The notes beneath the pieces were generated by a model. That model saw only the letters and a program-made list of their open reading frames with translations, had not been told where the DNA came from and did not search any database. Shown here in pieces: positions 1-64,000 of a stretch of 64,000 nt of DNA; within the stretch, counting starts at the first letter, position 1; each line of letters opens with the position of its first letter. Position numbers and translations under genes: made by a program. Source of the DNA: an uncultured Planctomycetaceae bacterium. Its GTDB lineage: Bacteria > Planctomycetota > Phycisphaerae > SM23-33. Location of the stretch: positions 63,940-127,939 of the forward strand of contig CAZOVB010000001.1 in NCBI GenBank assembly GCA_964583095.1. The letters run 5' to 3'.

Positions 1-1375
1 ATTGGCCCCAGGGATTCGCTGGGGCCCAGCATCAGGACCCCTCCGTTGCGAAGTGAGAACTGGAAGGACCGTAGAAGCTGCTGCTGGGCTTCGGGCTGAA
101 AATAAATCAGAACATTGCGGCAGAGGATCAGGTCGATCCGGCCAAAGGGCGGATCGGACAACGCATTGTGCTGCGCGAAAACCACCATCTTTCGCAGATC
201 CGATACGATCCGATAGCCCTCTTCGCGGCGATCGAAGAAGCGACTCAGATCCGCCCCGCAGACCTCCTTGCGGGTGCTGTCGGGATAGACGCCCTCTCCG
301 GCATATCGAAGAGCCTCGGCATTGACATCGGTAGCGAAGATCTTTACCGGCAGGCCTGGACAGCCTTGCCGGTCCCGGAGATGATAAATCTTCATGGCCA
401 GGCTGTAGGCCTCTTCGCCGGTGGAGCACCCCACGTCCCAGAGGCGAAGGGGCCTTTCCTCTTTGGCTGCCTGGTCGACCAGATCGCAGAGGGTCTCACG
501 CTCGAGCAGATCGAATGCCTGCCGATCCCGGAAGAATTTCGTGACTCCGATCAGGATCTCCCTTGCCAGGGCCTGGGCCTCGGATTCCTCGCTCTGAACC
601 TTCTGGGCATATCGGTGAAGGGATCTGCACCGTGTCATGGCCATCCGGCGTCCGATGCGTCGGTTCAAGGTGGAGGCCTTGTACCAGCCCAGGTCCAGAC
701 CACTGCAGCGAAGTACAGACTTGCGGAGCTGCTCGAAATCTTCCCGGGAATTCTCTTGCTCCAACTCCGGCTCGGAAATGCCTCCCGAAAACGACTGGAG
801 GATTGAGCGGAGCTTCTCGGGCATCTGTTCCGGGTGCAGCACGAAGTCCGCCTGGCCCGCCTGGATCACACTGGAGGGCATGGCCCGGAAGTCGGCGGAA
901 CAGGGATCCTGGGCCAGAACCAGCCCGCCGGCCTCGCGTATTCGAACGGCCCCGCGCGTGCCGTCGGAACCTTTGCCCGACAAAACGATGCCGACCGACC
1001 GATCCTCGGCATTATCGGCCAGGCTTTCGAAGAACAGATCAATCGGAAGATGAGGACCCGGAAGATCGGACCGTTGGCGAGTTACGAGTTGATCGCCTTC
1101 CAGAAGGAGATCTGTGCCCGGACAGATCAGGTAAACGCAGTTTTCCCGGATCGCAACCGGCTCGGTGACCTGGTGGACCGGTAGAGGGGTGCACCGGCCG
1201 AGGATCTGATCCATAAGGCTTTCGTCACCGGCAAGCAGATGCTGAACGACGACAAAACAGAGCCCCTTCCCGTCCTGCACCGACCGAAAGAACCGCTGCA
1301 GAGCTGACACACCGCCAGCCGAAGCCCCGATCCCGACTACGACGGTGGAATTGTTATCCGGTCCGGACATCACCA
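1..1375 (-). CDS. CheB-type methylesterase / CheR-type methyltransferase fusion protein, 3' end runs off the window (partial)
   Basis: Manual reverse-complement translation from ATG at 1375: MVMSGPDNNSTVVVGIGASAGGVSALQRFF..VVVQH..IVLSGKGSDG..LAQD = CheB catalytic domain with no REC domain. It continues in frame into TKFFRD..WDVGCSTGEEAYS..IFATDV..CRNVLIYFQ = CheR SAM-methyltransferase motifs. The ORF reaches position 1 with no stop. It is not in the ORF track because it has no in-window stop. Confidence 0.8.
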
Positions 1376-1413
1376 TGTCTTCTCTATCAGCAGCGGAATG
1401 TGAACATCGAAAT

Positions 1414-1433
1414 CTGCAGCCCCGGCGCTGCAG
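1414..1433. promoter_or_regulatory. Perfect palindrome CTGCAGC-N6-GCTGCAG in the divergent cheBR/cheV intergenic region (candidate operator)
   Basis: Read directly: ctgcagc cccggc gctgcag. Position between two divergent starts (1375 and 1666). Confidence 0.3.
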
Positions 1434-1665
1434 AAGGCTAGATCTGAGAATAACCGCAATCTCCCTGCCAACCAATACCCAAGCCAGGAATCGGCAAAAC
1501 CCCTATTTTTCCGGTTTCGGCTCAAAAGGCCTCCGGTTCTTCCGACAATAAAGCTGTACAGCGCTGAGGCCGGACCCTGCCAGGCCACCTGCTGCGCCCC
1601 TGCAGGGACGACCAGTCCTGGAGGCGGTTCCAGGGCAACCATTCGGGACAGAAAGGCAAACCAAG

Positions 1666-2634
1666 ATGGCCAGAGACGGCATACTTCTGGAGTCAGGGAC
1701 CAATGAAGTGGAGATCCTGGAATTCATCCTCCAGGGCCAGAGCTTTGGCGTCAATGTCCTCAAGATCCAGGCGATCGAACAGTATGACTCCGACCGCGTC
1801 ACCGAGATTCCCCTCTCCCATCAGGCGATCATGGGAATGTTCCTCTTCCGGGACCACACCATCCCGCTGATCGACCTCGCTGCCGAGATGAACATACGAG
1901 GCCGATCGGCCAAACGCGACGGCAACGAGCAGACCCAGAGCAACCGCATCATACTTGTCATGGAATTCAACGGGATGCGGACAGCTTTCCTGGTCGACGG
2001 TGTGAATCGGATTCATCGCGTCAGTTGGGACCGCATCAGCCCGATGAGCACCGTGCTTTCCGACAGCAACTCGGAATTCACCGGGTCGGTCAATCTCGAA
2101 AAGCGTGAAGTCCTGATCGTGGATATCGAAAAAGTTGTCGCCCAGATCCTCCCCCAGGCCCGGATGGAGTATCTCCAGGAAAGGGATATGGACCATCCGA
2201 AGGCTTCCAATCGACCCGAGGTCAAGATCGTCCTGGCCGAGGATTCATCGGCCATCCGGGCCATGATCACCTCGGTCCTTCAGAAGGGGCAGTACACCAG
2301 CATCGAGGATTTCGACAACGGCCTGTCCGCTTACGAGTACATGAAGATCTGCAAAGCCCAGGCGGATGAAACCGGCAAACCTTTCGCCGGCATGGTCTCT
2401 GTCCTGATTTCGGATATCGAGATGCCCCAGATGGATGGGCTGACCCTTTGCAGGAATGTCCGCAACGAACTTCAGCAGGAACAGATGCCCGTGATCATGT
2501 TCTCTTCCCTGATCAACGATCAGTCGGCCGAGAAATGCCGCGCCGTGGGGGCCACCTCCTGGATCTCCAAACCGCAGATTGGCGAACTGGTGGCAAAGCT
2601 CGATCAGTTGTGCCTGGAAGAAGCCGCCCGGTAG
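1666..2634 (+). CDS. cheV: Chemotaxis protein CheV (CheW-like domain + C-terminal receiver domain)
   Basis: N-terminal CheW-like region (GTNEVEILEFIL..FGVNVLKIQAIE..ILVMEFNGMRTAFLVDGVNRIHRV). C-terminal REC (KIVLAEDSSAIRAMI..SDIEMPQMDGLTLCRNVR..SKP). Confidence 0.8.
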   Translation: MARDGILLESGTNEVEILEFILQGQSFGVNVLKIQAIEQYDSDRVTEIPLSHQAIMGMFLFRDHTIPLIDLAAEMNIRGRSAKRDGNEQTQSNRIILVMEFNGMRTAFLVDGVNRIHRVSWDRISPMSTVLSDSNSEFTGSVNLEKREVLIVDIEKVVAQILPQARMEYLQERDMDHPKASNRPEVKIVLAEDSSAIRAMITSVLQKGQYTSIEDFDNGLSAYEYMKICKAQADETGKPFAGMVSVLISDIEMPQMDGLTLCRNVRNELQQEQMPVIMFSSLINDQSAEKCRAVGATSWISKPQIGELVAKLDQLCLEEAAR

Positions 2635-2640
2635 AACGGC

Positions 2641-3081
2641 TCAGGGGGTCTCGACCAGCACGTTCACAGGTCCGTCTGCCTGGCTTTCGATTACCATCTC
2701 GGCCCCGAACCGCCCGGTCTGTACGTTTCCCACCAGGCCTCCCAAGGCTGCCACGAACTCCTCGTGGAGTTTTCGGGCTGAATCGGCCTCCATCGCAGGT
2801 GCAAAGCTGGGCCTTCTGCCCTTGCGGGTGTCGGCCTGGAGGGTGAAGTTCGATATCGCCAGAATCCCCCCACCCACATCTTCCACACTGAGGTTGAGCT
2901 TCTCCTGGACATCTTCGAAGATCCGCAGGCCCACTACCTTCCTCGCAAGCTTCCGCGCGTCCTGGGCCGTGTCCCCATGGGCAACGCCCACGTAGACCAG
3001 CAGTCCCTGGTCAATTCGACCCAGGCACCGGCCTTGGACCCAGACACCGGCGGACTTGACCCTTTGCAACAATGCACGCAT
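2641..3081 (-). CDS. dtd: D-aminoacyl-tRNA deacylase
   Basis: MRALLQRV..GLLVYVGV..SNFTL..GRRPSF family signature. About 147 aa. Start taken at the internal Met matching the Dtd N-terminus rather than the ORF-track start at 3102. Confidence 0.85.
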   Translation of the reverse strand: MRALLQRVKSAGVWVQGRCLGRIDQGLLVYVGVAHGDTAQDARKLARKVVGLRIFEDVQEKLNLSVEDVGGGILAISNFTLQADTRKGRRPSFAPAMEADSARKLHEEFVAALGGLVGNVQTGRFGAEMVIESQADGPVNVLVETP

Positions 3082-3113
3082 GCGACGAACTCCTTTCGCC
3101 ACAAGCCTATCAA

Positions 3114-4124
3114 TCAGGAATCGGAGGGGCCAGCTTCTGCTTCAGACTTCCCGGTTTGGTAGATTCTGACCATGCGCTGGGCTGTCTGTTGAATGCGATC
3201 CCGCAACTGCCTGGGTTCTCTCACTTCCACCTGATCGCCGTAGCCCAGAATCCACCAACTGATTTCGCCCAGGCCGTCGACGCGACAGGTAAACTCGATC
3301 GAGCCATCCTCGTTCTGATTGATCTGCTGCGTCGGGTGCCAGATGACTTCCGCAACATTTCCGGCGACCTTCGAGCTGAAATGAAGGTGGATGTCATACT
3401 CCTTTCCTTCGGGAATCATGCTCCAGGCCAGCCCGAAGTGCTCATCCGGGTCGAAATCCTCCCCGTTCTCGAACCTGGCCGTAGAGACCGAAAGGTTTTC
3501 GATTCGATTGAGCTTGAACGTCCGAACTTCCCTGTGCATTTCGCTGTGGCCGATCACGTACCATCCCCGCTGGAAGAACATCAAACGGTACGGATGCAGA
3601 CGCAGTTCGATCCGGTCCTCTTCCGTAAAGCTCCGGTAGGTCATACGACAGATGTTCTTCTTGGCGATGGCCGAGACAAGATCCTCGAAGACTTCCTCGC
3701 TCTGTTGTGCATCCCCGGCGGCCGGGGGGCCAAGATGAACCGCCATGTGCTCCAGGACACTGCCTACATGATTGCGGACATACGAAGGAAGTACGCCCTC
3801 GATCTTCATCGCGGCCCGGGATGCCTGGCTCAGAAGCGGAACCTTGCTTGATCCCCTGAGTCTCCGGGCCAGGACGAGAATCGAAAGCGCTTCAGCCAGA
3901 TCCAGGTTGATCGGAGGCAAAAAGAAATGGCTGTTGATCCGATAGCTGCTCTGCTCCGGATCGAAGAAATAGGGAATCTTGGCCATCTCCAGGATATTCA
4001 AATCCCGGAAGATGGTCCTTCGACTGACTTCCAGCTCCCTGGCAAGTTCGGCCGGTGTGTACCGCCTGCCGCTCTGGAGCAGCGTGATGAGGCGTAAGAG
4101 CCTGTAAATTCTACTTATGCGCAT
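3114..4124 (-). CDS. HTH (DeoR-like) + WYL-domain transcriptional regulator
   Basis: N-terminal HTH YTPAELARELEVSRRTIFRDLNIL. Central WYL motif region FFQRGWYVIGHSEMHREVRTFKLNRI. About 336 aa, typical of WYL regulators. Confidence 0.75.
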   Translation of the reverse strand: MRISRIYRLLRLITLLQSGRRYTPAELARELEVSRRTIFRDLNILEMAKIPYFFDPEQSSYRINSHFFLPPINLDLAEALSILVLARRLRGSSKVPLLSQASRAAMKIEGVLPSYVRNHVGSVLEHMAVHLGPPAAGDAQQSEEVFEDLVSAIAKKNICRMTYRSFTEEDRIELRLHPYRLMFFQRGWYVIGHSEMHREVRTFKLNRIENLSVSTARFENGEDFDPDEHFGLAWSMIPEGKEYDIHLHFSSKVAGNVAEVIWHPTQQINQNEDGSIEFTCRVDGLGEISWWILGYGDQVEVREPRQLRDRIQQTAQRMVRIYQTGKSEAEAGPSDS

Positions 4125-4248
4125 GGCATAGGTATAGAGACCACGGGTGACAGCTTAGGTGTCACCGGCCAGGAATTTGGCGCAAGATTTTGTCATTACT
4201 GCCTCTACGAATTCTGCTTGCCTGCCAAATACCTTTCCGCAGTTCCGC

Positions 4249-6027
4249 CTATTCCACCTCGTCGCCGGCCGTATCGAAACCCGATTCCTGCTCATTTTCC
4301 GGGAAGACCTCCGGCCTGGCCGGCATCTGGGCCTCGTGAGGGGGCCAGGGCTCATCTCCCCAGATGGCCGGGAACATGTCGCGAACGGACTGGTTGATCT
4401 GCACCTGGTTCCAGTCCAGGATCGTACCGGTTACCTGGGCCAGTTCCACGATGGCCAGGTTGTAGTTCACCCGCGCCTGGACCAGCGCCTGCGAGCCCGA
4501 GGCCAGTGTCTGCTGTGCCTGGAGCTTCACATTGAGGAATTCCGGGCTCAGGCGTCCCAGAAGCTTCTCCCGGGCGTTGAGAGCGTCGAGCTGTGCCTGT
4601 GCGGCATCGACGGCCTTCTCCTGGGCCTGCATCTCGGCATAGGACGTCCGGATCTGGCGAATCCGCTCGCGAACCTGCACCGCCACCGCGTCGGCGGTAT
4701 TCTGCAGCGAAGCACGGGCCTGGCTCTTACGCAGTTCCGCTTCGGTCAGGTCGGCCCGTCGGGCGCGATTGCCAAGGGGATACTCGAAGTTCAATTGGAT
4801 CATGTAGCTCACGTAATCCAGGCTGGAAAGATACTGGTGCGCCTGGTGCAGCGTCTTGTCGCGCCCCATCACGCCGGCAGAAGCCGTCAGGTCCAGCCGG
4901 GGAAGCAACTGGTTTTCAGCGATGGTGATGTTCACATCCTCGATCGCAATCGCCTGGCGAGCCTGTTCGAGAATGGGGCTGTTCTCCAGGGCTGCCAGCA
5001 ACTGGTCGTTGACATCCGGTTCGACGCGCTCTTCCAGCAGCGGCGAGATGGCCACCACCTGGACATCGCTGGAGGTGGTCAGATTCAGCACCGGATCGCT
5101 CATCAGCCGCAAAAGGGCATCGCGGGCGTCCCGAACGGCCTTCTGGGCCCGGATCAGGGCGGCATTTCGCTGTTCGACGGCCGCCTCGGCCTGCTTGACC
5201 TCCACCTCGGTGGCGTCCTGAATCTTCCGGGCCTTCATCCGGTCCCGCGTTTCGACGGTCTTTTTGAGCAGTTCAGCCTGGATGCGGTAATCCTCCTGGG
5301 CGCGATAGAGCGTCCAGTAGGCGCTGTAGACGTCGAAGATCGTCTGTTCGACCGTCTGGCGAAATTGCTGGCGGCTGATGCGATGGTTGATCCGGGCAAT
5401 CCGCAACTGGGCCAGGTTGAAGGCAGGTCCAACCCCTCGCAGCAGCGGCTGGGTGATCTCCAGGCCGATCTCCGGAGCCCAGTTGGTCCGCGGGCTGGAG
5501 CCGAAATCGTTCCAGTTCCGCGTCAAGGCCCAGGAGATGGAGTAATTCGTACCGGTAGGCAGCAACTGTCTCAGACCTACCTCGAAGGTGCGTTCCTCGC
5601 TGGATCCGCTGAAGAAACCCGTCGCCGTTCCCTGGGTATCGATATTGTTGTAGCCGGCTGAGGCGAACACGGCCGGATCGAAAGCCGCAGCGGCCCGGAC
5701 CATCTCCTGGTAGCTGATCCTCGGATCATAGGCAACCACGCGGACCGAGGGATTGTTGGCCAGGGTGCGCATCACCGCGTCGGTCAGGCTGAGGTAGACC
5801 TTGCCGTCATCGACCTGCAACTGCGGACCGGCCGATGGGGGCTGAGGCTGTAACCAACCCAGATCCCGGTCGGAAAGGTCGTATTCTCCTCGCTGTTGAG
5901 GCCCGGCCTTGGCCAGTTCCCGGTAGTAACGCGACAGCACGGTAGCGTCCATGCTTCCGGGGCTGACACAGCCCAGTTGCCACAGGATCAACCCTGCGCT
6001 AAGCCACACGAAATGTCTGTTCTTCAT
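4249..6027 (-). CDS. Outer-membrane efflux protein (TolC/OMF family, NodT-like lipoprotein)
   Basis: Signal peptide with lipobox (LWQLGCVS). 592 aa with two long coiled-coil repeat halves rich in LxxAxxxL/Q-A-R patterns typical of OMF. No MFP or RND partner in the window. Confidence 0.7.
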   Translation of the reverse strand: MKNRHFVWLSAGLILWQLGCVSPGSMDATVLSRYYRELAKAGPQQRGEYDLSDRDLGWLQPQPPSAGPQLQVDDGKVYLSLTDAVMRTLANNPSVRVVAYDPRISYQEMVRAAAAFDPAVFASAGYNNIDTQGTATGFFSGSSEERTFEVGLRQLLPTGTNYSISWALTRNWNDFGSSPRTNWAPEIGLEITQPLLRGVGPAFNLAQLRIARINHRISRQQFRQTVEQTIFDVYSAYWTLYRAQEDYRIQAELLKKTVETRDRMKARKIQDATEVEVKQAEAAVEQRNAALIRAQKAVRDARDALLRLMSDPVLNLTTSSDVQVVAISPLLEERVEPDVNDQLLAALENSPILEQARQAIAIEDVNITIAENQLLPRLDLTASAGVMGRDKTLHQAHQYLSSLDYVSYMIQLNFEYPLGNRARRADLTEAELRKSQARASLQNTADAVAVQVRERIRQIRTSYAEMQAQEKAVDAAQAQLDALNAREKLLGRLSPEFLNVKLQAQQTLASGSQALVQARVNYNLAIVELAQVTGTILDWNQVQINQSVRDMFPAIWGDEPWPPHEAQMPARPEVFPENEQESGFDTAGDEVE

Positions 6028-6222
6028 AGCAATGATCGCCTTTGCTTTGGGGCCAACCCCATCTGCCAGTGACTAGGTACCATAGAAATACTCGGCAACT
6101 GGGGCTACGGCGCTGGAGGAATCTCTTGGGTTCCGGGGTTTCCTGAGAGCAAGATCGTTGCATTCGCACGATATTTCAATACCATTTCCATTGACAGCCC
6201 CCTTACTCGAAAGGTTTTTGCG

Positions 6223-7608
6223 ATGGCTGACATCGATAAAGTATTCAAGGCGTACGACGTTCGCGGGCTTTACGGCGACGAGATTGACGAGGACCTGGCC
6301 TGGAAGATCGGCTATGCCTCGGCCCAGTTTCTTCGTTCGAGCCTCAGTGGCTACGAGCGCGGGCAATCTTCCACCAACCGCATCGTCATCGGACGCGACA
6401 TGCGCCCGCACAGCGAGCCGCTGGCCAAGGCGCTCATTGACGGCGTGACCAGCAGCGGAGCCGGTTGTATCGACATCGGCCTGGTCGACACGCCCATGGT
6501 GTATTTTGCGATCAACCATTTCGGTTCGTGCGGGGGTATACAGATTACCGCCTCGCACAACCCGGTGGAATACAACGGGTTCAAGATTTCCGCCCTCAAA
6601 GCCAAGCCCGTGGGCCAGGATACCGGCCTGGAGGAGATCAAACGGATCGTTCAGGGGCTCAACCGAATGCCCGATGGGGCCATCATCTCCCGAGCCCAGA
6701 ACGTGGACCTCTGGGACGAGTACCGCAAGCACGTCCTGAAATTCCTGAACCTGCCTCGCAAACTCAAGGTCGTGATCGACGCCTCCAACGGCATGGGCGG
6801 CAAAATGTTCCCGGCCCTGTTCAACGGAATCGAAAACCTGGAGATCATCCCGGTCAATTTCGAAATCGGCCAGGGCTTCGTTCACCCGCCCAACCCGCTG
6901 GTCGAAGCCAACCTCCAGTGGACCAAGGACGCCGTCAACGAACACAAGGCCGATCTGGGAATCTGCTCCGACGGCGACGCCGATCGATGCATGTTCGTTG
7001 ATGAACTGGGCAACACGGTCCGCTGTGACCTGATGACCGCCCTGATGGCCAAGCGATTCCTGGCAGAAAACCCCGGCGCGATGGTTGTCTACGACCTCCG
7101 CTCCAGCCGGGTGGTGGCCGAGGAAGTCCGGGCCGCCGGCGGCGTACCACGGCGCGAACGTGTCGGCCATGCCTTTATGAAAAAGGCCCTGGCCACCGGC
7201 CATGCAGTCTTCGGAGGTGAACTCAGCGGCCACTTCTACTTCCGAGACAACTACAATGCCGACTCCGGCGCCATCGCCTTTGCGACCGCCTGTTCCCTGC
7301 TGAGCGAGCAGGACAGGCCGCTGAGCGAACTGGTCGCACCGCTTCGCAGATACAGCCACAGCGGCGAGATCAATTTCCAGGTCGACGACAAGCAGGCAAA
7401 GATGAAGGAGGTCGAGGAGGTTTTCTCCGAAGGCGAAATCGATCATCTCGACGGCGTGACAGTCCAGTTCGAGGAATGGTGGTGCAACGTCAGGCCTTCC
7501 AATACCGAGCCCCTGCTGCGTCTGAGTCTGGAAGCCAAGAACCAGTCCATGATGAACGAGAAGCTCCAAGAGGTCAAAAAGATCCTGGGTGAGCCGGTCG
7601 ACCACTAA
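6223..7608 (+). CDS. Phosphomannomutase/phosphoglucomutase (alpha-D-phosphohexomutase family)
   Basis: Active-site phosphoserine motif ITASHNP, GRDMRP, metal-binding DGDADR loop. 461 aa. Confidence 0.85.
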   Translation: MADIDKVFKAYDVRGLYGDEIDEDLAWKIGYASAQFLRSSLSGYERGQSSTNRIVIGRDMRPHSEPLAKALIDGVTSSGAGCIDIGLVDTPMVYFAINHFGSCGGIQITASHNPVEYNGFKISALKAKPVGQDTGLEEIKRIVQGLNRMPDGAIISRAQNVDLWDEYRKHVLKFLNLPRKLKVVIDASNGMGGKMFPALFNGIENLEIIPVNFEIGQGFVHPPNPLVEANLQWTKDAVNEHKADLGICSDGDADRCMFVDELGNTVRCDLMTALMAKRFLAENPGAMVVYDLRSSRVVAEEVRAAGGVPRRERVGHAFMKKALATGHAVFGGELSGHFYFRDNYNADSGAIAFATACSLLSEQDRPLSELVAPLRRYSHSGEINFQVDDKQAKMKEVEEVFSEGEIDHLDGVTVQFEEWWCNVRPSNTEPLLRLSLEAKNQSMMNEKLQEVKKILGEPVDH

Positions 7609-7640
7609 GCCGGCCCCGGCCGCCCTTTGCCGGGAGGGGG

Positions 7641-8669
7641 TTATCCGTCCATTCGAGTCAGGGCCCCCTCCAGAACGCTGCGACAGACATCACAGGCTTG
7701 GCACGCGCGGCCGCAGCGGGTGGTGCGATCGAAGAAATCTTCTGGAATGCTCCCCGCGTCGATCACGTAGGGCGCCAAGGCCGGGCCAAACCCCGGTTCG
7801 AGCAGGTCCAGCAGGTTGCCTCGGTACTGTCCTCGTGTATAAGCATCCACCACCATTCGCGGGTGCTGGTGCATGCGCGTGGCCAGCTTCACAACGTCAA
7901 AGAGTCCTTCGTAGTGATGAAGGTCCTCGGGGCGGACCCAACTGGCCTGGAGAATCATGGGCCAGTTCTTCCGGTCCTTCAACAGACGCCAGCAGGCGGT
8001 GGGAACAAATCCCTTCAGGTTCCGACGCTCATCGATTCCCGCATCGTGGGCCACCAGGTTGTCATGGAAGCTCTGGCTGGAGCAATGGGCGAAACAGCCG
8101 CTGTTGGCGAGCATCAGTAGTTTCTTGTTGTGAGACCGGGCCCAGTTGACCAGTTGCCCGATCCGCTTCAAGTCACGATTCCACTCGCGCTGAACGTAGA
8201 AACTGTCAAAGAGATCGGCCAGTTGCTCCATGCCCTGAACCGTGCCGATTAGCATGTTCACCGAGGCCCGGACCTCCACTTCCGGATGGGTCTGGCCGAC
8301 CACATGGGCTATGAACGGAGAAGTGGTGGTGATCACATCCACGCCCCCCACCACTTCCCGCAGATGATCCAGAACGCTCACGACCCGGTGGGCCAGTGCC
8401 TCGCTGACGGCTTCTTCGCCGTAGCAGGCGGCATTGAAGAGAAGGTCCAGCTTCAGACCCATCTGCCGGATTTCCTGAAGATCCTCCTCCAGGCGGCGCT
8501 GGGCGCTCCAGTCGGTATAGCCCCGCCGGCTTGCCAGGGCGGCCCGGCCCGAGGGCATGTCGCCCCAGGGGAAGTAGACCTCGGCCAAATGCTCGCGGTA
8601 GTCGCGAACCAATGCAGCAAAAGGCTCCTGGCCCGGGTCGGCAAGCTGGTATCCCACTGCGAATTTCAT
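7641..8669 (-). CDS. Hypothetical Cys-rich TIM-barrel-like protein, possibly peptidase-U32-like
   Basis: 342 aa. GCFAHCSSQSF resembles the U32 family Cys motif. C-terminal CGRACQACDVC cysteine cluster. It lies 18 nt downstream of the Fe-S protein gene on the same strand. Confidence 0.4.
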   Translation of the reverse strand: MKFAVGYQLADPGQEPFAALVRDYREHLAEVYFPWGDMPSGRAALASRRGYTDWSAQRRLEEDLQEIRQMGLKLDLLFNAACYGEEAVSEALAHRVVSVLDHLREVVGGVDVITTTSPFIAHVVGQTHPEVEVRASVNMLIGTVQGMEQLADLFDSFYVQREWNRDLKRIGQLVNWARSHNKKLLMLANSGCFAHCSSQSFHDNLVAHDAGIDERRNLKGFVPTACWRLLKDRKNWPMILQASWVRPEDLHHYEGLFDVVKLATRMHQHPRMVVDAYTRGQYRGNLLDLLEPGFGPALAPYVIDAGSIPEDFFDRTTRCGRACQACDVCRSVLEGALTRMDG

Positions 8670-8687
8670 CCGGACCTCCGTATCGGG

Positions 8688-9695
8688 TCAGTCCGTCTCG
8701 GAATCATCGGTGCTCTGGGTGAGCCCGGTTTCCGGCTCCGGCTGGGACCAGTCGACCGTCCAGGGCTTGCGACGCCGGAAATCGCTGTGGAACTTGTTGT
8801 CGACCACGCCGCGCTTTTCCATGGAGATCATGCAGGCCCGCGTGCAGCCTCGACTGCCGCAGACCGCCTGGCCGGTGTTGTACAGGTTGCGCGGCTTCTT
8901 CTTGAAGGGCGACCACCAGCCGGGCTTGGCCGTCGGGCCCCAGGGCATGTAGTTCTCTTCTTCGGAAACCGATTCATCCAGTACGGCACCCTTAAAGGCG
9001 ACGTTGCACTTCTGGCAGTCGATGTCCATCCACTCGACCTCTCGACCGGCCAGGTTTACCTTGACCGTCTTGGTCGGGTCGAACGCCTCGCCCGGGCAAT
9101 CGCGGACACAGGCCAGGCAGCGATTGCACAGCGGCTGGCCGTCGTAGATCGGGTCCGGCTCCAGGGCGGCCTCGGTCAGTATGATGCCCACACGCTGGCG
9201 CGGACCGAACCGCTTGGTCAGGAACATCTTGGAAAAGCCAATCTCCCCAAGCCCGGCCAGATAGCCGGCGATGCGGAGGTTGACCATTACGTCAGGCCTT
9301 GCCCTGCCCGGCGCTACCGGCCGCGATATCTGTTTGCGATCGTTGCCGACATTATCTATCGCCCGCCAGTCGCTCTGGTGACCGTAGGGAATCGCCTCGT
9401 AGCCGTAGTCTTCGATGTACCGTGAGATGTTGATCACCGTCATGGGCATATACAGGTAGGTGATCCCGCCGTAGCCCATGGCTGAGTAGTTGGAGAAGAA
9501 CGTGCCTTCCTCCACCCCTCGCAGACTTCCCCGCATGACGCGAAACGCCATCGCGATCACGCTCTTGCACTCGGGCATGATCTGCCGGGGGTCCTGCTGG
9601 ATAGGCGCCCCCTCCCATCGCTCGATATTGCCGATCGAGACCAGGTCGGCTCCCTGGGCCAGTGCGAATTTCTTGACGTCCTCTGCTCTCAGCAT
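8688..9695 (-). CDS. 4Fe-4S cluster protein of the QueG / reductive-dehalogenase-like superfamily
   Basis: Ferredoxin motif CNRCLACVRDCP plus a second partial Cys motif (DIDCQKCN). The N-terminal region resembles the epoxyqueuosine reductase-type fold. Overlaps the IclR stop by 7 nt. Confidence 0.5.
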   Translation of the reverse strand: MLRAEDVKKFALAQGADLVSIGNIERWEGAPIQQDPRQIMPECKSVIAMAFRVMRGSLRGVEEGTFFSNYSAMGYGGITYLYMPMTVINISRYIEDYGYEAIPYGHQSDWRAIDNVGNDRKQISRPVAPGRARPDVMVNLRIAGYLAGLGEIGFSKMFLTKRFGPRQRVGIILTEAALEPDPIYDGQPLCNRCLACVRDCPGEAFDPTKTVKVNLAGREVEWMDIDCQKCNVAFKGAVLDESVSEEENYMPWGPTAKPGWWSPFKKKPRNLYNTGQAVCGSRGCTRACMISMEKRGVVDNKFHSDFRRRKPWTVDWSQPEPETGLTQSTDDSETD

Positions 9696-10480
9696 TGCAG
9701 CATCTCCTCAGGTGAGTTTGTGTCGGATTCCCGGCCCAGTGTCGCGGCCCGAAAACGTAGATCCTTGATTATCTGTTCCTGCACGTCTTGTTCGGTGGGC
9801 GAAGCTTCGGCCGGAAGGGAAAGGCCCATCACTCCCAGCAATTCGTGGTGATTCGAGAGAATAGGAACGGCCACGCGAAACCCTTTTCCCCCGGCGCCCC
9901 GCATGGCCACCGCGCCGCGTCTGCGAGCCCGGGCAAGGAAATCCGCCAACTGCTCGGGGCTGTCCCAATGGGCCGTAGCGAACTCCTCGAACGGATAGCC
10001 GCGAAGATACGCCTGCCGTTGCGTAGCGGGCCAGAAGGCCTGAAACGCCAGCGCACTGGCCGAGGTGTAAGGAGCCATTACCTGGTGGCCTGGCTCTTCG
10101 ACCAAGCCGGGCATCTCGGGACTGACTCGGAGCCTGGCCACGATCTCGCGCCCCATGCTCTCGCTGAGCGTTCCGGTCCCGGCCGGGTAGTCGCCCTGGA
10201 GTTCCTCCAGCGCTTCTCGACCCCGCTGGAGCAGATCCCGCCGGCGACGTCGTTCGGAGAGTTCTTCCAGCCGGCGACCGAGTTGATATTTGGCTCCGCG
10301 GCCGGGTTTGTGAAGATAACCGCCAGAAGCAAGCGTCCGCGCGAGATTGTGCACGGTCGTGGTCCCGAGGTGCATCTGTCCGGCCAGTTCGGTCAGCGTC
10401 AGGCCCGACTCACTGGCGCCCACGCGATCGAGAATCTCCATAGCCCGCAGAACGGATTGTACTTGTGCTTTGCCTGCCAT
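9689..10480 (-). CDS. IclR-family transcriptional regulator
   Basis: N-terminal HTH (VQSVLRAMEILDRV..LTLTELAGQMHLGTTTVHNLARTL) followed by an IclR effector-binding domain. 263 aa. Confidence 0.8.
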   Translation of the reverse strand: MAGKAQVQSVLRAMEILDRVGASESGLTLTELAGQMHLGTTTVHNLARTLASGGYLHKPGRGAKYQLGRRLEELSERRRRRDLLQRGREALEELQGDYPAGTGTLSESMGREIVARLRVSPEMPGLVEEPGHQVMAPYTSASALAFQAFWPATQRQAYLRGYPFEEFATAHWDSPEQLADFLARARRRGAVAMRGAGGKGFRVAVPILSNHHELLGVMGLSLPAEASPTEQDVQEQIIKDLRFRAATLGRESDTNSPEEMLQC

Positions 10481-10633
10481 AATTCATCATTGATGAACTA
10501 AAGTTCATCCTGATGTCGAATATAGCAAAACACGGCCGGAGTGGTCAAGCGGTAACTGATAAATACGAGCCCGGTTCTGTCCCCCCTGGGCAGGGCAAGG
10601 CCTGGATCCTGCCGGGCCGGTTGCGACAATGGC

Positions 10634-13564
10634 TCAGCGAGAGGCTTCGAGTTCCAGGTGCCGGCGGAGGAATTGGCCGGTGTAGGAATCCGGGTTGTCC
10701 GCGACGTCTTCAGGCGTGCCCTCGGCGATGACGCGTCCACCCCCGGCCCCGCCTTCGGGACCGAGGTCGACGATCCAGTCAGCACACTTGATCACGTCCA
10801 GGTTATGCTCGATGACGATGATCGTGTTGCCCATGTCGGCCAGGCGGTTGAGTACGTTGAGCAGATTGTGAATGTCGGCAAAGTGCAGCCCCGTGGTCGG
10901 CTCGTCCAGCACGTAGAGCGTATGGCCCGTGGCCGTCTTGCCCAGTTCCGAAGCCAGCTTGACCCGCTGGGCCTCGCCGCCGGAAAGCGTCGTCGAACTC
11001 TGGCCGAGTTGGACGTAGCTGAGGCCCACGTCATTGAGAGCCTTGAGAAGCTGCTTGGTCTTGGGGAAGCTGTCGAAAAAGGCCAATGCGTCTTCGACAC
11101 GCATCTCCAGAACGTCGGCGATCGTCTTGCCCTTGTAGCGGACCTCCAGCGTCTCGCGATTATAGCGTGCGCCCTTGCATTCCTGGCAGGTGACGAATAC
11201 GTCCGGCAGGAAATGCATCTCGATCCGCTTGGTGCCCTGACCCTGGCAGGCTTCGCAGCGGCCGCCCTTGACGTTGAAGCTGAACCGCCCCGGCTTGTAC
11301 CCGCGGATCTTGGCCTCGCGCGTCTTGGCAAAAAGCTGACGGATCTGGTCGAACACGCCGGTATATGTGGCCGGGTTGCTCCGCGGCGTGCGCCCGATCG
11401 CCGACTGGTCGATCTCGATGACCTTGTCGATCCTTCCCAGGCCAAGGATCTTATCATGCTCGCCGGGCTTTTCCTTGGCCCCGTGAACGCGTCTCTTCAA
11501 TGCCCGCAGCAACGTCTGGTTGACCAGCGTACTCTTGCCGCTGCCCGATACCCCCGTCACGCAAAGAATCCCTCCCAGCGGGAATTTCACCGACAGATCC
11601 TGAAGGTTGTGCTCACGGCAACCGCGAATCTCGATCACTTTCCGCTGTGAGAGCTTCCGCCTCCGGGGGGGTGTTTCGATTTTCATGCGCCCTGAAAGAT
11701 ACTTGCCCGTGATGGAGGCCTCGGAGTCGCAGATCTCCTCCACCGTGCCCTGGGCAACGACCTTCCCGCCGTGCTTGCCCGCGGCCGGGCCCATGTCGAT
11801 CACCTGATCGGCCGAGCGAATCGTGTCCTCGTCGTGCTCGACCACGATCACCGTGTTGCCGATATCCCTCAGGTGCGTCAGCGTTCGGATCAGACGCTCG
11901 TTGTCCCGCTGATGCAGCCCGATTGTCGGCTCATCCAGCACGTAGCAAACCCCCACCAATCCGCTGCCGACCTGCGTGGCCAGGCGGATCCGCTGGGCCT
12001 CGCCGCCCGAAAGCGTCGCAGCCGTGCGGTTGAGCGAAATATAGTCCAGCCCCACATCGGCCAGGAAACGCAGGCGATGGCGAATCTCCCGCAGGATGGT
12101 ATCGGCAATCTGCGTTCGCTCCGTGTCCAGTTCCAGCGAGGCGAAGTACTCCAGGGCCTCACTGATCGACATCTCCGTCACATCCTGGATGTTCCTGTCC
12201 CCCACCGTCACCGCCAGGCTGGCCGGTTTGAGACGCGCTCCTTTGCACTCCGGGCAAGCCTGCTCGGACATGTACCCATGAAGCCGCGCCTTGACGTACT
12301 CGCTGTCGGTCTTGTTCCAGCGGCGGTTGAGGTTGGGAATCACCCCTTCCCAGTTGGCGGACTTATCGCCCTGCATCAGCTTTTTGCGCTGGTCGGTCGT
12401 CAAGTCCGCAAACGGCGTTGCGGGGTTCACGTCGAACCGCCGACAGTACTGGCGGATCAGTCGATTGTAGAAAATATTCATCCGCCGCCCGCCGTGACGC
12501 CAGGCATCGATGGCCCCGTTGGACAGGCTCAGGGACGGATCGGGGACGATCAGCTCCGGGTCGAACTCCAGAATCGTCCCCAGGCCGTCGCAACTGTCGC
12601 ATGCTCCATAGGGAGAGTTGAAGCTGAACATTCGCGGAGCCAGTTCTTCCAGGTTCGCCTCGCTGTGATGCGGACAGGCATAGGTCCCGCTGAAGAGCCG
12701 ATCCTTCCAGGTGGCCTGACCTTGTTCGTCCCGCTGCTCGTAGGTGATCACGACCAGCCCGTTGGCAAGCCCAAGAGCGGTTTCGATGCTGTCCGAGAGC
12801 CGGATCTTCACCGTGGGCTTGAGAATCAGCCGGTCCACCACCACCTCGATGGTGTGCTTCTTGTTCTTGCCCAACTCGGGCAGATCCTTCAAATCGTGGA
12901 TCTCCCCGTCGATCCGAACCCGGACGTACCCCTCGCGCTGCACGTGGGAGAGCAGTTGCTCGTGCTTGCCCTTCTGGCCGCGAACGACCGGAGCCAGCAC
13001 CATGAACCGCGTCCCCTCGGGCATCTCGAAGAGCGTATCGACCATCTGGCTGACGGTCTGGCTGGTGATCTGCCGCCCGCAGATCCAGCAGTGCGGAATA
13101 CCCACCCGTGCAAAGAGCAGCCGGAGGTAGTCGTAGATCTCCGTGATCGTCGCTACCGTCGAACGCGGATTGGCGCTGCCGCTTCGCTGCTCGATGGCCA
13201 CCGTGGGCGGCAACCCCTCGATGTGCTCCACGTCCGGCTTGGAAAGCTGCTCCAGGAACTGCCTCGCATACGCCGACAGGCTCTCCACGTACTTCCGCTG
13301 CCCCTCGGCATAGAGCGTGTCGAAAGCCAGCGAACTCTTTCCCGACCCGCTGAGGCCCGTCACTACGACCATGCGGTCGCGAGGAATCTTCACGTTCACG
13401 CCCTGAAGATTGTGCTCCTTGGCCCCCAGAACCACGATCTCACGGGAGGGATCTCCCGCCAGGGCCAATTTCCGAACGCCGGTTTCTGCGCGATCCACCG
13501 GCCGGGCCGCTCGCGAAGCAACCTTCTTCTTTTTCTTCCGGGCTGTAGTCTTGGATTTTGCCAT
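10634..13564 (-). CDS. uvrA: Excinuclease ABC subunit A
   Basis: Two ABC ATPase modules ([23 protein letters not shown]; [15 protein letters not shown]), zinc-finger Cys pairs, about 975 aa. Start taken at MAKSKTT (ATG at 13564), which lies inside the longer ORF-track call. Confidence 0.95.
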
Positions 13565-13725
13565 GGTGACAGAAACGGACAGTATAGCCCAGAGCACCCC
13601 GGGGAAACAAGACTCTCATCACGCAGAGATGGGAAGTGCCCCCCGTGACAGGGACGCGTTTGGACCTCGTAGAATTGCCGATCCAGCCTGGCTAATCGCT
13701 TTCCAGTGCTCGCTCCAAAGCTGCG

Positions 13726-13965
13726 ATCAACGTCGCTGTCGGGACCGAAGTCGTCACGGAGAACGGAACCAAACAGGGCAAGTTGGCGAATCCGGGTTCT
13801 CTGACAAAATTCGTCAATCACCTCGCGAGGAATGTCAATCCTTGCGGCCAACCGTTCACCTTCCGTAACGAGAATTCGAACCGGCAAAGACGCCTGCCTT
13901 GAATTGTCAGCATTTGCCCTTCTGACCACAAGCGCAAGAACCGCCTTGTCGGAACCTTCAGCCAC
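13726..13965 (-). pseudogene. Remnant of an MNT-type nucleotidyltransferase (HepT/MNT toxin-antitoxin antitoxin family), apparently truncated or degenerate
   Basis: [31 protein letters not shown] matches the MNT consensus (LFGS..RG....SDxD). The downstream sequence does not continue the family in any frame I translated. GTG start overlaps the HEAT gene stop (TAGTG). No HepT partner is present. Confidence 0.35.
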
Positions 13966-15395
13966 TACGATTGGCCCGCTTCCCGCAGGGCGGCCTGAAA
14001 GTCCCGGCGGTATTGGACCCAGGCGTCGATGTCCGCCCCGAAATCCTGCCCGGTGATCTGCTTCAGGGATTCAAAGGCCGGGAAAAAGCGGCCCTGATCC
14101 TGAAGGTAATCAATCAGCACCCACGCGGCCCGGGGGTGGCGGATCTTGCCCAGGGCCCGAACCGCGTGGATCCGCAAATTGGCCTCGGTAGCGTCTGCAG
14201 TCATGAGCTTCGCCAGCGGAGCGATGCACTCGCTGTTGCCCATCTGCCCCATGGCCTCGATGGCCACAAGGCGAATCCGGTCCGACTGCGAGTCCATGGA
14301 CTTGTTCAGCAACTCCAGTGCCCGCGAATCGCCGATCCTGCCCAGGGCCTCCAGGGCGTTTGCGCGCACCCATTCCTGCCCCTCATCGCTCGCTACTGCC
14401 ATCAATGCAGGCACAGCCGCCTTCGAGCCGATGCCCCCCAGGGCTCGCGCTGCAAGGGTTTGCGTCAAATCGTCTCCGTCCCCGAGCCGGGCGACCAGGA
14501 ATTCCACGGCCATTGGGTCCCCGCTGCGCCCCAGGGCAATAAGCACGGCCTGGCGGATCTGGTTGTGATTTCCGGCCCCGGCGTAGCGTCGCATCAATGG
14601 CAGGGTCGATCGAGGCCCTGCCCGGACCGCAAAGGCTTCCATTGCAACCTGTGCCAGGCTCACGTTGTCGCTGTCGATGAGTTTTTCGAGCTTCCGGGCC
14701 GTTCCCTCAGGAGCCTTTCCGGCCCTGGCCAACAGATAGCAGGCAGCATATCTCAGTCTCTCGTTGTCAATCTCCAGGACGTCCGCCGCCGCCTTGGCGG
14801 CTTTGAACCCTGGCTCGCTTTGCCGGCAGAGTTGCTCTGCAGCAGCGAGCTTTGCAGCCACGGGGCCCTTGGTCAGGACCTCGGCAAGGATGTCCGGCCG
14901 GGTCCTCAGCAGCGCCGCGCATTCGGCTTCGGCACCCTTCACGGGCGAAGGCTCCAGCAGGGCTTCGCGACAATAGGGATGAACCTTCTCTCCCAATAGA
15001 TAGAGAACACCAAGGGCTCGAGTCCCCGAGGTATCGCGTATGGCCTCGGCCATCTGGTCCCGCATACCGCCGCGGGACATCTTGAGCAGCCAGGGAATCA
15101 CCTTCTCTGCCAGCTTCTGATCTTCCGTGATCTTCTTCACCAGGCCGTCGGGGGAGAAACCTTCGCGCGGTGCTTTCCCACGGGGTTGGACCTCTGGAAT
15201 CTCTTCCCATTGCGACCGATCAGAGTTGTCCGGTGCCTCGATAACCTTCCAGAGCATCCTGCGTGTTTCGACGTCCACATCGGGCACCGGGGGTGGCCAG
15301 GACTCTTCGTTCTCCCGGGTCTCCCGGCCAGGGGGACTCTGAGCCAAAGCCCCCGAGCATAGGACCAGCAACGCAACAGCCATCTGTCTGTGCAT
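13965..15395 (-). CDS. Secreted HEAT-repeat protein (PBS-lyase HEAT-like repeats)
   Basis: Signal peptide ([15 protein letters not shown]). Repeated AxxALGxIGxxxAVxxL motifs ([48 protein letters not shown]). Confidence 0.7.
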
Positions 15396-15594
15396 GAGCG
15401 CACCTCCCGTCTGCGAAATTCTCTCTCACCGGGATCCCCAGTTCAACTCGTAACCAACCGTGTTGCGCGAATGTTACATCTCCGGCATCCACGCCTGGAG
15501 CCTTGCACCCGGGGCCGCTGCGCGCTAACCTGAAAAGAGAGCGTGAGCAAGTGCCCGCGACAACAGATCACCCACTTTCCCGGGGAGTATCAAC

Positions 15595-16179
15595 ATGACC
15601 AAACGTGCGTTCTTTCTCGTACTGGCTGCCCTGTTTTTGAGCCTGGGCTGCGTCTCCCAATCGGATCATCAGGCCGTGGTGGAGGACCTCCGCCAGACCA
15701 AGGCAGACCTGGACCTTACCCAGACCCACCTGGAGGATGCTGAGGAACAACTGGACGAAGCTCTGGGTGAAATCCAGCAGGCTCGCTTGGCCTCAGAGAA
15801 TCTGGAAGCCGATCTCCAGGAGGCCCGCAAAGAAGCAGCAAAGGTTCAGGCGCTTCAGAAAGACCTTCGCCAGGTCCAGTCGACACGCACGGATCTTTCC
15901 GAGCAACTCGCCCAGGCCAAAACCCAGCAGGAGAAAACCAGCGTGCAACTCCAGCAGGTGCAGGAGCAGTTGAACCTGGCCAGGGACCAACTGAAGGCCG
16001 AAGAGACCAAGCGAAAGGACTACGAGTCCCGCGCTGCCGACTATCGTCAGGAAAAGGCCCGGATGCAACAGAAGATCGAGGACCTCGAGGAACAAATCAA
16101 GCAACTCCAGGCCGAGGTTGAACGCCTTGGCCAGAACCAGGCCGACGATCAGAACGATAACGGCGCCGACACCCCCTGA
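15595..16179 (+). CDS. Coiled-coil lipoprotein
   Basis: Lipobox LSLGCVS, followed by about 160 aa of heptad-like Q/E/K-rich coiled coil. Confidence 0.55.
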   Translation: MTKRAFFLVLAALFLSLGCVSQSDHQAVVEDLRQTKADLDLTQTHLEDAEEQLDEALGEIQQARLASENLEADLQEARKEAAKVQALQKDLRQVQSTRTDLSEQLAQAKTQQEKTSVQLQQVQEQLNLARDQLKAEETKRKDYESRAADYRQEKARMQQKIEDLEEQIKQLQAEVERLGQNQADDQNDNGADTP

Positions 16180-16191
16180 CGCCAAAGGCGA

Positions 16192-16611
16192 TCAGTCTCC
16201 CGAGACCGTTACCACGATCGTCCGGTTTCGCGGCTTGATATCGCATTCCAGGTGGAAAATCTGCTGCCAGGTGCCCAGATTCGGCTCCGCGCCGGTCACG
16301 GGGACCGTCAGTTCAGGCCCCAGCAGGGAGGCCTGAAGATGCGAATGCCCGTTGCCGTCGTGCCAGGCCTTCTCGTGGCCGTACTCGCGGCTGGGGGGAA
16401 TGAGCCGATCGAGCATCTCGGGCAGATCCGCTTCCAGCCCGGGCTCGAACTCGATCATCCCGATCGTCCCTGTCGAGCCGACATTGAATATGTGGGCCGT
16501 CCCGGTTCGGATGCTTGATTCGCGTACTATGCCGGCGATCTGGCTGGTAATATCATGAATGTCCCGGTGCCCGGAGGTCCGGAGGTGGATTTCATCCTGG
16601 TAGGTGGCCAT
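16192..16611 (-). CDS. yjbQ: YjbQ/UPF0047 family protein (secondary thiamine-phosphate synthase-like)
   Basis: 139 aa. GTAHIFNVGSTGTI..HLQASLLGPELTVPV..IVVTVSG is characteristic of YjbQ. Confidence 0.8.
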   Translation of the reverse strand: MATYQDEIHLRTSGHRDIHDITSQIAGIVRESSIRTGTAHIFNVGSTGTIGMIEFEPGLEADLPEMLDRLIPPSREYGHEKAWHDGNGHSHLQASLLGPELTVPVTGAEPNLGTWQQIFHLECDIKPRNRTIVVTVSGD

Positions 16612-16713
16612 CTCTGCTCCTTTCGGGTTACCCTACCCCGCCGGCGTCTTGATCTCAAGACCGCAAGACGGTGAGGCTGGCAACCCGGCCCGGTCGCAGC
16701 TACCATACCTGCC

Positions 16714-17961
16714 ATGGATGAGACCCCCCACCCCACGAATCGGCTCAGAGAAGCCGAAGCAACAGACGCCCAGGCACGACAAATCCTCCTGAAGTACCGG
16801 AAACGCACCACGGAGGAAACGCTGCTGCATGCCAAACTGCGCTTCGACATCCCCGCCGACGTGTTCAGTTCCTTTGCCGTGGACAAGGGAACGCGCCTGC
16901 TGCTGCGGGAGATCTCCAAGGCGGACGTTAAATGGAGCAAGGCCCTGGACCTTGGCTGCGGCTACGGACCGATCGGCCTGGCCCTGAGAGCTTCCGGGCG
17001 GGCCGAGGAAGCCTGGGCCATGGACCGCGACCTGCTGGCGGTGGCCTACGCTGGGCGCAACGCCGAGTTGAACCGGATCGAGAACTTCCACGGACTGGCT
17101 GCCATGGCCTGGCCGCCGGATCTGGACCGGGATTTTGATGCGGTAGTGACCAACCTGCCCGCCAAGGCCGGCCGGGAGGTCCACAGGCACATCCTGCTGG
17201 GAGCGGCCGGACACCTCCGCGAGGCAGGCAAGGTCTGGACCGTGGTGGTAAATTCCCTGGCCAAAGAGATTCAGGAGATCCTCTCCCAGGCCGGGGCTGC
17301 CGAGGTGACCAGCATCACGGGCCGCGAACACAGCGTCTTGCATTACGGATTCACAGACCTACCCGAGGAGATTTCGGATCCCTACTTGCGGGATATCGCG
17401 ACCTTTCAGTGGGGCCGGGTGACATACCAGTTGTACTGCCTGCACGGTCTTTCCGAGTTTGACACGCGAAGCTGGGTTACCGACGCGGTGCTGGACCTGG
17501 TGAGCAAACGCATGGGCGGGCCGGGCAAACGCCGCCTCCTGGTGGTCGAGCCGGGACAGGGCCACCTGCCGCTGCTGGCCTGGACGAAGATGCGCAGCCT
17601 GGAATCGATTGAACTGGTCTCGCGAGACTGCATTGCCCTTCGCGCTTCAGAGCGGAATCTCCGAGCCCATACGAAGAACGTGGAAATCCGAGCCCAGCTC
17701 AGCACGCTCTGGCGCCCTGGGCAGCCCGAAAGCGACCGCCGCAGCGTCGCGGTGGTCTTTGCTTCCGGCAAGGAGGGGTACGATCTGACACTGGCTAAGC
17801 TGCTGGACATGCGGGAGCATTTTGGGGGACAGGTGATTCTTGGCTGTAAATCGGCCTGGATGCAGAGATTGGAGCCAGAACTTGCCCGGCACAAAATCAG
17901 AATTCTCGCCACGGCCAAACGTCGCGGAGTCATCGCCCTGCTGCTCTCGGAACCGGACTGA
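16714..17961 (+). CDS. Class I SAM-dependent methyltransferase with tandem MTase-like domains (RsmC/RlmG-like)
   Basis: DLGCGYGPIGLAL (motif I) and VVTNLPAKAG (NPPF-like motif IV). Second degenerate repeat in the C-terminal half. 415 aa. Confidence 0.6.
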   Translation: MDETPHPTNRLREAEATDAQARQILLKYRKRTTEETLLHAKLRFDIPADVFSSFAVDKGTRLLLREISKADVKWSKALDLGCGYGPIGLALRASGRAEEAWAMDRDLLAVAYAGRNAELNRIENFHGLAAMAWPPDLDRDFDAVVTNLPAKAGREVHRHILLGAAGHLREAGKVWTVVVNSLAKEIQEILSQAGAAEVTSITGREHSVLHYGFTDLPEEISDPYLRDIATFQWGRVTYQLYCLHGLSEFDTRSWVTDAVLDLVSKRMGGPGKRRLLVVEPGQGHLPLLAWTKMRSLESIELVSRDCIALRASERNLRAHTKNVEIRAQLSTLWRPGQPESDRRSVAVVFASGKEGYDLTLAKLLDMREHFGGQVILGCKSAWMQRLEPELARHKIRILATAKRRGVIALLLSEPD

Positions 17962-18064
17962 TCGCTCCCCGGGCTTATGCAGTGGACCTTGTTTGCCTCC
18001 ACCCAAGCCCGTATGATCCTGTAGGCTTTACCTGGCAGTACTTGTCGAAGGGAACAGACAACCG

Positions 18065-18709
18065 GTGTCCAAAACGTCCGATACCAAGGCTTCACCCACA
18101 CAGCCGAGTGATACGCAGTTGCTTGTGCGCCATATCGAGGGGGATCCGACCGCCTTCGAGACACTCGTGGAGCGGTATCGCAGGGAGCTTTTCAACTTTC
18201 TGGCCCGGTTCACCGGAGATCGCGCCCTGGCCGAGGATATCTTCCAGGAGGCCTTCCTCCAGGTGCACATGTCCTCGGGGTCCTTCGACACCAGCCGACG
18301 CCTCAAGCCCTGGCTGTTTACCATCGCCGCCAACAAGGCCCGCGACGCCCTTCGTAAGCGCAGCCGAAAGCAGGCAGCTCCGCTGGATGCCACGGTAGCC
18401 GGCAGCGAAAACGACCGAACCAGCTATGCCGATCTTCTTCCTGCCGATATTCCCGCTCCGGACGAATCTTTGCTGAACCTGGAAACACGTCGCGGCGTAC
18501 AGAGTATCGTTGAGCAGATGCCCGAGACTTTGAGGGCAGTCCTGATGCTGAGCTATTTCAATGGCTTTGCCTACAAGGAGATCGCCGACATCCTCGGCAT
18601 CCCGCTTGGGACTGTGAAGTCTCGCCTGCATGCGGCGGTCAAACATTTCGCGAAGAAATGGAAGAAACTCCAGGAGAGCCAAGACCATGAGTCAAATGCC
18701 AGCCAGTGA
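18065..18709 (+). CDS. ECF-type RNA polymerase sigma-70 factor
   Basis: Region 2 (FETLVERYRRELFNFLARFTGDRALAEDIFQEAFLQVH) and region 4 (SYFNGFAYKEIADILGIPLGTVKSRLH). GTG start. Confidence 0.85.
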   Translation: MSKTSDTKASPTQPSDTQLLVRHIEGDPTAFETLVERYRRELFNFLARFTGDRALAEDIFQEAFLQVHMSSGSFDTSRRLKPWLFTIAANKARDALRKRSRKQAAPLDATVAGSENDRTSYADLLPADIPAPDESLLNLETRRGVQSIVEQMPETLRAVLMLSYFNGFAYKEIADILGIPLGTVKSRLHAAVKHFAKKWKKLQESQDHESNASQ

Positions 18710-19685
18710 CGAAATCCTGCTTCTGTCCTATCTGTCGGGGCAATGCACCCCCGAGCAAGAGCAGGAAGTCAAGCGTCGCCTCTCGCAGGAGCCCCCCCTG
18801 GCTCGCAAACTCCAGGATTTGCAATCCACCCGGCAGGCATTGGAACTGCTGCCGGAAGTGGACCCACCCGAAGACCTCACAAGCAGGACCATGGCCCGGG
18901 TGCTCTCAGCACAGAAGACCGACGCATTGCTCGCCCGCGAAGAGCTCCGAAAACGCGGACTGGCCAGACCGACCTTCACCCTGCGCGAGGCCCTGACAGC
19001 CGCCGCTGCCGTGCTGGTCCTGGCTTTGGTGTTTCTGCCCTCCTACCGCAGCGCACAGCAACGAAATCTCCAGAACCTCTGCGCCAGTCAGACAGGCCGT
19101 ATAGGCCACGCCATTCGAAGCTACGCTTTCGACCACAACGGGCGTATGCCCGCACCGCGGAAACAGGTAGCCCGCTGGCTGCCCAACGGCAGTGAACCCT
19201 ACGTGAGCAACTCCTCCGGGCTCTTCCGGCTCATTCAGGAAGAATACGCCGAACCCGGCATCTTCCAGTGTCCCGCAATGAGCAGAGAGGACCTCCAGAT
19301 CCGCGAGGGACTGGAGGACTTCCCGGCCGCTCGTTACATCCACTATGCCTATCAGCACATGCTCGGCCAGTCGGGCTCTGAGCATTCCGGTGCCAGCCTG
19401 GGCTCGGCTGCAGATGAAAAGGCCATCCTTGCCGACGACACTCCCCTGTTTGAAGGAGGACGATTCCAAAGGGACAGGCTCCACGCCCAGACCAGCCAGA
19501 ACCACTCCGGCCGGGGACAGAACGTCCTCTACCTGCCCGGGAATGTTCGCTGGGTCGAATCGCCCGACGTCGGGATCGACGGAGACAACATCTATCAAGC
19601 CTCGAATGTCTACAGTTATGAGGGCGTCGAAACCCCGGCCGGGCCCAGGGACACCTTCCTCCTGCCCGCCTACAGCCGCGAATAG
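18687..19685 (+). CDS. Membrane-anchored anti-sigma factor with a large extracytoplasmic domain
   Basis: Start ATG overlaps the sigma gene 3' end by about 23 nt. N-terminal anti-sigma-like segment (LLLSYLSGQCTPEQEQEVKRRL), single TM (LTAAAAVLVLALVFL), about 200 aa C-terminal domain. Confidence 0.6.
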   Translation: MSQMPASDEILLLSYLSGQCTPEQEQEVKRRLSQEPPLARKLQDLQSTRQALELLPEVDPPEDLTSRTMARVLSAQKTDALLAREELRKRGLARPTFTLREALTAAAAVLVLALVFLPSYRSAQQRNLQNLCASQTGRIGHAIRSYAFDHNGRMPAPRKQVARWLPNGSEPYVSNSSGLFRLIQEEYAEPGIFQCPAMSREDLQIREGLEDFPAARYIHYAYQHMLGQSGSEHSGASLGSAADEKAILADDTPLFEGGRFQRDRLHAQTSQNHSGRGQNVLYLPGNVRWVESPDVGIDGDNIYQASNVYSYEGVETPAGPRDTFLLPAYSRE

Positions 19686-19748
19686 ACTTTCCTGTTCGAA
19701 TCAGGAGGTTTTGACGCCAAAGGCCCCTCCGCGTACAATCCCTCGATC

Positions 19749-20720
19749 ATGAAGGAACGCTCTGCAATCGTCCGCCGGGGGTCTGTCTGGCTGGCCCTTG
19801 CGCTTGCCCTGGCCGGCGCGACGGCTGGCGCGCAGCAGGAATCGGAGCCCAGCGCCGGTCAGGAGGATCCTTTACCCCTGTTGATCAGTCCTGATGCGAT
19901 CGATATGCCCGAATCGCTCCGACAGCTTCTCGGGGATGTCTCGGAAGGTGGACGCTGGCAGGAAAAGGGCCTGGGCAAACTGATCTCCCACGCAGCTTCG
20001 CTGGAGGATCTCGGCCCGGAGCAGATCAACGACCTGGAATCCCCGAGTTACGCCAAACTGCTGGCCGCCCAGCGTGCCTACCGGGGTCAGGCCATCCGCC
20101 TGACGTTCACTCCCCGGCTCGTAACGCGTCACGAACCCTCGGCCAGGATCCCTGCCTCAAACCCCTTCTGGATTCTCCGCGGCTTCTTCCATGAAGAAGA
20201 GTTGGAGTGGGACCAGCCGGTGGTTGTCATCAGCACGTTTGACCCGGTCGGAGTTCTTGGCAAGCCCAGCAGCACCCGGCCCGACGGCGGGTTCCTTTAC
20301 GAAAGCCCGAAGCTTTACAAGGTCAACATCGTAGGTGTTCTGTTCAAGGTAGCCGACGAACCCATGGGCGATATGCGGACGGGGGAGATAGAAGGTACGA
20401 AACGCACGCCCGTCATCGTAGCCTGGCAGGCGTATCAGAAGACCTCCACTTCCGGGAGCACTTCCAGCCAGCTTCCAATTGCCATCGCGGGCATCGCTCT
20501 GTGCATTCTGGGGCTCTTTTACGTCGGGAGAAGGTACCTCAAGCAGTTGCGGTCCAACCGCAGCAGGGAAACCCCGGTCGAAAGGTACCGCCGCGAGCGA
20601 CAGGCCCGGCAGGAAATGGATGATTCCCAGGAGGATGAGCAGCCCCGCGTGGATCAGGACCTCATCCAGGCCGCAAAAGAGTACCGCAAGGAGCATCCCG
20701 TTGATCAGCAGGAGCGTTGA
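19749..20720 (+). CDS. Hypothetical secreted protein with C-terminal membrane anchor and charged tail
   Basis: Signal peptide (VWLALALALAGATAGAQQ). C-terminal TM (LPIAIAGIALCILGLFYVG) then R/E-rich tail. Same strand, directly after the sigma/anti-sigma pair. Confidence 0.5.
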   Translation: MKERSAIVRRGSVWLALALALAGATAGAQQESEPSAGQEDPLPLLISPDAIDMPESLRQLLGDVSEGGRWQEKGLGKLISHAASLEDLGPEQINDLESPSYAKLLAAQRAYRGQAIRLTFTPRLVTRHEPSARIPASNPFWILRGFFHEEELEWDQPVVVISTFDPVGVLGKPSSTRPDGGFLYESPKLYKVNIVGVLFKVADEPMGDMRTGEIEGTKRTPVIVAWQAYQKTSTSGSTSSQLPIAIAGIALCILGLFYVGRRYLKQLRSNRSRETPVERYRRERQARQEMDDSQEDEQPRVDQDLIQAAKEYRKEHPVDQQER

Positions 20721-21801
20721 CGTCCGGCTTCCCTCCCACCGCTACGAGGTCCGCATCCAGCCGGGCCTGCTCGAAAGCGTCGGGGACTTCGTAAATAAAC
20801 TGCCCGGTGTTTCCAGCATTGTAATTGTCAGTGACAGCAACGTGGCCGATCTCTACGGCCGGGCGTTGCTGGACTCCCTTGCCAGGGGCGGTCTGAAAGC
20901 GAATCTCCTGAGGTTTCAGGCCGGGGAGCAGCACAAGACCCTCTCCACCTGCTCGGAGATGTTCGACAGGCTTTTCTCCCTGGAGCCGGCCCTGGACCGC
21001 TCCAGTCTGCTGATCACCCTCGGAGGCGGCGTGCCCGGTGACCTGGGCGGGTTCCTGGCCGCAACCGCCCTGCGCGGGATCCGATTCCTCCAGTGCCCCA
21101 CCTCCCTGCTGGCTGCGGTGGATGCCTCCACCGGAGGAAAAACCGGCGTGGACCACGCGGCCGGGAAGAACCTCATCGGCGCGTTCCATCAGCCCGTGGG
21201 TGTTCTCATCGACCCTTTGTGTTTGAAGTCGCTGCCCTCGGAAGAGTTCAAAAGCGGCCTGGCCGAGTGCGTCAAGCACGCGGTCATCCGATCGGCGGAT
21301 CTGATGGAATTGCTCGAATCGCGTCGGGAGCAGATGCTCTGTTTGGATCCCGAGGCCTTGACCGAGTTGATCGCCGCCAACGTGCAGATCAAGGCCGATG
21401 TGGTTGTCGCCGACGAGCGGGAGCAGTCCCTGCGGGCGATACTGAACTACGGGCACACGTTCGGCCACGCCTTCGAAACGCAGATGGGCTATGGCCAGAT
21501 CACACACGGCCAGGCGGTCGCCTGGGGAATGGTGGCTGCCAACTGTGTCGCGGTTTCCCGTGGCCTGTTGGACGAGGCCGCAGCCGGCCGGGTGGTCAAT
21601 CTGCTCGATGCTCTTGGTCTCTCGACGCGGCCCGGGAAGTTCGGACTCGATGACGTCTGGGCCCGGATGCTCCATGACAAGAAGACGCGCGGGGGCAGGG
21701 TCAAGCTCATCCTGCCTTCCGAAATCGGCCAGGTGGAGATCTTCGACGACCTGAGCCGGGAGGAAGTCGCCGGAGCCCTGAAGAAGCTTTGGGGGGAATG
21801 A
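20703..21801 (+). CDS. aroB: 3-dehydroquinate synthase
   Basis: GGGVPGDLGGFLAA..KTGVDH..NLIGAFHQP..NYGHTFGHAFE motifs. The real start is uncertain (about 20703, TTG) because the upstream part of the 20479 ORF overlaps the previous gene. Confidence 0.85.
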
Positions 21802-21861
21802 TTTGCATTGTCTGCGGTCGTGAAGTAAGCTCACTTCCTCACTCGGGAACCGGACACCTTC

Positions 21862-22899
21862 ATGGACGCCAGCAGCGCAGCAATCGATACATCCGGCGTG
21901 GACCTGGGCGTGGAAATCGCCTCGGTTCCGCTGGCCAACCCCCTCATGACCGCCAGCGGCACCTGTGGCTACGCGGATGAATACGCCGATTTCGTGGACC
22001 TCACGGGCCTGGGCGCCTTTGTGACCAAGTCGATCACGGCCAAGCCCCGCATCGGCAACGAATACCCGCGAGTGGTGGAAACCCGCGCAGGAATGCTCAA
22101 CGCCATCGGCTTGGCCAATGTCGGCCTGGAGGTCTTCCTGGAAGAAAAGGTCCCGCAACTGGAGGCCCTGGGGCTGCCGGTGTTTGTCAATGTGGCCGGC
22201 ACGAAGATCGAGGACTACCTGGAAGTGGCCCGGGCCCTGGAAGAAGTCCGGATCGTCCGCGGCATCGAGCTGAACATCTCTTGCCCGAATGTCAAGCAAG
22301 GCGGGATCCAGTTCGGCGTGGACCCTGACCAGGTGGCGAAGATCACAGCCCGACTGCGACAGGTGTGTCAGAAGAACATCCTGATCGTCAAGCTTTCGCC
22401 AAACGTATCGGACATCACGACTACGGCCCGTGCGGCCGTCGAAGCCGGCGCCGACGCCCTGAGTTTGATCAACACCTTCACAGCGATGGCCATCGACATC
22501 GAGCGTCGCCGCCCGATCCTGGCCAATGGAACGGGGGGCCTGTCGGGCCCGGCCATTCGACCCATTGCCGTCCAGATGGTCCACCGGGTTTATTCCCAGG
22601 TCGCCAGGCCTGCGGGGATTCCCCTGATCGGCATGGGAGGCATACAATACGCGCGAGACGCGATCGAATTCCTGCTGGCCGGCGCGACCGGCCTGGCCAT
22701 CGGCACGGCGCTGTTCGTGGACCCGGGCTGTATTACCCGCATCCGGGAGGGCATCGCCGACTACCTGCTGCGACATGGGCACCGCGGCATCGATGAGATA
22801 ATCGGGACGCTTCAGATCCCCGGCCCCGAAGGACCTGGAGCCTCTCAGCAGTCCCCCGGGCGAATGGACGCCGACGGCGCGACAAGACGGGGGTTGTGA
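21862..22899 (+). CDS. pyrD: Dihydroorotate dehydrogenase (class 1-type catalytic subunit)
   Basis: NPLMTASGTCGY..NISCPN..SGPAIRPIAV..GMGGI motifs. Confidence 0.85.
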   Translation: MDASSAAIDTSGVDLGVEIASVPLANPLMTASGTCGYADEYADFVDLTGLGAFVTKSITAKPRIGNEYPRVVETRAGMLNAIGLANVGLEVFLEEKVPQLEALGLPVFVNVAGTKIEDYLEVARALEEVRIVRGIELNISCPNVKQGGIQFGVDPDQVAKITARLRQVCQKNILIVKLSPNVSDITTTARAAVEAGADALSLINTFTAMAIDIERRRPILANGTGGLSGPAIRPIAVQMVHRVYSQVARPAGIPLIGMGGIQYARDAIEFLLAGATGLAIGTALFVDPGCITRIREGIADYLLRHGHRGIDEIIGTLQIPGPEGPGASQQSPGRMDADGATRRGL

Positions 22900-22944
22900 G
22901 CTTGAGACTCCCGCCGCCGCGATGGCAGGCAGGAGGCTCGCGCA

Positions 22945-22975
22945 TAGAATAATATCTAAGGGTTTGTGGTAGAAT
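22945..22975 (+). promoter_or_regulatory. AT-rich island with two TAGAAT (-10-like) hexamers upstream of the glycosyltransferase gene
   Basis: cgcaTAGAATaatatctaagggtttgtggTAGAATacat read directly. Unusual AT-rich patch in otherwise GC-rich DNA. Confidence 0.3.
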
Positions 22976-23011
22976 ACATAGGGGAACAGCCGCAATATGA
23001 CGAGGTCAAAG

Positions 23012-24403
23012 ATGAGAGTTTTCATGCTAGGTTGGGAGTTTCCTCCGCATATCAGTGGAGGCCTGGGCACGGCCTGTTTCGGCCTGACCCGCGCCCTGGA
23101 CGAAATGGGCGTGCAGGTCAGCTTTGTGCTGCCCCAGGCGGTCGAGGGCGACAAGGCCAGCCACGTGAAGCTTCGTGGCCCCACGTCCCTGCTGGAATCT
23201 CCCGAGCCCACCGGTCAAGACTCCGGAAGCCATAGCCCGACGCAATCCACGCCGGAAGAAACTGCCGGCCGGTTCCAGCACCTCAAACGCTATGATCTGC
23301 CTGTGCCCGGCTCGGCCTATGCCTCGCCCCAGGGTTACAACGAACTGGTCAGAAAGCTGATCGCCGAAGCCGCCAAGAGCGGCATTTCCGATATGAACGC
23401 CCTGTTGGAGAACCTCGCAAAGGGCGATGCCCCCCAGGGCAATGCCGAACTCTTTGCCGACCTGGGCCCCCATTACGAAGGCAATATGATGGACAAAGTC
23501 CATCGATACAGCCGACTGGCGGTCGAACTGGCCCGACGCGAGCAGTTCGACATCATCCACGCCCATGACTGGATGACCTATCCGGCAGGGCAGTCCGTTT
23601 CGGCCTTTACCGGCAAGCCCCTGGTGGTCCACGTACACTCAACGGAATTCGACCGATCCGGCGAGAATGTCGACCAGCGTGTTTACGATATCGAACGCAG
23701 CGGAATGCACGCAGCCGAAAAGGTCATCTGCGTCAGCTACCTGACCAAGAACATTCTGATGGCCCGGTATGGGGTCCCGGAGGAGAAAATCTCCGTCGTC
23801 TACAACGCCACCGATTTCCAGAACGAGACCGGCCAGAGCATCCGCCCCATCGGCCAGGATGAGAAAATCGTCCTGTTCCTCGGACGCGTCACCATGCAGA
23901 AGGGCCCGGAATACTTCCTGATGGCCGCCAAGAAGGTCATTGAGAAGTTCCCCAAGGTTCGGTTTGTGATGGCCGGCAGCGGAGATATGATCACCCAGTG
24001 CATCCGCCTCTGCGCCGATCTACGCCTGGGTGGACATGTAACTTTCACCGGTTTTCTGAAGGGAGAAGACGTTCGCAGGATCTTCTCCATGGCTGACCTG
24101 TACGTAATGCCGAGTGTCAGCGAGCCCTTCGGCATCGCGCCGCTGGAGGCGCTGAGCCACAATGTTCCGGTGATCATCTCCAAGCAGTCGGGCGTCTCGG
24201 AAGTCTTGACGCACGTTCTGAAGGTCGATTTCTGGGATATCGACGAGATGGCCAACAAGATCCTCGCGGTCCTGCGGCATCCGCCCCTTCAGCGGACGCT
24301 GCGCCAGCACGGACAGTTCGAACTGCACAAGCTTTCCTGGTCGGACTCGGCCTGGAAGGTCCTTGAGGCCTACAAAGAGGTACTTGCCCGGCAGGTGAGT
24401 TGA
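23012..24403 (+). CDS. Glycosyltransferase (GT4/GT5, glycogen-synthase-like)
   Basis: MRVFMLGWEFPPHISGGLGTAC N-terminus typical of ADP/UDP-glucose alpha-glucan synthases. C-terminal EPFGIAPLEA motif. Confidence 0.75.
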   Translation: MRVFMLGWEFPPHISGGLGTACFGLTRALDEMGVQVSFVLPQAVEGDKASHVKLRGPTSLLESPEPTGQDSGSHSPTQSTPEETAGRFQHLKRYDLPVPGSAYASPQGYNELVRKLIAEAAKSGISDMNALLENLAKGDAPQGNAELFADLGPHYEGNMMDKVHRYSRLAVELARREQFDIIHAHDWMTYPAGQSVSAFTGKPLVVHVHSTEFDRSGENVDQRVYDIERSGMHAAEKVICVSYLTKNILMARYGVPEEKISVVYNATDFQNETGQSIRPIGQDEKIVLFLGRVTMQKGPEYFLMAAKKVIEKFPKVRFVMAGSGDMITQCIRLCADLRLGGHVTFTGFLKGEDVRRIFSMADLYVMPSVSEPFGIAPLEALSHNVPVIISKQSGVSEVLTHVLKVDFWDIDEMANKILAVLRHPPLQRTLRQHGQFELHKLSWSDSAWKVLEAYKEVLARQVS

Positions 24404-24588
24404 CGTTGCCCCGGCCTGAGGCTTGCCTTTGCATCAGGCAGTAGTGAAAGCTCCCGCAATTGGCCGATACAATGACGTAAGCCCATAGCTGCCCCCCCGG
24501 ACCCAGGACCTGCGCTGCCGGATGCGGCCAGGACGGGCCCGCCGGCCACGACATACAGGATTTTCTCAGGAAGGACTCATCGCGAAAA

Positions 24589-25782
24589 ATGGCTTCGGTC
24601 GTCTTCTATTTCCAGGTGCATCAGCCGTTCCGGCTTCGACGCTACACCATCTTCGACAGTGATCCAGGCTACTTCGACTCCTACCGAAACGAGGAAATCC
24701 TGCGCAAAGTAGCCACTAAATGCTACCTGCCGGCCAACCAGGTCATGCTCGACCTCGTTCGCGAGCACGAGGGGCGTTTCCGGATCAGCTACAGTCTGAC
24801 CGGAACCGTCATCGAGCAATTCCAGAACTGGGCACCGGAGGTCATGGACAGCTTCCGCCGCCTGGCCGAGACCGGCTGCGTCGAGTTCATCTCCGAAACC
24901 TGGTATCACAGCCTCTCGTTCCTCTATGACCGTGAGGAGTTCATCTCCCAGACGCTCGAGCACCGAAAGCTCATGGAGGATCTGTTCGGCCAGACGCCCC
25001 GGATCTTCCGAAACACCGAACTGACCTACAACAACGATGTAGCCAAGGTCGTCGACGACATGGGCTTCGATGCCATCCTCACTGAAGGCGCCGATTACAT
25101 CCTGGGCTACCGCAGCCCCAATTTCATCTACAATCCGCCCAACTGCGCCAACCTGCGCATGCTTCTCAAGAACTACCGGCTCAGCGACGACATCGCCTTC
25201 CGCTTTTCCAACCGGGGCTGGAAGGAATGGCCCCTCAAGGCCGAACGGTTCGCCTCCTGGGTCGACCAGATCAACGGAAACGGGTACGTCTGCAACCTGT
25301 TCATGGACTACGAAACCTTCGGCGAACACCAGTGGGCCGATACCGGAATCTTCGAGTTCCTCCGCGCGCTTCCAGGGGCCGTCATGCAGACCGGCAAGAA
25401 TGATTTCCTTACCGTCTCCCAAGCCGTAGCCAAGTATCCAACCGTCGGCGAGATCGACGTGCCCCACATGATCTCCTGGGCCGACACGGAGCGGGACCTC
25501 TCGGCCTGGCTGGGCAACAGCATGCAGGCCAATGCCCTCCACGACGTCTACGCCCTTGCTCCGGAGGTCCTGGCCTCCGGGGACGAGGTGCTTATCAGTG
25601 ACTGGCGAAAGCTCCAGACCTCGGACCATTTCTACTATATGTGCACCAAATGGTTCGCCGACGGAGACGTACATAAATACTTCAATCCCTACCAGTCCCC
25701 CTACGACGCATACATAAACTATATGAATATCCTCGACAGTGTTCGGGGCAGAATCGCCGGCCACAAGAAGGCCGCCCCTTGA
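24589..25782 (+). CDS. Glycoside hydrolase family 57 protein
   Basis: VVFYFQVHQPFR N-terminal GH57 signature. TWYHSLSFLY. 397 aa. Confidence 0.8.
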   Translation: MASVVFYFQVHQPFRLRRYTIFDSDPGYFDSYRNEEILRKVATKCYLPANQVMLDLVREHEGRFRISYSLTGTVIEQFQNWAPEVMDSFRRLAETGCVEFISETWYHSLSFLYDREEFISQTLEHRKLMEDLFGQTPRIFRNTELTYNNDVAKVVDDMGFDAILTEGADYILGYRSPNFIYNPPNCANLRMLLKNYRLSDDIAFRFSNRGWKEWPLKAERFASWVDQINGNGYVCNLFMDYETFGEHQWADTGIFEFLRALPGAVMQTGKNDFLTVSQAVAKYPTVGEIDVPHMISWADTERDLSAWLGNSMQANALHDVYALAPEVLASGDEVLISDWRKLQTSDHFYYMCTKWFADGDVHKYFNPYQSPYDAYINYMNILDSVRGRIAGHKKAAP

Positions 25783-25821
25783 CCGGCACGTAGGACAATC
25801 CAGACCCCAACGGAGGCGATC

Positions 25822-27852
25822 GTGAATCCTGACGATCATCCCATAGAGATGTTACCCGACCCGTTTGCCGTTCAGTGTCCTTCCGGGCAACTGCACGACT
25901 TGCTCTCCAAGGAATGGCTTCTGAGCAATCGCATCGGCTCCTTTGCCTCCTCTTCGGTCATCGGGTGCAATACCCGGCGGTACCATGGGCTGCTGATCGC
26001 CGCAACCCAACCGCCGGTAACACGCTATGCCACCCTGTCCAATCTGATGGAAACCGTGCGCCTCGGCCAGGAGCAGTACGAGCTGGCGACCAATGAATTC
26101 GTCGGAGCCTTTGCCCCCGAAGGCTTTCACCTGCTCGAGCGATTCATCAACGATGTCGCACCGACCTGGCAGTATCGGCTGGGAGACGTGGAGTTGACCC
26201 GCCAGATCATCCTGGAAGAATCCGACAATGCCGTCGCAGTACGGTATCTGGCCCAGGGAGGCTCGGTTGAGCTTGACCTTGCCCCGTTCTTTGCCATGCG
26301 GGACTTCCATCACCTCAGGCAGGTGGGCAGCGGGTTGGAACTGACCTTTGAACATCACCAAAACGATGTGGTCGTCCACGAATACACGCATCACGTCCCG
26401 CCGATCTACATGCAGGTCGAGGGAGGCCGGTTCCATGCAGATCCTGCCTGGTGGTACCGGTTCCAGTATCGACAGGACCTCACGCGTGGACAGGACAGCT
26501 TCGAGGATCTCTGGTCCCCCGGTCAATGGACGATCCATGTCCCCCAGGGCCAATGGGTGCAGTTCAATGCCCGACTCCACAATCCACGGATCGTGGATTT
26601 TGAGGCGAACCTCCAGCGCAGGCGAAGCCGGCTCCAGCAGGTGGTTGACGGCCTGGGACCCGACAGCAACGAGACCCAGCGCCGCCTGGCCATGGCTTCG
26701 ATGGCCTACGTCGTGGAACGGCGATTCCCCGACAGGCCCACCGGACTGACGATCCTGGCCGGCTATCCCTGGTTTGCCGACTGGGGGCGCGACGCCTTCA
26801 TCGCCCTGCCCGGACTGCTGCTGGAGACCGGGCAGTTCGATCAGGCCCGCGATGTTTTCCGCACCTTCGCAGACCACATTCAGGATGGGATGATTCCCAA
26901 TCGCTTCGACGACTATTCCTCCACCAGCCACTACAACTCCATCGATGCCTCGCTCTGGTTCATCCTCGCCGCAGAGCGGTTCATGCAGGCAGCCGACGAC
27001 AAGGAGTTCTGGAAGCAGACCCTTCAGCCTGCCGTGGAGAAGATTCTCAACGCCTACCGCGAAGGAACCCACTTCTCGATCCATGCCGACGGAGACGGCC
27101 TGCTGGAAGGCGGTTCGCAGCACACGCAGCTTACCTGGATGGACGCAGCCTTGGGCGATGAGGTGGTAACCCCCCGCCAGGGCAAACCGGTGGAGGTCAA
27201 TGCCCTCTGGTACTGCGCCCATCGGATTCTGGCCGAACGGGCCAAGGACATCGACGAGGCCGTCTCTGCCGGCGCCGCATCCCTGGCAGAGCGGATCGCA
27301 CGGGCATTCAACGATTCCTTCTGGAACCACGAGTTGGGCTGGCTGCACGATTGCGTCACCTACGGCCAGGCCGACGCGACGCTGCGACCGAATCAGATCC
27401 TGGCCGTCTCCCTGCCCTACAGTCCGCTGGACAAGCAGCGCCAACATGCGGTGGTGTCCATCGTGCTCCAGAAACTCCTGACGCCCATGGGCCTGCGGAC
27501 ACTCTCTCCCGACGACCGGCGCTATCGCAGGCGGTACGGCGGAAGCTGGGAGTCCCGCGACCGCGCCTACCACCAGGGAACCGTCTGGCCCTGGCTGATG
27601 GGACCTTTCATCGAAGCCTATTTGAAGGTCGAAGGCCACGCGCCCCTGTCGGTCGACCAGGCCGGCAAATGGATCGAGCCTCTCAGCGGCCATCTCCACA
27701 AAGCAGGCCTGGGGCATATCAGCGAGATTTTCGATGGCGACGAGCCCCACGAGCCTCGCGGATGCTTTGCCCAGGCATGGTCGGTGGCAGAATTGCTTCG
27801 AGCCAACCGCCTGGTTCATCAGGCCCGCAGAAGGTTGCGGAAAGACAAATAA
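25822..27852 (+). CDS. Glycogen debranching enzyme (amylo-alpha-1,6-glucosidase type, GDE N+C domains)
   Basis: 676 aa. (alpha/alpha)6-barrel C-terminal motifs (GYPWFADWGRD, TWMDA, HQGTVWPWLMGPF). Confidence 0.8.
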   Translation: MNPDDHPIEMLPDPFAVQCPSGQLHDLLSKEWLLSNRIGSFASSSVIGCNTRRYHGLLIAATQPPVTRYATLSNLMETVRLGQEQYELATNEFVGAFAPEGFHLLERFINDVAPTWQYRLGDVELTRQIILEESDNAVAVRYLAQGGSVELDLAPFFAMRDFHHLRQVGSGLELTFEHHQNDVVVHEYTHHVPPIYMQVEGGRFHADPAWWYRFQYRQDLTRGQDSFEDLWSPGQWTIHVPQGQWVQFNARLHNPRIVDFEANLQRRRSRLQQVVDGLGPDSNETQRRLAMASMAYVVERRFPDRPTGLTILAGYPWFADWGRDAFIALPGLLLETGQFDQARDVFRTFADHIQDGMIPNRFDDYSSTSHYNSIDASLWFILAAERFMQAADDKEFWKQTLQPAVEKILNAYREGTHFSIHADGDGLLEGGSQHTQLTWMDAALGDEVVTPRQGKPVEVNALWYCAHRILAERAKDIDEAVSAGAASLAERIARAFNDSFWNHELGWLHDCVTYGQADATLRPNQILAVSLPYSPLDKQRQHAVVSIVLQKLLTPMGLRTLSPDDRRYRRRYGGSWESRDRAYHQGTVWPWLMGPFIEAYLKVEGHAPLSVDQAGKWIEPLSGHLHKAGLGHISEIFDGDEPHEPRGCFAQAWSVAELLRANRLVHQARRRLRKDK

Positions 27853-28667
27853 TGCCCCGCCTGGTCCCGGTTCTGCTGATCCTGCTGCTTCCGCACTGTC
27901 CGTCCGCCTGGGCTCAGGTCGTTCTGGAGTTATCCCCCGGCCCGGGGTCTCAGTACCCGCCGGGACCGTATCGGCCGGTCGTGGTCAAGGCCTCTGCTCA
28001 GGGCTCCAGTCGACTGGAGTCCGTGCAACTGCGGTGGGATGAGGGGGGACCAACCTACATCATCGATCTGCTCGCAGCTCCGGGTACCAGCCAGAGCGCC
28101 CGGATACTGCTTCCTGCCGCCCGGGCACGGCAGCGATACAATGTCCAACTCGAGGGGCGGAACATTCCAGATCCTCACCGGGAAGTAGAACTGGTCTGGG
28201 GCGCGCGCGTCGCGCTGGAACCGTTTCCCGACCCGAAGGTTTATGACCCCTTCCAGCAGGACCTGCCCCGCTGGCCCATATCCCTTCGGCACCACCTCCT
28301 CTGGCTTTCAGGCCTGGCGATCCTGGCTGGGGCGGGCATCTGCCTGGTCAAGACTCCGTGGCGTCGACTGATCCTGGCTGCCGTGCTGACTGCGGGGGTC
28401 TCCACGGGCCTCTGGCTGCTTCTGCGCCCGGTTCCCAGCCTGACCCATCGGGTCTTTCCAACCCGGGTGGGCGCGGAAGAAGTCCCCTTGCACGTCCTGA
28501 CCGCACGCAGGCCGGGCACGTGGACATTCCAGAGCGACAACTACCTGCCCCGCTACCGAAACTTCGGCCAAATCCTCCGCGACCGCAGCGTCATTCATGC
28601 AGGCCGCTACACGCAGGTCCCCCTGGAACCTGAAACCCTCCGCATCTTTCAGCAGGTCGGCCCGTAA
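27852..28667 (+). CDS. Hypothetical membrane protein
   Basis: ATG overlaps the stop of the debranching enzyme gene. Signal peptide plus two TM helices. Confidence 0.45.
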   Translation: MPRLVPVLLILLLPHCPSAWAQVVLELSPGPGSQYPPGPYRPVVVKASAQGSSRLESVQLRWDEGGPTYIIDLLAAPGTSQSARILLPAARARQRYNVQLEGRNIPDPHREVELVWGARVALEPFPDPKVYDPFQQDLPRWPISLRHHLLWLSGLAILAGAGICLVKTPWRRLILAAVLTAGVSTGLWLLLRPVPSLTHRVFPTRVGAEEVPLHVLTARRPGTWTFQSDNYLPRYRNFGQILRDRSVIHAGRYTQVPLEPETLRIFQQVGP

Positions 28668-28838
28668 CAGTCCGTCTGAAAACGGGTCTTGTCGCGCAAT
28701 CGAAGAGGATAGCCGAACAGCAAGAAATGAAATCGAGGGCGGATCCACCCGATCCCAGGTTTTTTGTGACGCCGCCGCACAGGCGATCCGGCCGGTTGCA
28801 GAAGATACATCTTTCCAAAAAGACTGCCGGGGGGAAGC

Positions 28839-29207
28839 TCAGTACCCCTCTTCGCTCTCATCTTCGTCTTGATCATCGGAATCTTCCCAGTCGTCGTCCT
28901 CCTGGAGTTCCACCCGCCGCCCCGCCTCGGACCACAGATCCACATAGGCGGTTTTCTTCGCTTCGGGCCCGGCCAGGATGCCCTCCCGCCAACGGCGAGC
29001 GACCATCCAGAACAGGATCAGCAGCGTCAGACACAGCAGGATCAACAACAGCCAGGCGATCTGCGCCGGGGTTTGCCTTGCTTCGTCCCGGCCCTGCAAG
29101 GAAAGTTTGAATACCAGGCCCAGCGCAACCCCTTGTCCCAACGCCTGGACCACCAGTAGCGAAAGCACAACCCAGAAGCCTTGTTTGCCGAATGTGCGAT
29201 CCGTCAT
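28839..29207 (-). CDS. Small membrane protein with highly acidic C-terminal tail
   Basis: Two TM helices, then EDDDWEDSDDQDEDESEEGY. Start overlaps the stop of the upstream J-domain gene by 4 nt. Confidence 0.4.
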   Translation of the reverse strand: MTDRTFGKQGFWVVLSLLVVQALGQGVALGLVFKLSLQGRDEARQTPAQIAWLLLILLCLTLLILFWMVARRWREGILAGPEAKKTAYVDLWSEAGRRVELQEDDDWEDSDDQDEDESEEGY

Positions 29208-30166
29208 GACCAGGGCACCTCATTGCGAAGATTCTTCTGCTCGCTCTGTTGGAACTGCTCGAGCAGGCGGGCGCCCTGCTCGGAAATCTCCCGGGGGGGA
29301 CGAATCTGAACCACCACGAACTGATCTCCCTTCTGCTGGGTCTTGGGCGAGACGACTCCTCGTTCCCGCAGTCGCAGCTTTCTGCCGCTGGGGCATCCGG
29401 GGGGAATCTTGATCTCCACGGGCCCATCGAGGGTAGGGACTTCAACCGATGCGCCCAAGGTGGCCTCGACGATGTTCAGCGGCAGGTCCACGTAGACGTC
29501 CGACCCCTCACGGCGGAACCACCGGTGGTCCAGGACCCGGATAATGATGAACAGGTCACCGGGGCCTGAAGCGCCCGGCCGACCCTTTCCCTTCACGCGA
29601 ACACGGGCGCCCTGGTCGATTCCGGCAGGGATCTTGAACGTGACCTTCTCATTGTGGGCGCTGCCTTCGGATTCCTGGCGTCGGATGCTGACGGTCCGCT
29701 CGGTTCCCCTGGCTGCCTCTTCGAAGGAGATCTCGAGGGGATATTCGACATCCTGGCCTCGCTGGTTCTTTCGGCTGGACTGCCGGGCCTTGTGGGCATT
29801 TTCCTCTCCGTCGTCCTTCTTCTTGCCCCGAAGCTTGGAGAGAATCTCACGCAGCCCCATCCCCGCAAAGGCTCCGGCCCCCCCGAGGATCTCCTCGATG
29901 CCGACCTTTGTCTGGGGCGCGGGCTGATCCCACTGGGCCGGATTCTCCAACCCGGCGTGGCCGTAGTTGTCGTAGAGCCGACGTTTCCTCGGATCGCAGA
30001 GAATACGATAAGCCTCGGTGGCTTCCTGGAACTTCCGGGCCGCCGAGGGATCCGGGTTGACGTCCGGATGGAACTTCCGGGCGAGTTTGCGGTACGCGCT
30101 CTTGATTGCTTTGCCTGCGGCACCGCGGGAGACACCCAGCACTTCGTAGTAGTCGCGTTTGGCCAT
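29204..30166 (-). CDS. J-domain cochaperone (CbpA/DnaJ class II, no zinc finger)
   Basis: DYYEVLGV..HPD motif, G/F-like segment, DnaJ C-terminal domains. No CxxCxGxG repeats. Confidence 0.85.
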   Translation of the reverse strand: MAKRDYYEVLGVSRGAAGKAIKSAYRKLARKFHPDVNPDPSAARKFQEATEAYRILCDPRKRRLYDNYGHAGLENPAQWDQPAPQTKVGIEEILGGAGAFAGMGLREILSKLRGKKKDDGEENAHKARQSSRKNQRGQDVEYPLEISFEEAARGTERTVSIRRQESEGSAHNEKVTFKIPAGIDQGARVRVKGKGRPGASGPGDLFIIIRVLDHRWFRREGSDVYVDLPLNIVEATLGASVEVPTLDGPVEIKIPPGCPSGRKLRLRERGVVSPKTQQKGDQFVVVQIRPPREISEQGARLLEQFQQSEQKNLRNEVPWS

Positions 30167-30900
30167 GGCGACATTCTACCGGCATAAGCCCCCCAGCGAA
30201 ACCACTGCTCCTGGTGCAAAGCCTGCTTGTGAGAGGGGGGGTCGGCCACGCTACGGCAGGGCCGGGTTCCTTTATTCGGAAAAAGACGCAGCCGCTGGGC
30301 CCTTTACCGGGGCCGGGCGAACACGATGCCACCGATCCAGGATGCACTCCCCACCATCGTTGCCCAAGAGTCTTCCTCGAACGTAGAGTCCAAGGCTTCT
30401 GTTGCTCTTGTGCCACTTTTCCGAGGACGCCCCGAGGTCAGGTTGCCCCACAAGCCTGCGGTAGGTCGCTTCGTCGACGCCAAATGGATAGCGTGCGGAT
30501 ACGTAAAGCGTCTCCTGGCCCCATCGGTAAGCCTCCTGGGCTACCAGCCCCCCGGGGCCCTGCCCGATCGGTTCGTCGGCTTGAATCATCCAGTCGTGAA
30601 CACCCGGTGGCTGGGACGGGATCAGAAGCCAATCGCCTACCCGTCGAGTAGGACCGGCTGGGTCGGAGGATCTTGTCTTTTCGGGAAGGAACATCTCTTC
30701 ACTTCTTTGCTGTCCGGCTGGTCTTTCGAACCAGGAACCGGAGTTTGCTTCTAACCCGCTTGATGGTGTGGTGGAGGTTGCGGCCGTGGCCTGGTCTTTT
30801 TTCCAACCCCCGCAATCTGCATGCGTATCGCACAACTTACAATTAATCTTTCTGGTTTCAGGAATTGCCGGCATTGCGCGATGATTTAGTGAAGTTCCTG

Positions 30901-30910
30901 CCCCCCCCCC
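30901..30910. repeat. Poly-C homopolymer tract (C10), 30 nt downstream of the DUF4954-like gene stop
   Basis: Read directly: cctgCCCCCCCCCCgcaacc. Confidence 0.9.
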
Positions 30911-30939
30911 GCAACCGGCGAGGCCCTGTGTCGAAGCGA

Positions 30940-33144
30940 TCATCCCCTGCGGCGGATTTGATCGATGCGACGCTTGAACGAATCCGCCTCGGTTCGCATC
31001 TGGCGGCAGAACTCGTCGGCGTCGACCGATCCGACAACCGCTCTCATCTCGTCGGCGTCGCCGAAGGTCATCCGGCGGAAATGTCCGGCATAGTCCTTGG
31101 TACGACTTTCGTACGTCCGTCGGGCCATCAAGTCGCGGGTCCGGGCTGCTTCTTCCAGCGATTCCTGCCAGAGGGCATCGCCGGGCTGCTCGTCCTGCCA
31201 GAGCTCCTTCAAGACCCCCAGGCAATGGGCCTGCTTGTCCTCGGGATACTTCTGCCAGAGGCGATCCCACGCTGCGTGGATCTCCTGCCAACTGGAAAGC
31301 TTTCCTGCCCGGATTTCACCGATGATCTGATTCAGATCCCCCTTCCACACGATCTGGCCGCCGAGATTCATCCACTCCCGCTGACGTGGGCCCGAGAGGT
31401 CTTCACACATGGCCTGGAAGTCCGCCTCGGGGTTCTGGTCCATGTAGTCCAGAAGATTCTCGACCGCGTACATCAGCAGCATCTGGCGATACGCCCGGTA
31501 CCCCGCGTGGGGCTTGAGGATTCGGCAGTCTCGTCGTGAATTTTCCATCTGCTCAGCCAGAACCAGCAGGTCGCCCGAGGCGTGGTCATCGCCGCTGAGA
31601 AGTTCGCGTCCCAGGTGGATGAGTTTCTCTTCAGCCGCTTCGCCGGCCCCCTGTTCGGAATCCCGCAATCGCGCCCTCCCGGTCCACAGGGCCAGAAGCT
31701 CCATGCCCCGGAGAATCTCCTCGGCGGTATCCGGAGCCAGTGCATTGAATTCGATCTTCTGGGCCGGGTCGTAGCGCTGATCCCTCGCCTGGAACTTCCA
31801 ACTGTTCCGCGCCAGGGCGTACATGTTGTACATCCACCAATAGGCGGGCATGACCAGCAGGCAGTCGGCGGGGAGATCCTGGCTGATCAGGCTGAAAGGA
31901 AGACGCACGTCCAACTCGGCCGGGTAGCTTCCCTTGGCAATCAAGCTGTAGGAGGCGAATCGGCTGCTGTGTTTCAGGCTCACACACAGGCCGGGCCAGA
32001 AGCCGCGCCTGGCCGAGATCTCGCCATCGGGCGCGCGAGAATTGTGATTGGAACCGATGGTCGCCCCCGCGGCGATGTTGCTCTGGCCCCCCACGTAGGC
32101 GGCAATCAGGAAGGAGTTGTTGTGATGCTGCTCATGGGCGGGACAGATCAGGCTCGAAAGTACTTCACAGCAGGAGATGGTGGAATTGTCACCGACAAAC
32201 ACATCGGTCAGCCTTGCCCCGGCCGAGAGCGTGACCCGCTGGCCCAGGACGAATCGTCGGGCCTGGACATGGCCGGTCACTCGGCAGCCGCTGTGGATGA
32301 TCCCCTCGACCAGGACAGCCCCGTCTGCGATTTCCGTCGGCTCTTCCAAACAGGATTCCACCGTAAGACTTTCCAATCGCACCGCCGAGACGATTCGTCC
32401 GAAAGCTCCCATTTGCAGATCGACGATCGAGTCGCAGTTGCGGATAGTGGTGGCCTGTCCAACCTGGCTGTACGCGCCGCGCATCGAGCCGAACTGATGC
32501 TGGGTGATATCCCGCAGGCGGTCGAGCATGTCTTCATCGCCGCGAAAGCGACACCACAGGGCGGCATCGCTGCTTCTCATGGAAGGAAAGGCCGCCACGC
32601 CCCTGCCGGCGTTTTCGTTAACCAGCCAGAGCCAGACGCGCCGGTCCTCGCTCTGTCCGTCTCGGACCACGCCCATGCCGAACCGGGCGGTGGGCGTGGT
32701 GTACATCTCGCCGATTCCGCAAAGCACGCAACGGTCGCCGATGATGCAGTGGGCCAGGTAGCGAACGTCTCGCAGGCATACCTCGCTGCCCAGATCAGAG
32801 GAGATGATCGTGCTGCGAACCAGCCCCGCAGGCAGCACCTGGCCCTCGACGCTCAGAGACGCATGGGACATCGCACCGATCCGCACCAGGCCATAGAATT
32901 CGCAGTTCTTCACGCGATCGGGCAGGAAGGGATCTTCCACCAAAACCTTGTTCCAGTCATCGCTGGAATTGCCCCCGGCCTCGAGCTGGGATATCTCCTC
33001 TTTACTCAGCGATCGCCATGCGTGGTCTTCTGGAGGGTTGGCTGCGTCGCGGGCGTAATACTCATCGGCCCCGTCGGGCAGAAACGAGGGGTTGACGAAC
33101 TGGTATCCGACGTGGGCTTTTGTACTGCGGCGAATCCGCTTCAT
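30940..33144 (-). CDS. Large beta-helix (hexapeptide-repeat-like) protein, DUF4954-like
   Basis: 734 aa. Central region with repeated [LIV]G[DN]xxx[IV] hexapeptide-like turns. About 250 aa alpha-helical C-terminus. Confidence 0.5.
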   Translation of the reverse strand: MKRIRRSTKAHVGYQFVNPSFLPDGADEYYARDAANPPEDHAWRSLSKEEISQLEAGGNSSDDWNKVLVEDPFLPDRVKNCEFYGLVRIGAMSHASLSVEGQVLPAGLVRSTIISSDLGSEVCLRDVRYLAHCIIGDRCVLCGIGEMYTTPTARFGMGVVRDGQSEDRRVWLWLVNENAGRGVAAFPSMRSSDAALWCRFRGDEDMLDRLRDITQHQFGSMRGAYSQVGQATTIRNCDSIVDLQMGAFGRIVSAVRLESLTVESCLEEPTEIADGAVLVEGIIHSGCRVTGHVQARRFVLGQRVTLSAGARLTDVFVGDNSTISCCEVLSSLICPAHEQHHNNSFLIAAYVGGQSNIAAGATIGSNHNSRAPDGEISARRGFWPGLCVSLKHSSRFASYSLIAKGSYPAELDVRLPFSLISQDLPADCLLVMPAYWWMYNMYALARNSWKFQARDQRYDPAQKIEFNALAPDTAEEILRGMELLALWTGRARLRDSEQGAGEAAEEKLIHLGRELLSGDDHASGDLLVLAEQMENSRRDCRILKPHAGYRAYRQMLLMYAVENLLDYMDQNPEADFQAMCEDLSGPRQREWMNLGGQIVWKGDLNQIIGEIRAGKLSSWQEIHAAWDRLWQKYPEDKQAHCLGVLKELWQDEQPGDALWQESLEEAARTRDLMARRTYESRTKDYAGHFRRMTFGDADEMRAVVGSVDADEFCRQMRTEADSFKRRIDQIRRRG

Positions 33145-33505
33145 GGGTCTACCTGTCGCATTGCCTGGGGCACGCGTTTCAGAATTCCGCTACCGGCTCC
33201 TTGCCTTCCAGCCAGTTGAGCATGTTCAACACCAGCATGTTCCAGTTCTGGAATCCATGGTTCAACAGCGGCGTCTCGTCCTCGGGCTGATAGTACTCGC
33301 GAATGGTCTCTGCGTATTGGCTGAAGTCGGCCGGCACGGGGGCAGTTCCTTTCGAATTGGGAATCCTTGCTCCGGGCCATTTAACCCTTTGTGCCGGCTG
33401 GTGCCAAGGGGAAACCTACTCCCCCTGCCCTGTGGCCTTGGGCAATTACGCGGGCCGAAGCGCCTCCCGTATGCGCTTCGGCCCGATGTTCAGCGCCTGG
33501 CCAGG

Positions 33506-36043
33506 TCAGTCGGCCAGGTTGGGCACGTCGATGCTCCGAACCACCGAAAGCATGGCCAGCTCCGGCAGCCTCTCCACCTCAACGCTTCCCAGGACCATCC
33601 TGGCCGCAGGGGCCTCCAGAAGCTTCTCGAAGCCCAGGTCCTTGATTTTGGCCAGGCTCTCCGGGCTCAGGTCGGTCAGGTAGATCGCTATTTCAACCTT
33701 TCCGTCGGTTACGATCACCTTGCCCTGAGCGTAATTGCCCTTTTCGTCGAGCTTGGCCTGGAGATCCTGCAGGGCCTCGGCGACCTTGGCTTTGACAGCC
33801 CGTTCTCGCATCTGCTTTTTGGACAAGGGCTCCTGGGTGGCCTCATCGTCTCGGTCCGCATCTTCGGGGATATTCTCGACCGGGGCCACCTTCTCCGCCG
33901 CCTTTGTTGCCCCTCTCGCAGGCGCCTGGCCTTTCCGACCGGTGGCCTGTTTCAGACGATTTGCCGCGGGTCCGGTCGGCGCGGGTTTAGCACCGCCCGC
34001 GGCCATCCCTTGCATTATCATGCGTCGCCCTCTGACATTGACAGGAGCCGCGTTGCCATCGCCGAAGATGCCTTCGTAGCTGACCCCATCGGGCATCTCC
34101 ACCGGGACATGCACTTTCCGCGGTTTGCCGCCGAGGGTGACTGTCTTTTCTTCCACGGCCACGAAGCTGGTAAAGCGCGTCATCAGGCCATACTCCTGGC
34201 CGAGGTCGATAATCTGGGCCTTGATCTTCTCATCCGGGTTGCCCTGCTGCATGCCCCGCAGGTCCGAGGCCATCAGGTGATCTACCTTCGCCCGCGCCCA
34301 CTGTTTGGGCAAAACGGGGTTGCCCGGAGCCTTGGCCGGCAGGGTAACTTGAATTTCGCGGCTGAAGTCGCCCCCTCCACTGGTCCCGCGAAGGATGAGG
34401 GTAGCGGTGACGTCCTTTTCCGGCCGGCGGAACCGGCCCTTGATGACCACCGGTTTGGCGCTGAAAAGGTCGGGAATTACGCGCGGATACAGTTCATCGG
34501 CAACGATGTACGATTCGAGTTTGCCCCAGTCGATCGAGATGTCGGTCAGGACGGGGGCGTCGATCTTGTTGTAGAAGCTGTCGGCCTTGTCCTGTGCGCC
34601 CTTTTCCTGGAGCACATACTCTGCCTCTCCGCGGCCTGCCTGGGCGATTCCGTCGATGCAGTAGCGGTTGACGCTCTTGCCGGTCCCGAAGACGAACACG
34701 CGCGTGCCGGCGGCGTTTTCGCGGACAATGTCGATCATCTCCATGTCGTTGCCCACGAAGCCATCGGTGAAGAAGGCCACGATTCGCACCATGCCCTCGG
34801 GGGCCTCTCCGGTCAGGCAGGCGTTCATGGCCCCGGCCATTCGCGTCCCGCCCTGGCCCTTCAGGGAGCGGATGAACCGGCCGGCCTTGTTGCGATTATT
34901 CTCATCGTTTTCCACAAAGCCTTCAAAGACCGTGCCGGCCGAGTTGGCGAACTGCATGACGTTGAACTTGTCGCCGGGTCGCAGGTTTTCGATCGCCTTA
35001 AGGCAGATCTGCTGCGAGAGCGAAAGCGGAAAGCCCCTCTGCGATCCGGAAGTATCTACCACGAACATGATCTCGCGAGCGACGACCTGTCGGGCTGCAG
35101 GCCTGGCCGGCGGCTGAAGCAGCAGCGTGAAGTAGCCATCGTCCTGGTCGGTGTGGGTGAGCATCGCATCGGCGATATCGTCCGAGGCGGTCTCGAAACG
35201 CAGCACGAAGTCTTTATTGGGGATCTCGTCCTTGTTGGCCAGGGAGACCTTGGCCCGGGTGTGGGCGGGGTTCTGCCAGGTCAGATCAATCTCGTGGAGG
35301 GGTGCGTCGATCTGCTGGATCTTGACCCCCGGGTTGAGCATGACGGTGACCGAGATGTCATGGCCGGCCCGGATGCCCTTGGGCGTGATCGGGGGACTGA
35401 TGCGGTCGGCATCGGAGTCGTCGCTCTGCTCGGCTGGGACGCGACGGGGCTTGACCAGAGGCTGGGGCTCGCCCGGTGAAGGTGTGGGCCCCGGCTGATC
35501 GCCCGGGATATATCGAGGTCCGACGACCATGGGGAATACGAATTCATACCGGCCCGCATTGTACGTGAGCGTCTCGGTGTAGCCGATCGTGATGGTGATC
35601 TTCTTGCCCGGTTCGATATTGGCCACCGCCTGGGTGAAGATATTGGGCCTCTCCTGAGCGAGCAGGCTCGCGACGTGACCCTTTTCCTTTGCTTCTTCGT
35701 AGATCTGTCGAGCTTCGTCCCGGGGCTTGATGCGCCCGAAAATCACGCGATCGCCGACCTCCATGGTCATCTCGCTTACCGCAGCGTCGGACCCGAGGGG
35801 GAAGGTGTAGATGGCCTCGATCTTCTCGTCGTACGGGTTCTCGAAGACCTGCTCCACCTGCACATAGGCGGTGGTGCCGGAAAGGAAGACCTGCACATCG
35901 GTGTGTTGCAGGGGGCACCGGCCCAGCGGCTTGGCCTCGGGGCCGATTGCGGTCAGGCAGCCCTGGGTGGGAGCTTTCGCCCCGACCGAGGCGGTTGCCG
36001 GCAGCAGGGCAAGGATGGAAATCAGGAAGGTTACGCGCCTCAT
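33506..36043 (-). CDS. Secreted VIT-domain + von Willebrand factor A domain protein
   Basis: Signal peptide. N-terminal VIT-like domain. vWA MIDAS (FVVDTSGSQRG..GGTRMAGA..FFTDG). Long Ala/Lys-rich C-terminal extension. 845 aa. Confidence 0.8.
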   Translation of the reverse strand: MRRVTFLISILALLPATASVGAKAPTQGCLTAIGPEAKPLGRCPLQHTDVQVFLSGTTAYVQVEQVFENPYDEKIEAIYTFPLGSDAAVSEMTMEVGDRVIFGRIKPRDEARQIYEEAKEKGHVASLLAQERPNIFTQAVANIEPGKKITITIGYTETLTYNAGRYEFVFPMVVGPRYIPGDQPGPTPSPGEPQPLVKPRRVPAEQSDDSDADRISPPITPKGIRAGHDISVTVMLNPGVKIQQIDAPLHEIDLTWQNPAHTRAKVSLANKDEIPNKDFVLRFETASDDIADAMLTHTDQDDGYFTLLLQPPARPAARQVVAREIMFVVDTSGSQRGFPLSLSQQICLKAIENLRPGDKFNVMQFANSAGTVFEGFVENDENNRNKAGRFIRSLKGQGGTRMAGAMNACLTGEAPEGMVRIVAFFTDGFVGNDMEMIDIVRENAAGTRVFVFGTGKSVNRYCIDGIAQAGRGEAEYVLQEKGAQDKADSFYNKIDAPVLTDISIDWGKLESYIVADELYPRVIPDLFSAKPVVIKGRFRRPEKDVTATLILRGTSGGGDFSREIQVTLPAKAPGNPVLPKQWARAKVDHLMASDLRGMQQGNPDEKIKAQIIDLGQEYGLMTRFTSFVAVEEKTVTLGGKPRKVHVPVEMPDGVSYEGIFGDGNAAPVNVRGRRMIMQGMAAGGAKPAPTGPAANRLKQATGRKGQAPARGATKAAEKVAPVENIPEDADRDDEATQEPLSKKQMRERAVKAKVAEALQDLQAKLDEKGNYAQGKVIVTDGKVEIAIYLTDLSPESLAKIKDLGFEKLLEAPAARMVLGSVEVERLPELAMLSVVRSIDVPNLAD

Positions 36044-36532
36044 GGCAAGGCTCCTTTTCTTCTGTGTTGTGAGATTTCGACTCCACGGGACATGTATCGA
36101 GCAAGGTCTCTTTTGCGCAGGTTTTTCATATTTCCCCCGGAAGTCCGCGAAGATGGCTGCAAAAATCGCATCGCTTAATACTATCTTAACCTTTTCCTTG
36201 TGTTATCTTCGCGTCGTCATTGCATTTTCCTGACAAATGAGTCCTGGCAGTTCCACCGGCAGGCCGCTGGAATCGGCCTGCCTCAGGTGCTGCCGGATCG
36301 TTCCTGATAATTGTGCCTTTCAGGTTCGGTCCCACTGGACTTCCAGGAGTTCCTGTGCGCTGCTGGAAGGAATCAGGGACGCCGTTTAACCGTCCAGCAA
36401 GAAGATCACCTGCAGAGGTGCCTCCAGGCTCCGCAGCAAAGATGATCTTGCTGGGAAACCAACAGGGCTGACCAAACGCCGGTCGGCTCGACAAAGCCTG
36501 CAGCCCAGGCTGCACTCGGAAGGAGCAATTGC

Positions 36533-37936
36533 ATGGCAAGAGCAAAGAAATGGATTCTTGCGCTGGGTTTGGCGGTTCTGACCTGCCCGGCAGCGGCTCA
36601 GGAGCCGGATGTCCAGGACCTCCTGAGAAAGTACGAAGCACTTCAGAAAAAGGTCGAGAATCAGGACGAGCGGATTGCCGAGTTGGAAGAACGCAAGACC
36701 GCCGAGGCAAAGACCAACCTTCTCCAAGCCCTGAAGGACCTCGAAGGGGACAACAGCATGAAGGTCTTCTGGAAGGAAGGCCTGCGGCTGGAATCCTATA
36801 ACGGCAACTTCAACCTGCGGATCGGTGGACGCATCATGTTCGACATGGGCTGGTCGACCGACGATGATTCGGCCAGCCGTTCGAACATCGGCAACCAGGC
36901 CGACTGGTTCGAATTCCGCCGGGCCCGGCTCTACACCCAGGGCGACATCTACGGCAACATCAAGTACAAGCTGCAACTGGATTTCGCCGACGGAAGTCTC
37001 TCGACCAAGGATGCCTACATCGCCATCGTCACCAACGGTCACAGGTATCTTGAGGATGTGGTCGATGAGGTCAAGTTCGGGCACTTCAAGGAGCCCTTCA
37101 GCCTGAACGAACTGACCAGTTCCAAGTACATCACCTTCATCGAACGGGCCACCCCCGTCTCCCTGCTGGCGCCAAGCCGAAACCCCGGTGCCGCCGTGAG
37201 CAAATACTGGTCCGACCACCAGGTTGGGTACGCGGCGGGACTCTTCAAAAGCGCCGACGACGGCGAAGCTGCCTATGACGACGGCTACGCGTTTACCGGT
37301 CGCGTTACCTGGGCGCCCTGGCTGGAAGAAGCCGGCCAGAAGCTCCTGCACCTGGGCGGTTCGTACAGCTATCGCCACGAGGCCTCGGGTTCCACACGAT
37401 ACCGCACCCGCGGGCCCCAGCACATCGGCAACCGTCCACTGGATACCGGAACGCTCAACGAGGTCGATTCGACCAACCTGATGGGTGCAGAAGCCGCCTT
37501 CACCTATGGGCCCTTCAGCATGCAGAGCGAATACCTGGCAGCAAGTCTGGCCTCGATTGACAACCAGGACGACCTGTGCATCAACGGCTTCTATGTCCAG
37601 GCTGGGTACTTCATCACCGGTGAACACCGCGTGTACAAGAAGGGTACCTTCTCCCGGGTCAAACCCAAGCAGAACTACAGCCCCGAAGGAGGCTGGGGCG
37701 CCTGGGAAGTGGCCGCCCGTTACAGCTACACGGACATAGACGACGGATCGGCCGGTCAGCTCAGTCGTCCCGGCGACGTCACAGCCGTTACCCTCGGTCT
37801 CAACTGGTACCTGAACCCCAACACGCGCGTGATGTTCAACTACATCCGCTCCTGCTGGGATATCGGGGACAGCTCGGCCACGGGCTTCACCGAGGACATC
37901 GATACCTTCATCGTCCGCTTCCAGGTCGACTTCTGA
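36533..37936 (+). CDS. Phosphate-selective porin O/P family outer-membrane protein
   Basis: Signal peptide, N-terminal coiled coil, beta-barrel region ending in a terminal F (RFQVDF). LNWYLNPNTRVMFNY motif typical of OprO/OprP. Confidence 0.75.
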   Translation: MARAKKWILALGLAVLTCPAAAQEPDVQDLLRKYEALQKKVENQDERIAELEERKTAEAKTNLLQALKDLEGDNSMKVFWKEGLRLESYNGNFNLRIGGRIMFDMGWSTDDDSASRSNIGNQADWFEFRRARLYTQGDIYGNIKYKLQLDFADGSLSTKDAYIAIVTNGHRYLEDVVDEVKFGHFKEPFSLNELTSSKYITFIERATPVSLLAPSRNPGAAVSKYWSDHQVGYAAGLFKSADDGEAAYDDGYAFTGRVTWAPWLEEAGQKLLHLGGSYSYRHEASGSTRYRTRGPQHIGNRPLDTGTLNEVDSTNLMGAEAAFTYGPFSMQSEYLAASLASIDNQDDLCINGFYVQAGYFITGEHRVYKKGTFSRVKPKQNYSPEGGWGAWEVAARYSYTDIDDGSAGQLSRPGDVTAVTLGLNWYLNPNTRVMFNYIRSCWDIGDSSATGFTEDIDTFIVRFQVDF

Positions 37937-37968
37937 TCCCAGGCGGATCTGCACCCTTTGCACTCCGG

Positions 37969-38008
37969 CCGGGCCGGGCTTCGCAGGAAGTCCGGCCCGG
38001 CTTTCTTA
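37969..38008 (+). terminator. Rho-independent terminator after the porin gene
   Basis: ccgggccgg-gcttcgcaggaagt-ccggcccgg stem (9 bp GC, extendable through the cttc/gaag loop pairs), followed by cTTTCTTatg. Confidence 0.6.
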
Positions 38009-38023
38009 TGCCCTCACAACCCC

Positions 38024-38048
38024 TGCAACCGCTGCAACCGCTGCAAAC
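38024..38048. repeat. Short tandem repeat (CTGCAACCG)x2 + partial copy
   Basis: Read directly: ctgcaaccgctgcaaccgctgcaaa. Confidence 0.8.
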
Positions 38049-38270
38049 AACACAATCCTTACAGAGCGACGGAATTGCCCAAGAATCCAGAACAGATCCA
38101 AGTTTTTTCCTTACAATGTTTTAGAATCGAAACTGGGTAATTTCCCTCATCGCCGCGGGCATCGTCCAGTCGGGAAACCTATCTTGCAGGAGGTGACCCC
38201 GGATCTGGATCTTCGGGGATCATGACGTGGGACGAACCAACACGGGGACCCGTCTATTTCGTGAGGTGAG

Positions 38271-39305
38271 ATGATGTTCAACCTGTACCGCTGGACCCTG
38301 GCAGCGTTCCTGGTTCTTTGCTCCCTGCCGGCGCCCTCCCGGGCCGAGGACGACCCGTTCTCCTTCGACCTGCACGTGCGCCTGGGGACCGCCGAGATCA
38401 CCTCGGCCCGACACATACGCCTCCGGTTCCACAACAACCGCCAGACCCGCCAGGTGCGCTTCTATGTCTGGCACGAACACCAGCGTCAAGTGGTAAGACT
38501 CGACCCACCCCAGAGGGGCCCTTTGGAAGTTGTCTACCAACCAACGCGGACGGGCAAGTACATCGTCAAGGTCCAGGTCAGCGACCGGGAGAAAGGTTGG
38601 CTGGTCAAGGAGACATCCTTCCAGGTCGTCCCGCGCGACGGTCTGATGAAGACCTGCCTGATGCTCTCGAACGAAACCGGCTACTACCGCCACGACCTGC
38701 ATCTGAGCATCCTGGCCAACAAGCCCCTGGCCCGGCGGAAGGTCACGTTCCTCTACTTCGACAAGGCTGGCAACGGATGGAAGAAGATCCCCAATCCGGA
38801 CAACAAACCCAGCATCAAATGGCGTGCCCCGAAACCGGGTGAATATACCCTCCGGGCTGATGTTTCCAGCCCGGGCCCCGGCTACCACAGCAGCAAGGTC
38901 GACTTCACCGCACAGAGTTGGGAAGACTATCTCAAGCCCCCCGTCGCAACGGGCACCGTGAGAATGACGGGCCATCCTGATCTGCCCTTCCCCAACTCCC
39001 GGACGGACCTGCCCCCACAGAGCCCGATCTGGATCGACAAACTCGCGGGGAAGATCTGGCAGCCTCGCGATATCATCGTCCGCCTCAAGCGGCGGGAACT
39101 CGATCCGGTCAACGGACGCGTCACGCTGCTGGTCCGACACCAACGCGACGACAAGTGGACCACGCTTTCTCCGAATTTCCACTGGAAGTCATCCCGGAAG
39201 CTCTGGACACCCATCCGCCCGGGCAGATGGACCCTCCGCTTGGATGTCGTCTACAAAGATGGCCGGGAAAAGCGCTACACGCAGGACTTCATCGCCCGGC
39301 CCTGA
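38271..39305 (+). CDS. Hypothetical secreted protein (repeated beta-sandwich-like segments)
   Basis: Signal peptide (LAAFLVLCSLPAPSRA). Two similar about 150 aa halves with R/K/W-rich strands. Confidence 0.5.
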   Translation: MMFNLYRWTLAAFLVLCSLPAPSRAEDDPFSFDLHVRLGTAEITSARHIRLRFHNNRQTRQVRFYVWHEHQRQVVRLDPPQRGPLEVVYQPTRTGKYIVKVQVSDREKGWLVKETSFQVVPRDGLMKTCLMLSNETGYYRHDLHLSILANKPLARRKVTFLYFDKAGNGWKKIPNPDNKPSIKWRAPKPGEYTLRADVSSPGPGYHSSKVDFTAQSWEDYLKPPVATGTVRMTGHPDLPFPNSRTDLPPQSPIWIDKLAGKIWQPRDIIVRLKRRELDPVNGRVTLLVRHQRDDKWTTLSPNFHWKSSRKLWTPIRPGRWTLRLDVVYKDGREKRYTQDFIARP

Positions 39306-39313
39306 CTGGGCAC

Positions 39314-41710
39314 CTACTGCCCGTAGCAACGGATTTCGTAAACAGCGGCCGATGGATCGCCTCCCGTGGCATGTACCCACACGCGGAGGCGATCGGTCTT
39401 TACCGGGCTCTGGAGCCGATGCACCCGGCGCCGCTGATAATTGCCGGTAACGTCCAGGATTTCCCGCCAGGTGCCCTGATCGGCCGCTTCCAGGCTGTAG
39501 TGCGTCGCGACCTGGGCGTCGACATAGAAGGGTCCGTAGGCGTGATACTCCCGCAGCAAGTGACCCGGGAAGGTCAGCTCCACACGGGCGATGGTCTGCT
39601 CCTGTGGCCAGGAGAGTTCCACCCACTGGCCCAGCGGCTCGAGCGGATCACTCCGCCAGAGATTCACTGCCCGGCAGGGACGGGTTACGCCGGAGAGGAC
39701 ATTCTCCGGCCCATAGACCGACTGGGGAGGATCGACACGGAAGCTCAATGTTACACCGTTGCCGAAGCGTCGCATCTTGTCTCTACCGATCTGGTAGAAG
39801 CTCATGTGACCGGGGATGATCGCCTTTGAGGCCGGCCAGGAGATGTCGTCGTTTTTTTCCAGATCCACGCGCAGCCAGCGCCCTGCGGGAAGCTCCGGCC
39901 CCTCTGAGATCTTTACGGGCCAGTCGATCCACCCGGCCTTGCCGGCGGGTACCTCCAGCCTCGTTTGGGCCACGGGTTCAGACGGGCTCCTGCGGTAGTC
40001 CCAGATGTGGTCCACCTGCACGAGCTTTGCCTGGACCTGCTGGGGCGAATCGGACGCATTGGCCAGGAACAGAGAGATGTTGCGGATCCCCTCCGGACCA
40101 AGGGCGATCAATTGGCTGCGCGTTTGGTAAAGACGTTCCTGCTGGTACTGGGGCTGATCCGTCCAGATTCCCAGGCCTGCATGGGCCCCGCAGGTCTGGG
40201 GCCCGGCCCCGATCAAGCGGGCACTGCTGGAAGCCTTGACGGTCGCGGTCCTGGCGAGGTCCTCGGGGTCCTGATTTTTCTGGCTGGGCAGGAAGCAGCC
40301 CTGGCGCAGAAGGCTCTGCTGAATTCTCTCCAGGGGCCGGCCCTGCCAGAGGCGACTCAGGGGCAGGTCTTCGCCGGCGGCCAGGGCGGCCGCGGTCCCT
40401 GCCGCCTGTCCCATCAGCGCCGTGGTCCCCATGACCCGAAGCGATCCGAAGGCGGCATGGCTGGTGGAGATGTTGCGTCCGGCCAGCAGAAGGTTCTCCA
40501 CGTCCCGGCTGATCAGGGACCGCAACGGCAGGCCGTAGGGACCGCAATACGAGAGCACCGAGTAGTCGCTGAAGGTATTGTGGTTATCGTCGGCGCTGGT
40601 CGGTTCGGAGTGTTCTGCCAGCAGCCCCCCGGGCGTATGCAGATCGATAAACCAGCCGCCAAAGGCGATTTCGTCGGGGAAGACGGTCTTTTCCATCACC
40701 TCGTTTTCGTTGAAGAAGTGCAGGCCCATCACGCGTCGGCTGTCGCGTTTGCCCGGGACCTGTCCAATCCAGTCCAGGGCATAGTTTCGAGTCGCTTCCT
40801 TCATCCGCTCATCACGATTCTTCATCCAGTCCCAGACACCCAGGGCGTGGCGCGTCAGTTCATGGCGGATGGCCTCGTTGTCGTGGATCGTGTGATAGGG
40901 AATACCGATCTCCAGCCACCAGAATCCGCCGCGACGGTCCTTGGGGATCCGCCCCTGCTTGTAAAAGTATGAGGCATCTTCATAGTGCACCGCCCACTCG
41001 GGAGCAGCAAACGGGCAGGGACTGCCCATGTCCCGCGCGCGGAAGTGAAGACTGTTTCCAATAGTGTTTGTACTGGCCGATTCGGGTGCGTGAGGTTCGC
41101 CAAGCTCGTCGCGTCCTTCGCTGCCCATGCGCCACTCGCAGCCTGCCCGGTCGGCCACAAGTGCATCGCCGGTGCAGTCGATGAAGACCTTGGCCTCGAT
41201 AGTGCGCTGGACCTCGGCATTGAGCTCCCGGGCGACGACGGCGCGGATCCGCCCCGGACCTTCCAGCAATGAGGGACGATGATAGTAGCCCTTATGCGTA
41301 TGTGGACTGGGATCTCCCTGGTCAGGCTGGGCATAGTCCGGGTCCATAGTCACATCCACGACATCGGTATTCAGATGCAGGGTGAGGTCTTCTTCCCGGC
41401 AGGTGATGTCGTAAAGGACCATGTCCCAGACGCTGTTGGTCCAGCCGTTTTCGTAGATCTGAGCGTGGTTGCGGTATCGCTCCTCGATCAGTGCTTCGCT
41501 CAGCAGGCCCGTCTCCCGCGCGTAGGCGTGGAAGGCGGCTGCTCCGTGAGGCGTAACGCCGATCTCCGAGGAGCTGTTGCCCCCAAGCACCGGCCGGTTC
41601 TGGATCAGACAGGTGCGGCGGCCGGCTCGGGCGGCAGCGACGGCTGCGCAGAAGCCCGCCAGTCCTCCCCCGCAGACGACCACGTCAAATGTCTCTTCAA
41701 CTCGTTTCAT
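39314..41710 (-). CDS. FAD-dependent oxidoreductase (PF12831-like) with C-terminal discoidin (F5/8 type C)-like domain
   Basis: N-terminal FDVVVCGGGLAGFCAAVAAARAG dinucleotide fold. C-terminus ends ..AAVYEIRCYGQ, like discoidin-domain termini. 798 aa. Confidence 0.65.
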   Translation of the reverse strand: MKRVEETFDVVVCGGGLAGFCAAVAAARAGRRTCLIQNRPVLGGNSSSEIGVTPHGAAAFHAYARETGLLSEALIEERYRNHAQIYENGWTNSVWDMVLYDITCREEDLTLHLNTDVVDVTMDPDYAQPDQGDPSPHTHKGYYHRPSLLEGPGRIRAVVARELNAEVQRTIEAKVFIDCTGDALVADRAGCEWRMGSEGRDELGEPHAPESASTNTIGNSLHFRARDMGSPCPFAAPEWAVHYEDASYFYKQGRIPKDRRGGFWWLEIGIPYHTIHDNEAIRHELTRHALGVWDWMKNRDERMKEATRNYALDWIGQVPGKRDSRRVMGLHFFNENEVMEKTVFPDEIAFGGWFIDLHTPGGLLAEHSEPTSADDNHNTFSDYSVLSYCGPYGLPLRSLISRDVENLLLAGRNISTSHAAFGSLRVMGTTALMGQAAGTAAALAAGEDLPLSRLWQGRPLERIQQSLLRQGCFLPSQKNQDPEDLARTATVKASSSARLIGAGPQTCGAHAGLGIWTDQPQYQQERLYQTRSQLIALGPEGIRNISLFLANASDSPQQVQAKLVQVDHIWDYRRSPSEPVAQTRLEVPAGKAGWIDWPVKISEGPELPAGRWLRVDLEKNDDISWPASKAIIPGHMSFYQIGRDKMRRFGNGVTLSFRVDPPQSVYGPENVLSGVTRPCRAVNLWRSDPLEPLGQWVELSWPQEQTIARVELTFPGHLLREYHAYGPFYVDAQVATHYSLEAADQGTWREILDVTGNYQRRRVHRLQSPVKTDRLRVWVHATGGDPSAAVYEIRCYGQ

Positions 41711-41723
41711 CTCGGAGAGGCTC

Positions 41724-43208
41724 CTATTGCTCGATCCAGAATTCCCAGCTCAGGTCTTCCACGACAACCGCAAGGTCGCCCTGCTGCGTCGCCAATTGCA
41801 TCCCGCGGAAATCCTCGCCCGCCTGCTGCGGCGTGTATCGCATGCCGGTGAACCGGGCAGAGGGAAGATGGGTGGTTATATCGAACCGGTACGGCCGACC
41901 GCTGCGATTGCTCAATACGATCACGTGCTTGCCGTCGGGTTTTCGATAGCAGAAGACTCGCAGGTCCTCGTCGGGACAACTCTCCCGGACCTCCAGGGCT
42001 CTCGAGTCCCAGGGCATGTGGCGCAGGAACCCCGCCAGGGCGTGCCAGTTGCAGGGATTCCAGGTCCAGCAGCCCGGCTCGAGGCCGGCCAGTTCCCCGG
42101 GCAGCTCTGCTGCGTCGGGTTTGGCTTTGGCCGGCATCCAATAGCCCAGGCTGTATCCGCTCGCCTCTTCGTTGCCGACGGGCTTGAGCGCATGAATCCA
42201 GAACCAGGTGGGCGACTGGGCCAGCTGGAACCAGTTCATGATGTTCTGAACGGTATTGAGACAGCGGGCCGGCGTGGTGGGGCCTTTGAGATACTCGTAT
42301 TCATTCTGGAACATCTGTCGATCCAGACCGATTCGCTTGCGTCCCTCGGCCACCGTCTGCTCCACGGTGTTGGAATTGAAGCCGATGGTGTGCACGGTAA
42401 TCGCGTCGACAAGCGATCTGCACTCGGGCCAGGTCTTGAGCAGCTCTTCCAGGTAGGTCAGCTCGTCGTGGGCGCTGTCGGCAATCAGAAGAATCTCGGG
42501 ATCCAGTTGACGGATCTTCGGCGCAACGGCCGCGTACGTCCTGGCCCACTGCCCCGGGCTCTGGCGACAGGAGGAGTAGGCGGTGTTGGCCTGGGGTTCG
42601 TTGGCCAGGCCCCACATGGAGACACGGATTCCTGCCTGCTTGAGGGTCTTGACATCGGCCACGCAGGCCTGGGCGAAGTCTTCAAGAAAGCGATCGACAT
42701 CGCCGCAGTAATCGGGGTCGTTCTCGAAATCCGACTCGAAGCACCGAAGCACGTTCTGGGGGTCCTTCGGCTGATCCCATGGATTGCCGCAGAGGCGGCG
42801 GTTGGCCTTCCAGTACGGCGGGTGGGACCAGTATTCCAGGGACACCCCCTCTACACCGGCTCTGTCGAGCATGCGCGACAATTCTTCCAGTTGCTCCGGC
42901 CAGCGAGGGGCAAGCGTCTTGCCCTCTTCGTCCAGGCCTCGCCAGTAGAGACCGCCGGCCAGGCGGCAATAGCGGAAGCCTTTGAGCATTTCATCGCAGA
43001 AGCGTTCGAACTCCTCCTCTTTCAGATCATGCGGCACGGAGGTCTTTTCCTCAGGCAGGCCGGAGTTGCCCGAGGCAATCGAATCGGACTGGATCTCAAA
43101 ACCCAGTCCCCAGATCCGTTGCCGGGGTCTGTGGGGCAAGAGTTCGTACTGCCCTGCCGCAGGGGGCGGGGTCTGTCTGGCGGGTCTTTCGGGTGGGTAA
43201 ACTTTCAC
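41724..43208 (-). CDS. Clan GH-A glycoside hydrolase, GH30-like
   Basis: WGLANEPQ acid/base motif. IWGLGFEI N-terminal motif. 494 aa. 14 nt upstream of the FAD oxidoreductase gene on the same strand. Confidence 0.55.
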   Translation of the reverse strand: MKVYPPERPARQTPPPAAGQYELLPHRPRQRIWGLGFEIQSDSIASGNSGLPEEKTSVPHDLKEEEFERFCDEMLKGFRYCRLAGGLYWRGLDEEGKTLAPRWPEQLEELSRMLDRAGVEGVSLEYWSHPPYWKANRRLCGNPWDQPKDPQNVLRCFESDFENDPDYCGDVDRFLEDFAQACVADVKTLKQAGIRVSMWGLANEPQANTAYSSCRQSPGQWARTYAAVAPKIRQLDPEILLIADSAHDELTYLEELLKTWPECRSLVDAITVHTIGFNSNTVEQTVAEGRKRIGLDRQMFQNEYEYLKGPTTPARCLNTVQNIMNWFQLAQSPTWFWIHALKPVGNEEASGYSLGYWMPAKAKPDAAELPGELAGLEPGCWTWNPCNWHALAGFLRHMPWDSRALEVRESCPDEDLRVFCYRKPDGKHVIVLSNRSGRPYRFDITTHLPSARFTGMRYTPQQAGEDFRGMQLATQQGDLAVVVEDLSWEFWIEQ

Positions 43209-43312
43209 GGCGTTGCCTCCAATCCAGGGGCCGGTTTTCGCATTCGCATATCATATGGCTCGTGGAGAGGGGCGTCTTGCGTTTCTGCAAAAGATACTTT
43301 AGTCTATACGCA

Positions 43313-44455
43313 ATGGCGGAGTCCAAGACCATCTTGATCATCACGCAGGCCGACGATGGTTTCAGTCGCGAGATCATCCGAGGGGTCGCCCGCTATGCTC
43401 GTTCGCAGTCGGACTGGAAGCTTCTGCTTAGGCCTCAGATGCCCCCTGCTTCAGACTGTCGCGGGATGGACGGGATACTGAGCATTCTCTCCGAGCCCGG
43501 CCACGTTCAGCAGGCCCGGGAAGCGGGGATTCCCCTTGTCAGCGTGTCGGGGCTGTTGAGCAATGTCCGCGCCTGGCAGGTTCTGGGGGATGATCGTGCG
43601 GTGGCCAGGATGGCAGCTGGGCATTTTCTGAGCCGGGGCTTCGAGCAGTTCGCCTTCGTTGGCGAGACACGAATCGATCCCTGCAGAACGCGCTACGAGG
43701 AATTTGCCCGGGCCGTACAACACCCCTGCCGGTTGTGTGACTTGTCACACCTGGATTTCCCCGGAAACCAGGCCGTCGATTTCATCGCCCAGTGGCTTGT
43801 CGGGCAACCGCTGCCCCTGGCCGTCATGGCCTTCAACGATCCCGTCGGCCGCTGGGTGACCGAAGCCTGCAGTCTTCGCGGACTCCACGTGCCCTCCGAC
43901 GTAGCACTGCTGGGTGTGGACAACGACGAAGTGGTCTGCGAGCTCTCCAGCCCGACCCTTTCGAGCATCTATCCCAATACGCGTCTTCGGGGACGCCTGG
44001 CCGCTGAGCTTCTGGCAAAGCTGATGGAGGGTCAGCCCGTCGGGCAAAAGCCTCTGCTTGTCCCGCCGGGGCGCATCTTTCATCGCCAGAGCAGCGATAC
44101 GCTGGCGTTTGGGGACCAGGATGTTCGAATTGCCCTGCGGTTTATCCGGTGCCGTGCAACCGATCCGATCGATGTCGAGGACGTCATGGAACAGGTCTCC
44201 TGCTCACGGAGAACCCTGGAAACACGCTTCTCGCGCCTTCTAGGCCGTTCGCTGCACGAGCAGATCTGGAACCAGCGCATCAGCCGGGCCAGTCAGTGGC
44301 TGCTCGAAAGCGACATGACCATCACGCAGATCGCGCTTCGGTGCGGATCGGCCAGTCCCTCGGCCTTTACTCAATCCTTCCGTCGATACGTGGGGATGCC
44401 CCCCAGCCAGTACCGCCGCAACGGCGGTCGCCAGTGGCCTCCCATGCCGGACTGA
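43313..44455 (+). CDS. XylR-type regulator (periplasmic-binding-protein-like sugar domain + AraC HTH)
   Basis: N-terminal PBP-like domain (ILIITQADDGFSREIIRGVARYA). C-terminal AraC HTH (ITQIALRCGSASPSAFTQSFRRYVGMPPSQYRR). Divergent from the GH30-like operon. Start taken at the internal Met (MAESK) of the 43193 ORF. Confidence 0.75.
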   Translation: MAESKTILIITQADDGFSREIIRGVARYARSQSDWKLLLRPQMPPASDCRGMDGILSILSEPGHVQQAREAGIPLVSVSGLLSNVRAWQVLGDDRAVARMAAGHFLSRGFEQFAFVGETRIDPCRTRYEEFARAVQHPCRLCDLSHLDFPGNQAVDFIAQWLVGQPLPLAVMAFNDPVGRWVTEACSLRGLHVPSDVALLGVDNDEVVCELSSPTLSSIYPNTRLRGRLAAELLAKLMEGQPVGQKPLLVPPGRIFHRQSSDTLAFGDQDVRIALRFIRCRATDPIDVEDVMEQVSCSRRTLETRFSRLLGRSLHEQIWNQRISRASQWLLESDMTITQIALRCGSASPSAFTQSFRRYVGMPPSQYRRNGGRQWPPMPD

Positions 44456-44476
44456 CCCGCCCGGGCCGGCTCCTGC

Positions 44477-44935
44477 TCAGCGTGTTTCGCAGACCAGGTC
44501 GATCTCGACCGGGGAGTTCTTGGGAAGGGATGCCACACTCAGGGCACAGCGAGCGTGCATGCCCTGGTCCCCGAAGAGCCGGCCCAGAAGTTCGCTGGCG
44601 CCGTTGGCTACTTCGGCCTGGTCGTGAAAGCCCTCCTGCGAGGCCACGAACACCTTCATGCGGACCATCCGGTGCAGATTCTCGATTCCCCCGGCCACCT
44701 CGGCCGCAGCGGCCAGGGCGTTTAGCACCGCCTGCCTCGCCGCCTCTCGGGCTTCATCCAGGCTGACCTGCCCGGGCACCTTGCCCTCGGCGATCAACTG
44801 GCCATCTCTGACCGGTAAATGCCCGGCCGTGAAGATCAGATGCCCGCTGCGAATCGCAGGCACGTAAGCTCCTACCGGACTGGGGACCGGCGGAAGCCGC
44901 AAGCCCATCTGTTCGAGTTTCTGCGCTATGCTCAT
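44477..44935 (-). CDS. ridA: RidA/YjgF family (reactive intermediate deaminase) protein
   Basis: 152 aa. PVGAYVPAIRSGHLIFTAG..ARCALSVASLP motifs. Confidence 0.85.
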   Translation of the reverse strand: MSIAQKLEQMGLRLPPVPSPVGAYVPAIRSGHLIFTAGHLPVRDGQLIAEGKVPGQVSLDEAREAARQAVLNALAAAAEVAGGIENLHRMVRMKVFVASQEGFHDQAEVANGASELLGRLFGDQGMHARCALSVASLPKNSPVEIDLVCETR

Positions 44936-45015
44936 AATGACTCCGGAGGAAGGAAAAGTTCACATCATTCTACCGGCCCTGCTCCTCAGGCGCAAGCAGG
45001 AAGAATCTGCCGCCC

Positions 45016-47346
45016 TCAGAGCGTCAAATTCAGATACAGCTTGGGCAGCACGCGAGGCAACTCGTGCAGGTCGTGGAGGATCACGAATCGCCGTCGCGGG
45101 AACATGATCTCCATGTCGGCTTCGGAGTTCTCGCGCGTGCTGATCGCGAAGGTATGCACATCCATGCGGGCGTTTTCCTCGCAGGCCATTCGCACGTCGT
45201 GCTGGGCATACCGGGTGTTGGGGTCATAGCCCTGGTCCATCGGCTTGCCGTCGGTGACCAGCAGGATGAGTTTCTGGCGATTGGGTTCACGACTCAGCAG
45301 GTACCCGGAGTGGCGAAGGGCCGGCCCGATCCGCGTGGAGTTTCGAGGCCAGGCCGCGAAGATCTTCTCCCGCGTCTCCTTCGACCAGTCGTCCTGGAAC
45401 CGTTTGAAGACAAAATACTCGCACTGCTCGGGCCCGTTGGAGGAAAACCCGTTGACCGAGAAGCGGTCGTCCAGGGCGCTGAGCCCTTCGCCCAACGTCA
45501 CCGCTGCACGTTTCTCCAGGTCCAGTACCTTCTCCCGTCCCTGCATTTCTTCGCCGGTGGAACCGGAAAGATCCATCAGGATCAGCACGGCCAGATCCCG
45601 CCGCTGGACGAGGGGCTTTTCGTAGAAACGGACCTTCGGGGCCGGTTCGTGCCGCCTTTGCACGCGATGCTCGACCAGCAGGTCCAGGTTGATCTGCTCT
45701 CCGTCGGGCAGATACTTCTCCTTCCGGACGATCTCGGGTTTGAGTCTTTGGAACACGGCCCGGACCTTCTCGGCCTCCTCTCTCCAGTTCCCGGGGCCGC
45801 TGTCGGAGGTTGCGGGTTGAATCGGCAGTTCGTGAACTTTGCACCAGTCGGGGCGATACTCGTTCTGCTGGAAGTCCCACTCGTCGTAGATATAGGCTGC
45901 GACGATCTGCCCCTCGGCCTGCTCATCTTCCTGCTCTCCCTGCCCGTCGGCGACCTGGGTATCGGCCTGCTGGGCGTCGGCGTCCTCTTCCTGTGAGCCG
46001 GTCTGGGCCTGATCTGCCTGCTGTTTCATATCCGCCACGAGGGCTTCGCTGGGCGGGACCGACAGGTGAATCGGAAACTGGAGGTCCGGAACAAACGAGA
46101 GAGGTCGAATCGTCGAGACCTCGATCTGCGGATAGTGTTTCTTGACAGCGACGGTCCAGGGCTCATCGAGTTTCGAGGCCGTGTCGAAGCAGTTCACACT
46201 TCGGCTCGCTACGTCCAGGATCCGGTCTACCGCCTGGTTCTCCGTACCGGTGCAGGCATCGCGCAGGAGCTTTTCGGCATCCGACCGAGGTGGCCCCAGG
46301 CGAAACTCGGTCCTCAGGGCGAAATCCACCAGCGACCGTGCACCGGGCCAGCGATGGCGAATCGCCTCGAGGATTCGGACGATCTCTACGATGAGGAAGA
46401 GATTCAGCCGCAGCGGCGTCTCGCCGGCCAGATCCGACGCGCGGGAATAGTCGGCATGGCCGTGCACACGCGGAAAGCCGTTGTCAATGACCATCGCCGC
46501 AGCCACCAGGCCACACAGCAGGTACCACTTACGGTTCGCGGTGGCATTGTCAAAGGCACGCAGTCGGGCCGGCAGGTACAACTGGTCGGTCGTCTGGATC
46601 ACCTGGGCGCCGCGCTCGATGATATCGTCGCTGTCGAGTCCTCCCAGGTCGTGGACGTGGATGGCGGTCTCCGCCAGGGCCTGTACCAGGGCGGTAATCG
46701 CCTCATCGACATCACAGAGCCTGCATTCCTGCGTGAGGGTCAGGATATACGTCTCGCAACTGCTCAGCTCGCATCGCAGGAAAGCCAGACCCGATTCCCG
46801 CTTTCGCCCGAACATCTCCAGCCCCGTCTGGATGTATCTCGCCAGTTGCGTCTCGTTCAGGCGGGAAACCAGGTACCCGTAGCCCTTGAGCAGGGCCATG
46901 GCCGCTTCGTCATCACTCCGGCGGAGCCTGCGAAGCCAGGTCATGGCGTTTCGCATCTGGCGCGGTGTCCGGCCCATGCGCCCCTCGGCAAAGGCCCGGA
47001 AGAAGCTGATCCCGAAGCTCAGTCGATTCTCGGCCAGGCTTGCGCCCAGTTCCACCAGATCGGCGAACATGCCGGGGGTCTCGAGGATCCAGCGGTTGTC
47101 CGGGCGCAGGGAGCCCAGAAACTCGTGTAGGACGTGGTCGAAACAGCTCTGGTCGGCCTGGTTGAGCAGTTCGAAAAAACGCCGGGTTACTTCCTGGTTG
47201 GCCTGGCCCAGGTGACCGGAATCGATCAGCTGCCCGATCGTGCGGGCAAAGACGTCCCGGTATCCCCAGGTGACGCTCTTGAGGTCGAATCCATGGGCCC
47301 GGCCCAACCGGCCGGCATCGGTACTACTGGGCGACAGCCGGCTCAT
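45016..47346 (-). CDS. CbbO/NorD-like protein with C-terminal von Willebrand factor A domain
   Basis: 776 aa. C-terminal VWA (LILMDLSGSTG..LLVTDGKPMD). Long alpha-helical N-terminal region. Acidic low-complexity insert (QQADQAQTGSQEEDADAQQADTQVADGQGEQEDEQAEGQ). Overlaps the AAA+ gene by 23 nt. Confidence 0.65.
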   Translation of the reverse strand: MSRLSPSSTDAGRLGRAHGFDLKSVTWGYRDVFARTIGQLIDSGHLGQANQEVTRRFFELLNQADQSCFDHVLHEFLGSLRPDNRWILETPGMFADLVELGASLAENRLSFGISFFRAFAEGRMGRTPRQMRNAMTWLRRLRRSDDEAAMALLKGYGYLVSRLNETQLARYIQTGLEMFGRKRESGLAFLRCELSSCETYILTLTQECRLCDVDEAITALVQALAETAIHVHDLGGLDSDDIIERGAQVIQTTDQLYLPARLRAFDNATANRKWYLLCGLVAAAMVIDNGFPRVHGHADYSRASDLAGETPLRLNLFLIVEIVRILEAIRHRWPGARSLVDFALRTEFRLGPPRSDAEKLLRDACTGTENQAVDRILDVASRSVNCFDTASKLDEPWTVAVKKHYPQIEVSTIRPLSFVPDLQFPIHLSVPPSEALVADMKQQADQAQTGSQEEDADAQQADTQVADGQGEQEDEQAEGQIVAAYIYDEWDFQQNEYRPDWCKVHELPIQPATSDSGPGNWREEAEKVRAVFQRLKPEIVRKEKYLPDGEQINLDLLVEHRVQRRHEPAPKVRFYEKPLVQRRDLAVLILMDLSGSTGEEMQGREKVLDLEKRAAVTLGEGLSALDDRFSVNGFSSNGPEQCEYFVFKRFQDDWSKETREKIFAAWPRNSTRIGPALRHSGYLLSREPNRQKLILLVTDGKPMDQGYDPNTRYAQHDVRMACEENARMDVHTFAISTRENSEADMEIMFPRRRFVILHDLHELPRVLPKLYLNLTL

Positions 47347-48253
47347 GTTCGCCTTCCATCAAGTCCCCGAAGTAGAGCTGCACAACGTTTTCGATTGCTT
47401 CGAGGACCTCCTGGTCTTCGGTGAGGGTCTGGCTGATGGCATGGCGCGAAGCCTGGACCGCGGTCATCCCGCCCTGCATCAGTCGACCGACGTAGACCAG
47501 CAGACGACTGGAGACGCCCTCGTCCAGGCCGAAGCCCTTCAAAGCCCTGATTTTTGCGCCCATCTCGGCCAGCTTGCGACTGGGCTCTGTTTCCAGGCCG
47601 GACTCTGTAGCGATGATTCTCGTCTCGACTTCCACATCTGGATGGTCGAAGTTCATGCTCGCGAATCGTTGGCGGGTCGATTGTTTCAGATCCTTCACGA
47701 TGCTCTGGTAGCCGGGGTTGTAGCTCAGGACCATCATGAAGTCCTTGTGGGCGTGGACCACTTCACCGGTTTTGTCGATGTAGAGAATCCGCCGATCGTC
47801 GGTCAGCGAGTGAATGATTACGGTCGTGTCCTTACGGGCCTCGACGATCTCATCCAGGTAGCAGATCCCTCCATGTCGCACCGCAAGGGCCAGCGGACCG
47901 TCCTGCCAGACGGTCTGGTCGTCTTTGAGCAGGAACCTCCCGACCAGGTCTGCTGCGGTAAGATCCTCGTGGCAACTGACGGTGATCAGGGGCAGTTCCA
48001 ACTTCCAGGCCATGTGCTCGATGAACCGCGTCTTGCCACAGCCTGTGGGGCCTTTGATGATCAACGGGATGTGCGCTTTGAAGGCGGCCTGAAAGAGCGT
48101 CTCTTCGTCGGCCTGAGGCACGTAATTGGGTTTTTCGTTGATTCGGAACTGCTGGATCTCGGCGGTAGAATTCACGACGACTCGGGCCTTTCCCAACGGA
48201 GGTAATCGGGATGGTATGGTATAGGTCGCTTCTCCAATGAAGCGCAAAAGCAT
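47324..48253 (-). CDS. CbbQ/NirQ/NorQ/GvpN-type AAA+ ATPase (MoxR class)
   Basis: PLIIKGPTGCGKTRFIEHMAWKLELPLITVSCHEDLTAADLVGRFLL closely matches the CbbQ/NorQ N-terminus and Walker A. CYLDEIVEARKD Walker B. 309 aa. Confidence 0.8.
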   Translation of the reverse strand: MLLRFIGEATYTIPSRLPPLGKARVVVNSTAEIQQFRINEKPNYVPQADEETLFQAAFKAHIPLIIKGPTGCGKTRFIEHMAWKLELPLITVSCHEDLTAADLVGRFLLKDDQTVWQDGPLALAVRHGGICYLDEIVEARKDTTVIIHSLTDDRRILYIDKTGEVVHAHKDFMMVLSYNPGYQSIVKDLKQSTRQRFASMNFDHPDVEVETRIIATESGLETEPSRKLAEMGAKIRALKGFGLDEGVSSRLLVYVGRLMQGGMTAVQASRHAISQTLTEDQEVLEAIENVVQLYFGDLMEGEHEPAVAQ

Positions 48254-48333
48254 TATAGATCATACCAGATTACCCGTGACAAGGCGATGGCGGTTTAGAA
48301 GAAAGCTTTTCCTCCTGAAGCCGAGAAGATGCA

Positions 48334-49299
48334 ATGACTCCAAGAGAAAGATTCATCACCGCCCTGGAGTGCCGGAAGCCGGATTATGTCCCCCACTTCG
48401 AACTGGTTTTCTACCTCACCATGGAAGCCCTGGGGAAGGTCCATCCTCAACACCGGGCTTTGAACCAGTGGCAGCAGATGTCAAAACACGAACTGGATCT
48501 GCAATTCCAGGACATGGGACGAACGTACGTCGACTCCGCCCGCAAATACGAGCATGACGCGATACATATCGTGCCCCCCTGGATGCCCGGCCTGGACCCG
48601 GTCGAGAAATTCCTGCGGATCTTCGAGGCCATTCGCGATCTTTCGGGGTACGAATTCTTCCTGGGCTGCCACGCCGATGCCACCTACGCCCTGCCCAGCG
48701 GGGAGAAGATGATGGCCTTCGTGGAACGACTGGCCGATGCGCCCGAGGAAATGAAGGACCTGGCCCAGCAGCGCGTCGACCGCGCCCTGGAAGATGCCCG
48801 ACGATACCAGCAGGCCGGGCTGAACGACGGATTCTTCCTCTGCGCCGATTATTGTTTCAACAACGGGCCGTTCCTCTCCCCGGCGATGTTCGCCGAGTTC
48901 GTCACCCCCTACCTGAAGCAGCTCATTGCCGGCTATCGCGAGATGGGCTTCTTCGTCATCAAGCATACCGACGGCAATATCATGCCGATTCTCGATCAGC
49001 TCGCCCAGTGCAGGCCCCACGGCCTGCACAGCCTCGATCCGCAGGGGGGCGTGGATATCGCCGAGGTCAAGAAGCGAATCGGCCGGAAGATCTGCCTGCT
49101 GGGCAATGTCAACTGCGGAATGCTCCAGACCGGCAGTGATGAAGAGGTGATCGAGTCAGCCCGCTACGCCCTGGAACATGGCAAGAGCGATGGTGGATAT
49201 GTCTTCTGCACCAGCAACTGCATTTACACCGGGATGGCCTTGGAGAGATACGAACTGATCCTCGACATCTGGCGGAAACATCGCAATTACGACAGCTGA
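48334..49299 (+). CDS. Uroporphyrinogen decarboxylase (URO-D) family protein, paralog 1
   Basis: URO-D/MtaA-like TIM-barrel pattern (RPDYVPHFEL..., FFLCADYCFNNGPFLSP, HTDGNIMPILD, LLGNVNC). 321 aa. Confidence 0.7.
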   Translation: MTPRERFITALECRKPDYVPHFELVFYLTMEALGKVHPQHRALNQWQQMSKHELDLQFQDMGRTYVDSARKYEHDAIHIVPPWMPGLDPVEKFLRIFEAIRDLSGYEFFLGCHADATYALPSGEKMMAFVERLADAPEEMKDLAQQRVDRALEDARRYQQAGLNDGFFLCADYCFNNGPFLSPAMFAEFVTPYLKQLIAGYREMGFFVIKHTDGNIMPILDQLAQCRPHGLHSLDPQGGVDIAEVKKRIGRKICLLGNVNCGMLQTGSDEEVIESARYALEHGKSDGGYVFCTSNCIYTGMALERYELILDIWRKHRNYDS

Positions 49300-49383
49300 C
49301 ACCCACAGGCGCCCATAAGGTATTTGACTCCGTAGCCGCGGCATGGAATAATCCCGTGGACGACCCCAAGCCTGGAGAAGACA

Positions 49384-50457
49384 ATGCCCAAAGAAATGAC
49401 TTCCCGAGAGCGGATCGGGCGGGTGTTCGACCACAAGACCCCAGACCGCGTGCCCTTCTGGGATTCCCCCTGGGGTCCCACCGTCGCCCGCTGGCGGCGT
49501 GAAGGGCTCGGCCCCGAAGAAGACTGGCGGGACCACTTCGGTCTGGACCGCATTCTCAGCATTCGCCCGGACAACACCCCCCGCTACCCCCACAAGGTGG
49601 TGGAGGAAACCGAGCAATACGTCATTGCCACCGATGCCTGGGGCACCACGTTGAAAAACTGGAAACACCAGGCCTCCTGTCCGGAACACCTGGGCAATAC
49701 CATCGTGGACCCGGACGCATGGGCAAAGGCGAAAGATCGCATGACCGTCTCCCGCGATCGGGTCGACTGGGAAAAGCTCCAAGCCCAGTACGCCCAGTCA
49801 ACGCCCCGCGGGGACTGGCGCATGGGCGTGCTCTGGTTCGGGTTCGATATCACCCATTCCCGCGTCGTGGGTACCGAGCGCACCCTGATGGCCATGGTGG
49901 AACAGCCCGAGTGGATCATGGACATTTTCGACACGCAGTTGAACCTTTCCATCGCCCTGCTGGAAATGGTCCTCGATGCCGGCTATGAGCTGGACTGTGT
50001 CGACTGGCCCGACGACATGGGCTACAAGTACAACCAGTTCTTCTCACTGGGGATGTACCGAGAGCTTCTCAAGCCTTTCCACAAGAAGGCGGCTGACTGG
50101 GCCAGGAGCAAAGGCCTTCGCGTCCGCATGCATTCCTGCGGAGACATTCGCCCGTTCATCGGGGACCTGGTGGAAATCGGCATCGAATGCCTCAATCCAT
50201 TGGAAGTCAAGGCCGGCGTCGACCCGCTGGAAGTCAAGAGCAGCTACGGGAAGGATCTCGTCCTCCACGGGGGAATCAATGCCCTGCTCATGCGGGATTA
50301 CCACAGCGTGGAAGAGGAAATGCGAAGGTTGATCCCGAAGATGAAGGAAGGCAGCGGATACATCTTCGCCACCGATCACTCGATTCCCTCCAACTGCAGC
50401 TTCGAGGAATTCGGGCGCATCGTCGAGCTTTACAAGCAGTTGGGCAGCTACGACTAG
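49384..50457 (+). CDS. Uroporphyrinogen decarboxylase (URO-D) family protein, paralog 2
   Basis: Same architecture (TPDRVPFWD, HSCGDIRPFIGDLVEIGIECLNPLE, LHGGINA). 357 aa. Confidence 0.7.
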   Translation: MPKEMTSRERIGRVFDHKTPDRVPFWDSPWGPTVARWRREGLGPEEDWRDHFGLDRILSIRPDNTPRYPHKVVEETEQYVIATDAWGTTLKNWKHQASCPEHLGNTIVDPDAWAKAKDRMTVSRDRVDWEKLQAQYAQSTPRGDWRMGVLWFGFDITHSRVVGTERTLMAMVEQPEWIMDIFDTQLNLSIALLEMVLDAGYELDCVDWPDDMGYKYNQFFSLGMYRELLKPFHKKAADWARSKGLRVRMHSCGDIRPFIGDLVEIGIECLNPLEVKAGVDPLEVKSSYGKDLVLHGGINALLMRDYHSVEEEMRRLIPKMKEGSGYIFATDHSIPSNCSFEEFGRIVELYKQLGSYD

Positions 50458-50502
50458 CCCTTTATCGCCGTACCGAAGGAAAGGATCTGCCCCGCGGACC
50501 TG

Positions 50503-52329
50503 CTACTGGACGGCATCGACCTTCAGGTGCTGCCCCGCGCGGGTCAGGCGCAGTTGCACACCGTCGCCGACGACGCTTGCTCCGTCGGCATCTTCATCGA
50601 CTCGAAGGGAATTGCTCATCGCGTGGCGGGAGAAGACCGCACAGGTCAGGCTTCGCCCCATCACACCGCCGCTGACATGCAGATAACGGTCGATGGAGTT
50701 GGCGGCCAGGTTGCGTCGTTTCGACCAGACATTGATCGGAGAAGTCGAGGCCATGGCGAAACCCACCTGACTCTGGCGTCCGATGATTCGACCCAGGAGT
50801 TTTTCGCTGTCCAGTTGGATTTCCCCCCGGGTATGCCAGAAAGACTCCACCTTTTCAGGCATCCCCAGTTGCAGTTCGTCCAGGACCACCAGGGACTGCC
50901 CCTTGCCCTGAGCATCCAGAATCATCACCAGGTGGCGGATAAAAGACACCCCCTCTCCCAAGGCTTCGCCGGCATCGCAGGCGATCCAGCGATACTTCTG
51001 TCCTGACTGATCGGCCAGGATCCGTCCGCGTGCGTCGGGGCGGTGGTCTTCCTCGGCTACCGTGAGGGTATTGTGAGCCCGGGCCTGGGAGAGCGAGAAT
51101 CCATCCTGATCTTGTGCACCGTAGTCCGACGAACCGTTGGGGCCGTGGGGATCAAGCAGAATCATCTCGGAATCCACCTGCAGGTGGAAGGAGTTCATAT
51201 CGTGGTGCGAGCGGTTGGCAGCCAGGTCGCCCGCCTTGATCGAGGCATAGAAATCGGGTCGAGGCCAGGCATCGGCCATGGCCGCCCATCCGATCTCCGA
51301 GAAGGTCTTGACCGGCTCGAGTCGGGCAGAGCGATAGAGCGGCTTTTCGCTGCGGCAGAGGATTGCAAGCCCGGCCGTCGACCAACCGGTCGTGTCCGTG
51401 TCGCGGTGGAAACTGTACGTGTCGAGCCACCAGCCGATCGGCTCGCACTCCATGCGCTTTTCCAGCAGGTACATGGCGCCATACAAGGGAACGATCGGGG
51501 CGTCGCCGAAACCGGCCGACTGCCCATTGGGGCTGAAGTAGATCGGAAACAGACCCGTCTGGTCCATCCCGCGATGGTGATACAATCGCTGGTCGTCCAT
51601 CAGGCGGGTCATGCCCTCTGCCAGAAGCAGAAGGTACCGGAAGCCGTATCCCCAATACCCCGGGCCCTCGTCCCATCCGCCGTCACTGCTCAGGGCATCC
51701 TGAAAGCGTTTGACTCCCTTTACAGCCAGATCGCAGGCCTTGGCTGCTTCGGGATCTTCGTCGCCCAATGCCAAAGCTGTCAGTCCGCAGCCTCCGTTGA
51801 TCACGGCATTCCAACTGTGGTAGCAGGAGTACCACCACTCGCCTGCCTCGACTGCCTGAAGATACGGAAGAATCACCCGCTGCCTCAACACCTCCATCGC
51901 CTGATTCCGGGCGGACTGGGCCAGATCGTCCCACATCCAGTCCAGGGCCAGGACCACCGCGACGGCCGCCTCGGCCGTGCACAGATCCACCGTCGAATGG
52001 GTATGAGACGGATCGTGCCACGTGCTCCAGCGAAGCAGGCTTTCCAGTTCCTCCAAGGCTCGGCTGTGGTAGGCCCGGTTGGAATCGATTGCGTCGCTGA
52101 TGAGCAGATCGAGAATCCTTCCTTGGGCTGCCTGGGCGGCCGTGACGGCCGCATGCCGCTTGCCCTGAGACCAGATCGACCGCCACTGCCCCTCGGAAAT
52201 CGGCGGAGATTCCAGGATCAGCGCGCAGCGTTTCTCCAGGTGATCGGAGAACTCGTCGAACGGCCGGGCCTGCACTCGTTTGGCCAGGCTGCGGAATTCC
52301 CCGCCGTCTGCCAGGATACCACGTCTCAT
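50503..52329 (-). CDS. Heparinase II/III-like (alginate-lyase-like N-domain) protein, no signal peptide
   Basis: ANRSHHDMNSFHLQVDSEMILLDPHG matches the GHxHxDxxSFxL..G..L..DxG heparinase II/III signature. N-terminal (alpha/alpha) toroid W-rich region. Start taken at the internal Met (MRRGIL) of the 52476 ORF. Confidence 0.6.
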   Translation of the reverse strand: MRRGILADGGEFRSLAKRVQARPFDEFSDHLEKRCALILESPPISEGQWRSIWSQGKRHAAVTAAQAAQGRILDLLISDAIDSNRAYHSRALEELESLLRWSTWHDPSHTHSTVDLCTAEAAVAVVLALDWMWDDLAQSARNQAMEVLRQRVILPYLQAVEAGEWWYSCYHSWNAVINGGCGLTALALGDEDPEAAKACDLAVKGVKRFQDALSSDGGWDEGPGYWGYGFRYLLLLAEGMTRLMDDQRLYHHRGMDQTGLFPIYFSPNGQSAGFGDAPIVPLYGAMYLLEKRMECEPIGWWLDTYSFHRDTDTTGWSTAGLAILCRSEKPLYRSARLEPVKTFSEIGWAAMADAWPRPDFYASIKAGDLAANRSHHDMNSFHLQVDSEMILLDPHGPNGSSDYGAQDQDGFSLSQARAHNTLTVAEEDHRPDARGRILADQSGQKYRWIACDAGEALGEGVSFIRHLVMILDAQGKGQSLVVLDELQLGMPEKVESFWHTRGEIQLDSEKLLGRIIGRQSQVGFAMASTSPINVWSKRRNLAANSIDRYLHVSGGVMGRSLTCAVFSRHAMSNSLRVDEDADGASVVGDGVQLRLTRAGQHLKVDAVQ

Positions 52330-52463
52330 CGAGAACCTTTCTGCTCTTTGCTGAAGACCGGTCTGCCAGCATAGAAATCCTCCCCGGGCAAAGCAAGGGC
52401 AAGCTCTTGACGGGCGCGTCGCTTCTGGGCGACAATGCGCTTTTGAACCTGAACGAGGAAGCC

Positions 52464-53162
52464 ATGCTCGAAGCATTGAAAGAGGAAGTATATCAGGCGA
52501 ACATGAAGCTGGTCGCCGATGGCCTGGTCCTGCACACCTGGGGCAACGCCAGCGGGATCGACGCGGATCGAAAGCTCGTGGTCATCAAGCCATCGGGGGT
52601 TGAGTACGACCGGATGAAGCCCGGGCAGATGGTTGTCGTCTCGCTGGAAGACGGAAAAGTCGTAGAGGGCGATCTGCGTCCCAGCAGCGATACGCCCACC
52701 CATCTGGAACTGTACCGCGGGTTCGAGCAGATCGGCGGCGTCGTCCATACCCACAGTCTAAGCGCCACCGCCTGGGCCCAGACGCACAAGCCCATTCCGG
52801 TTCTGGGTACGACCCATGCGGACTACTTCTACGGGCCCGTGCCCCTGACCCGGGCCATGGATCCCGGCGAGATCGGCAAAGACTACGAGCGCAATACCGG
52901 AAAGGTGATCGTAGAGAGATTCGCCCAGGATGACCTGAACCCCCAGCACCTGCCCGGCGTGCTCGTCGCCGCCCACGGGCCCTTTGCCTGGGGCAAGGAT
53001 CCCGCCCAGGCAGCCTTTCATGCCCAGATCCTGGAACACCTGGCCTTGCTGGCCAGCCAGACGCTTCGTCTCAGCGGCTACCCGCCCCGCTTTTCGCCGG
53101 AACTGCTGGACAAGCACTTCCTTCGCAAGCATGGCAAGAACGCCTATTACGGGCAGAAATAG
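52464..53162 (+). CDS. araD: L-ribulose-5-phosphate 4-epimerase (class II aldolase/adducin family)
   Basis: HTWGNASG..VIKPSGVEYDRMKP..HTHS motifs. About 232 aa. Start taken at the internal Met (MLEALKEE) of the 52407 ORF. Confidence 0.8.
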   Translation: MLEALKEEVYQANMKLVADGLVLHTWGNASGIDADRKLVVIKPSGVEYDRMKPGQMVVVSLEDGKVVEGDLRPSSDTPTHLELYRGFEQIGGVVHTHSLSATAWAQTHKPIPVLGTTHADYFYGPVPLTRAMDPGEIGKDYERNTGKVIVERFAQDDLNPQHLPGVLVAAHGPFAWGKDPAQAAFHAQILEHLALLASQTLRLSGYPPRFSPELLDKHFLRKHGKNAYYGQK

Positions 53163-53224
53163 CCCCGACTTCCTCAGGCAAAGAACCATCGGCCCGAAGT
53201 GGCCGCCTCAGCAAGGAGAATTCC

Positions 53225-53983
53225 ATGCCGGATCTCGGCGTCAACATCGATCATATCGCAACCCTCCGACAGGCCCGGCGAACGTTTGAGCCCGACCCGG
53301 TCCTGGCCGCCGGACAGGCCCAGCTTGGCGGGGCCTCGTGCATTACCTTCCATCTGCGAAAGGACCGCAGGCACATCCAGGACCGCGATGCGCAACTGCT
53401 CAAACAGACCGTTACGGTCAAGTTGAACATGGAAATGTCGCTGGATGAGGAAATCGTGGACATCGCGATGGAACTCAAGCCCGACCAAGTGACCCTGGTG
53501 CCCGAGAACCGACAGGAAATCACCACCGAAGGAGGCCTGGATACCCGGGCCCAGTATGACCGCTTCGCCCGCGCTGTCGAAAAGCTCAAAGGCGCCGGTA
53601 TCGAGATCAGCGCATTCATCGACCCGATCCCCGAGCATATCGACGCCTCAGCCCGGGCCGGTTGCCAAGCCGTCGAGATCCATACCGGCGCTTACGCAAA
53701 CGCCTGGGCGATGCATCCCAGCCAGGGCCGGGCGCAAAAGGTCGCCGACCTGCTCAACCAGATCCGCTCCGGCGTTGCTCATGCACGACAGGCCGGCCTG
53801 GTGGTCCACGGGGGGCACGGCCTGACATACGACAACATCGCCCCCATAGCAGCCATCGATGGCTTTTGCGAATTCAATATAGGCCACTCGATTGTCGCCC
53901 GGGCTACGTGCGTCGGACTCACCTCGGCCGTTCGGGAAATGCTCCAGGCGATAGATCGAGCCGGTTCAGCGAAAGCCACCTGA
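53225..53983 (+). CDS. pdxJ: Pyridoxine 5'-phosphate synthase
   Basis: LGVNIDHIATLRQAR N-terminus. VTLVPE. HGGHGL. 252 aa. Confidence 0.9.
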   Translation: MPDLGVNIDHIATLRQARRTFEPDPVLAAGQAQLGGASCITFHLRKDRRHIQDRDAQLLKQTVTVKLNMEMSLDEEIVDIAMELKPDQVTLVPENRQEITTEGGLDTRAQYDRFARAVEKLKGAGIEISAFIDPIPEHIDASARAGCQAVEIHTGAYANAWAMHPSQGRAQKVADLLNQIRSGVAHARQAGLVVHGGHGLTYDNIAPIAAIDGFCEFNIGHSIVARATCVGLTSAVREMLQAIDRAGSAKAT

Positions 53984-54061
53984 CAAGAGCTCCCCACGAA
54001 CGTATAATCCCCCTGACAAGACGAACCAACCATACGGAACTGCCCCAGACAGGAACCACCG

Positions 54062-54949
54062 ATGAACAAGCCCGAACTGCCCCTGCAAGGATGCCTGACC
54101 GCCCTGGTGACGCCGTTTTCCAACGGGCAAGTCGATTTCGACGCCCTGGGATCCCTGATCGAAGACCTGATCTCCTCGGGCATGCAGGGCCTGGTCCCCT
54201 GCGGAACCACCGGGGAGAGTCCGACCCTGAGTCACGAGGAGCACCAGAAAGTCGTCGAATTCACCGTCCAGAGAGCCGACCGACGGGCCGTGGTGGTCGC
54301 CGGCACCGGCTCCAACGCCACGGGGGAAGCCCTCGAACTGACCCGCCACGCAAAAGAGGTCGGCGCCGATGCCTGCCTGGTGGTAAACCCCTACTACAAC
54401 AAGCCGACCCAGGAAGGGATGTTCGCCCACATCCAACAGTTGGCCAAGGCGAAGCTTCCCATCGTCCTCTACAATATTCCCGGTCGAACGGGCATCGAAC
54501 TTGCTCCCGAAACCATGATCCGCATGTATGAGCAGATCGACATGGTGGTGGCTGTCAAGGAAGCCACCGGTAAGATGGACACCGCCTCGGCCCTGGCCTG
54601 TGCATGCGACATCACCATTCTCTCCGGGGATGATTCCCTGACCGCTCCCTTGGGGGCGGTCGGCGGAAAGGGCGTGATCAGCGTTCTGGGCAATCTTCTG
54701 CCTGCCGAGATCCGCAAGCTCACCGATGCCATCCTGGCCGGAAAACCATACGAGGCCATCCAGCAGCATCTAAAGCTCTTCCCCCTCTTTAAGGGCATGT
54801 TCATGGAGACCAACCCGATTCCGATCAAGGCGGCCCTTTCGATGGTCGGCAAGATCTCCAACGAGTTGCGTCTGCCCATGACGCCCTTGACCGAAGGCAA
54901 CCAGCCGGCTTTGCGCAAGCTCCTGGCCGACTTCGGCCTGGCTGTCTGA
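54062..54949 (+). CDS. dapA: 4-hydroxy-tetrahydrodipicolinate synthase
   Basis: VTPF..CGTTGESPTLSHEEH..YYNKP..VAVKEATG (active-site Lys). 295 aa. Confidence 0.85.
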   Translation: MNKPELPLQGCLTALVTPFSNGQVDFDALGSLIEDLISSGMQGLVPCGTTGESPTLSHEEHQKVVEFTVQRADRRAVVVAGTGSNATGEALELTRHAKEVGADACLVVNPYYNKPTQEGMFAHIQQLAKAKLPIVLYNIPGRTGIELAPETMIRMYEQIDMVVAVKEATGKMDTASALACACDITILSGDDSLTAPLGAVGGKGVISVLGNLLPAEIRKLTDAILAGKPYEAIQQHLKLFPLFKGMFMETNPIPIKAALSMVGKISNELRLPMTPLTEGNQPALRKLLADFGLAV

Positions 54950-55208
54950 GGCGAACCCTCTGAATCCCGGGATCTCAGGTCCGGATCGCAGACGGACTTT
55001 CCCTCAAGACAAAACGCAAGACCCCAAGGCCCGCACGGTGCCCTCTGCGCCCTGGTCGATTCGTGCCCGGGCTCTGTCGAATCTCCCGGGACTAATTCAG
55101 CCTCGCCCCTATCGCGCCGATAAGCCTTCCTGTATTGCAGGTGACCTTCCGCGCCCCCGCAGCGAGGGGTCCTGATCTGAGTTTCGCCGGGACAAGCGAG
55201 CCCACGAG

Positions 55209-56636
55209 ATGTCAAAGAAAAGCCTCATTGCGATCATCGCTTGCGTGCTCGCGCTGGATGGGTGCAACTACAACGTATTCAACCCCACCAAACCCCCCAA
55301 CTTCGTCAAGGTCTACCGGACCGGTAACGAACAGCAGATCATCGAGCAGTATTCCGCCGAGGATCGACAACTCTTCGGCTTGAAGCAGACCTACCCCAAT
55401 GCCCTGGATGAAGCATTCCAGGTTCTGCGCAACCGGGCCTACCCCACTCCCAATGAAAAGGCCCTGATCCGGGCTGCCATCCAGAGTATGTGCAGGGAAT
55501 ACGAGAGCCAGACCCAGAGGCCGGTCCCTTCGGCCCATCGTGAAGCGTGGATCTGGAACGCCTATCGCAGCCGCACTTTCCAGGAGGTCCTGGAACAGTT
55601 CGATGCAGCAAAGCCGAAGCTCGCAAGCTCGGAAAAGCTCATCGAAGAGGGCTTACGAGGGATGCTGCATGTCGCGGGACCCCGTTCAGCCCAACTGCTG
55701 GACCCGGCCGCCGCGTCGGCTTTTCAGCAGATCCAGGCCGAGCAGCAGACTCCCGAAGAGGGCATTGTGGGAATTACGGTTGATCGCTGGCCGGTGGTGG
55801 AGGTCCTGCCCCTGTCCCCTGCCGCCGAAGCGGGTCTGAAAAACGGCGACGAGATCCTCTCGATCAACGGGGCAAGTGTGAACGAATCCACCCCGGCTCA
55901 CCGACGGGATGAATTGCTGGAAGGTCCTGCCGGATCCCAGCTTACGATGACCTTCCGGCGTAACGGAAAGGCCTACCGGGCCACAATTCACCGCGGGACC
56001 CGCTCGGCGATGAGCGTCCGGGCTTCCATTCCCTCCCCGGGCGTGTGTTACCTTCGGATCCCCACATTTGAAGGATCCGGTGTCGCCGACAAGGTCAAGA
56101 CCCTCGTGGGCCGGGCTGCCGCAGCCGGGGTGAGAAGCTTCCTGCTGGACCTGCGAGGCAACTCCGGGGGGAGCATCACCGAAGCCAACGCCATCGCCGA
56201 TCTTTTCGTAGACAATCGTCCCCTCCAAACCTTCGCCTTCCGCATCGGCAGGCGGGTGATCTTCAAGGCCTCCAAGGGCAAGATCGACGCCGACGTGCTT
56301 GTTCTGACCAATCGTTCGACGGCCTCGGCGGCAGAGATGCTTGCCATGGCTCTCCGGGACAACCAGGCGGCCCGGATTGTCGGAGAAGACACCTTCGGAG
56401 CCTTATTCGGCAAGGAGTTCCATCAGTTGGCCTGTGGACATATCCTCTTCTTCCGGGCGGAGTTGACCATCCTCAGCCCGCAGGGAGAAGACTACTCTCT
56501 GACGGGGATTCCGCCCGATCTGGCCGTCGAGGATCGCAACTCCGGTGCCGGGGATGCCATCTATGCCGCGGCTCTGCAGCAAGCCAGGCAGACCCTGTTG
56601 GCCCAGTCGCAGGAGCCGGATACGCAGGTCCCCTGA
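55209..56636 (+). CDS. S41 family C-terminal processing peptidase (lipoprotein, PDZ domain)
   Basis: Lipobox LALDGC. PDZ (GLKNGDEILSINGASV). Catalytic TNRSTASAAEMLAMAL segment. Confidence 0.75.
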   Translation: MSKKSLIAIIACVLALDGCNYNVFNPTKPPNFVKVYRTGNEQQIIEQYSAEDRQLFGLKQTYPNALDEAFQVLRNRAYPTPNEKALIRAAIQSMCREYESQTQRPVPSAHREAWIWNAYRSRTFQEVLEQFDAAKPKLASSEKLIEEGLRGMLHVAGPRSAQLLDPAAASAFQQIQAEQQTPEEGIVGITVDRWPVVEVLPLSPAAEAGLKNGDEILSINGASVNESTPAHRRDELLEGPAGSQLTMTFRRNGKAYRATIHRGTRSAMSVRASIPSPGVCYLRIPTFEGSGVADKVKTLVGRAAAAGVRSFLLDLRGNSGGSITEANAIADLFVDNRPLQTFAFRIGRRVIFKASKGKIDADVLVLTNRSTASAAEMLAMALRDNQAARIVGEDTFGALFGKEFHQLACGHILFFRAELTILSPQGEDYSLTGIPPDLAVEDRNSGAGDAIYAAALQQARQTLLAQSQEPDTQVP

Positions 56637-56641
56637 ATCCT

Positions 56642-56959
56642 TCACCGGCAGGGATCTTCAATCCATTCTCGATAGCAGGCCCCGCACAGGTGGAGTACCA
56701 GGCTGCGGTGCACCTGGTCCATCAGTTCCTGGGGTGACATCTGTTCCATTTGGGCCAGGAGTTGATCGATCTGGCCGCGGAGATCGCCTTCCAGATCTTC
56801 CATGTCGAATTGGGGCGGATAGGGATCCGCCACCGCCTCGATCCGCACCTGATAGAAGTTTCCGGAACCGGGCATCAGGTCGCAGCCGCAGCGGTGGCAC
56901 AGCAGGGCGGCGTTGTCCGGGGCAGAAGAATCCGAGGGCGGGTCGGCATCGGGGCTCAT
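56642..56959 (-). CDS. Small split zinc-ribbon protein (CxxC-x66-CxxC) with acidic helical core
   Basis: About 106 aa from ATG 56959: LLCHRCGCDL ... LHLCGACYREW. 28 nt downstream of the GGDEF response regulator gene on the same strand. The longer track ORF (to 57286) would overlap that gene. Confidence 0.4.
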   Translation of the reverse strand: MSPDADPPSDSSAPDNAALLCHRCGCDLMPGSGNFYQVRIEAVADPYPPQFDMEDLEGDLRGQIDQLLAQMEQMSPQELMDQVHRSLVLHLCGACYREWIEDPCR

Positions 56960-56987
56960 GCCCGTAAGTGTACCTTCTGGGCCAGGG

Positions 56988-58007
56988 TTACTGCAACGTC
57001 TCCTGGGTCCGACTGAAGGTGACGATCCTGTCCTTGCCGAGGCTCTTGGCGATATACAGCGCCCGATCGGCCATGGAGACCAGGGCATCGGCGCTGGTGG
57101 GATGATCGGTTTCCAAACTGGCGATTCCGATCGACATGGTGACCTCGTGATTGAGCCGCGGGTGGCTTGCACTTCGCAGGGAGAGTTGCTCGCGGATTCG
57201 CTGGGCCACAGCCGATGCGCGTTGCAGGCAGGTATGGGGAAGCAACAGGACCATCTCATCCCCGCCATAGCGGGCGGCAATGTCACTGGTACGCAGTTCC
57301 TGCTGGATCACGTTGGCTGCCAGGGCCAGTACCTCATCGCCTACCTGATGACCCAGGGTGTCGTTGAGCTGCTTGTAGTGATCCAGATCGCACATGCAGC
57401 AGGACATGTCGAAACCGTACCGCATGGCCTCGCTGAAGGACCGTGTCAGTGACTCGGCGAAGCTTCTCCGGTTGGCCAGGTGGGTCAACGGGTCCGTCTC
57501 GGCCATCTCCTGGAGCCGGTCGAGGGATTCTTCCAACTGGAAGTTCTTGATTCGCAGTTCCTCGCATGTTGCTTCGAGTTTCTGCTGGAGGATTTCCTTT
57601 TCCACGCGGATGCGATGCTGGGCAATGCTCTTGCGAATCACCGCCGGGAGGGCAAAGAGGTAGTCGCCCAGCTTGACAATGTAATCCTGGGCGCCGTTTT
57701 CGATGGCTTCGACCGCCTTGGCCGAGTTGTTTTCGCTCGTGACAAAGACCACGGGAATGTCCGCCCGGGCAAGAATCTGCTCCAGCAGCGCCAGTCCCCC
57801 CATGTCGGGAAGGTGGTCCTCGAGAAGGACCACGTCAAATGATTCCAGGTCCTGCTCCAGGCACTGCCCGGCGGAGCTCACTGCCACCAGTTCCGATCGG
57901 ATCGGATCGTCGTAGTAGACCTCCAGCGCCTCGCGGATCAGTTCTCGCTGATCGCGGTCGTTGTCCACCACGAGGATTCGCGGGTTACGGCGTTGGGACG
58001 GACTCAT
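56988..58007 (-). CDS. Response regulator with GGDEF diguanylate cyclase domain (PleD-like REC-GGDEF)
   Basis: REC (ILVVDNDRD..VLLEDHLPDMGG..VVFVTS). GGDEF domain with intact RYGGDEM A-site and RxxD-like region. Confidence 0.85.
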   Translation of the reverse strand: MSPSQRRNPRILVVDNDRDQRELIREALEVYYDDPIRSELVAVSSAGQCLEQDLESFDVVLLEDHLPDMGGLALLEQILARADIPVVFVTSENNSAKAVEAIENGAQDYIVKLGDYLFALPAVIRKSIAQHRIRVEKEILQQKLEATCEELRIKNFQLEESLDRLQEMAETDPLTHLANRRSFAESLTRSFSEAMRYGFDMSCCMCDLDHYKQLNDTLGHQVGDEVLALAANVIQQELRTSDIAARYGGDEMVLLLPHTCLQRASAVAQRIREQLSLRSASHPRLNHEVTMSIGIASLETDHPTSADALVSMADRALYIAKSLGKDRIVTFSRTQETLQ

Positions 58008-58162
58008 CGGACGTTTCCTGACACACGCCAAGCGCAGGGCCTCCAGCGGAGGCGCACGCCCCTATTAACGGCCTGGCCGGGGCAAGCTTGAGCTTCTGGA
58101 AACTTTCCGGGCCATCCCGTAGAATCTTCCTGTGAGATAACGCTACCCCCGAAAGGACCGAC

Positions 58163-59851
58163 ATGGCCAAGTACACCATCGGCTTGGATTACGGAACGAA
58201 CTCCGCCCGGGCCCTGCTCGTGGCCGTCCACGACGGACGCGAGGTCGCCACGAGCGTCTTCGAATATCCCCAAGGCCAGGAGGGTATCTTCCTCAGCGAG
58301 GACCCCTGCCTGGCCCGGCAGCATCCACTGGACTACCTCAAGGCGGCCGAAGCGACCCTCAGGGACGTGGTCGCCCAGGCTGGAAAGATCGAGGAAGACT
58401 TTGACCCGGCCGATGTGATCGGCATCGGCGTGGATACGACAGGGTCCACCCCCATGCCCGTGGATGGACAGGGCCGGCCCCTCGTCGCTCAGGAGCGTTT
58501 CGCGGAGAACCTCAACGCAATGGCCTGGCTCTGGAAGGACCATACCTCGGTCGAGGAGGCCGAGGAGATTACCGAATTGGCCCGTCGGATCCGGCCTGAA
58601 TACCTTGCCAAGTGCGGCGGAACGTACTCCAGCGAGTGGTTCTTCGCCAAGATACTCCACTGTCTGCGGACCGATGCGGCGGTGTTCGAGGCGGCCGATA
58701 CCTGGGTCGAAATTGCCGACTGGATCCCGGCCAACCTCTCGGGCAACGCCGCCCGCAAAGACCTGGTCACCGGCATCTGCGCTGCGGGTCACAAAGCCAT
58801 GTTCCACCCCGCCTGGGGAGGATATCCGGACAAGGAGTTCCTCTCCAAGCTGGATCCGAGGCTTGGGGATCTGCGGGATCGACTCTCCGGAAAGGCCTTT
58901 GCGGTCGATACCCGCGCGGGAACGCTCAGCCCGCAATGGGCACAGAAGACGGGCCTTCGGGAAGGCACCGCCGTGGCGGTGGGAGCCTTTGATGCCCACC
59001 TGGGCGGCGTGGGTGCGGGCATTCGCCCGGGTACGCTCGTGAAGATCATGGGCACCAGTTGTTGTGACCTGATGGTGGCCGACCCGGCCAATGACGTTCC
59101 GGACATCCCGGGCCTCTGTGGAATCGTGCCCGGGAGCATCCTGCCCGGCATGATCGGGCTCGAGGCCGGTCAAAGCGCAGTGGGAGACCTGTACAACTGG
59201 TTCGTCAACTGCATCCAGCCCGGCGGACCTGAATCAGGTTCTCATGAAGCCTTGACACAAGAGGCTTCCAAGGCGGCTCCCGGGGCTTCGGGCCTTCTGG
59301 CGCTGGACTGGAACAACGGCAACCGCTGCGTCCTGGTCGATCAGCGACTCACCGGCCTGCTCATCGGCCAGACGCTCCACACTACCGGTGGAGAAATCTA
59401 CCGCGCCCTGATTGAATCGACCGCCTTCGGAGCCCTGCGAATCATCGAGCAGTTCGAGGCCCACTGCGTGCCGGTCAAGCAGGTGGTCAACTGTGGAGGC
59501 ATCGCCGAAAAGAACCCCCTGGCCATGCAGATCTACGCCGATGTGACCGGACGGGACATGATGGTTTCCCGCTCTGGACAGACCTGCGCATTGGGAGCTG
59601 CCATTGCTGCCGCGGTGGCTGCGGGCCTGGACGAAGGCGGCTATGCCAACTTCCCCGACGCCCAGCAGGCGATGACGGGCCTGAAACCCCATGTATATCA
59701 GCCCGAACCCAAGGCCCACGAAGTGTACCGGAAGCTCTACGGGCTTTATCACCAGTTGCACGATGCGTTCGCGGCGGGGATGCCTCCCCAGGCCCTTGGG
59801 AATGTCATGAAGGATCTGCTGGCAATCCGCGCACAGACGCGCAGAGGATAG
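58163..59851 (+). CDS. araB: Ribulokinase (FGGY carbohydrate kinase family)
   Basis: YTIGLDYGTNSARALLV N-terminus. 562 aa, AraB length. FGGY motifs (IMGTSCCDLM, NCGGIAEKNPLAMQIYADVTGR). Confidence 0.8.
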   Translation: MAKYTIGLDYGTNSARALLVAVHDGREVATSVFEYPQGQEGIFLSEDPCLARQHPLDYLKAAEATLRDVVAQAGKIEEDFDPADVIGIGVDTTGSTPMPVDGQGRPLVAQERFAENLNAMAWLWKDHTSVEEAEEITELARRIRPEYLAKCGGTYSSEWFFAKILHCLRTDAAVFEAADTWVEIADWIPANLSGNAARKDLVTGICAAGHKAMFHPAWGGYPDKEFLSKLDPRLGDLRDRLSGKAFAVDTRAGTLSPQWAQKTGLREGTAVAVGAFDAHLGGVGAGIRPGTLVKIMGTSCCDLMVADPANDVPDIPGLCGIVPGSILPGMIGLEAGQSAVGDLYNWFVNCIQPGGPESGSHEALTQEASKAAPGASGLLALDWNNGNRCVLVDQRLTGLLIGQTLHTTGGEIYRALIESTAFGALRIIEQFEAHCVPVKQVVNCGGIAEKNPLAMQIYADVTGRDMMVSRSGQTCALGAAIAAAVAAGLDEGGYANFPDAQQAMTGLKPHVYQPEPKAHEVYRKLYGLYHQLHDAFAAGMPPQALGNVMKDLLAIRAQTRRG

Positions 59852-59902
59852 ACCACGCACAAATGGTCGCTTCGCCCTCCTGCCCCTCTTCCAACCAAAG
59901 AC

Positions 59903-60172
59903 TCACTCGTGCGAACCGTCGGCTGTTGGAGCGGCCGGAGAGGAAAGACCCGGCTGGGGTTCCTGCGACTCGGGCTCAGGCTGGGAGTCGAATCCCGCAG
60001 CAGAAGCCATCTGATCCACTGCATCGGCCACTACCACTGCCGCTTCCCACATTGCTCTGCCGGCGCTGCAGGCCCCGCCGACCAGGTCGGGGCTCTCGGG
60101 CTGACGTCCCAGGTGGTAGCCACCGGTAAAGACAGCCAGCAGGATGATCAGGGCAAACAATCTGCGGATCAC
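59903..60172 (-). CDS. Possible small membrane protein
   Basis: N-terminal TM (LFALIILLAVFTGGY), P/E/S-rich tail. Support is the ORF only. Confidence 0.25.
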   Translation of the reverse strand: MIRRLFALIILLAVFTGGYHLGRQPESPDLVGGACSAGRAMWEAAVVVADAVDQMASAAGFDSQPEPESQEPQPGLSSPAAPTADGSHE

Positions 60173-60444
60173 AGCAGCACTCTCCCGCGTGTGGGGGACT
60201 TTTTATTCCTCCGGCCTCCATGCCGCAAGTCCATGATTATTCCTATTTTACGATCCCCCATTCGTTCAGGACATTCTAAAGGCCTCGCGTGGACTTTTCA
60301 ACCGGGGGAATCGGCTCATTTTGGTAGGTGCTTTGCTACCTTCTGCAAATCTTCTTCTGGAATCGCCGCTTCGTCCGACAATAGCACTGAATCCACAGTG
60401 AAAATTGTTCCCTGGTCCCCCGGAGCCGACAAGGACGAAACAAC

Positions 60445-61272
60445 ATGTATACCGACTTCTTCAAACTCCAGGACGAGCCCTTCCGCCTGACCCCCGACCC
60501 CCGGTACCTGTATATGACGGTGCAGCACCAGGAGGCCCTGAACCACCTGACATACGGTATATACCAGAAAAAGGGCTTCACCTGCCTGACCGGGGAGGTC
60601 GGAACCGGAAAGACCACCCTCCTGCGTCACCTGCTGGACGAACTGGAACGCGACGGCAAGATCCACACCGCCTTGATCTTCAACCCCGCCCTGACCGAAG
60701 TACAGATGCTTCGCAGCATTGTCGAGGAGTTCGGCATCAGCATCCGCAGGCAGGACCGCCTGAGCCTTCTGCGAGCCATCAACCGATTCCTGCTGGACTG
60801 CAAGAAGAACGGCGAGACGGCCGTGCTGCTCATCGACGAAGCCCAGGACATCCCACCCAAGACCCTGGAGATGTGCAGGCTGTTGAGCAATCTGGAAACC
60901 AAGACAGAGAAACTGCTCCAGATCGTCCTGGTGGGTCAGCCCGAACTGCGCGACACGCTGGAAAAACCCGAGTTTCGACAGCTCTCCCAGCGCATCGCGG
61001 TCCGCTATCACCTGGCCCAGATGAATGAGGGCGACACCGAAGAATACATTCGCCATCGCCTCGCCGTGGCCGGCCAGACCGACGAAGGCAAGGAAAAAGG
61101 CATCCGATTCGATCGGGGCGCCTACCGCGAGATCTATCGATTTTCGGCCGGGACCCCCCGACTGGTCAATGTGCTGGGCGACAAAGTCCTCCTGGCCGGA
61201 TACATCTACCAGACCGGACGGATCAACCGCAAGATCGTACGCAAGGCCGCCGACGAACTCAAAGGGATGTAA
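60445..61272 (+). CDS. ExeA/GspA-type AAA ATPase (secretin-assembly / T2SS protein A family)
   Basis: LTGEVGTGKTTLLRHL Walker A. LLIDEAQD Walker B. 275 aa. Confidence 0.8.
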   Translation: MYTDFFKLQDEPFRLTPDPRYLYMTVQHQEALNHLTYGIYQKKGFTCLTGEVGTGKTTLLRHLLDELERDGKIHTALIFNPALTEVQMLRSIVEEFGISIRRQDRLSLLRAINRFLLDCKKNGETAVLLIDEAQDIPPKTLEMCRLLSNLETKTEKLLQIVLVGQPELRDTLEKPEFRQLSQRIAVRYHLAQMNEGDTEEYIRHRLAVAGQTDEGKEKGIRFDRGAYREIYRFSAGTPRLVNVLGDKVLLAGYIYQTGRINRKIVRKAADELKGM

Positions 61273-61273
61273 T

Positions 61274-62404
61274 ATGAGTCTGATCCACGAAGCCCTCAAA
61301 CGCGCCGAAGCCGAACGAACACAGGATTCGTACAGCCCGCCGCCCATCGACAAGCCCGAGCCGAAGGTTGCTGTTCCCCGCGCCCGGCAGCGATCCAAAC
61401 GTTTCTCCGGCCGATGGGTTGGAATCCTCGCCGCCGGCTGCATTGTTGCTCTCTGTGCCGGGGCGGCCACCTGGGCGGTGATGGCGTTTGCGGGCAGCGC
61501 CCCTGGCCCCCAGCCGGCCTGGGGTCTGGACACCCGTATTCCCGCCCGGGAAGTCTCACCGGATCTGCCCGGACGCCCGGAATCGGTCGTACCCGATTTG
61601 CAGCGGTCCACCCCGAGAGAGACGGTTGATCAGGGCCCCACCTGTTCCGACACACCACAGGAGTCCCAAGGCCAACCCGAAGTGAACACTTACCCCCAAC
61701 CCCGCAATGCCACCGGGTCCTATGAACCTGAGCCCAATCCTCTGATCACCCTTGAGCAGTGGGAGCAGATGACTTCGGCCTCCAATCGCGCCGTGGCCGG
61801 CGTGCTGGAAGATTTCGCAGCCATCGGTCCGGGCTTTGGAGCCTTGTGCCAGGACCTGGGCGCTTTCGTCCGGACGCAGAAGCATGCCCAGTATGAACTG
61901 GCCCTGGAAGCCCAGCGACGCCGGGAGATCGAGCGTAAGAAGCGCGAAGAAGCCGGATTGGCTGCTGAAAAAGCCCGCGCTGATCAGCTCGCCCAGCAGA
62001 AGGCTCAGGCCCAGAAGCAGGAACAGCTTCGAAAGCAGGCTCAGGCCAAGCGAGAGCAGGAGCTTCGCGCCCAGGCCGAGGCACGCAGGCAGGAAGAACT
62101 CCGCAAGCAAGAACTCGCTCGCCGGGAAGAAGAAGCCCGTCGCCGGCAGGAGCAGGAATCCTCCGCTGTCGTGACGGCCGGTCCGGGTACTCCCAACGGC
62201 AGCGATGCCCAGGCCTCTTCAGACGGCCAGGAGCCCGAATTCATTCTCAATGCGATTCTGCTTTCCTATGAGCGAACCTACGCGGTGATCAACAACAAGG
62301 CCTACCGGCTCAACGAGACGGTCAACGGTGCGAAGGTGATTCACATCGAGCGAACAATGGCCAAGCTGCTCTACAAGGGCAAGGTGATTGTTCTTCGGCT
62401 CTGA
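61274..62404 (+). CDS. GspB/ExeB-like membrane protein (TM + charged coiled coil + GspB-type C-terminal domain)
   Basis: Starts 2 nt after the exeA-like stop. N-terminal SLIHEALKRAE amphipathic segment. TM (WVGILAAGCIVALCAGAATWAVMAF). KR/EQ-rich coiled coil. C-terminal ILNAILLSYERTYAVINNKAYRLNETVNGAKVIHIERTMAKLLYKGKVIVLRL resembles the GspB C-domain. Confidence 0.55.
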   Translation: MSLIHEALKRAEAERTQDSYSPPPIDKPEPKVAVPRARQRSKRFSGRWVGILAAGCIVALCAGAATWAVMAFAGSAPGPQPAWGLDTRIPAREVSPDLPGRPESVVPDLQRSTPRETVDQGPTCSDTPQESQGQPEVNTYPQPRNATGSYEPEPNPLITLEQWEQMTSASNRAVAGVLEDFAAIGPGFGALCQDLGAFVRTQKHAQYELALEAQRRREIERKKREEAGLAAEKARADQLAQQKAQAQKQEQLRKQAQAKREQELRAQAEARRQEELRKQELARREEEARRRQEQESSAVVTAGPGTPNGSDAQASSDGQEPEFILNAILLSYERTYAVINNKAYRLNETVNGAKVIHIERTMAKLLYKGKVIVLRL

Positions 62405-62417
62405 GCAGGAGGGAAAC

Positions 62418-63995
62418 CTACTGCTCGCCCTCCTCCGGGCCGGGAATACGGGGGCGGGGGAACATTTTCTCGAAGTCCAGATTCTGTTTGCGGCACTGCC
62501 GCCGGAGCGGGTCGGCTACTGCGTCGTAGACCATTACTGCCAGTGGGAATCCGCTGCCGTCGCCACTGGCAGGGCGAACCATCAGGAAACTCGAAGCTTC
62601 GGCCCAGAGGCGACTCCTGGCTTCCAGCGAAAGGTCGTATCGCAATGCCCTGGGATAGGTCATCATCTGATACAGGACATCCGCGGCGATGTAGTCCAAT
62701 GTCCGCACCTGGGTACGTTCAGGCATGAGAGACTGGAAGGCGTTGTAGATCGGATCGATGTAGGCAGCCTTGACCCGGTTGTACTCTGCCCGGCCCTGGC
62801 CACTTGCAGCCAAGGCGGCAAAACCTCGGGCAAAGGCGACCCCCAGGGCGGTCCGGGCCTGGGCGGTGGTCAGGAAGGAATCGTTCTCCAGCCAGAGCCT
62901 CACATGCTCCAGAGCCGTATCCACCTTCCACCAGGCATCGTCGTCATACTTGTAGTTATCCTTGATCCACTGGAAGTATTCATTTGCCTCTTCCTGTCGA
63001 TCCGCGATAACAAGCATCAGCATCACGTCTCGAAGATAGCCTAGATGGGCAGCAGAGAATTGCGTCTCGCTCATCGGGACTTCCTTGCCCTGCGTTTCCA
63101 GAACGACGCGCTGGAATTCCTTGACGAGTTTCACGAACTGCCGGTGTGTGGCAGGTATGTAACGGGGATCATAGGCTCGATCCACCTGTGGATTGTCCGG
63201 GTCGTCGGGATTTACCATGTACCTCAAACGTCCGAAGGCCGTCATCTGCTTCATGCAGCTCAGCTCGATGCGGTTGGTGTTCAGGGGCGTCGCCTGGGTG
63301 ATGTCCGGTACGTCGGATTTCTCCAGTCCGATCGCCGCCCAGTACATCCCATGGGGCCAGGGCAGACGCCAGTCCAGCGGTACATTGTGTTTTTCCATTA
63401 ACCCCAGCATGAACCGCGGATCCATCTTGTACTTGTTCCAAAGGATCTGGGAACGTACCCAGTCAAGCAGTCGCTTTCGCTGCAGAGCATACGCGTCGCT
63501 GTTGATCCATTCGGCAATCGAAGCCTCGGCTTCGTTCCGAGGGGCCCTGCGGTTCCGCGGGCCCCAGGCGCGGAGCACCTCTTCATCCAAACTGAAACGA
63601 TGCCAGGCTTCCAGCAGGGACGCATCTACCTCAAGCCCCGTCGCACGAAGCTTTGATACGTACTCCGCGGCTTTGGGGTCGGCATCCAGGATCTTCTCGA
63701 CAAGGACATCTTCCTGGAACCGGCCCTCCTTGCGAGGCCGGGATGGGTCACGGTCCAGGGGCGCTTCGGCGATCCCGCGGAACCAGTCAATAACGTCCTG
63801 GGTGCTTCCTACCGGGGGCGAACCGAAGACCTTGTGCATCTCCGCCGCCCATCGTCGCTTCAGAGCACGGTGCATCTCGTCGGTGTCCCCGCCGATCTTG
63901 CTCATGAAGATCCAACTGAGTTCCTTGTACAGGTAGATCGAGTCGGGGTTGATCGGGATCGCTTCGTCCCGCAACAGCGCCATGCCATTGCTCAC
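62418..63995 (-). CDS. Conserved hypothetical protein (W/Y-rich, alpha-helical). The 5' end may run off the window.
   Basis: 525 aa ORF with consistent coding bias. No motif I recognise. The frame stays open upstream to the window edge (GTG at 63995, ATG at 63983). Confidence 0.5.
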   Translation of the reverse strand: MSNGMALLRDEAIPINPDSIYLYKELSWIFMSKIGGDTDEMHRALKRRWAAEMHKVFGSPPVGSTQDVIDWFRGIAEAPLDRDPSRPRKEGRFQEDVLVEKILDADPKAAEYVSKLRATGLEVDASLLEAWHRFSLDEEVLRAWGPRNRRAPRNEAEASIAEWINSDAYALQRKRLLDWVRSQILWNKYKMDPRFMLGLMEKHNVPLDWRLPWPHGMYWAAIGLEKSDVPDITQATPLNTNRIELSCMKQMTAFGRLRYMVNPDDPDNPQVDRAYDPRYIPATHRQFVKLVKEFQRVVLETQGKEVPMSETQFSAAHLGYLRDVMLMLVIADRQEEANEYFQWIKDNYKYDDDAWWKVDTALEHVRLWLENDSFLTTAQARTALGVAFARGFAALAASGQGRAEYNRVKAAYIDPIYNAFQSLMPERTQVRTLDYIAADVLYQMMTYPRALRYDLSLEARSRLWAEASSFLMVRPASGDGSGFPLAVMVYDAVADPLRRQCRKQNLDFEKMFPRPRIPGPEEGEQ

Positions 63996-64000
63996 CCAAT

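Follow-up and report, generated by a model that had tools for sequence, protein, structure and literature searches.

The window, the whole 64-kb stretch of DNA that was analysed, contains three consecutive minus-strand genes encoding an IclR-family regulator, an Fe-S protein and a protein related to the U32 superfamily. The operon is flanked by housekeeping genes. The features of the locus are as follows:

10519-10548, minus strand: promoter-like site in the 153 bp between uvrA and iclR, TTGACC-18 nt-TATATT plus a TG extension
10483-10497, no strand: perfect palindrome TTCATCA-N-TGATGAA, candidate IclR operator, beginning 17 nt 5' of the iclR ATG
9689-10480, minus strand: IclR-family transcriptional regulator, 263 aa, with a Pfam HTH_IclR match
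8688-9695, minus strand: Fe-S protein, 335 aa, RdhA/QueG fold, putative class-III cobalamin type with 2x[4Fe-4S]
9093-9128, minus strand: first cluster motif CNRCLACVRDCP of the Fe-S protein (residues 190-201)
8675-8679, minus strand: GGAGG ribosome-binding site in the spacer between the Fe-S and U32-like genes, found by sequence inspection
7641-8669, minus strand: TIM-barrel protein of 342 aa, a divergent member of the U32 superfamily, eight cysteines invariant
8082-8099, minus strand: GCFAHC of the 342-aa protein (residues 191-196)
7683-7715, minus strand: CGRACQACDVC of the 342-aa protein (residues 319-329)

All three open reading frames are genuine genes and not chance ORFs, since more than 1000 homologues exist for either enzyme (55-89% identity), the GC3 of the operon genes is 0.74-0.82, and the cysteines of both enzymes are invariant in alignments of 41 and 42 diverse homologues. 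The three cysteine motifs quoted in the initial annotation were all found, and the conservation on which its reading depended is borne out by these alignments. The close coupling that it described is also seen: the iclR stop and the Fe-S gene start overlap (ATGcTGA), and 18 nt, including the GGAGG, separate the Fe-S stop from the ATG of the U32-like gene. The best explanation includes a single operon that would be driven by its own promoter. The promoter-like site agrees with the consensus at 10 of 12 positions, a consensus match alone, and two such sites were found against 0.6 expected in shuffles.

The regulator scores 39.6 bits with HTH_IclR (cut-off 22) and 21.7 bits with the IclR_C effector domain, marginally under the cut-off of 24. 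By these domain matches it is assigned to the IclR family, as had been proposed, and a conserved operator-like palindrome lies ahead of its start. The BhcR, PcaR and KdgR models align over its full length (BhcR over residues 4-229) yet remain below threshold. The palindrome, whose 7-nt arms were recovered by a pattern search and overlooked by a repeat search, has a single exact match across the window. Allowing up to one mismatch, seven matches from five independent loci occur in 927 kb of related loci, and all seven lie 17-24 nt upstream of the starts of iclR homologues. IclR probably regulates its own gene through this candidate operator. Homologues of iclR with 35-40% identity stand directly upstream of the enzyme pair in 10 loci from metagenomes or genomes and in L012 and L013. 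Across the loci compared, the regulator of the pair is of the IclR type in about 10-11 and of the AraC type in at least 14. An AraC regulator replaces IclR in many other genomes.

The Fe-S protein consists of a nitroreductase-like cobalamin-binding fold followed by a ferredoxin module for two [4Fe-4S] clusters, which places it in the superfamily of PceA, QueG and NpRdhA, all of which its fold matches. Its closest sequence matches are PceA (1e-14) and NpRdhA (6e-9), and its best NCBIfam match is the RDH model TIGR02486 with 43.1 bits (cut-off 160.35), confined to residues 143-210. The QueG equivalog TIGR00276 gives 26.9 bits (cut-off 200), and the alignment to E. coli QueG covers only the core, residues 140-212. 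The protein is thus best classed, from these scores and folds, as QueG/RdhA-like, in line with the initial annotation, and as belonging to neither family. The hallmarks of QueG are a C-terminal HEAT-repeat domain and an active-site motif of D-Y-H plus Asp (PMC4646009). No HEAT domain, DYH motif or DUF1730 match was found in the sequence, and about 47 residues remain after the last cluster cysteine. Because both scores fall below their cut-offs, the HEAT domain and DYH motif are absent, and only the core aligns, a straightforward QueG, the reading that the initial annotation had set against its own, does not describe this protein.

The N-terminus of the Fe-S protein (MLRAEDVKK) contains no twin-arginine leader, so the protein is predicted to be cytoplasmic. 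Respiratory RdhAs have a Tat signal and an RdhB anchor, and the NpRdhA type has a fused reductase domain. Here no small membrane ORF adjoins the gene, and no reductase domain is fused within the 335 residues. In RdhA enzymes a catalytic Tyr-Arg/Lys pair lies above the corrin, namely Y246 and R305 in PceA and K488 in NpRdhA (PMC4646009). The segment that aligns the invariant R168 of the Fe-S protein with R305 and K488 is strong. For Y80, the match to Y246 comes only from a weak 2.9-bit segment, and this residue is lost in a second paralogue type (L068, L044). As modelled, the protein represents a minimal, cytoplasmic form of the class-III cobalamin/2x[4Fe-4S] reductase superfamily that has neither the RdhA nor the QueG lids. 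Class-III enzymes have no sequence motif for cobalamin binding (PMC4646009), and neither a sequence nor an AF2 model reveals cofactors; the Fe-S protein is therefore a putative user of B12. No Pfam or NCBIfam model covers the Fe-S/U32-like family.

The 342-aa protein had been described as U32-like, and this description stands for its fold and its relatives and fails for its own Pfam score. The fold search identifies a U32-type (beta/alpha)8 barrel like that of 5d88. Distant family members, with E values of 1e-40 to 1e-49 against the family profile, include P0342, P0349, P0351 and P0383, and these four pass PF01136 with 26.6-52.2 bits (cut-off 22.4). The 342-aa protein itself reaches 10.9 bits (E 0.27). 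Single-sequence and profile searches of the PDB with it gave no match, and the U32 link rests solely on the fold search and the intermediate sequences. Distant members of the family carry the database annotation 'U32 family peptidase'. Four of the eight cysteines that are invariant among diverse homologues (C82, C192, C196 and C226) are predicted to lie on the C-terminal face of the barrel in a U32-like site, and an additional invariant C-terminal Cx3Cx2Cx2C site is present. Three of these four share loops with UbiU C169, C176 and C232 according to hhalign, in which the family profile was set against the individual sequences of UbiU and UbiV from E. coli; the comparison was not significant and served for loop correspondence only. 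The model indicates a divergent U32-type TIM barrel that is distant kin of the O2-independent hydroxylases.

The two enzyme genes occur together well beyond this locus. A metagenome search with the family alignment returned 80 loci, and in 69 of the 76 informative ones (91%) the Fe-S gene adjoins the U32-like gene on the same strand; antisense ORF artefacts in high-GC loci (clusters 2 and 7) were left out of the neighbourhood analysis. A single-protein search of genome contigs returned nine loci. The paired loci belong to Planctomycetota, Lentisphaerota, Armatimonadota, Chloroflexota and Clostridia, and the proteins of the pair are 55-70% identical across phyla (65-70% for the Fe-S family alone). 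Such adjacency across phyla excludes a chance neighbourhood. The gene order is inverted in some loci, and others have tandem Fe-S paralogues. The Fe-S gene occurs without its partner in Kiritimatiellia and Phycisphaerae contigs, and the U32-like gene without an Fe-S neighbour in 6-7 loci, so the partnership is strong and not obligatory in cis. No common alternative neighbour was found in the loci without the Fe-S gene. As candidate Fe-S-U32 fusions, the longer matches P0331, P0248, P0317, P0275 and P0291 were rejected; they look chimeric or frameshifted. A full-text literature search found no paper on the pair, and its conservation across phyla is consistent with the earlier view of a module outside the standard pathways.

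In other genomes, genes for organic-anion MFS transporters, ABC transporters and glycan degradation adjoin the pair. MFS anion symporters lie within or beside the operon in L015 and L091, and one neighbouring MFS protein is assigned to the aromatic-acid symporter family. In L074 the gene of an ABC binding protein stands between the Fe-S and U32-like genes, and ABC permeases follow the pair in L001, L077, L080 and L096. The genes of members from goat caecum and digester Clostridia have sugar ABC transporter and glycoside hydrolase genes as neighbours. The neighbouring catabolic genes vary (GH20, GH42, GH84, sulfatase, heparinase-like), and no single substrate emerges from them. The window and 12 related loci contain no B12 transport or biosynthesis genes, and an Rfam search of them detected no riboswitch, the cobalamin type included.

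We consider it rather probable that the three-gene autoregulated operon encodes a conserved two-protein, O2-independent metalloenzyme for an organic acid or a sugar derivative that the cell imports. A small-molecule substrate is suggested by the IclR and AraC regulators and by the MFS and ABC transporters at the pair loci. IclR would control its own operon through the palindrome ahead of its start codon, and the operon would be inducible. The ferredoxin-like clusters of the Fe-S protein would take in electrons and pass them to the corrinoid, and the two proteins, presumably as a complex, would act jointly on one imported small molecule. The substrate would most likely be an organic anion, for instance a sugar acid or a different acid derived from carbohydrates or aromatics. 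A second O2-independent C-O step may fall to the U32-like barrel, or the barrel may provide the substrate-binding cap that the short reductase is missing. The role of redox modification given to the module in the initial annotation is kept here as a hypothesis. A more specific version is put forward tentatively: the pair could be a fourth class-III cobalamin/[4Fe-4S] type after RdhA, QueG and CblC, a two-subunit enzyme in which the U32 Fe-S barrel completes the minimal corrinoid/Fe-S reductase in trans, either by capping the substrate-binding site or by adding another catalytic site, for an as yet undescribed O2-independent C-O or C-X step on a sugar acid or organic acid taken up from outside. 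Such an enzyme would be widely distributed among anaerobes that degrade glycans, in the PVC group, Armatimonadota, Chloroflexota and Clostridia.

Among other explanations, the U32-like protein could be an O2-independent hydroxylase of a macromolecule or cofactor (rRNA, tRNA or quinone) like RlhA, TrhP and UbiU/V, with the Fe-S protein as no more than a dedicated electron-transfer partner. Every characterised U32 enzyme is such a hydroxylase (PMC6747719; PMC11574389), a conserved macromolecular substrate would be compatible with the 55-70% identity across phyla too, and the Fe-S protein does have a two-cluster ferredoxin module. This reading is nevertheless unlikely: the regulators are of the substrate type and transporters lie beside or within the operon, there is no partner of an RNA-binding or lipid-binding (SCP2/UbiT-like) kind, the U32 cysteines are spaced differently, and the Fe-S protein retains the entire cobalamin-domain fold with the RdhA-type Arg. 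To much the same low degree, the Fe-S protein might be a catabolic, non-respiratory reductive dehalogenase for halogenated organic acids, with the U32-like protein as an accessory or downstream enzyme. Its PceA, NpRdhA and RDH matches, the correspondence of R168 to the RdhA Arg/Lys and the aromatic-acid symporter would fit, and cytosolic RdhA-like genes have been reported to adjoin IclR/MarR regulators (PMC12219181). Those cold-seep genes are of the NpRdhA type from other phyla and fall outside this family. The RDH score of 43 bits against 160, the length of 335 aa against 450-700 aa with the substrate-lid regions missing, and the lack of rdhB and of a reductase domain speak against a dehalogenase. 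Moreover, RdhAs are hyper-diverse but the Fe-S family is 65-70% identical across phyla, and the caecum and digester members have a carbohydrate context.

A function in cobamide handling (decyanation, dealkylation or remodelling), with a CblC/MMACHC-like Fe-S protein and a TIM barrel acting on the cofactor, is improbable. The absence of B12 genes and cobalamin riboswitches from the window and the 12 related loci argues against it; the nearby transporters are of sugar or organic-anion types, and the RdhA and QueG matches of the Fe-S protein clearly exceed its CblC match. Database annotations as 'epoxyqueuosine reductase' and 'collagenase-like PrtC protease' would suit an ordinary queG beside an unrelated hypothetical gene, or chance neighbours. 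That explanation is hardly credible given the QueG score and core-only alignment (residues 140-212), the missing C-terminal HEAT domain and D-Y-H (compare PMC4646009), and the 91% adjacency. Eight invariant cysteines also speak against a simple peptidase.

Class-III B12 enzymes, like the U32 'oxidases', form a small, mechanistically unresolved class for oxygen-free chemistry. Further uncharacterised B12/[4Fe-4S] families that are hard to detect by sequence have been predicted (Payne et al., PMC4646009), and the pair is a concrete candidate for such a family, with thousands of members (about 3,800 and about 1,400 homologues for its two proteins). Its fixed U32-superfamily partner, substrate-type regulators and adjacent transporters offer an experimental handle, in which the ligand of the regulator would lead to the substrate. 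If the pair is a B12-dependent catabolic enzyme, it would represent a new reaction in anaerobic carbohydrate or organic-acid degradation, give both superfamilies a wider range of known roles, and correct the common mis-annotations 'epoxyqueuosine reductase' and 'collagenase-like protease'.

When compared to the RdhAs, PceA (4uqu/8q4h) and catabolic NpRdhA (4ras/6zxu), with their 450-700 aa, the 335-aa Fe-S protein lacks a Tat signal, RdhB, reductase domain and substrate-lid insertions, and is far under the RDH cut-off. It is also highly conserved, mostly paired with a U32-like gene, and found in sugar and organic-acid contexts. In contrast to QueG (5d6s, 5d08), it has no DUF1730 match, D-Y-H or C-terminal HEAT-repeat tRNA-binding domain and scores 26.9 bits against 200; its gene lies in a putatively inducible operon with a partner enzyme, whereas the context of QueG is housekeeping tRNA. 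The 342-aa protein fails PF01136 (10.9 bits), unlike UbiU/UbiV, TrhP, RlhA and Mk0906 (5d88). Its cysteines follow C...CX3CX29C where the U32 enzymes have CX6CX15CX3/4C binding [4Fe-4S], and it has the extra invariant C-terminal Cx3Cx2Cx2C. As its partner, a class-III B12-type protein takes the place of a second U32 protein, and the genes around it suggest that the substrate is small and imported. Similar to KdgR, PcaR and BhcR, the regulator has HTH_IclR and an IclR-type effector domain, its gene is the first of the operon under its probable control, and a palindromic candidate operator overlaps the iclR 5' region. On the contrary, it scores under every equivalog cut-off, and an AraC regulator fills its role in other lineages.

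The three minus-strand genes described in the initial annotation are present as open reading frames in the window, with every one of the three cysteine motifs quoted there, and the features of the locus are as follows:

10548-10519, minus strand, sigma-70-like site TTGACC-18-TATATT in the uvrA-iclR spacer (good, by consensus match only)
10483-10497, perfect palindrome TTCATCA-N-TGATGAA, starting 17 nt upstream of the iclR ATG
9689-10480, minus strand, iclR, open reading frame of 263 aa
8688-9695, minus strand, Fe-S protein, open reading frame of 335 aa
7641-8669, minus strand, U32-like protein, open reading frame of 342 aa

The iclR stop and the Fe-S gene start overlap (ATGcTGA), and 18 nt separate the Fe-S gene from the U32-like gene, whose ATG is preceded by GGAGG. 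Upstream, uvrA ends at 10634, leaving a 153-bp spacer to iclR, and on the downstream side the end of a convergent phosphoglucomutase/phosphomannomutase gene is at 7608. The remaining flanking genes (CheW-receiver, WYL regulator, outer-membrane efflux, HEAT-repeat, methyltransferase, and 3-dehydroquinate synthase) are unrelated, and the triad is therefore a self-contained three-gene insert amid housekeeping genes in this genome. The WYL regulator, an HTH protein with a WYL/WCX domain (3114-4124), and the CheW-receiver fusion protein (1666-2634) are encoded upstream of the efflux gene, and neither bears on the finding. The 3-dehydroquinate synthase gene (20479-21801) belongs to the shikimate pathway, which leads to prephenate, the oxygen donor for known U32 hydroxylases. 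Its nearness to the triad (~10 kb) is most likely a coincidence, because it is on the opposite strand and unrelated genes intervene.

The pairing of the Fe-S and U32-like genes is conserved across phyla. Database matches to the two enzyme families number over 3,850 and over 1,370, with 55-79% and 66-89% identity to the window proteins, and range over Planctomycetota, Brocadiia, Phycisphaerae, Lentisphaerota, Kiritimatiellia, Sumerlaeota, Armatimonadota, Chloroflexota, and Clostridia. Among 92 loci retrieved by the U32-like protein alone, 76 were informative, and in 69 of these (91%) an Fe-S homologue is encoded on the same strand no more than 2.6 kb away. The Fe-S gene most commonly comes first, with gaps of -4 to ~90 nt, and the order is inverted in three loci. 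Two tandem Fe-S paralogues precede the U32-like gene in four loci (L018, 3686-5730; L044; L048; L068, 297-2261); the second type has 40-50% identity to the window protein, with Y80 and the invariant GHQSDWR motif replaced, and may be a specificity or subunit variant. The U32-like gene is without an Fe-S neighbour in 6-7 loci, and the Fe-S gene is without a U32-like neighbour in Kiritimatiellia and Phycisphaerae contigs. Solitary Fe-S homologues with ~70% identity to the window protein were seen in L099/L100 (9001-10035) and L101/L102 (9001-10035), and the Kiritimatiellia gene begins 2 nt after an inositol-monophosphatase-family gene. No Fe-S/U32-like fusion proteins were found among the homologues.

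In Pfam, the Fe-S protein has ferredoxin matches only, all sub-threshold. The NCBIfam RDH and QueG models reach 43.1 bits (cut-off 160) and 26.9 bits (cut-off 200), both over residues ~143-210 only. A profile of 42 homologues retrieved PceA (1e-14), NpRdhA (6e-9), and QueG (3e-6) from the PDB, mainly in the core region. Fold match scores are 16.1 for PceA 4uqu, 16.0 for QueG 5d6s, 15.7 for PceA 8q4h, 14.6 for NpRdhA 6zxu, 10-10.6 for the B12 chaperones MMACHC/CblC and CblD, and below 8 for flavin nitroreductases. By these scores the protein has the class-III cobalamin fold with a two-cluster ferredoxin module, in keeping with the earlier QueG/RdhA-like call. Seven of the eight cluster cysteines are invariant (C190, C193, C196, C200, C230, C284, and C288), and C279 is ~90% conserved. 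The class-wide tyrosine (PceA Y246, QueG Y101; PMC4646009) pairs with Y80, in a weak alignment segment only. The sequence has no Tat leader, HEAT domain, or D-Y-H motif, and E. coli QueG aligns to residues 140-212 alone. A straightforward QueG, which the initial annotation had considered, and a canonical RdhA are both excluded by the sub-threshold scores, the missing elements, and the core-only alignment, and the protein is thus a third, shorter lineage beside them. The fold is what suggests cobalamin binding, and cobalamin dependence is judged to have somewhat better than even chances.

The 342-aa protein has no significant match in Pfam, NCBIfam, or PDB sequences (Pfam U32, 10.9 bits, E 0.27). 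Its family profile found 1869 clusters among 1.84 billion cluster representatives. Four distant full-length relatives, annotated at source as 'U32 family peptidase', match this profile (E 1e-40 to 1e-49) and themselves pass PF01136 (26.6-52.2 bits), which establishes sequence homology to the U32 superfamily transitively and upholds the U32-like call. Cysteine conservation, proposed earlier as a check on this protein, is complete for eight cysteines across 41 sequences from several phyla. C82, C192, C196, and C226 come after barrel strands 3 and 7 and the next helices, while C319, C323, C326, and C329 form an additional C-terminal Cx3Cx2Cx2C site that the distant relatives keep. At the strand ends, many Arg, Lys, Asn, and His positions are invariant, which would suit an active site for a ligand that may be polar or anionic.

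Distant relatives that pass PF01136 and share the C-terminal site occur in L103/L104 (4500-7050) and L105/L106 (4200-13054). In Bathyarchaeia, such a gene lies directly 3' of one for a B12-binding radical SAM protein; the Omnitrophota relatives belong to a RiPP-like cluster with PqqD, four radical SAM genes, and two U32 genes, of which one carries a TPR-repeat fusion. The radical SAM neighbourhoods are a second, independent association of U32 with a cobalamin enzyme.

The IclR assignment is borne out by a significant helix-turn-helix domain (39.6 bits, cut-off 22); the effector domain falls marginally below threshold (21.7 against 24), and the BhcR, PcaR, and KdgR models align over the full length at sub-threshold scores. 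Within the 64-kb window, the palindrome is not matched exactly anywhere else. When up to one mismatch is allowed, it occurs at only seven sites in 927 kb of related loci, each of them 17-24 nt ahead of the start of an iclR homologue preceding the same gene pair. They represent five independent loci (L005, L007, L008/L062, L012/L013, and L049), which vary widely in GC content and whose IclR homologues have merely 35-40% identity to that of the window. This is good comparative evidence for a candidate operator by which the iclR operon would be autoregulated. A second, imperfect copy (TTCATCACCGGTGAA, 2 mismatches, 37610-37624) is probably due to chance, since two matches arise in one of 100 shuffles. 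The exact window IclR sequence (9689-10480) is absent from a 15-billion-protein collection that contains both enzyme sequences; the public gene call probably starts at another codon.

In other genomes, an IclR regulator is upstream of the pair in 10-11 loci, an AraC regulator, whose gene frequently overlaps the stop codon of the U32-like gene, is beside it in 14, and a long AraC form is beside it in three further loci. The other recurrent neighbours are transporters. An MFS protein of the D-galactonate/ACS subfamily (L015) and an ABC binding protein (L074) are encoded between the two genes; an MFS protein of the aromatic-acid/sialate symporter family (L091) and a family-5 binding protein (L083) directly upstream; and ABC permeases with a large binding protein downstream (L001, L077/L080, L096-98). 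More distant neighbours include GH20, GH42, GH84, a sialidase-like BNR protein, sulfatases, a heparinase II/III-like protein, and FAD_oxidored proteins. Neighbours of this kind typically mark an inducible module for the catabolism of a small molecule that is imported and is probably acidic and probably derived from a glycan. L012 (1-2373, from an 8.6-Mb genome) has a second IclR gene 7 kb from the triad. Next to it comes the gene of a 378-aa protein that lacks any significant Pfam match, and beside the two, on the opposite strand, is a PFL-like glycyl-radical enzyme gene; the group may be another anaerobic catabolic module. A Gut-1 RNA (Rfam RF01706, 50.4 bits, narrowly over the gathering score) lies at 6531-6607 of L050, ~300 nt 3' of the AraC gene trailing the pair.

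The findings are compatible with a four-cluster, possibly corrinoid-bearing two-protein redox enzyme. Class-III enzymes require family-specific lids above the corrin, and these are missing from the 335-aa Fe-S protein. In the most economical model, both proteins would act on one shared substrate, with the U32-like barrel capping the corrin site and binding the substrate, or else catalysing a coupled C-O step, and electrons would move between the clusters of the two proteins. This general model, which we infer throughout, is regarded as fairly probable. A hydroxylase of macromolecules or quinones that has its own dedicated ferredoxin is unlikely, given the adjoining regulators and transporters and the complete cobalamin-type domain of the Fe-S protein. 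It is similarly doubtful that the Fe-S protein is a catabolic dehalogenase, against which stand its size, the missing lids, the strong conservation, and the sugar contexts. Cobamide processing by the pair is quite improbable, as B12 genes and riboswitches were not found nearby, and a plain queG with a hypothetical gene, or neighbours by chance, is scarcely credible in view of the HMM scores, the missing domains, and the 91% adjacency.

No Pfam or NCBIfam model was found to cover either enzyme family, and full-text literature searches found no description of the pair. The interpretation given in the initial annotation is supported. Both proteins fall within known superfamilies, so no new category is involved; the specific combination of a class-III B12-type reductase and a U32-type barrel seems not to have been described, and the breadth and conservation of the pair make experimental work worthwhile. 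In the known class-III enzymes, Co(I) reductively removes a leaving group, which is halide in RdhA and the epoxide oxygen in QueG (PMC4646009), and in U32 enzymes a TIM barrel bearing an Fe-S cluster performs C-O chemistry independently of oxygen (PMC6747719, PMC11574389). In the Fe-S protein, the invariant R168 is aligned to the Arg/Lys of the proton-relay dyad of RdhA (R305 in PceA, K488 in NpRdhA). C192, C196, and C226 of the 342-aa protein occupy the loops of UbiU C169, C176, and C232, whereas their spacing, CX3CX29C, differs from the CX6CX15CX3/4C of the U32 family (PMC6747719).

Follow-up and report, generated by a model that had tools for sequence, protein, structure and literature searches.

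Two overlapping genes in a 64,000-nucleotide stretch of DNA (the window, 64 kb) form, judging by their sequences, a genuine two-gene CbbQ/NorQ-type AAA+/VWA chaperone system, and the pair falls into a separate, strongly conserved clade outside Rubisco-linked CbbQ and outside NorQ. In our best explanation, to which we assign a probability of roughly 0.55, the pair is a NorQD/CbbQO-type machine, the client of its clade lies within ORP-type metal-sulfur machinery, as we infer from gene association, and the pair has become detached from the ORP cluster in this genome. The ORP complex, a metalloprotein assembly specific to anaerobes, has long been known. To our knowledge, only two client classes of CbbQ/NorQ-type chaperones are established, Rubisco and cNOR; an ORP maturation role would, if true, add a third.

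The two genes and their products

Both reading frames were recovered as the initial annotation had described them, the AAA+ frame at 47324-48253 (-) and the partner frame at 45016-47346 (-), with a partner of 776 aa. An overlap of 23 nt between the two genes points to translational coupling of ATPase and partner. Their features are:

47324-48175, minus strand: CbbQ/NorQ-type MoxR AAA+ ATPase gene, 283 aa from the likely GTG start
48029-48052, minus strand: ATPase Walker A, GPTGCGKT
47963-47983, minus strand: ATPase TVSCHED, holding one of two redox-cysteine equivalents
47912-47941, minus strand: ATPase H2-insert GRFLLKDDQT, matching GRxLL/IxxxxT
47837-47866, minus strand: ATPase Walker B, ICYLDEIVEA
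47711-47728, minus strand: ATPase sensor-1, LSYNPG
45016-47346, minus strand: CbbO/NorD-type VWA partner gene, 776 aa
46057-47319, minus strand: partner all-helical N-terminal domain, aa ~10-430
45904-46056, minus strand: partner acidic Q-rich linker, aa 431-481
45907-45993, minus strand: acidic core of the linker, aa 452-480
45607-45903, minus strand: partner pre-VWA "finger" region, aa 482-580
45019-45606, minus strand: partner VWA domain, aa 581-776
45559-45573, minus strand: partner MIDAS D592-x-S594-x-S596, plus T671 and D699
45019-45048, minus strand: partner hydrophobic C-terminus, LPKLYLNLTL

The profile search proposed in the initial annotation returned AAA_5, CbbQ_C and VWA, all above their Pfam gathering cut-offs, and so bore out a CbbQ/NorQ-type MoxR ATPase encoded at 47324-48253 (-) with a CbbO/NorD-type MIDAS VWA partner. 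The ATPase matches AAA_5 with E 3.5e-32 (111.7 bits, gathering cut-off 22) and CbbQ_C with E 5.2e-24 (84.7 bits, gathering cut-off 20.6), and it contains the motif IKGPTGCGKTRFIEHMA...HEDLTAADLVGR quoted in that annotation. The cysteines equivalent to PdNorQ C46 and C68 are found in GPTGCGKT and TVSCHED; motif definitions, including the helix-2 insert GRxLL/IxxxxT, follow PMC13036017. Against the solved CbbQ (5c3c, 6l1q) and NorQ (9qhd, 9qh4) structures the ATPase gave E values of 1e-97 to 1e-90. Since AAA_5 with CbbQ_C, the motifs and an adjacent VWA partner with an intact MIDAS are all present, we class it in the CbbQ/NorQ/GvpN (CGN) subfamily of MoxR AAA+ ATPases. Assignment as GvpN, CobS or Mg-chelatase I was rejected: NCBIfam TIGR02640 (GvpN) scored 71.9 bits against a cut-off of 266.8 and TIGR01650 (CobS) 30 bits against 558.55, both far too low for these equivalogs, with a CobS match of E 3.7e-7 in the PDB search, while Pfam Mg_chelatase reached 20.5 bits against 20.3 with no single matched stretch above threshold.

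The most likely start of the ATPase is GTG 48175 (283 aa) rather than ATG 48253, because the ATG falls within a TATAAT box that is conserved in an alignment with a 95%-identical relative (L170). Homologs are also about 283 aa long.

The partner matches Pfam VWA at residues 587-748 (E 1.3e-5, 25.9 bits, cut-off 23.8). An alignment of 35 sequences shows no variation at its MIDAS residues D592, S594, S596, T671 and D699, and DxSxS is found in 72/72 clade partners. The N-terminal domain (NTD), modelled by AF2 with block-mean pLDDT values mostly of 84-97, carries among other invariant or near-invariant residues W27-G28-Y29, L237-D238-S239-D240, H295-G296 and P425, and is presumed, by analogy with NorD, to bind the client and to dock onto the ATPase. 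It is clade-specific and just remotely related to the NTDs of CbbO and NorD: in hhalign comparisons the clade NTD matched that of CbbO with just 95.7% probability and E 9e-9 over 243 columns and the "Oth" NTD with 99.4% probability and E 8e-22, whereas the CbbO and "Oth" NTDs matched each other with E 2e-57.

The initial annotation had called a highly acidic Q/E/D-rich insert in the partner (aa ~440-481) unusual. These 42 residues (aa 440-481) do hold 12 D/E, 12 Q and only 1 K/R, and aa 456-481 have AF2 pLDDT <50, but a stretch of 30-40% D/E stands about 140-165 residues ahead of the MIDAS in all three partner groups examined, Rubisco-linked CbbO included. The NTD-VWA linker of NorD is disordered (PMC9976466, PMC13036017), and the acidic stretch corresponds to this linker, as a family-wide feature.

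Behind the linker, the finger region, with a long beta-hairpin at aa 485-508, aligns with the NorD segment that holds the pore-inserting finger (403-448 in PdNorD, PMC13036017). The C-terminal ~300 aa of the partner (aa 482-774) matched NorD with phmmer E 2e-29, and in Foldseek the AF2 model (pLDDT 85) gave target-normalised TM-scores of 0.79-0.81 to the VWA-plus-finger part of NorD (9qh6_G, 9qhd_G). The next structural matches were Rea1/Midasin MIDAS domains.

A clade apart from CbbQ and NorQ

In the AAA+ phylogeny, also proposed in the initial annotation, the window ATPase falls into a clade of 43 sequences set off by one split with 99/100 NJ bootstrap support. The CbbQ structures 5c3c and 6l1q lie within another clade, in which 49/64 members have RbcL within 10 kb, while the NorQ structures (PdNorQ, JtNorQ) group only with L075, the sole NorB-linked locus. 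At no locus of the window clade is RbcL or NorB found within 10 kb, and neither has a match in the 64-kb window (phmmer seeds, E < 1e-10), just as the initial annotation had stated. Clade ATPases share 75-80% identity across phyla, and only inside the clade do the partner proteins align from end to end. The clade occurs mainly in anaerobes of the Planctomycetota/PVC, the Chloroflexota and related lineages; for the most part its hosts are PVC and Chloroflexota MAGs of fermentative or anaerobic type.

CbbQ (Rubisco activase; PDB 5c3c, 6l1q; PMC4660213, PMC8718961) is the best match of the ATPase (E 1e-97, ~55-60% identity). In both systems the two genes are adjacent or overlapping, and CbbO (median 756 aa) resembles the clade partners (776-781 aa) in length and in the position of its acidic linker. 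A CbbQO Rubisco activase is nevertheless rejected by the position of the ATPase outside the RbcL-linked clade and the lack of a Rubisco gene in the window and at the clade loci. NorQ/NorD, the cNOR Fe_B-insertion chaperone (PDB 9qh4-9qhg; PMC9976466, PMC13036017), has the same gene order, a ~270-aa MoxR ATPase followed by the partner gene, and shares with the window pair the H2-insert GRxLL/IxxxxT, both redox cysteines and a partner with helical NTD, disordered linker, finger, MIDAS VWA and hydrophobic C-terminus. This partner layout is an architectural resemblance and not a membership in NorQD, which is rejected by phylogeny and context: the window ATPase lies outside the NorQ clade, no norCB is found near the window pair or any clade locus, and NorD is shorter (638-646 aa), the window partner having a much larger, remotely related N-terminal domain. 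The client of the window pair is not cNOR. Because architecture, motifs and the VWA-plus-finger fold (TM-score ~0.8) match, the pair probably shares the "finger-in-pore" twisting mechanism of NorQD. CoxD/CoxE, CobS/CobT, BchI/BchD and RavA/ViaA follow the same logic of an AAA+ ring with a VWA/MIDAS adaptor in metalloenzyme maturation, frequently with an acidic linker, but are just distantly related to the window pair.

A true NorQD or CbbQO could still serve a cNOR or Rubisco whose genes lie at another place in the genome, and the 55-60% identity of the ATPase to both CbbQ and NorQ as well as the JGI and NCBI names of clade members ("nitric oxide reductase NorQ/NorD") would agree with this. 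We consider it very improbable in view of the well-supported separation of the clade, the contrast between 0 clade loci with RbcL or NorB within 10 kb and 49/64 CbbQ-clade members with RbcL, the strongly diverged partner NTD and the mostly fermentative or anaerobic hosts. Public annotations regularly give clade members the wrong name "NorQ/NorD nitric oxide reductase activation protein", and such labels can produce false denitrification signals in PVC and Chloroflexota MAGs.

Since the pair is by phylogeny and context neither a Rubisco-linked CbbQO nor a NorQD, its client lies outside the characterised ones, in agreement with the initial annotation. The same annotation had termed the pair an orphan; this is right insofar as RbcL and NorB are missing nearby, but orphan CbbQ/NorQ-like pairs without an obvious client are common: among the 79 CbbQ/NorQ-like ATPases of a third clade, none lies within 10 kb of RbcL and just 1 locus carries NorB.

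MoxR-VWA modules are also known in anti-phage and conflict systems. PADLOC and NCBIfam gave weak matches of the ATPase to IetA/IteA and mad8, but these cover no more than the P-loop (E 3e-7 to 1e-3, well short of the NCBIfam cut-off), PADLOC finds nothing for the VWA partner and no effector or sensor genes are close by; moreover, defence genes evolve fast, which does not fit 75-80% identity across phyla. Membership in IetA/IteA or MADS was therefore rejected, and a defence role in general is hardly credible.

Association of the clade with ORP-type genes

We read the context of the clade from Pfam tables and from local annotation of the fetched loci. Nitro_FeMo-Co/MrpORP genes flank 12/27 clade sequences, as against 0/147 non-clade loci (Fisher p = 1.6e-11). 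With duplicates removed, ORP-type flanks were present at 9/18 clade loci, whereas none of 80 non-clade loci with a length of 12 kb or more had them (p = 3e-8). A further locus (L174) brings the independent clade loci whose flanks could be used to 19, and at 10 of these an ORP-type gene set stands beside the pair; the sample is modest, and several loci come from related MAGs. The set comprises an OrpR-like sigma54 activator, orange-protein-like Nitro_FeMo-Co proteins, MrpORP and MinD/ferredoxin ATPases. The pair is often operonic with these genes, overlapping frames indicating shared operons in several phyla; at L006, L007-9 and L171 the stops and starts of 4HBT, AAA+ and VWA genes overlap downstream of same-strand Nitro_FeMo-Co/MrpORP genes.

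The neighbours resemble components of the Desulfovibrio ORP loci orp3-4-5 / orpR / orp7-8-9 (PMC6345978, PMC8359166, PMC3897727). MinD/CbiA-2x[4Fe-4S] proteins correspond to Orp3 and Orp4, a single-domain Nitro_FeMo-Co protein to Orp8, and an Mrp/NBP35::Di-Nase fusion to Orp9/MrpORP, with CMHFGHCE...CDH, GKGGVGKS and CxxC as in PMC6345978; the OrpR-like PAS-sigma54 activator carries the PAS cysteine triad C-x8-C-x3-C as in PMC8359166. Unlike Desulfovibrio, the ORP-linked clade loci bear extra 4HBT, FmdE, ARMT1, FMN_red and IssA-like Nitro_FeMo-Co proteins with cationic tails. As described in PMC8359166 and PMC6345978, the orp locus of Desulfovibrio is without MoxR/VWA genes, and the pair is thus not a universal ORP component. 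The maturation factors of ORP metalloproteins are stated to be unknown (PMC6345978), and we found no publication that links a CbbQ/NorQ-like pair to an ORP system. The link is one of guilt by association, and co-location could mirror shared anaerobic regulation instead of a client relationship.

In a further reading, the pair is a chaperone for another client encoded elsewhere, such as a hydrogenase, CODH, a molybdo/tungsto-enzyme or a radical-SAM enzyme, and ORP adjacency reflects anoxic co-regulation or shared metal supply. At about half of the clade loci, the window, L172, L011 and L015 among them, no gene of ORP type is found within 10 kb. Additional genes at the ORP-linked loci vary (FmdE, ARMT1, FMN_red, radical SAM, Lactamase_B, 4HBT), and orphan pairs of this type are common, all of which fits such a client. 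Against this, no family recurs beside the pair as consistently as Nitro_FeMo-Co, DUF5320, MinD-Fer4 and MrpORP, and the overlapping frames join pair and ORP-type genes in operons of several phyla. We regard this reading as possible, though not as the probable one. Among the divergent clade members (60-66% identity: L012, L013, L015, L092, L094, L095) the ORP link is found only in L012. The conserved clade, repeatedly operonic with orp-type genes, provides a testable candidate for the chaperone and ORP fields.

The pair in the window

The surroundings of the pair are as the initial annotation had listed them, RidA, two URO-D paralogs and sugar genes:

44477-44935, minus strand: RidA-family protein
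48176-48282, minus strand: leader and promoter-like region of the pair
48257-48252, minus strand: TATAAT box
48282-48277, minus strand: TTGTCA box, followed by a 19-nt spacer
48334-49299, plus strand: URO-D-family paralog 1
49384-50457, plus strand: URO-D-family paralog 2

Further neighbours are a XylR/AraC regulator, a heparinase II/III-like protein, an aldolase and an FGGY kinase. The 64-kb window, which extends 15.7 kb upstream and 45 kb downstream of the pair, has no orp-type gene.

The divergently transcribed URO-D paralogs (48334-50457) had been put forward as candidate clients. They adjoin the pair across a shared divergent intergenic region of ~160 bp, and URO-D/MtaA-like enzymes are metalloenzyme-related, although the NCBIfam MtaA/CmuA matches here are all under their cut-offs. 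However, URO-D homologs stand beside 0/28 other clade loci fetched (phmmer E < 1e-4 on the ORFs of 26 loci; precomputed Pfam tables for L174 and L175). At L170, the closest relative (95% amino acid identity), synteny ends ~100 nt upstream of the start codon, and three unrelated small ORFs take the place of the URO-D genes. RidA is likewise not conserved beside the pair among the clade loci. The initial annotation had itself named a neighbourhood that is not conserved in relatives as grounds for refutation; this is the case here, and together with the pair's own conserved promoter-like box it leaves the URO-D client reading close to refuted.

Positions 48176-48273 are conserved with L170, whose synteny stops directly upstream. 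A consensus promoter scan did not flag the TTGTCA/TATAAT pair, the spacer being >18 nt, and the leader region matched no Rfam family, nor was its RNA fold out of the ordinary. As part of our best explanation, the two genes would form an operon by themselves, driven from a sigma70-like promoter of their own. We favour the pair's detachment from an ORP cluster because the window has no ORP-type gene and because box and leader are conserved with L170 while the flanks diverge beyond them. The pair would accordingly have been displaced in the source genome, with the URO-D, RidA and sugar genes as incidental neighbours; the pair itself is real, yet its local neighbours are uninformative about its function.

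Proposed mode of action

Modelled on NorQD, a hexameric MoxR AAA+ ATPase would act with one adaptor protein, whose VWA "finger" would be inserted in the ATPase pore and whose MIDAS site and N-terminal domain would hold the client. An ATP-driven twist of the acidic linker may then open the client for the insertion or release of a metal cofactor. The ORP machinery on which the pair's relatives may act would consist of Nitro_FeMo-Co-family cluster carriers, MrpORP as Fe-S donor and MinD-ferredoxin ATPases, under the control of an OrpR-like redox-sensing sigma54 activator. More tentatively, the clade could provide the ORP system with its missing maturation or remodelling factor, which would open Nitro_FeMo-Co-family proteins or Orp3/4 ATPases and load or unload Fe-S or Mo/Cu-S clusters. 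Possible substrates would here be the orange protein, the MrpORP Di-Nase, IssA-like proteins and the Orp3/4 ATPases, and the client-opening role would fall to the clade-specific NTD together with the MIDAS site.

The ATPase and partner pair

Two overlapping minus-strand ORFs of 309 and 776 aa in the window code for an ATPase and its adaptor, an intact pair of NorQD/CbbQO type. A Pfam search gave AAA_5, CbbQ_C and VWA above cut-offs, confirming the AAA+ ATPase of CbbQ/NorQ type and the overlapping VWA-partner gene described in the initial annotation. The gene neighbours listed there also agree with our domain annotation.

The pair and its immediate neighbours
47324-48253, minus strand: ATPase ORF (AAA_5 E 3.5e-32, CbbQ_C E 5.2e-24, both above Pfam cut-offs)
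45016-47346, minus strand: VWA partner ORF (Pfam VWA E 1.3e-5 at residues 587-748, only slightly above cut-off)
80 bp downstream of the pair, minus strand (that of the pair): RidA-family gene
48334-49299 and 49384-50457, plus strand: two tandem URO-D-family paralogs, upstream of the pair and divergently transcribed

The stretch separating the VWA gene from RidA showed no terminator. The URO-D paralogs match Pfam URO-D with their C-terminal ~190 aa only, while the MtaA/CmuA methyltransferase models of NCBIfam match them well below cut-offs throughout. They are surrounded by carbohydrate genes (heparinase II/III-like protein, class II aldolase, FGGY kinase), and a XylR/AraC regulator is a further neighbour. 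The remainder of the window, with UvrA, DnaJ, PdxJ, a DapA-like gene and a glycogen debranching enzyme, looks ordinary-chromosomal. RbcL and NorB seeds match nothing anywhere in the 64 kb, so the reported absence of Rubisco and NO reductase nearby stands.

A second, unrelated VWA protein (VIT + VWA_3, 845 aa; 33506-36043, minus) lies ~9 kb from the pair, with no MoxR ATPase adjoining. Large putative ORFs without a Pfam family at the thresholds used (420-849 aa) are found at 41724-43208, 20662-23211, 36386-37963, 62418-63998 and 24577-25839 (all minus) and at 61025-62404 (plus). Such putative ORFs are typical of PVC-type genomes; that at 41724-43208 lacks an NCBIfam match as well.

The span of 45016-48253 first given to the pair needs one correction. 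Both ORFs exist, but in a DNA alignment with L170, the closest relative found (95% protein identity), ATG 48253 falls within a conserved TATAAT box that has TTGTCA ahead of it; the ATPase therefore most likely starts at GTG 48175, and its homologs are ~283 aa long. The pair may be expressed from its own sigma70-like promoter. The conserved TTGTCA-19-TATAAT box went unflagged in a sigma70 consensus scan. In a search for a riboswitch or structured leader, Rfam returned nothing at E <= 1, and the fold z-score was 0.02. Similarity between the window and L170 starts ~100 nt ahead of the start codon, and the synteny breakpoint (~48273-48283 in the window, ~1240 in L170) is directly upstream of the promoter-like box. 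Beyond it the window has the divergent URO-D genes and L170 three small ORFs on the strand of the pair (132, 131 and 80 aa), none of which has a Pfam family.

Architecture

From end to end, the ATPase matches the solved CbbQs 5c3c and 6l1q (E ~1e-97) and the solved NorQs 9qhd and 9qh4 (E ~1e-90). Both Walker motifs (A, GPTGCGKT; B, ICYLDEIVEA) and sensor 1 (LSYNPG) are in place, as is the helix-2-insert motif GRxLL/IxxxxT, here GRFLLKDDQT, which in NorQ touches the finger of the partner (PMC13036017). Equivalents of both PdNorQ C46 and C68, which form an inhibitory disulfide (PMC13036017), are likewise present. A recognised defence system was ruled out, PADLOC matches being at P-loop level only.

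The last ~300 residues of the partner match NorD at E 2e-29. An AlphaFold2 model built with 35 homologs as input (mean pLDDT 85) predicts a confident all-helical N-terminal domain (NTD) at aa ~10-430, a low-confidence acidic linker at aa 456-481 and a long beta-hairpin at aa 485-508, followed by the VWA fold. Its best structural matches in the PDB are the VWA-plus-finger chains of NorD (target-normalised TM-score 0.79-0.81, ~295 columns), with the MIDAS domains of Rea1/Midasin next. This fold search matched the VWA-plus-finger part only, and the NTD was therefore compared by hhalign alone. The MIDAS residues are invariant across the family alignment. At the level of architecture, the pair is a NorQD/CbbQO-type machine.

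The acidic Q/E/D-rich insert, initially called unusual, turned out to be common property: aa ~440-481 hold 12 D/E, 12 Q and one K/R among 42 residues, and an acidic stretch of 30-40% D/E sits 140-165 residues ahead of the MIDAS in all three partner groups compared (72 clade members, 41 Rubisco-linked CbbO and 55 others). Two conserved motifs lie in the clade-specific NTD, LDSDD (aa 237-241, 46624-46638) and (R)VHGH (aa 293-297, 46456-46470), and C502 of the finger hairpin is invariant; all three may be metal- or client-binding residues.

A separate clade within the CbbQ/NorQ family

We collected 175 loci. Scans of genome and metagenome contigs returned mostly proteobacterial CbbQ/NorQ, which we used as controls and not as close relatives. 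Wherever the ATPase is at least 60% identical to that of the window, the partner aligns over its full length (34-56% identity over ~770 aa), while at the remaining loci it is usually alignable over the C-terminal ~300 aa only. A bootstrapped neighbour-joining distance tree built on 194 ATPases places the pair in a clade of its own with 43 sequences. The two solved CbbQs sit in a clade with RbcL within 10 kb in 49/64 members, and the two solved NorQs cluster with the sole NorB-linked locus. The clade of the window falls outside both at 99/100 bootstrap, and RbcL or NorB occurs near none of its loci.

Profile-profile comparison of the NTDs gave a probability of 95.7% (E 9e-9) for clade versus CbbO and of 99.4% (E 8e-22) for clade versus the remaining group, while CbbO and the remaining group match at E 2e-57. 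Judged by these profiles, the clade NTD is homologous to the other two and far more diverged, as is predicted for a different client, because NTD and linker engage the client in the NorQD model (PMC13036017). Within the clade the ATPase is remarkably well conserved, with 73-80% identity among MAGs labelled Planctomycetota, Phycisphaerae, Kiritimatiellia, Sumerlaeia, Anaerolineae, Victivallales and Spirochaetales.

Public JGI/NCBI entries name clade members "nitric oxide reductase NorQ protein" or "NorD activation protein" (P0001-P0120, P0148, P0150, P0154-P0157, P0161 and P0177), even though these proteins lie outside the NorQ clade and have no nor genes in their surroundings. The naming is probably a systematic error of annotation, one that could inflate inferred denitrification potential.

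A third clade holds 79 CbbQ/NorQ-like ATPases, mainly from Gammaproteobacteria and Acidobacteriota, with VWA partners of ~620 to ~1100 aa (L026, L045, L073, L100 and L155 are examples within L017-L169). RbcL lies within 10 kb in none of them and NorB in one; the neighbours are miscellaneous (permease, GST, esterase, MnmA, S49 peptidase, histidine kinase) and suggest no client. Orphan pairs of this family are thus common.

Association with orange protein-type clusters

The URO-D paralogs had been put forward as candidate clients. URO-D and RidA homologs are absent beside the pair in all other clade loci (L174 and L175 judged from Pfam tables), and L170 has its three ORFs upstream instead. The URO-D adjacency is not conserved, so this local reading of a novel client fails; the neighbourhood, on whose conservation the initial annotation had made its proposal depend, proved non-conserved.

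What recurs beside clade pairs is Nitro_FeMo-Co (PF02579), DUF5320, DUF134, CbiA/MinD ATPases with two ferredoxin motifs, an Mrp/NBP35::Nitro_FeMo-Co fusion and a PAS-sigma54 activator, with 4HBT thioesterase, FmdE, ARMT1, FMN_red, NifU_N and Lactamase_B as frequent companions. This set resembles the 'orange protein' (ORP) locus of Desulfovibrio and was compared with published descriptions of it. There, Orp3 and Orp4 carry two [4Fe-4S] ferredoxin motifs each, Orp8 is the orange protein, a Mo-Cu-S cluster carrier, Orp9/MrpORP is Mrp/NBP35 fused with a Di-Nase domain (motifs CxHFGHCE and CDH), and OrpR is a PAS-sigma54 activator that senses redox via a [4Fe-4S] on C52, C61 and C65 (PMC6345978, PMC8359166). 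The fusion proteins of L006 and L171 share the MrpORP signature (CMHFGHCE...CDH, besides GKGGVGKS and CxxC), and the activator PAS domains of L002, L006, L171 and L173 share the OrpR cysteine spacing (C-x8-C-x3-C). Unlike these clade loci, the Desulfovibrio locus is without a MoxR/VWA pair in the cited descriptions (PMC6345978, PMC8359166).

The association of the clade with ORP-type clusters is significant and specific. Nitro_FeMo-Co/MrpORP matches occur in 12/27 clade versus 0/147 non-clade loci with all sequences counted (Fisher p 1.6e-11), in 9/18 versus 0/147 after de-duplication and before L174 was added (p 2.4e-10), and in 9/18 versus 0/80 with controls of at least 12 kb (p 3e-8); with L174, such matches are present in 10/19 independent clade loci whose flanks are usable. 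In L006, L007-9 and L171, stop-to-start overlaps join the 4HBT, ATPase and partner genes, which come after the Nitro_FeMo-Co/MrpORP genes on the same strand, so all of these look co-transcribed. In L174 the ORP-type cluster is divergent from the pair. The window itself has no ORP-type genes (tblastn and phmmer, 25-54 seed proteins), and half of the clade loci, the window included, are without them nearby; among the divergent members of 60-66% identity, only L012 shows the link. Pfam on the flanks of clade loci without ORP genes gave nothing recurrent, the neighbours being miscellaneous. L172 has its pair among carbohydrate genes, as in the window.

We consider it very probable that the pair belongs to a distinct clade of NorQD-like chaperones and serves a client other than Rubisco, cNOR or URO-D. 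The fuller reading, in which the client belongs to the ORP-type machinery and the pair is detached from that cluster here, we hold at slightly better than even odds (about 0.55). By analogy with NorQD, the partner finger would sit in the ATPase pore, MIDAS and NTD would grip the client, and the acidic linker would be stretched at the cost of ATP. The client would be found among the ORP-type metal-sulfur proteins, from whose cluster the pair would have been displaced in this genome. Maturation factors of ORP metalloproteins are reported as unknown (PMC6345978), and full-text searches found no literature joining CbbQ/NorQ/MoxR with the orange protein. At the family level, the tie between this conserved, misannotated CbbQ/NorQ-like clade and the ORP system is a real and testable lead.

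Further genes at clade loci

L002 has a small ORF between its ATPase and partner genes (10887-11096), and L004 has one just past the partner gene (13172-13378); these ORFs of 68-69 aa have no Pfam family and no equivalent in the window. A 4HBT (hotdog) thioesterase gene repeatedly adjoins the pair (1/147 non-clade loci has one), and its stop overlaps the ATPase start (ATGA) in L006, L007-9 and L171.

4HBT genes at clade loci
L006: 9555-10004
L007: 9564-10004
L171: 9564-10004
L173: 8643-9134
L174: 4933-5424, minus strand

A third Nitro_FeMo-Co paralog, which shares clusters with orange-protein-like and MrpORP-like genes, ends in a cationic tail rich in Cys and Arg, for example MPGCCGRRRQFRARRRRGR. 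The tail recalls that of IssA, which binds thioferrate (PMC6345978).

Cationic-tail paralogs at clade loci
L006: 2691-3080, minus strand
L007: 7565-7987, minus strand
L171: 5752-6186, minus strand
L173: 3223-3624, plus strand
L004: 13354-13818, plus strand
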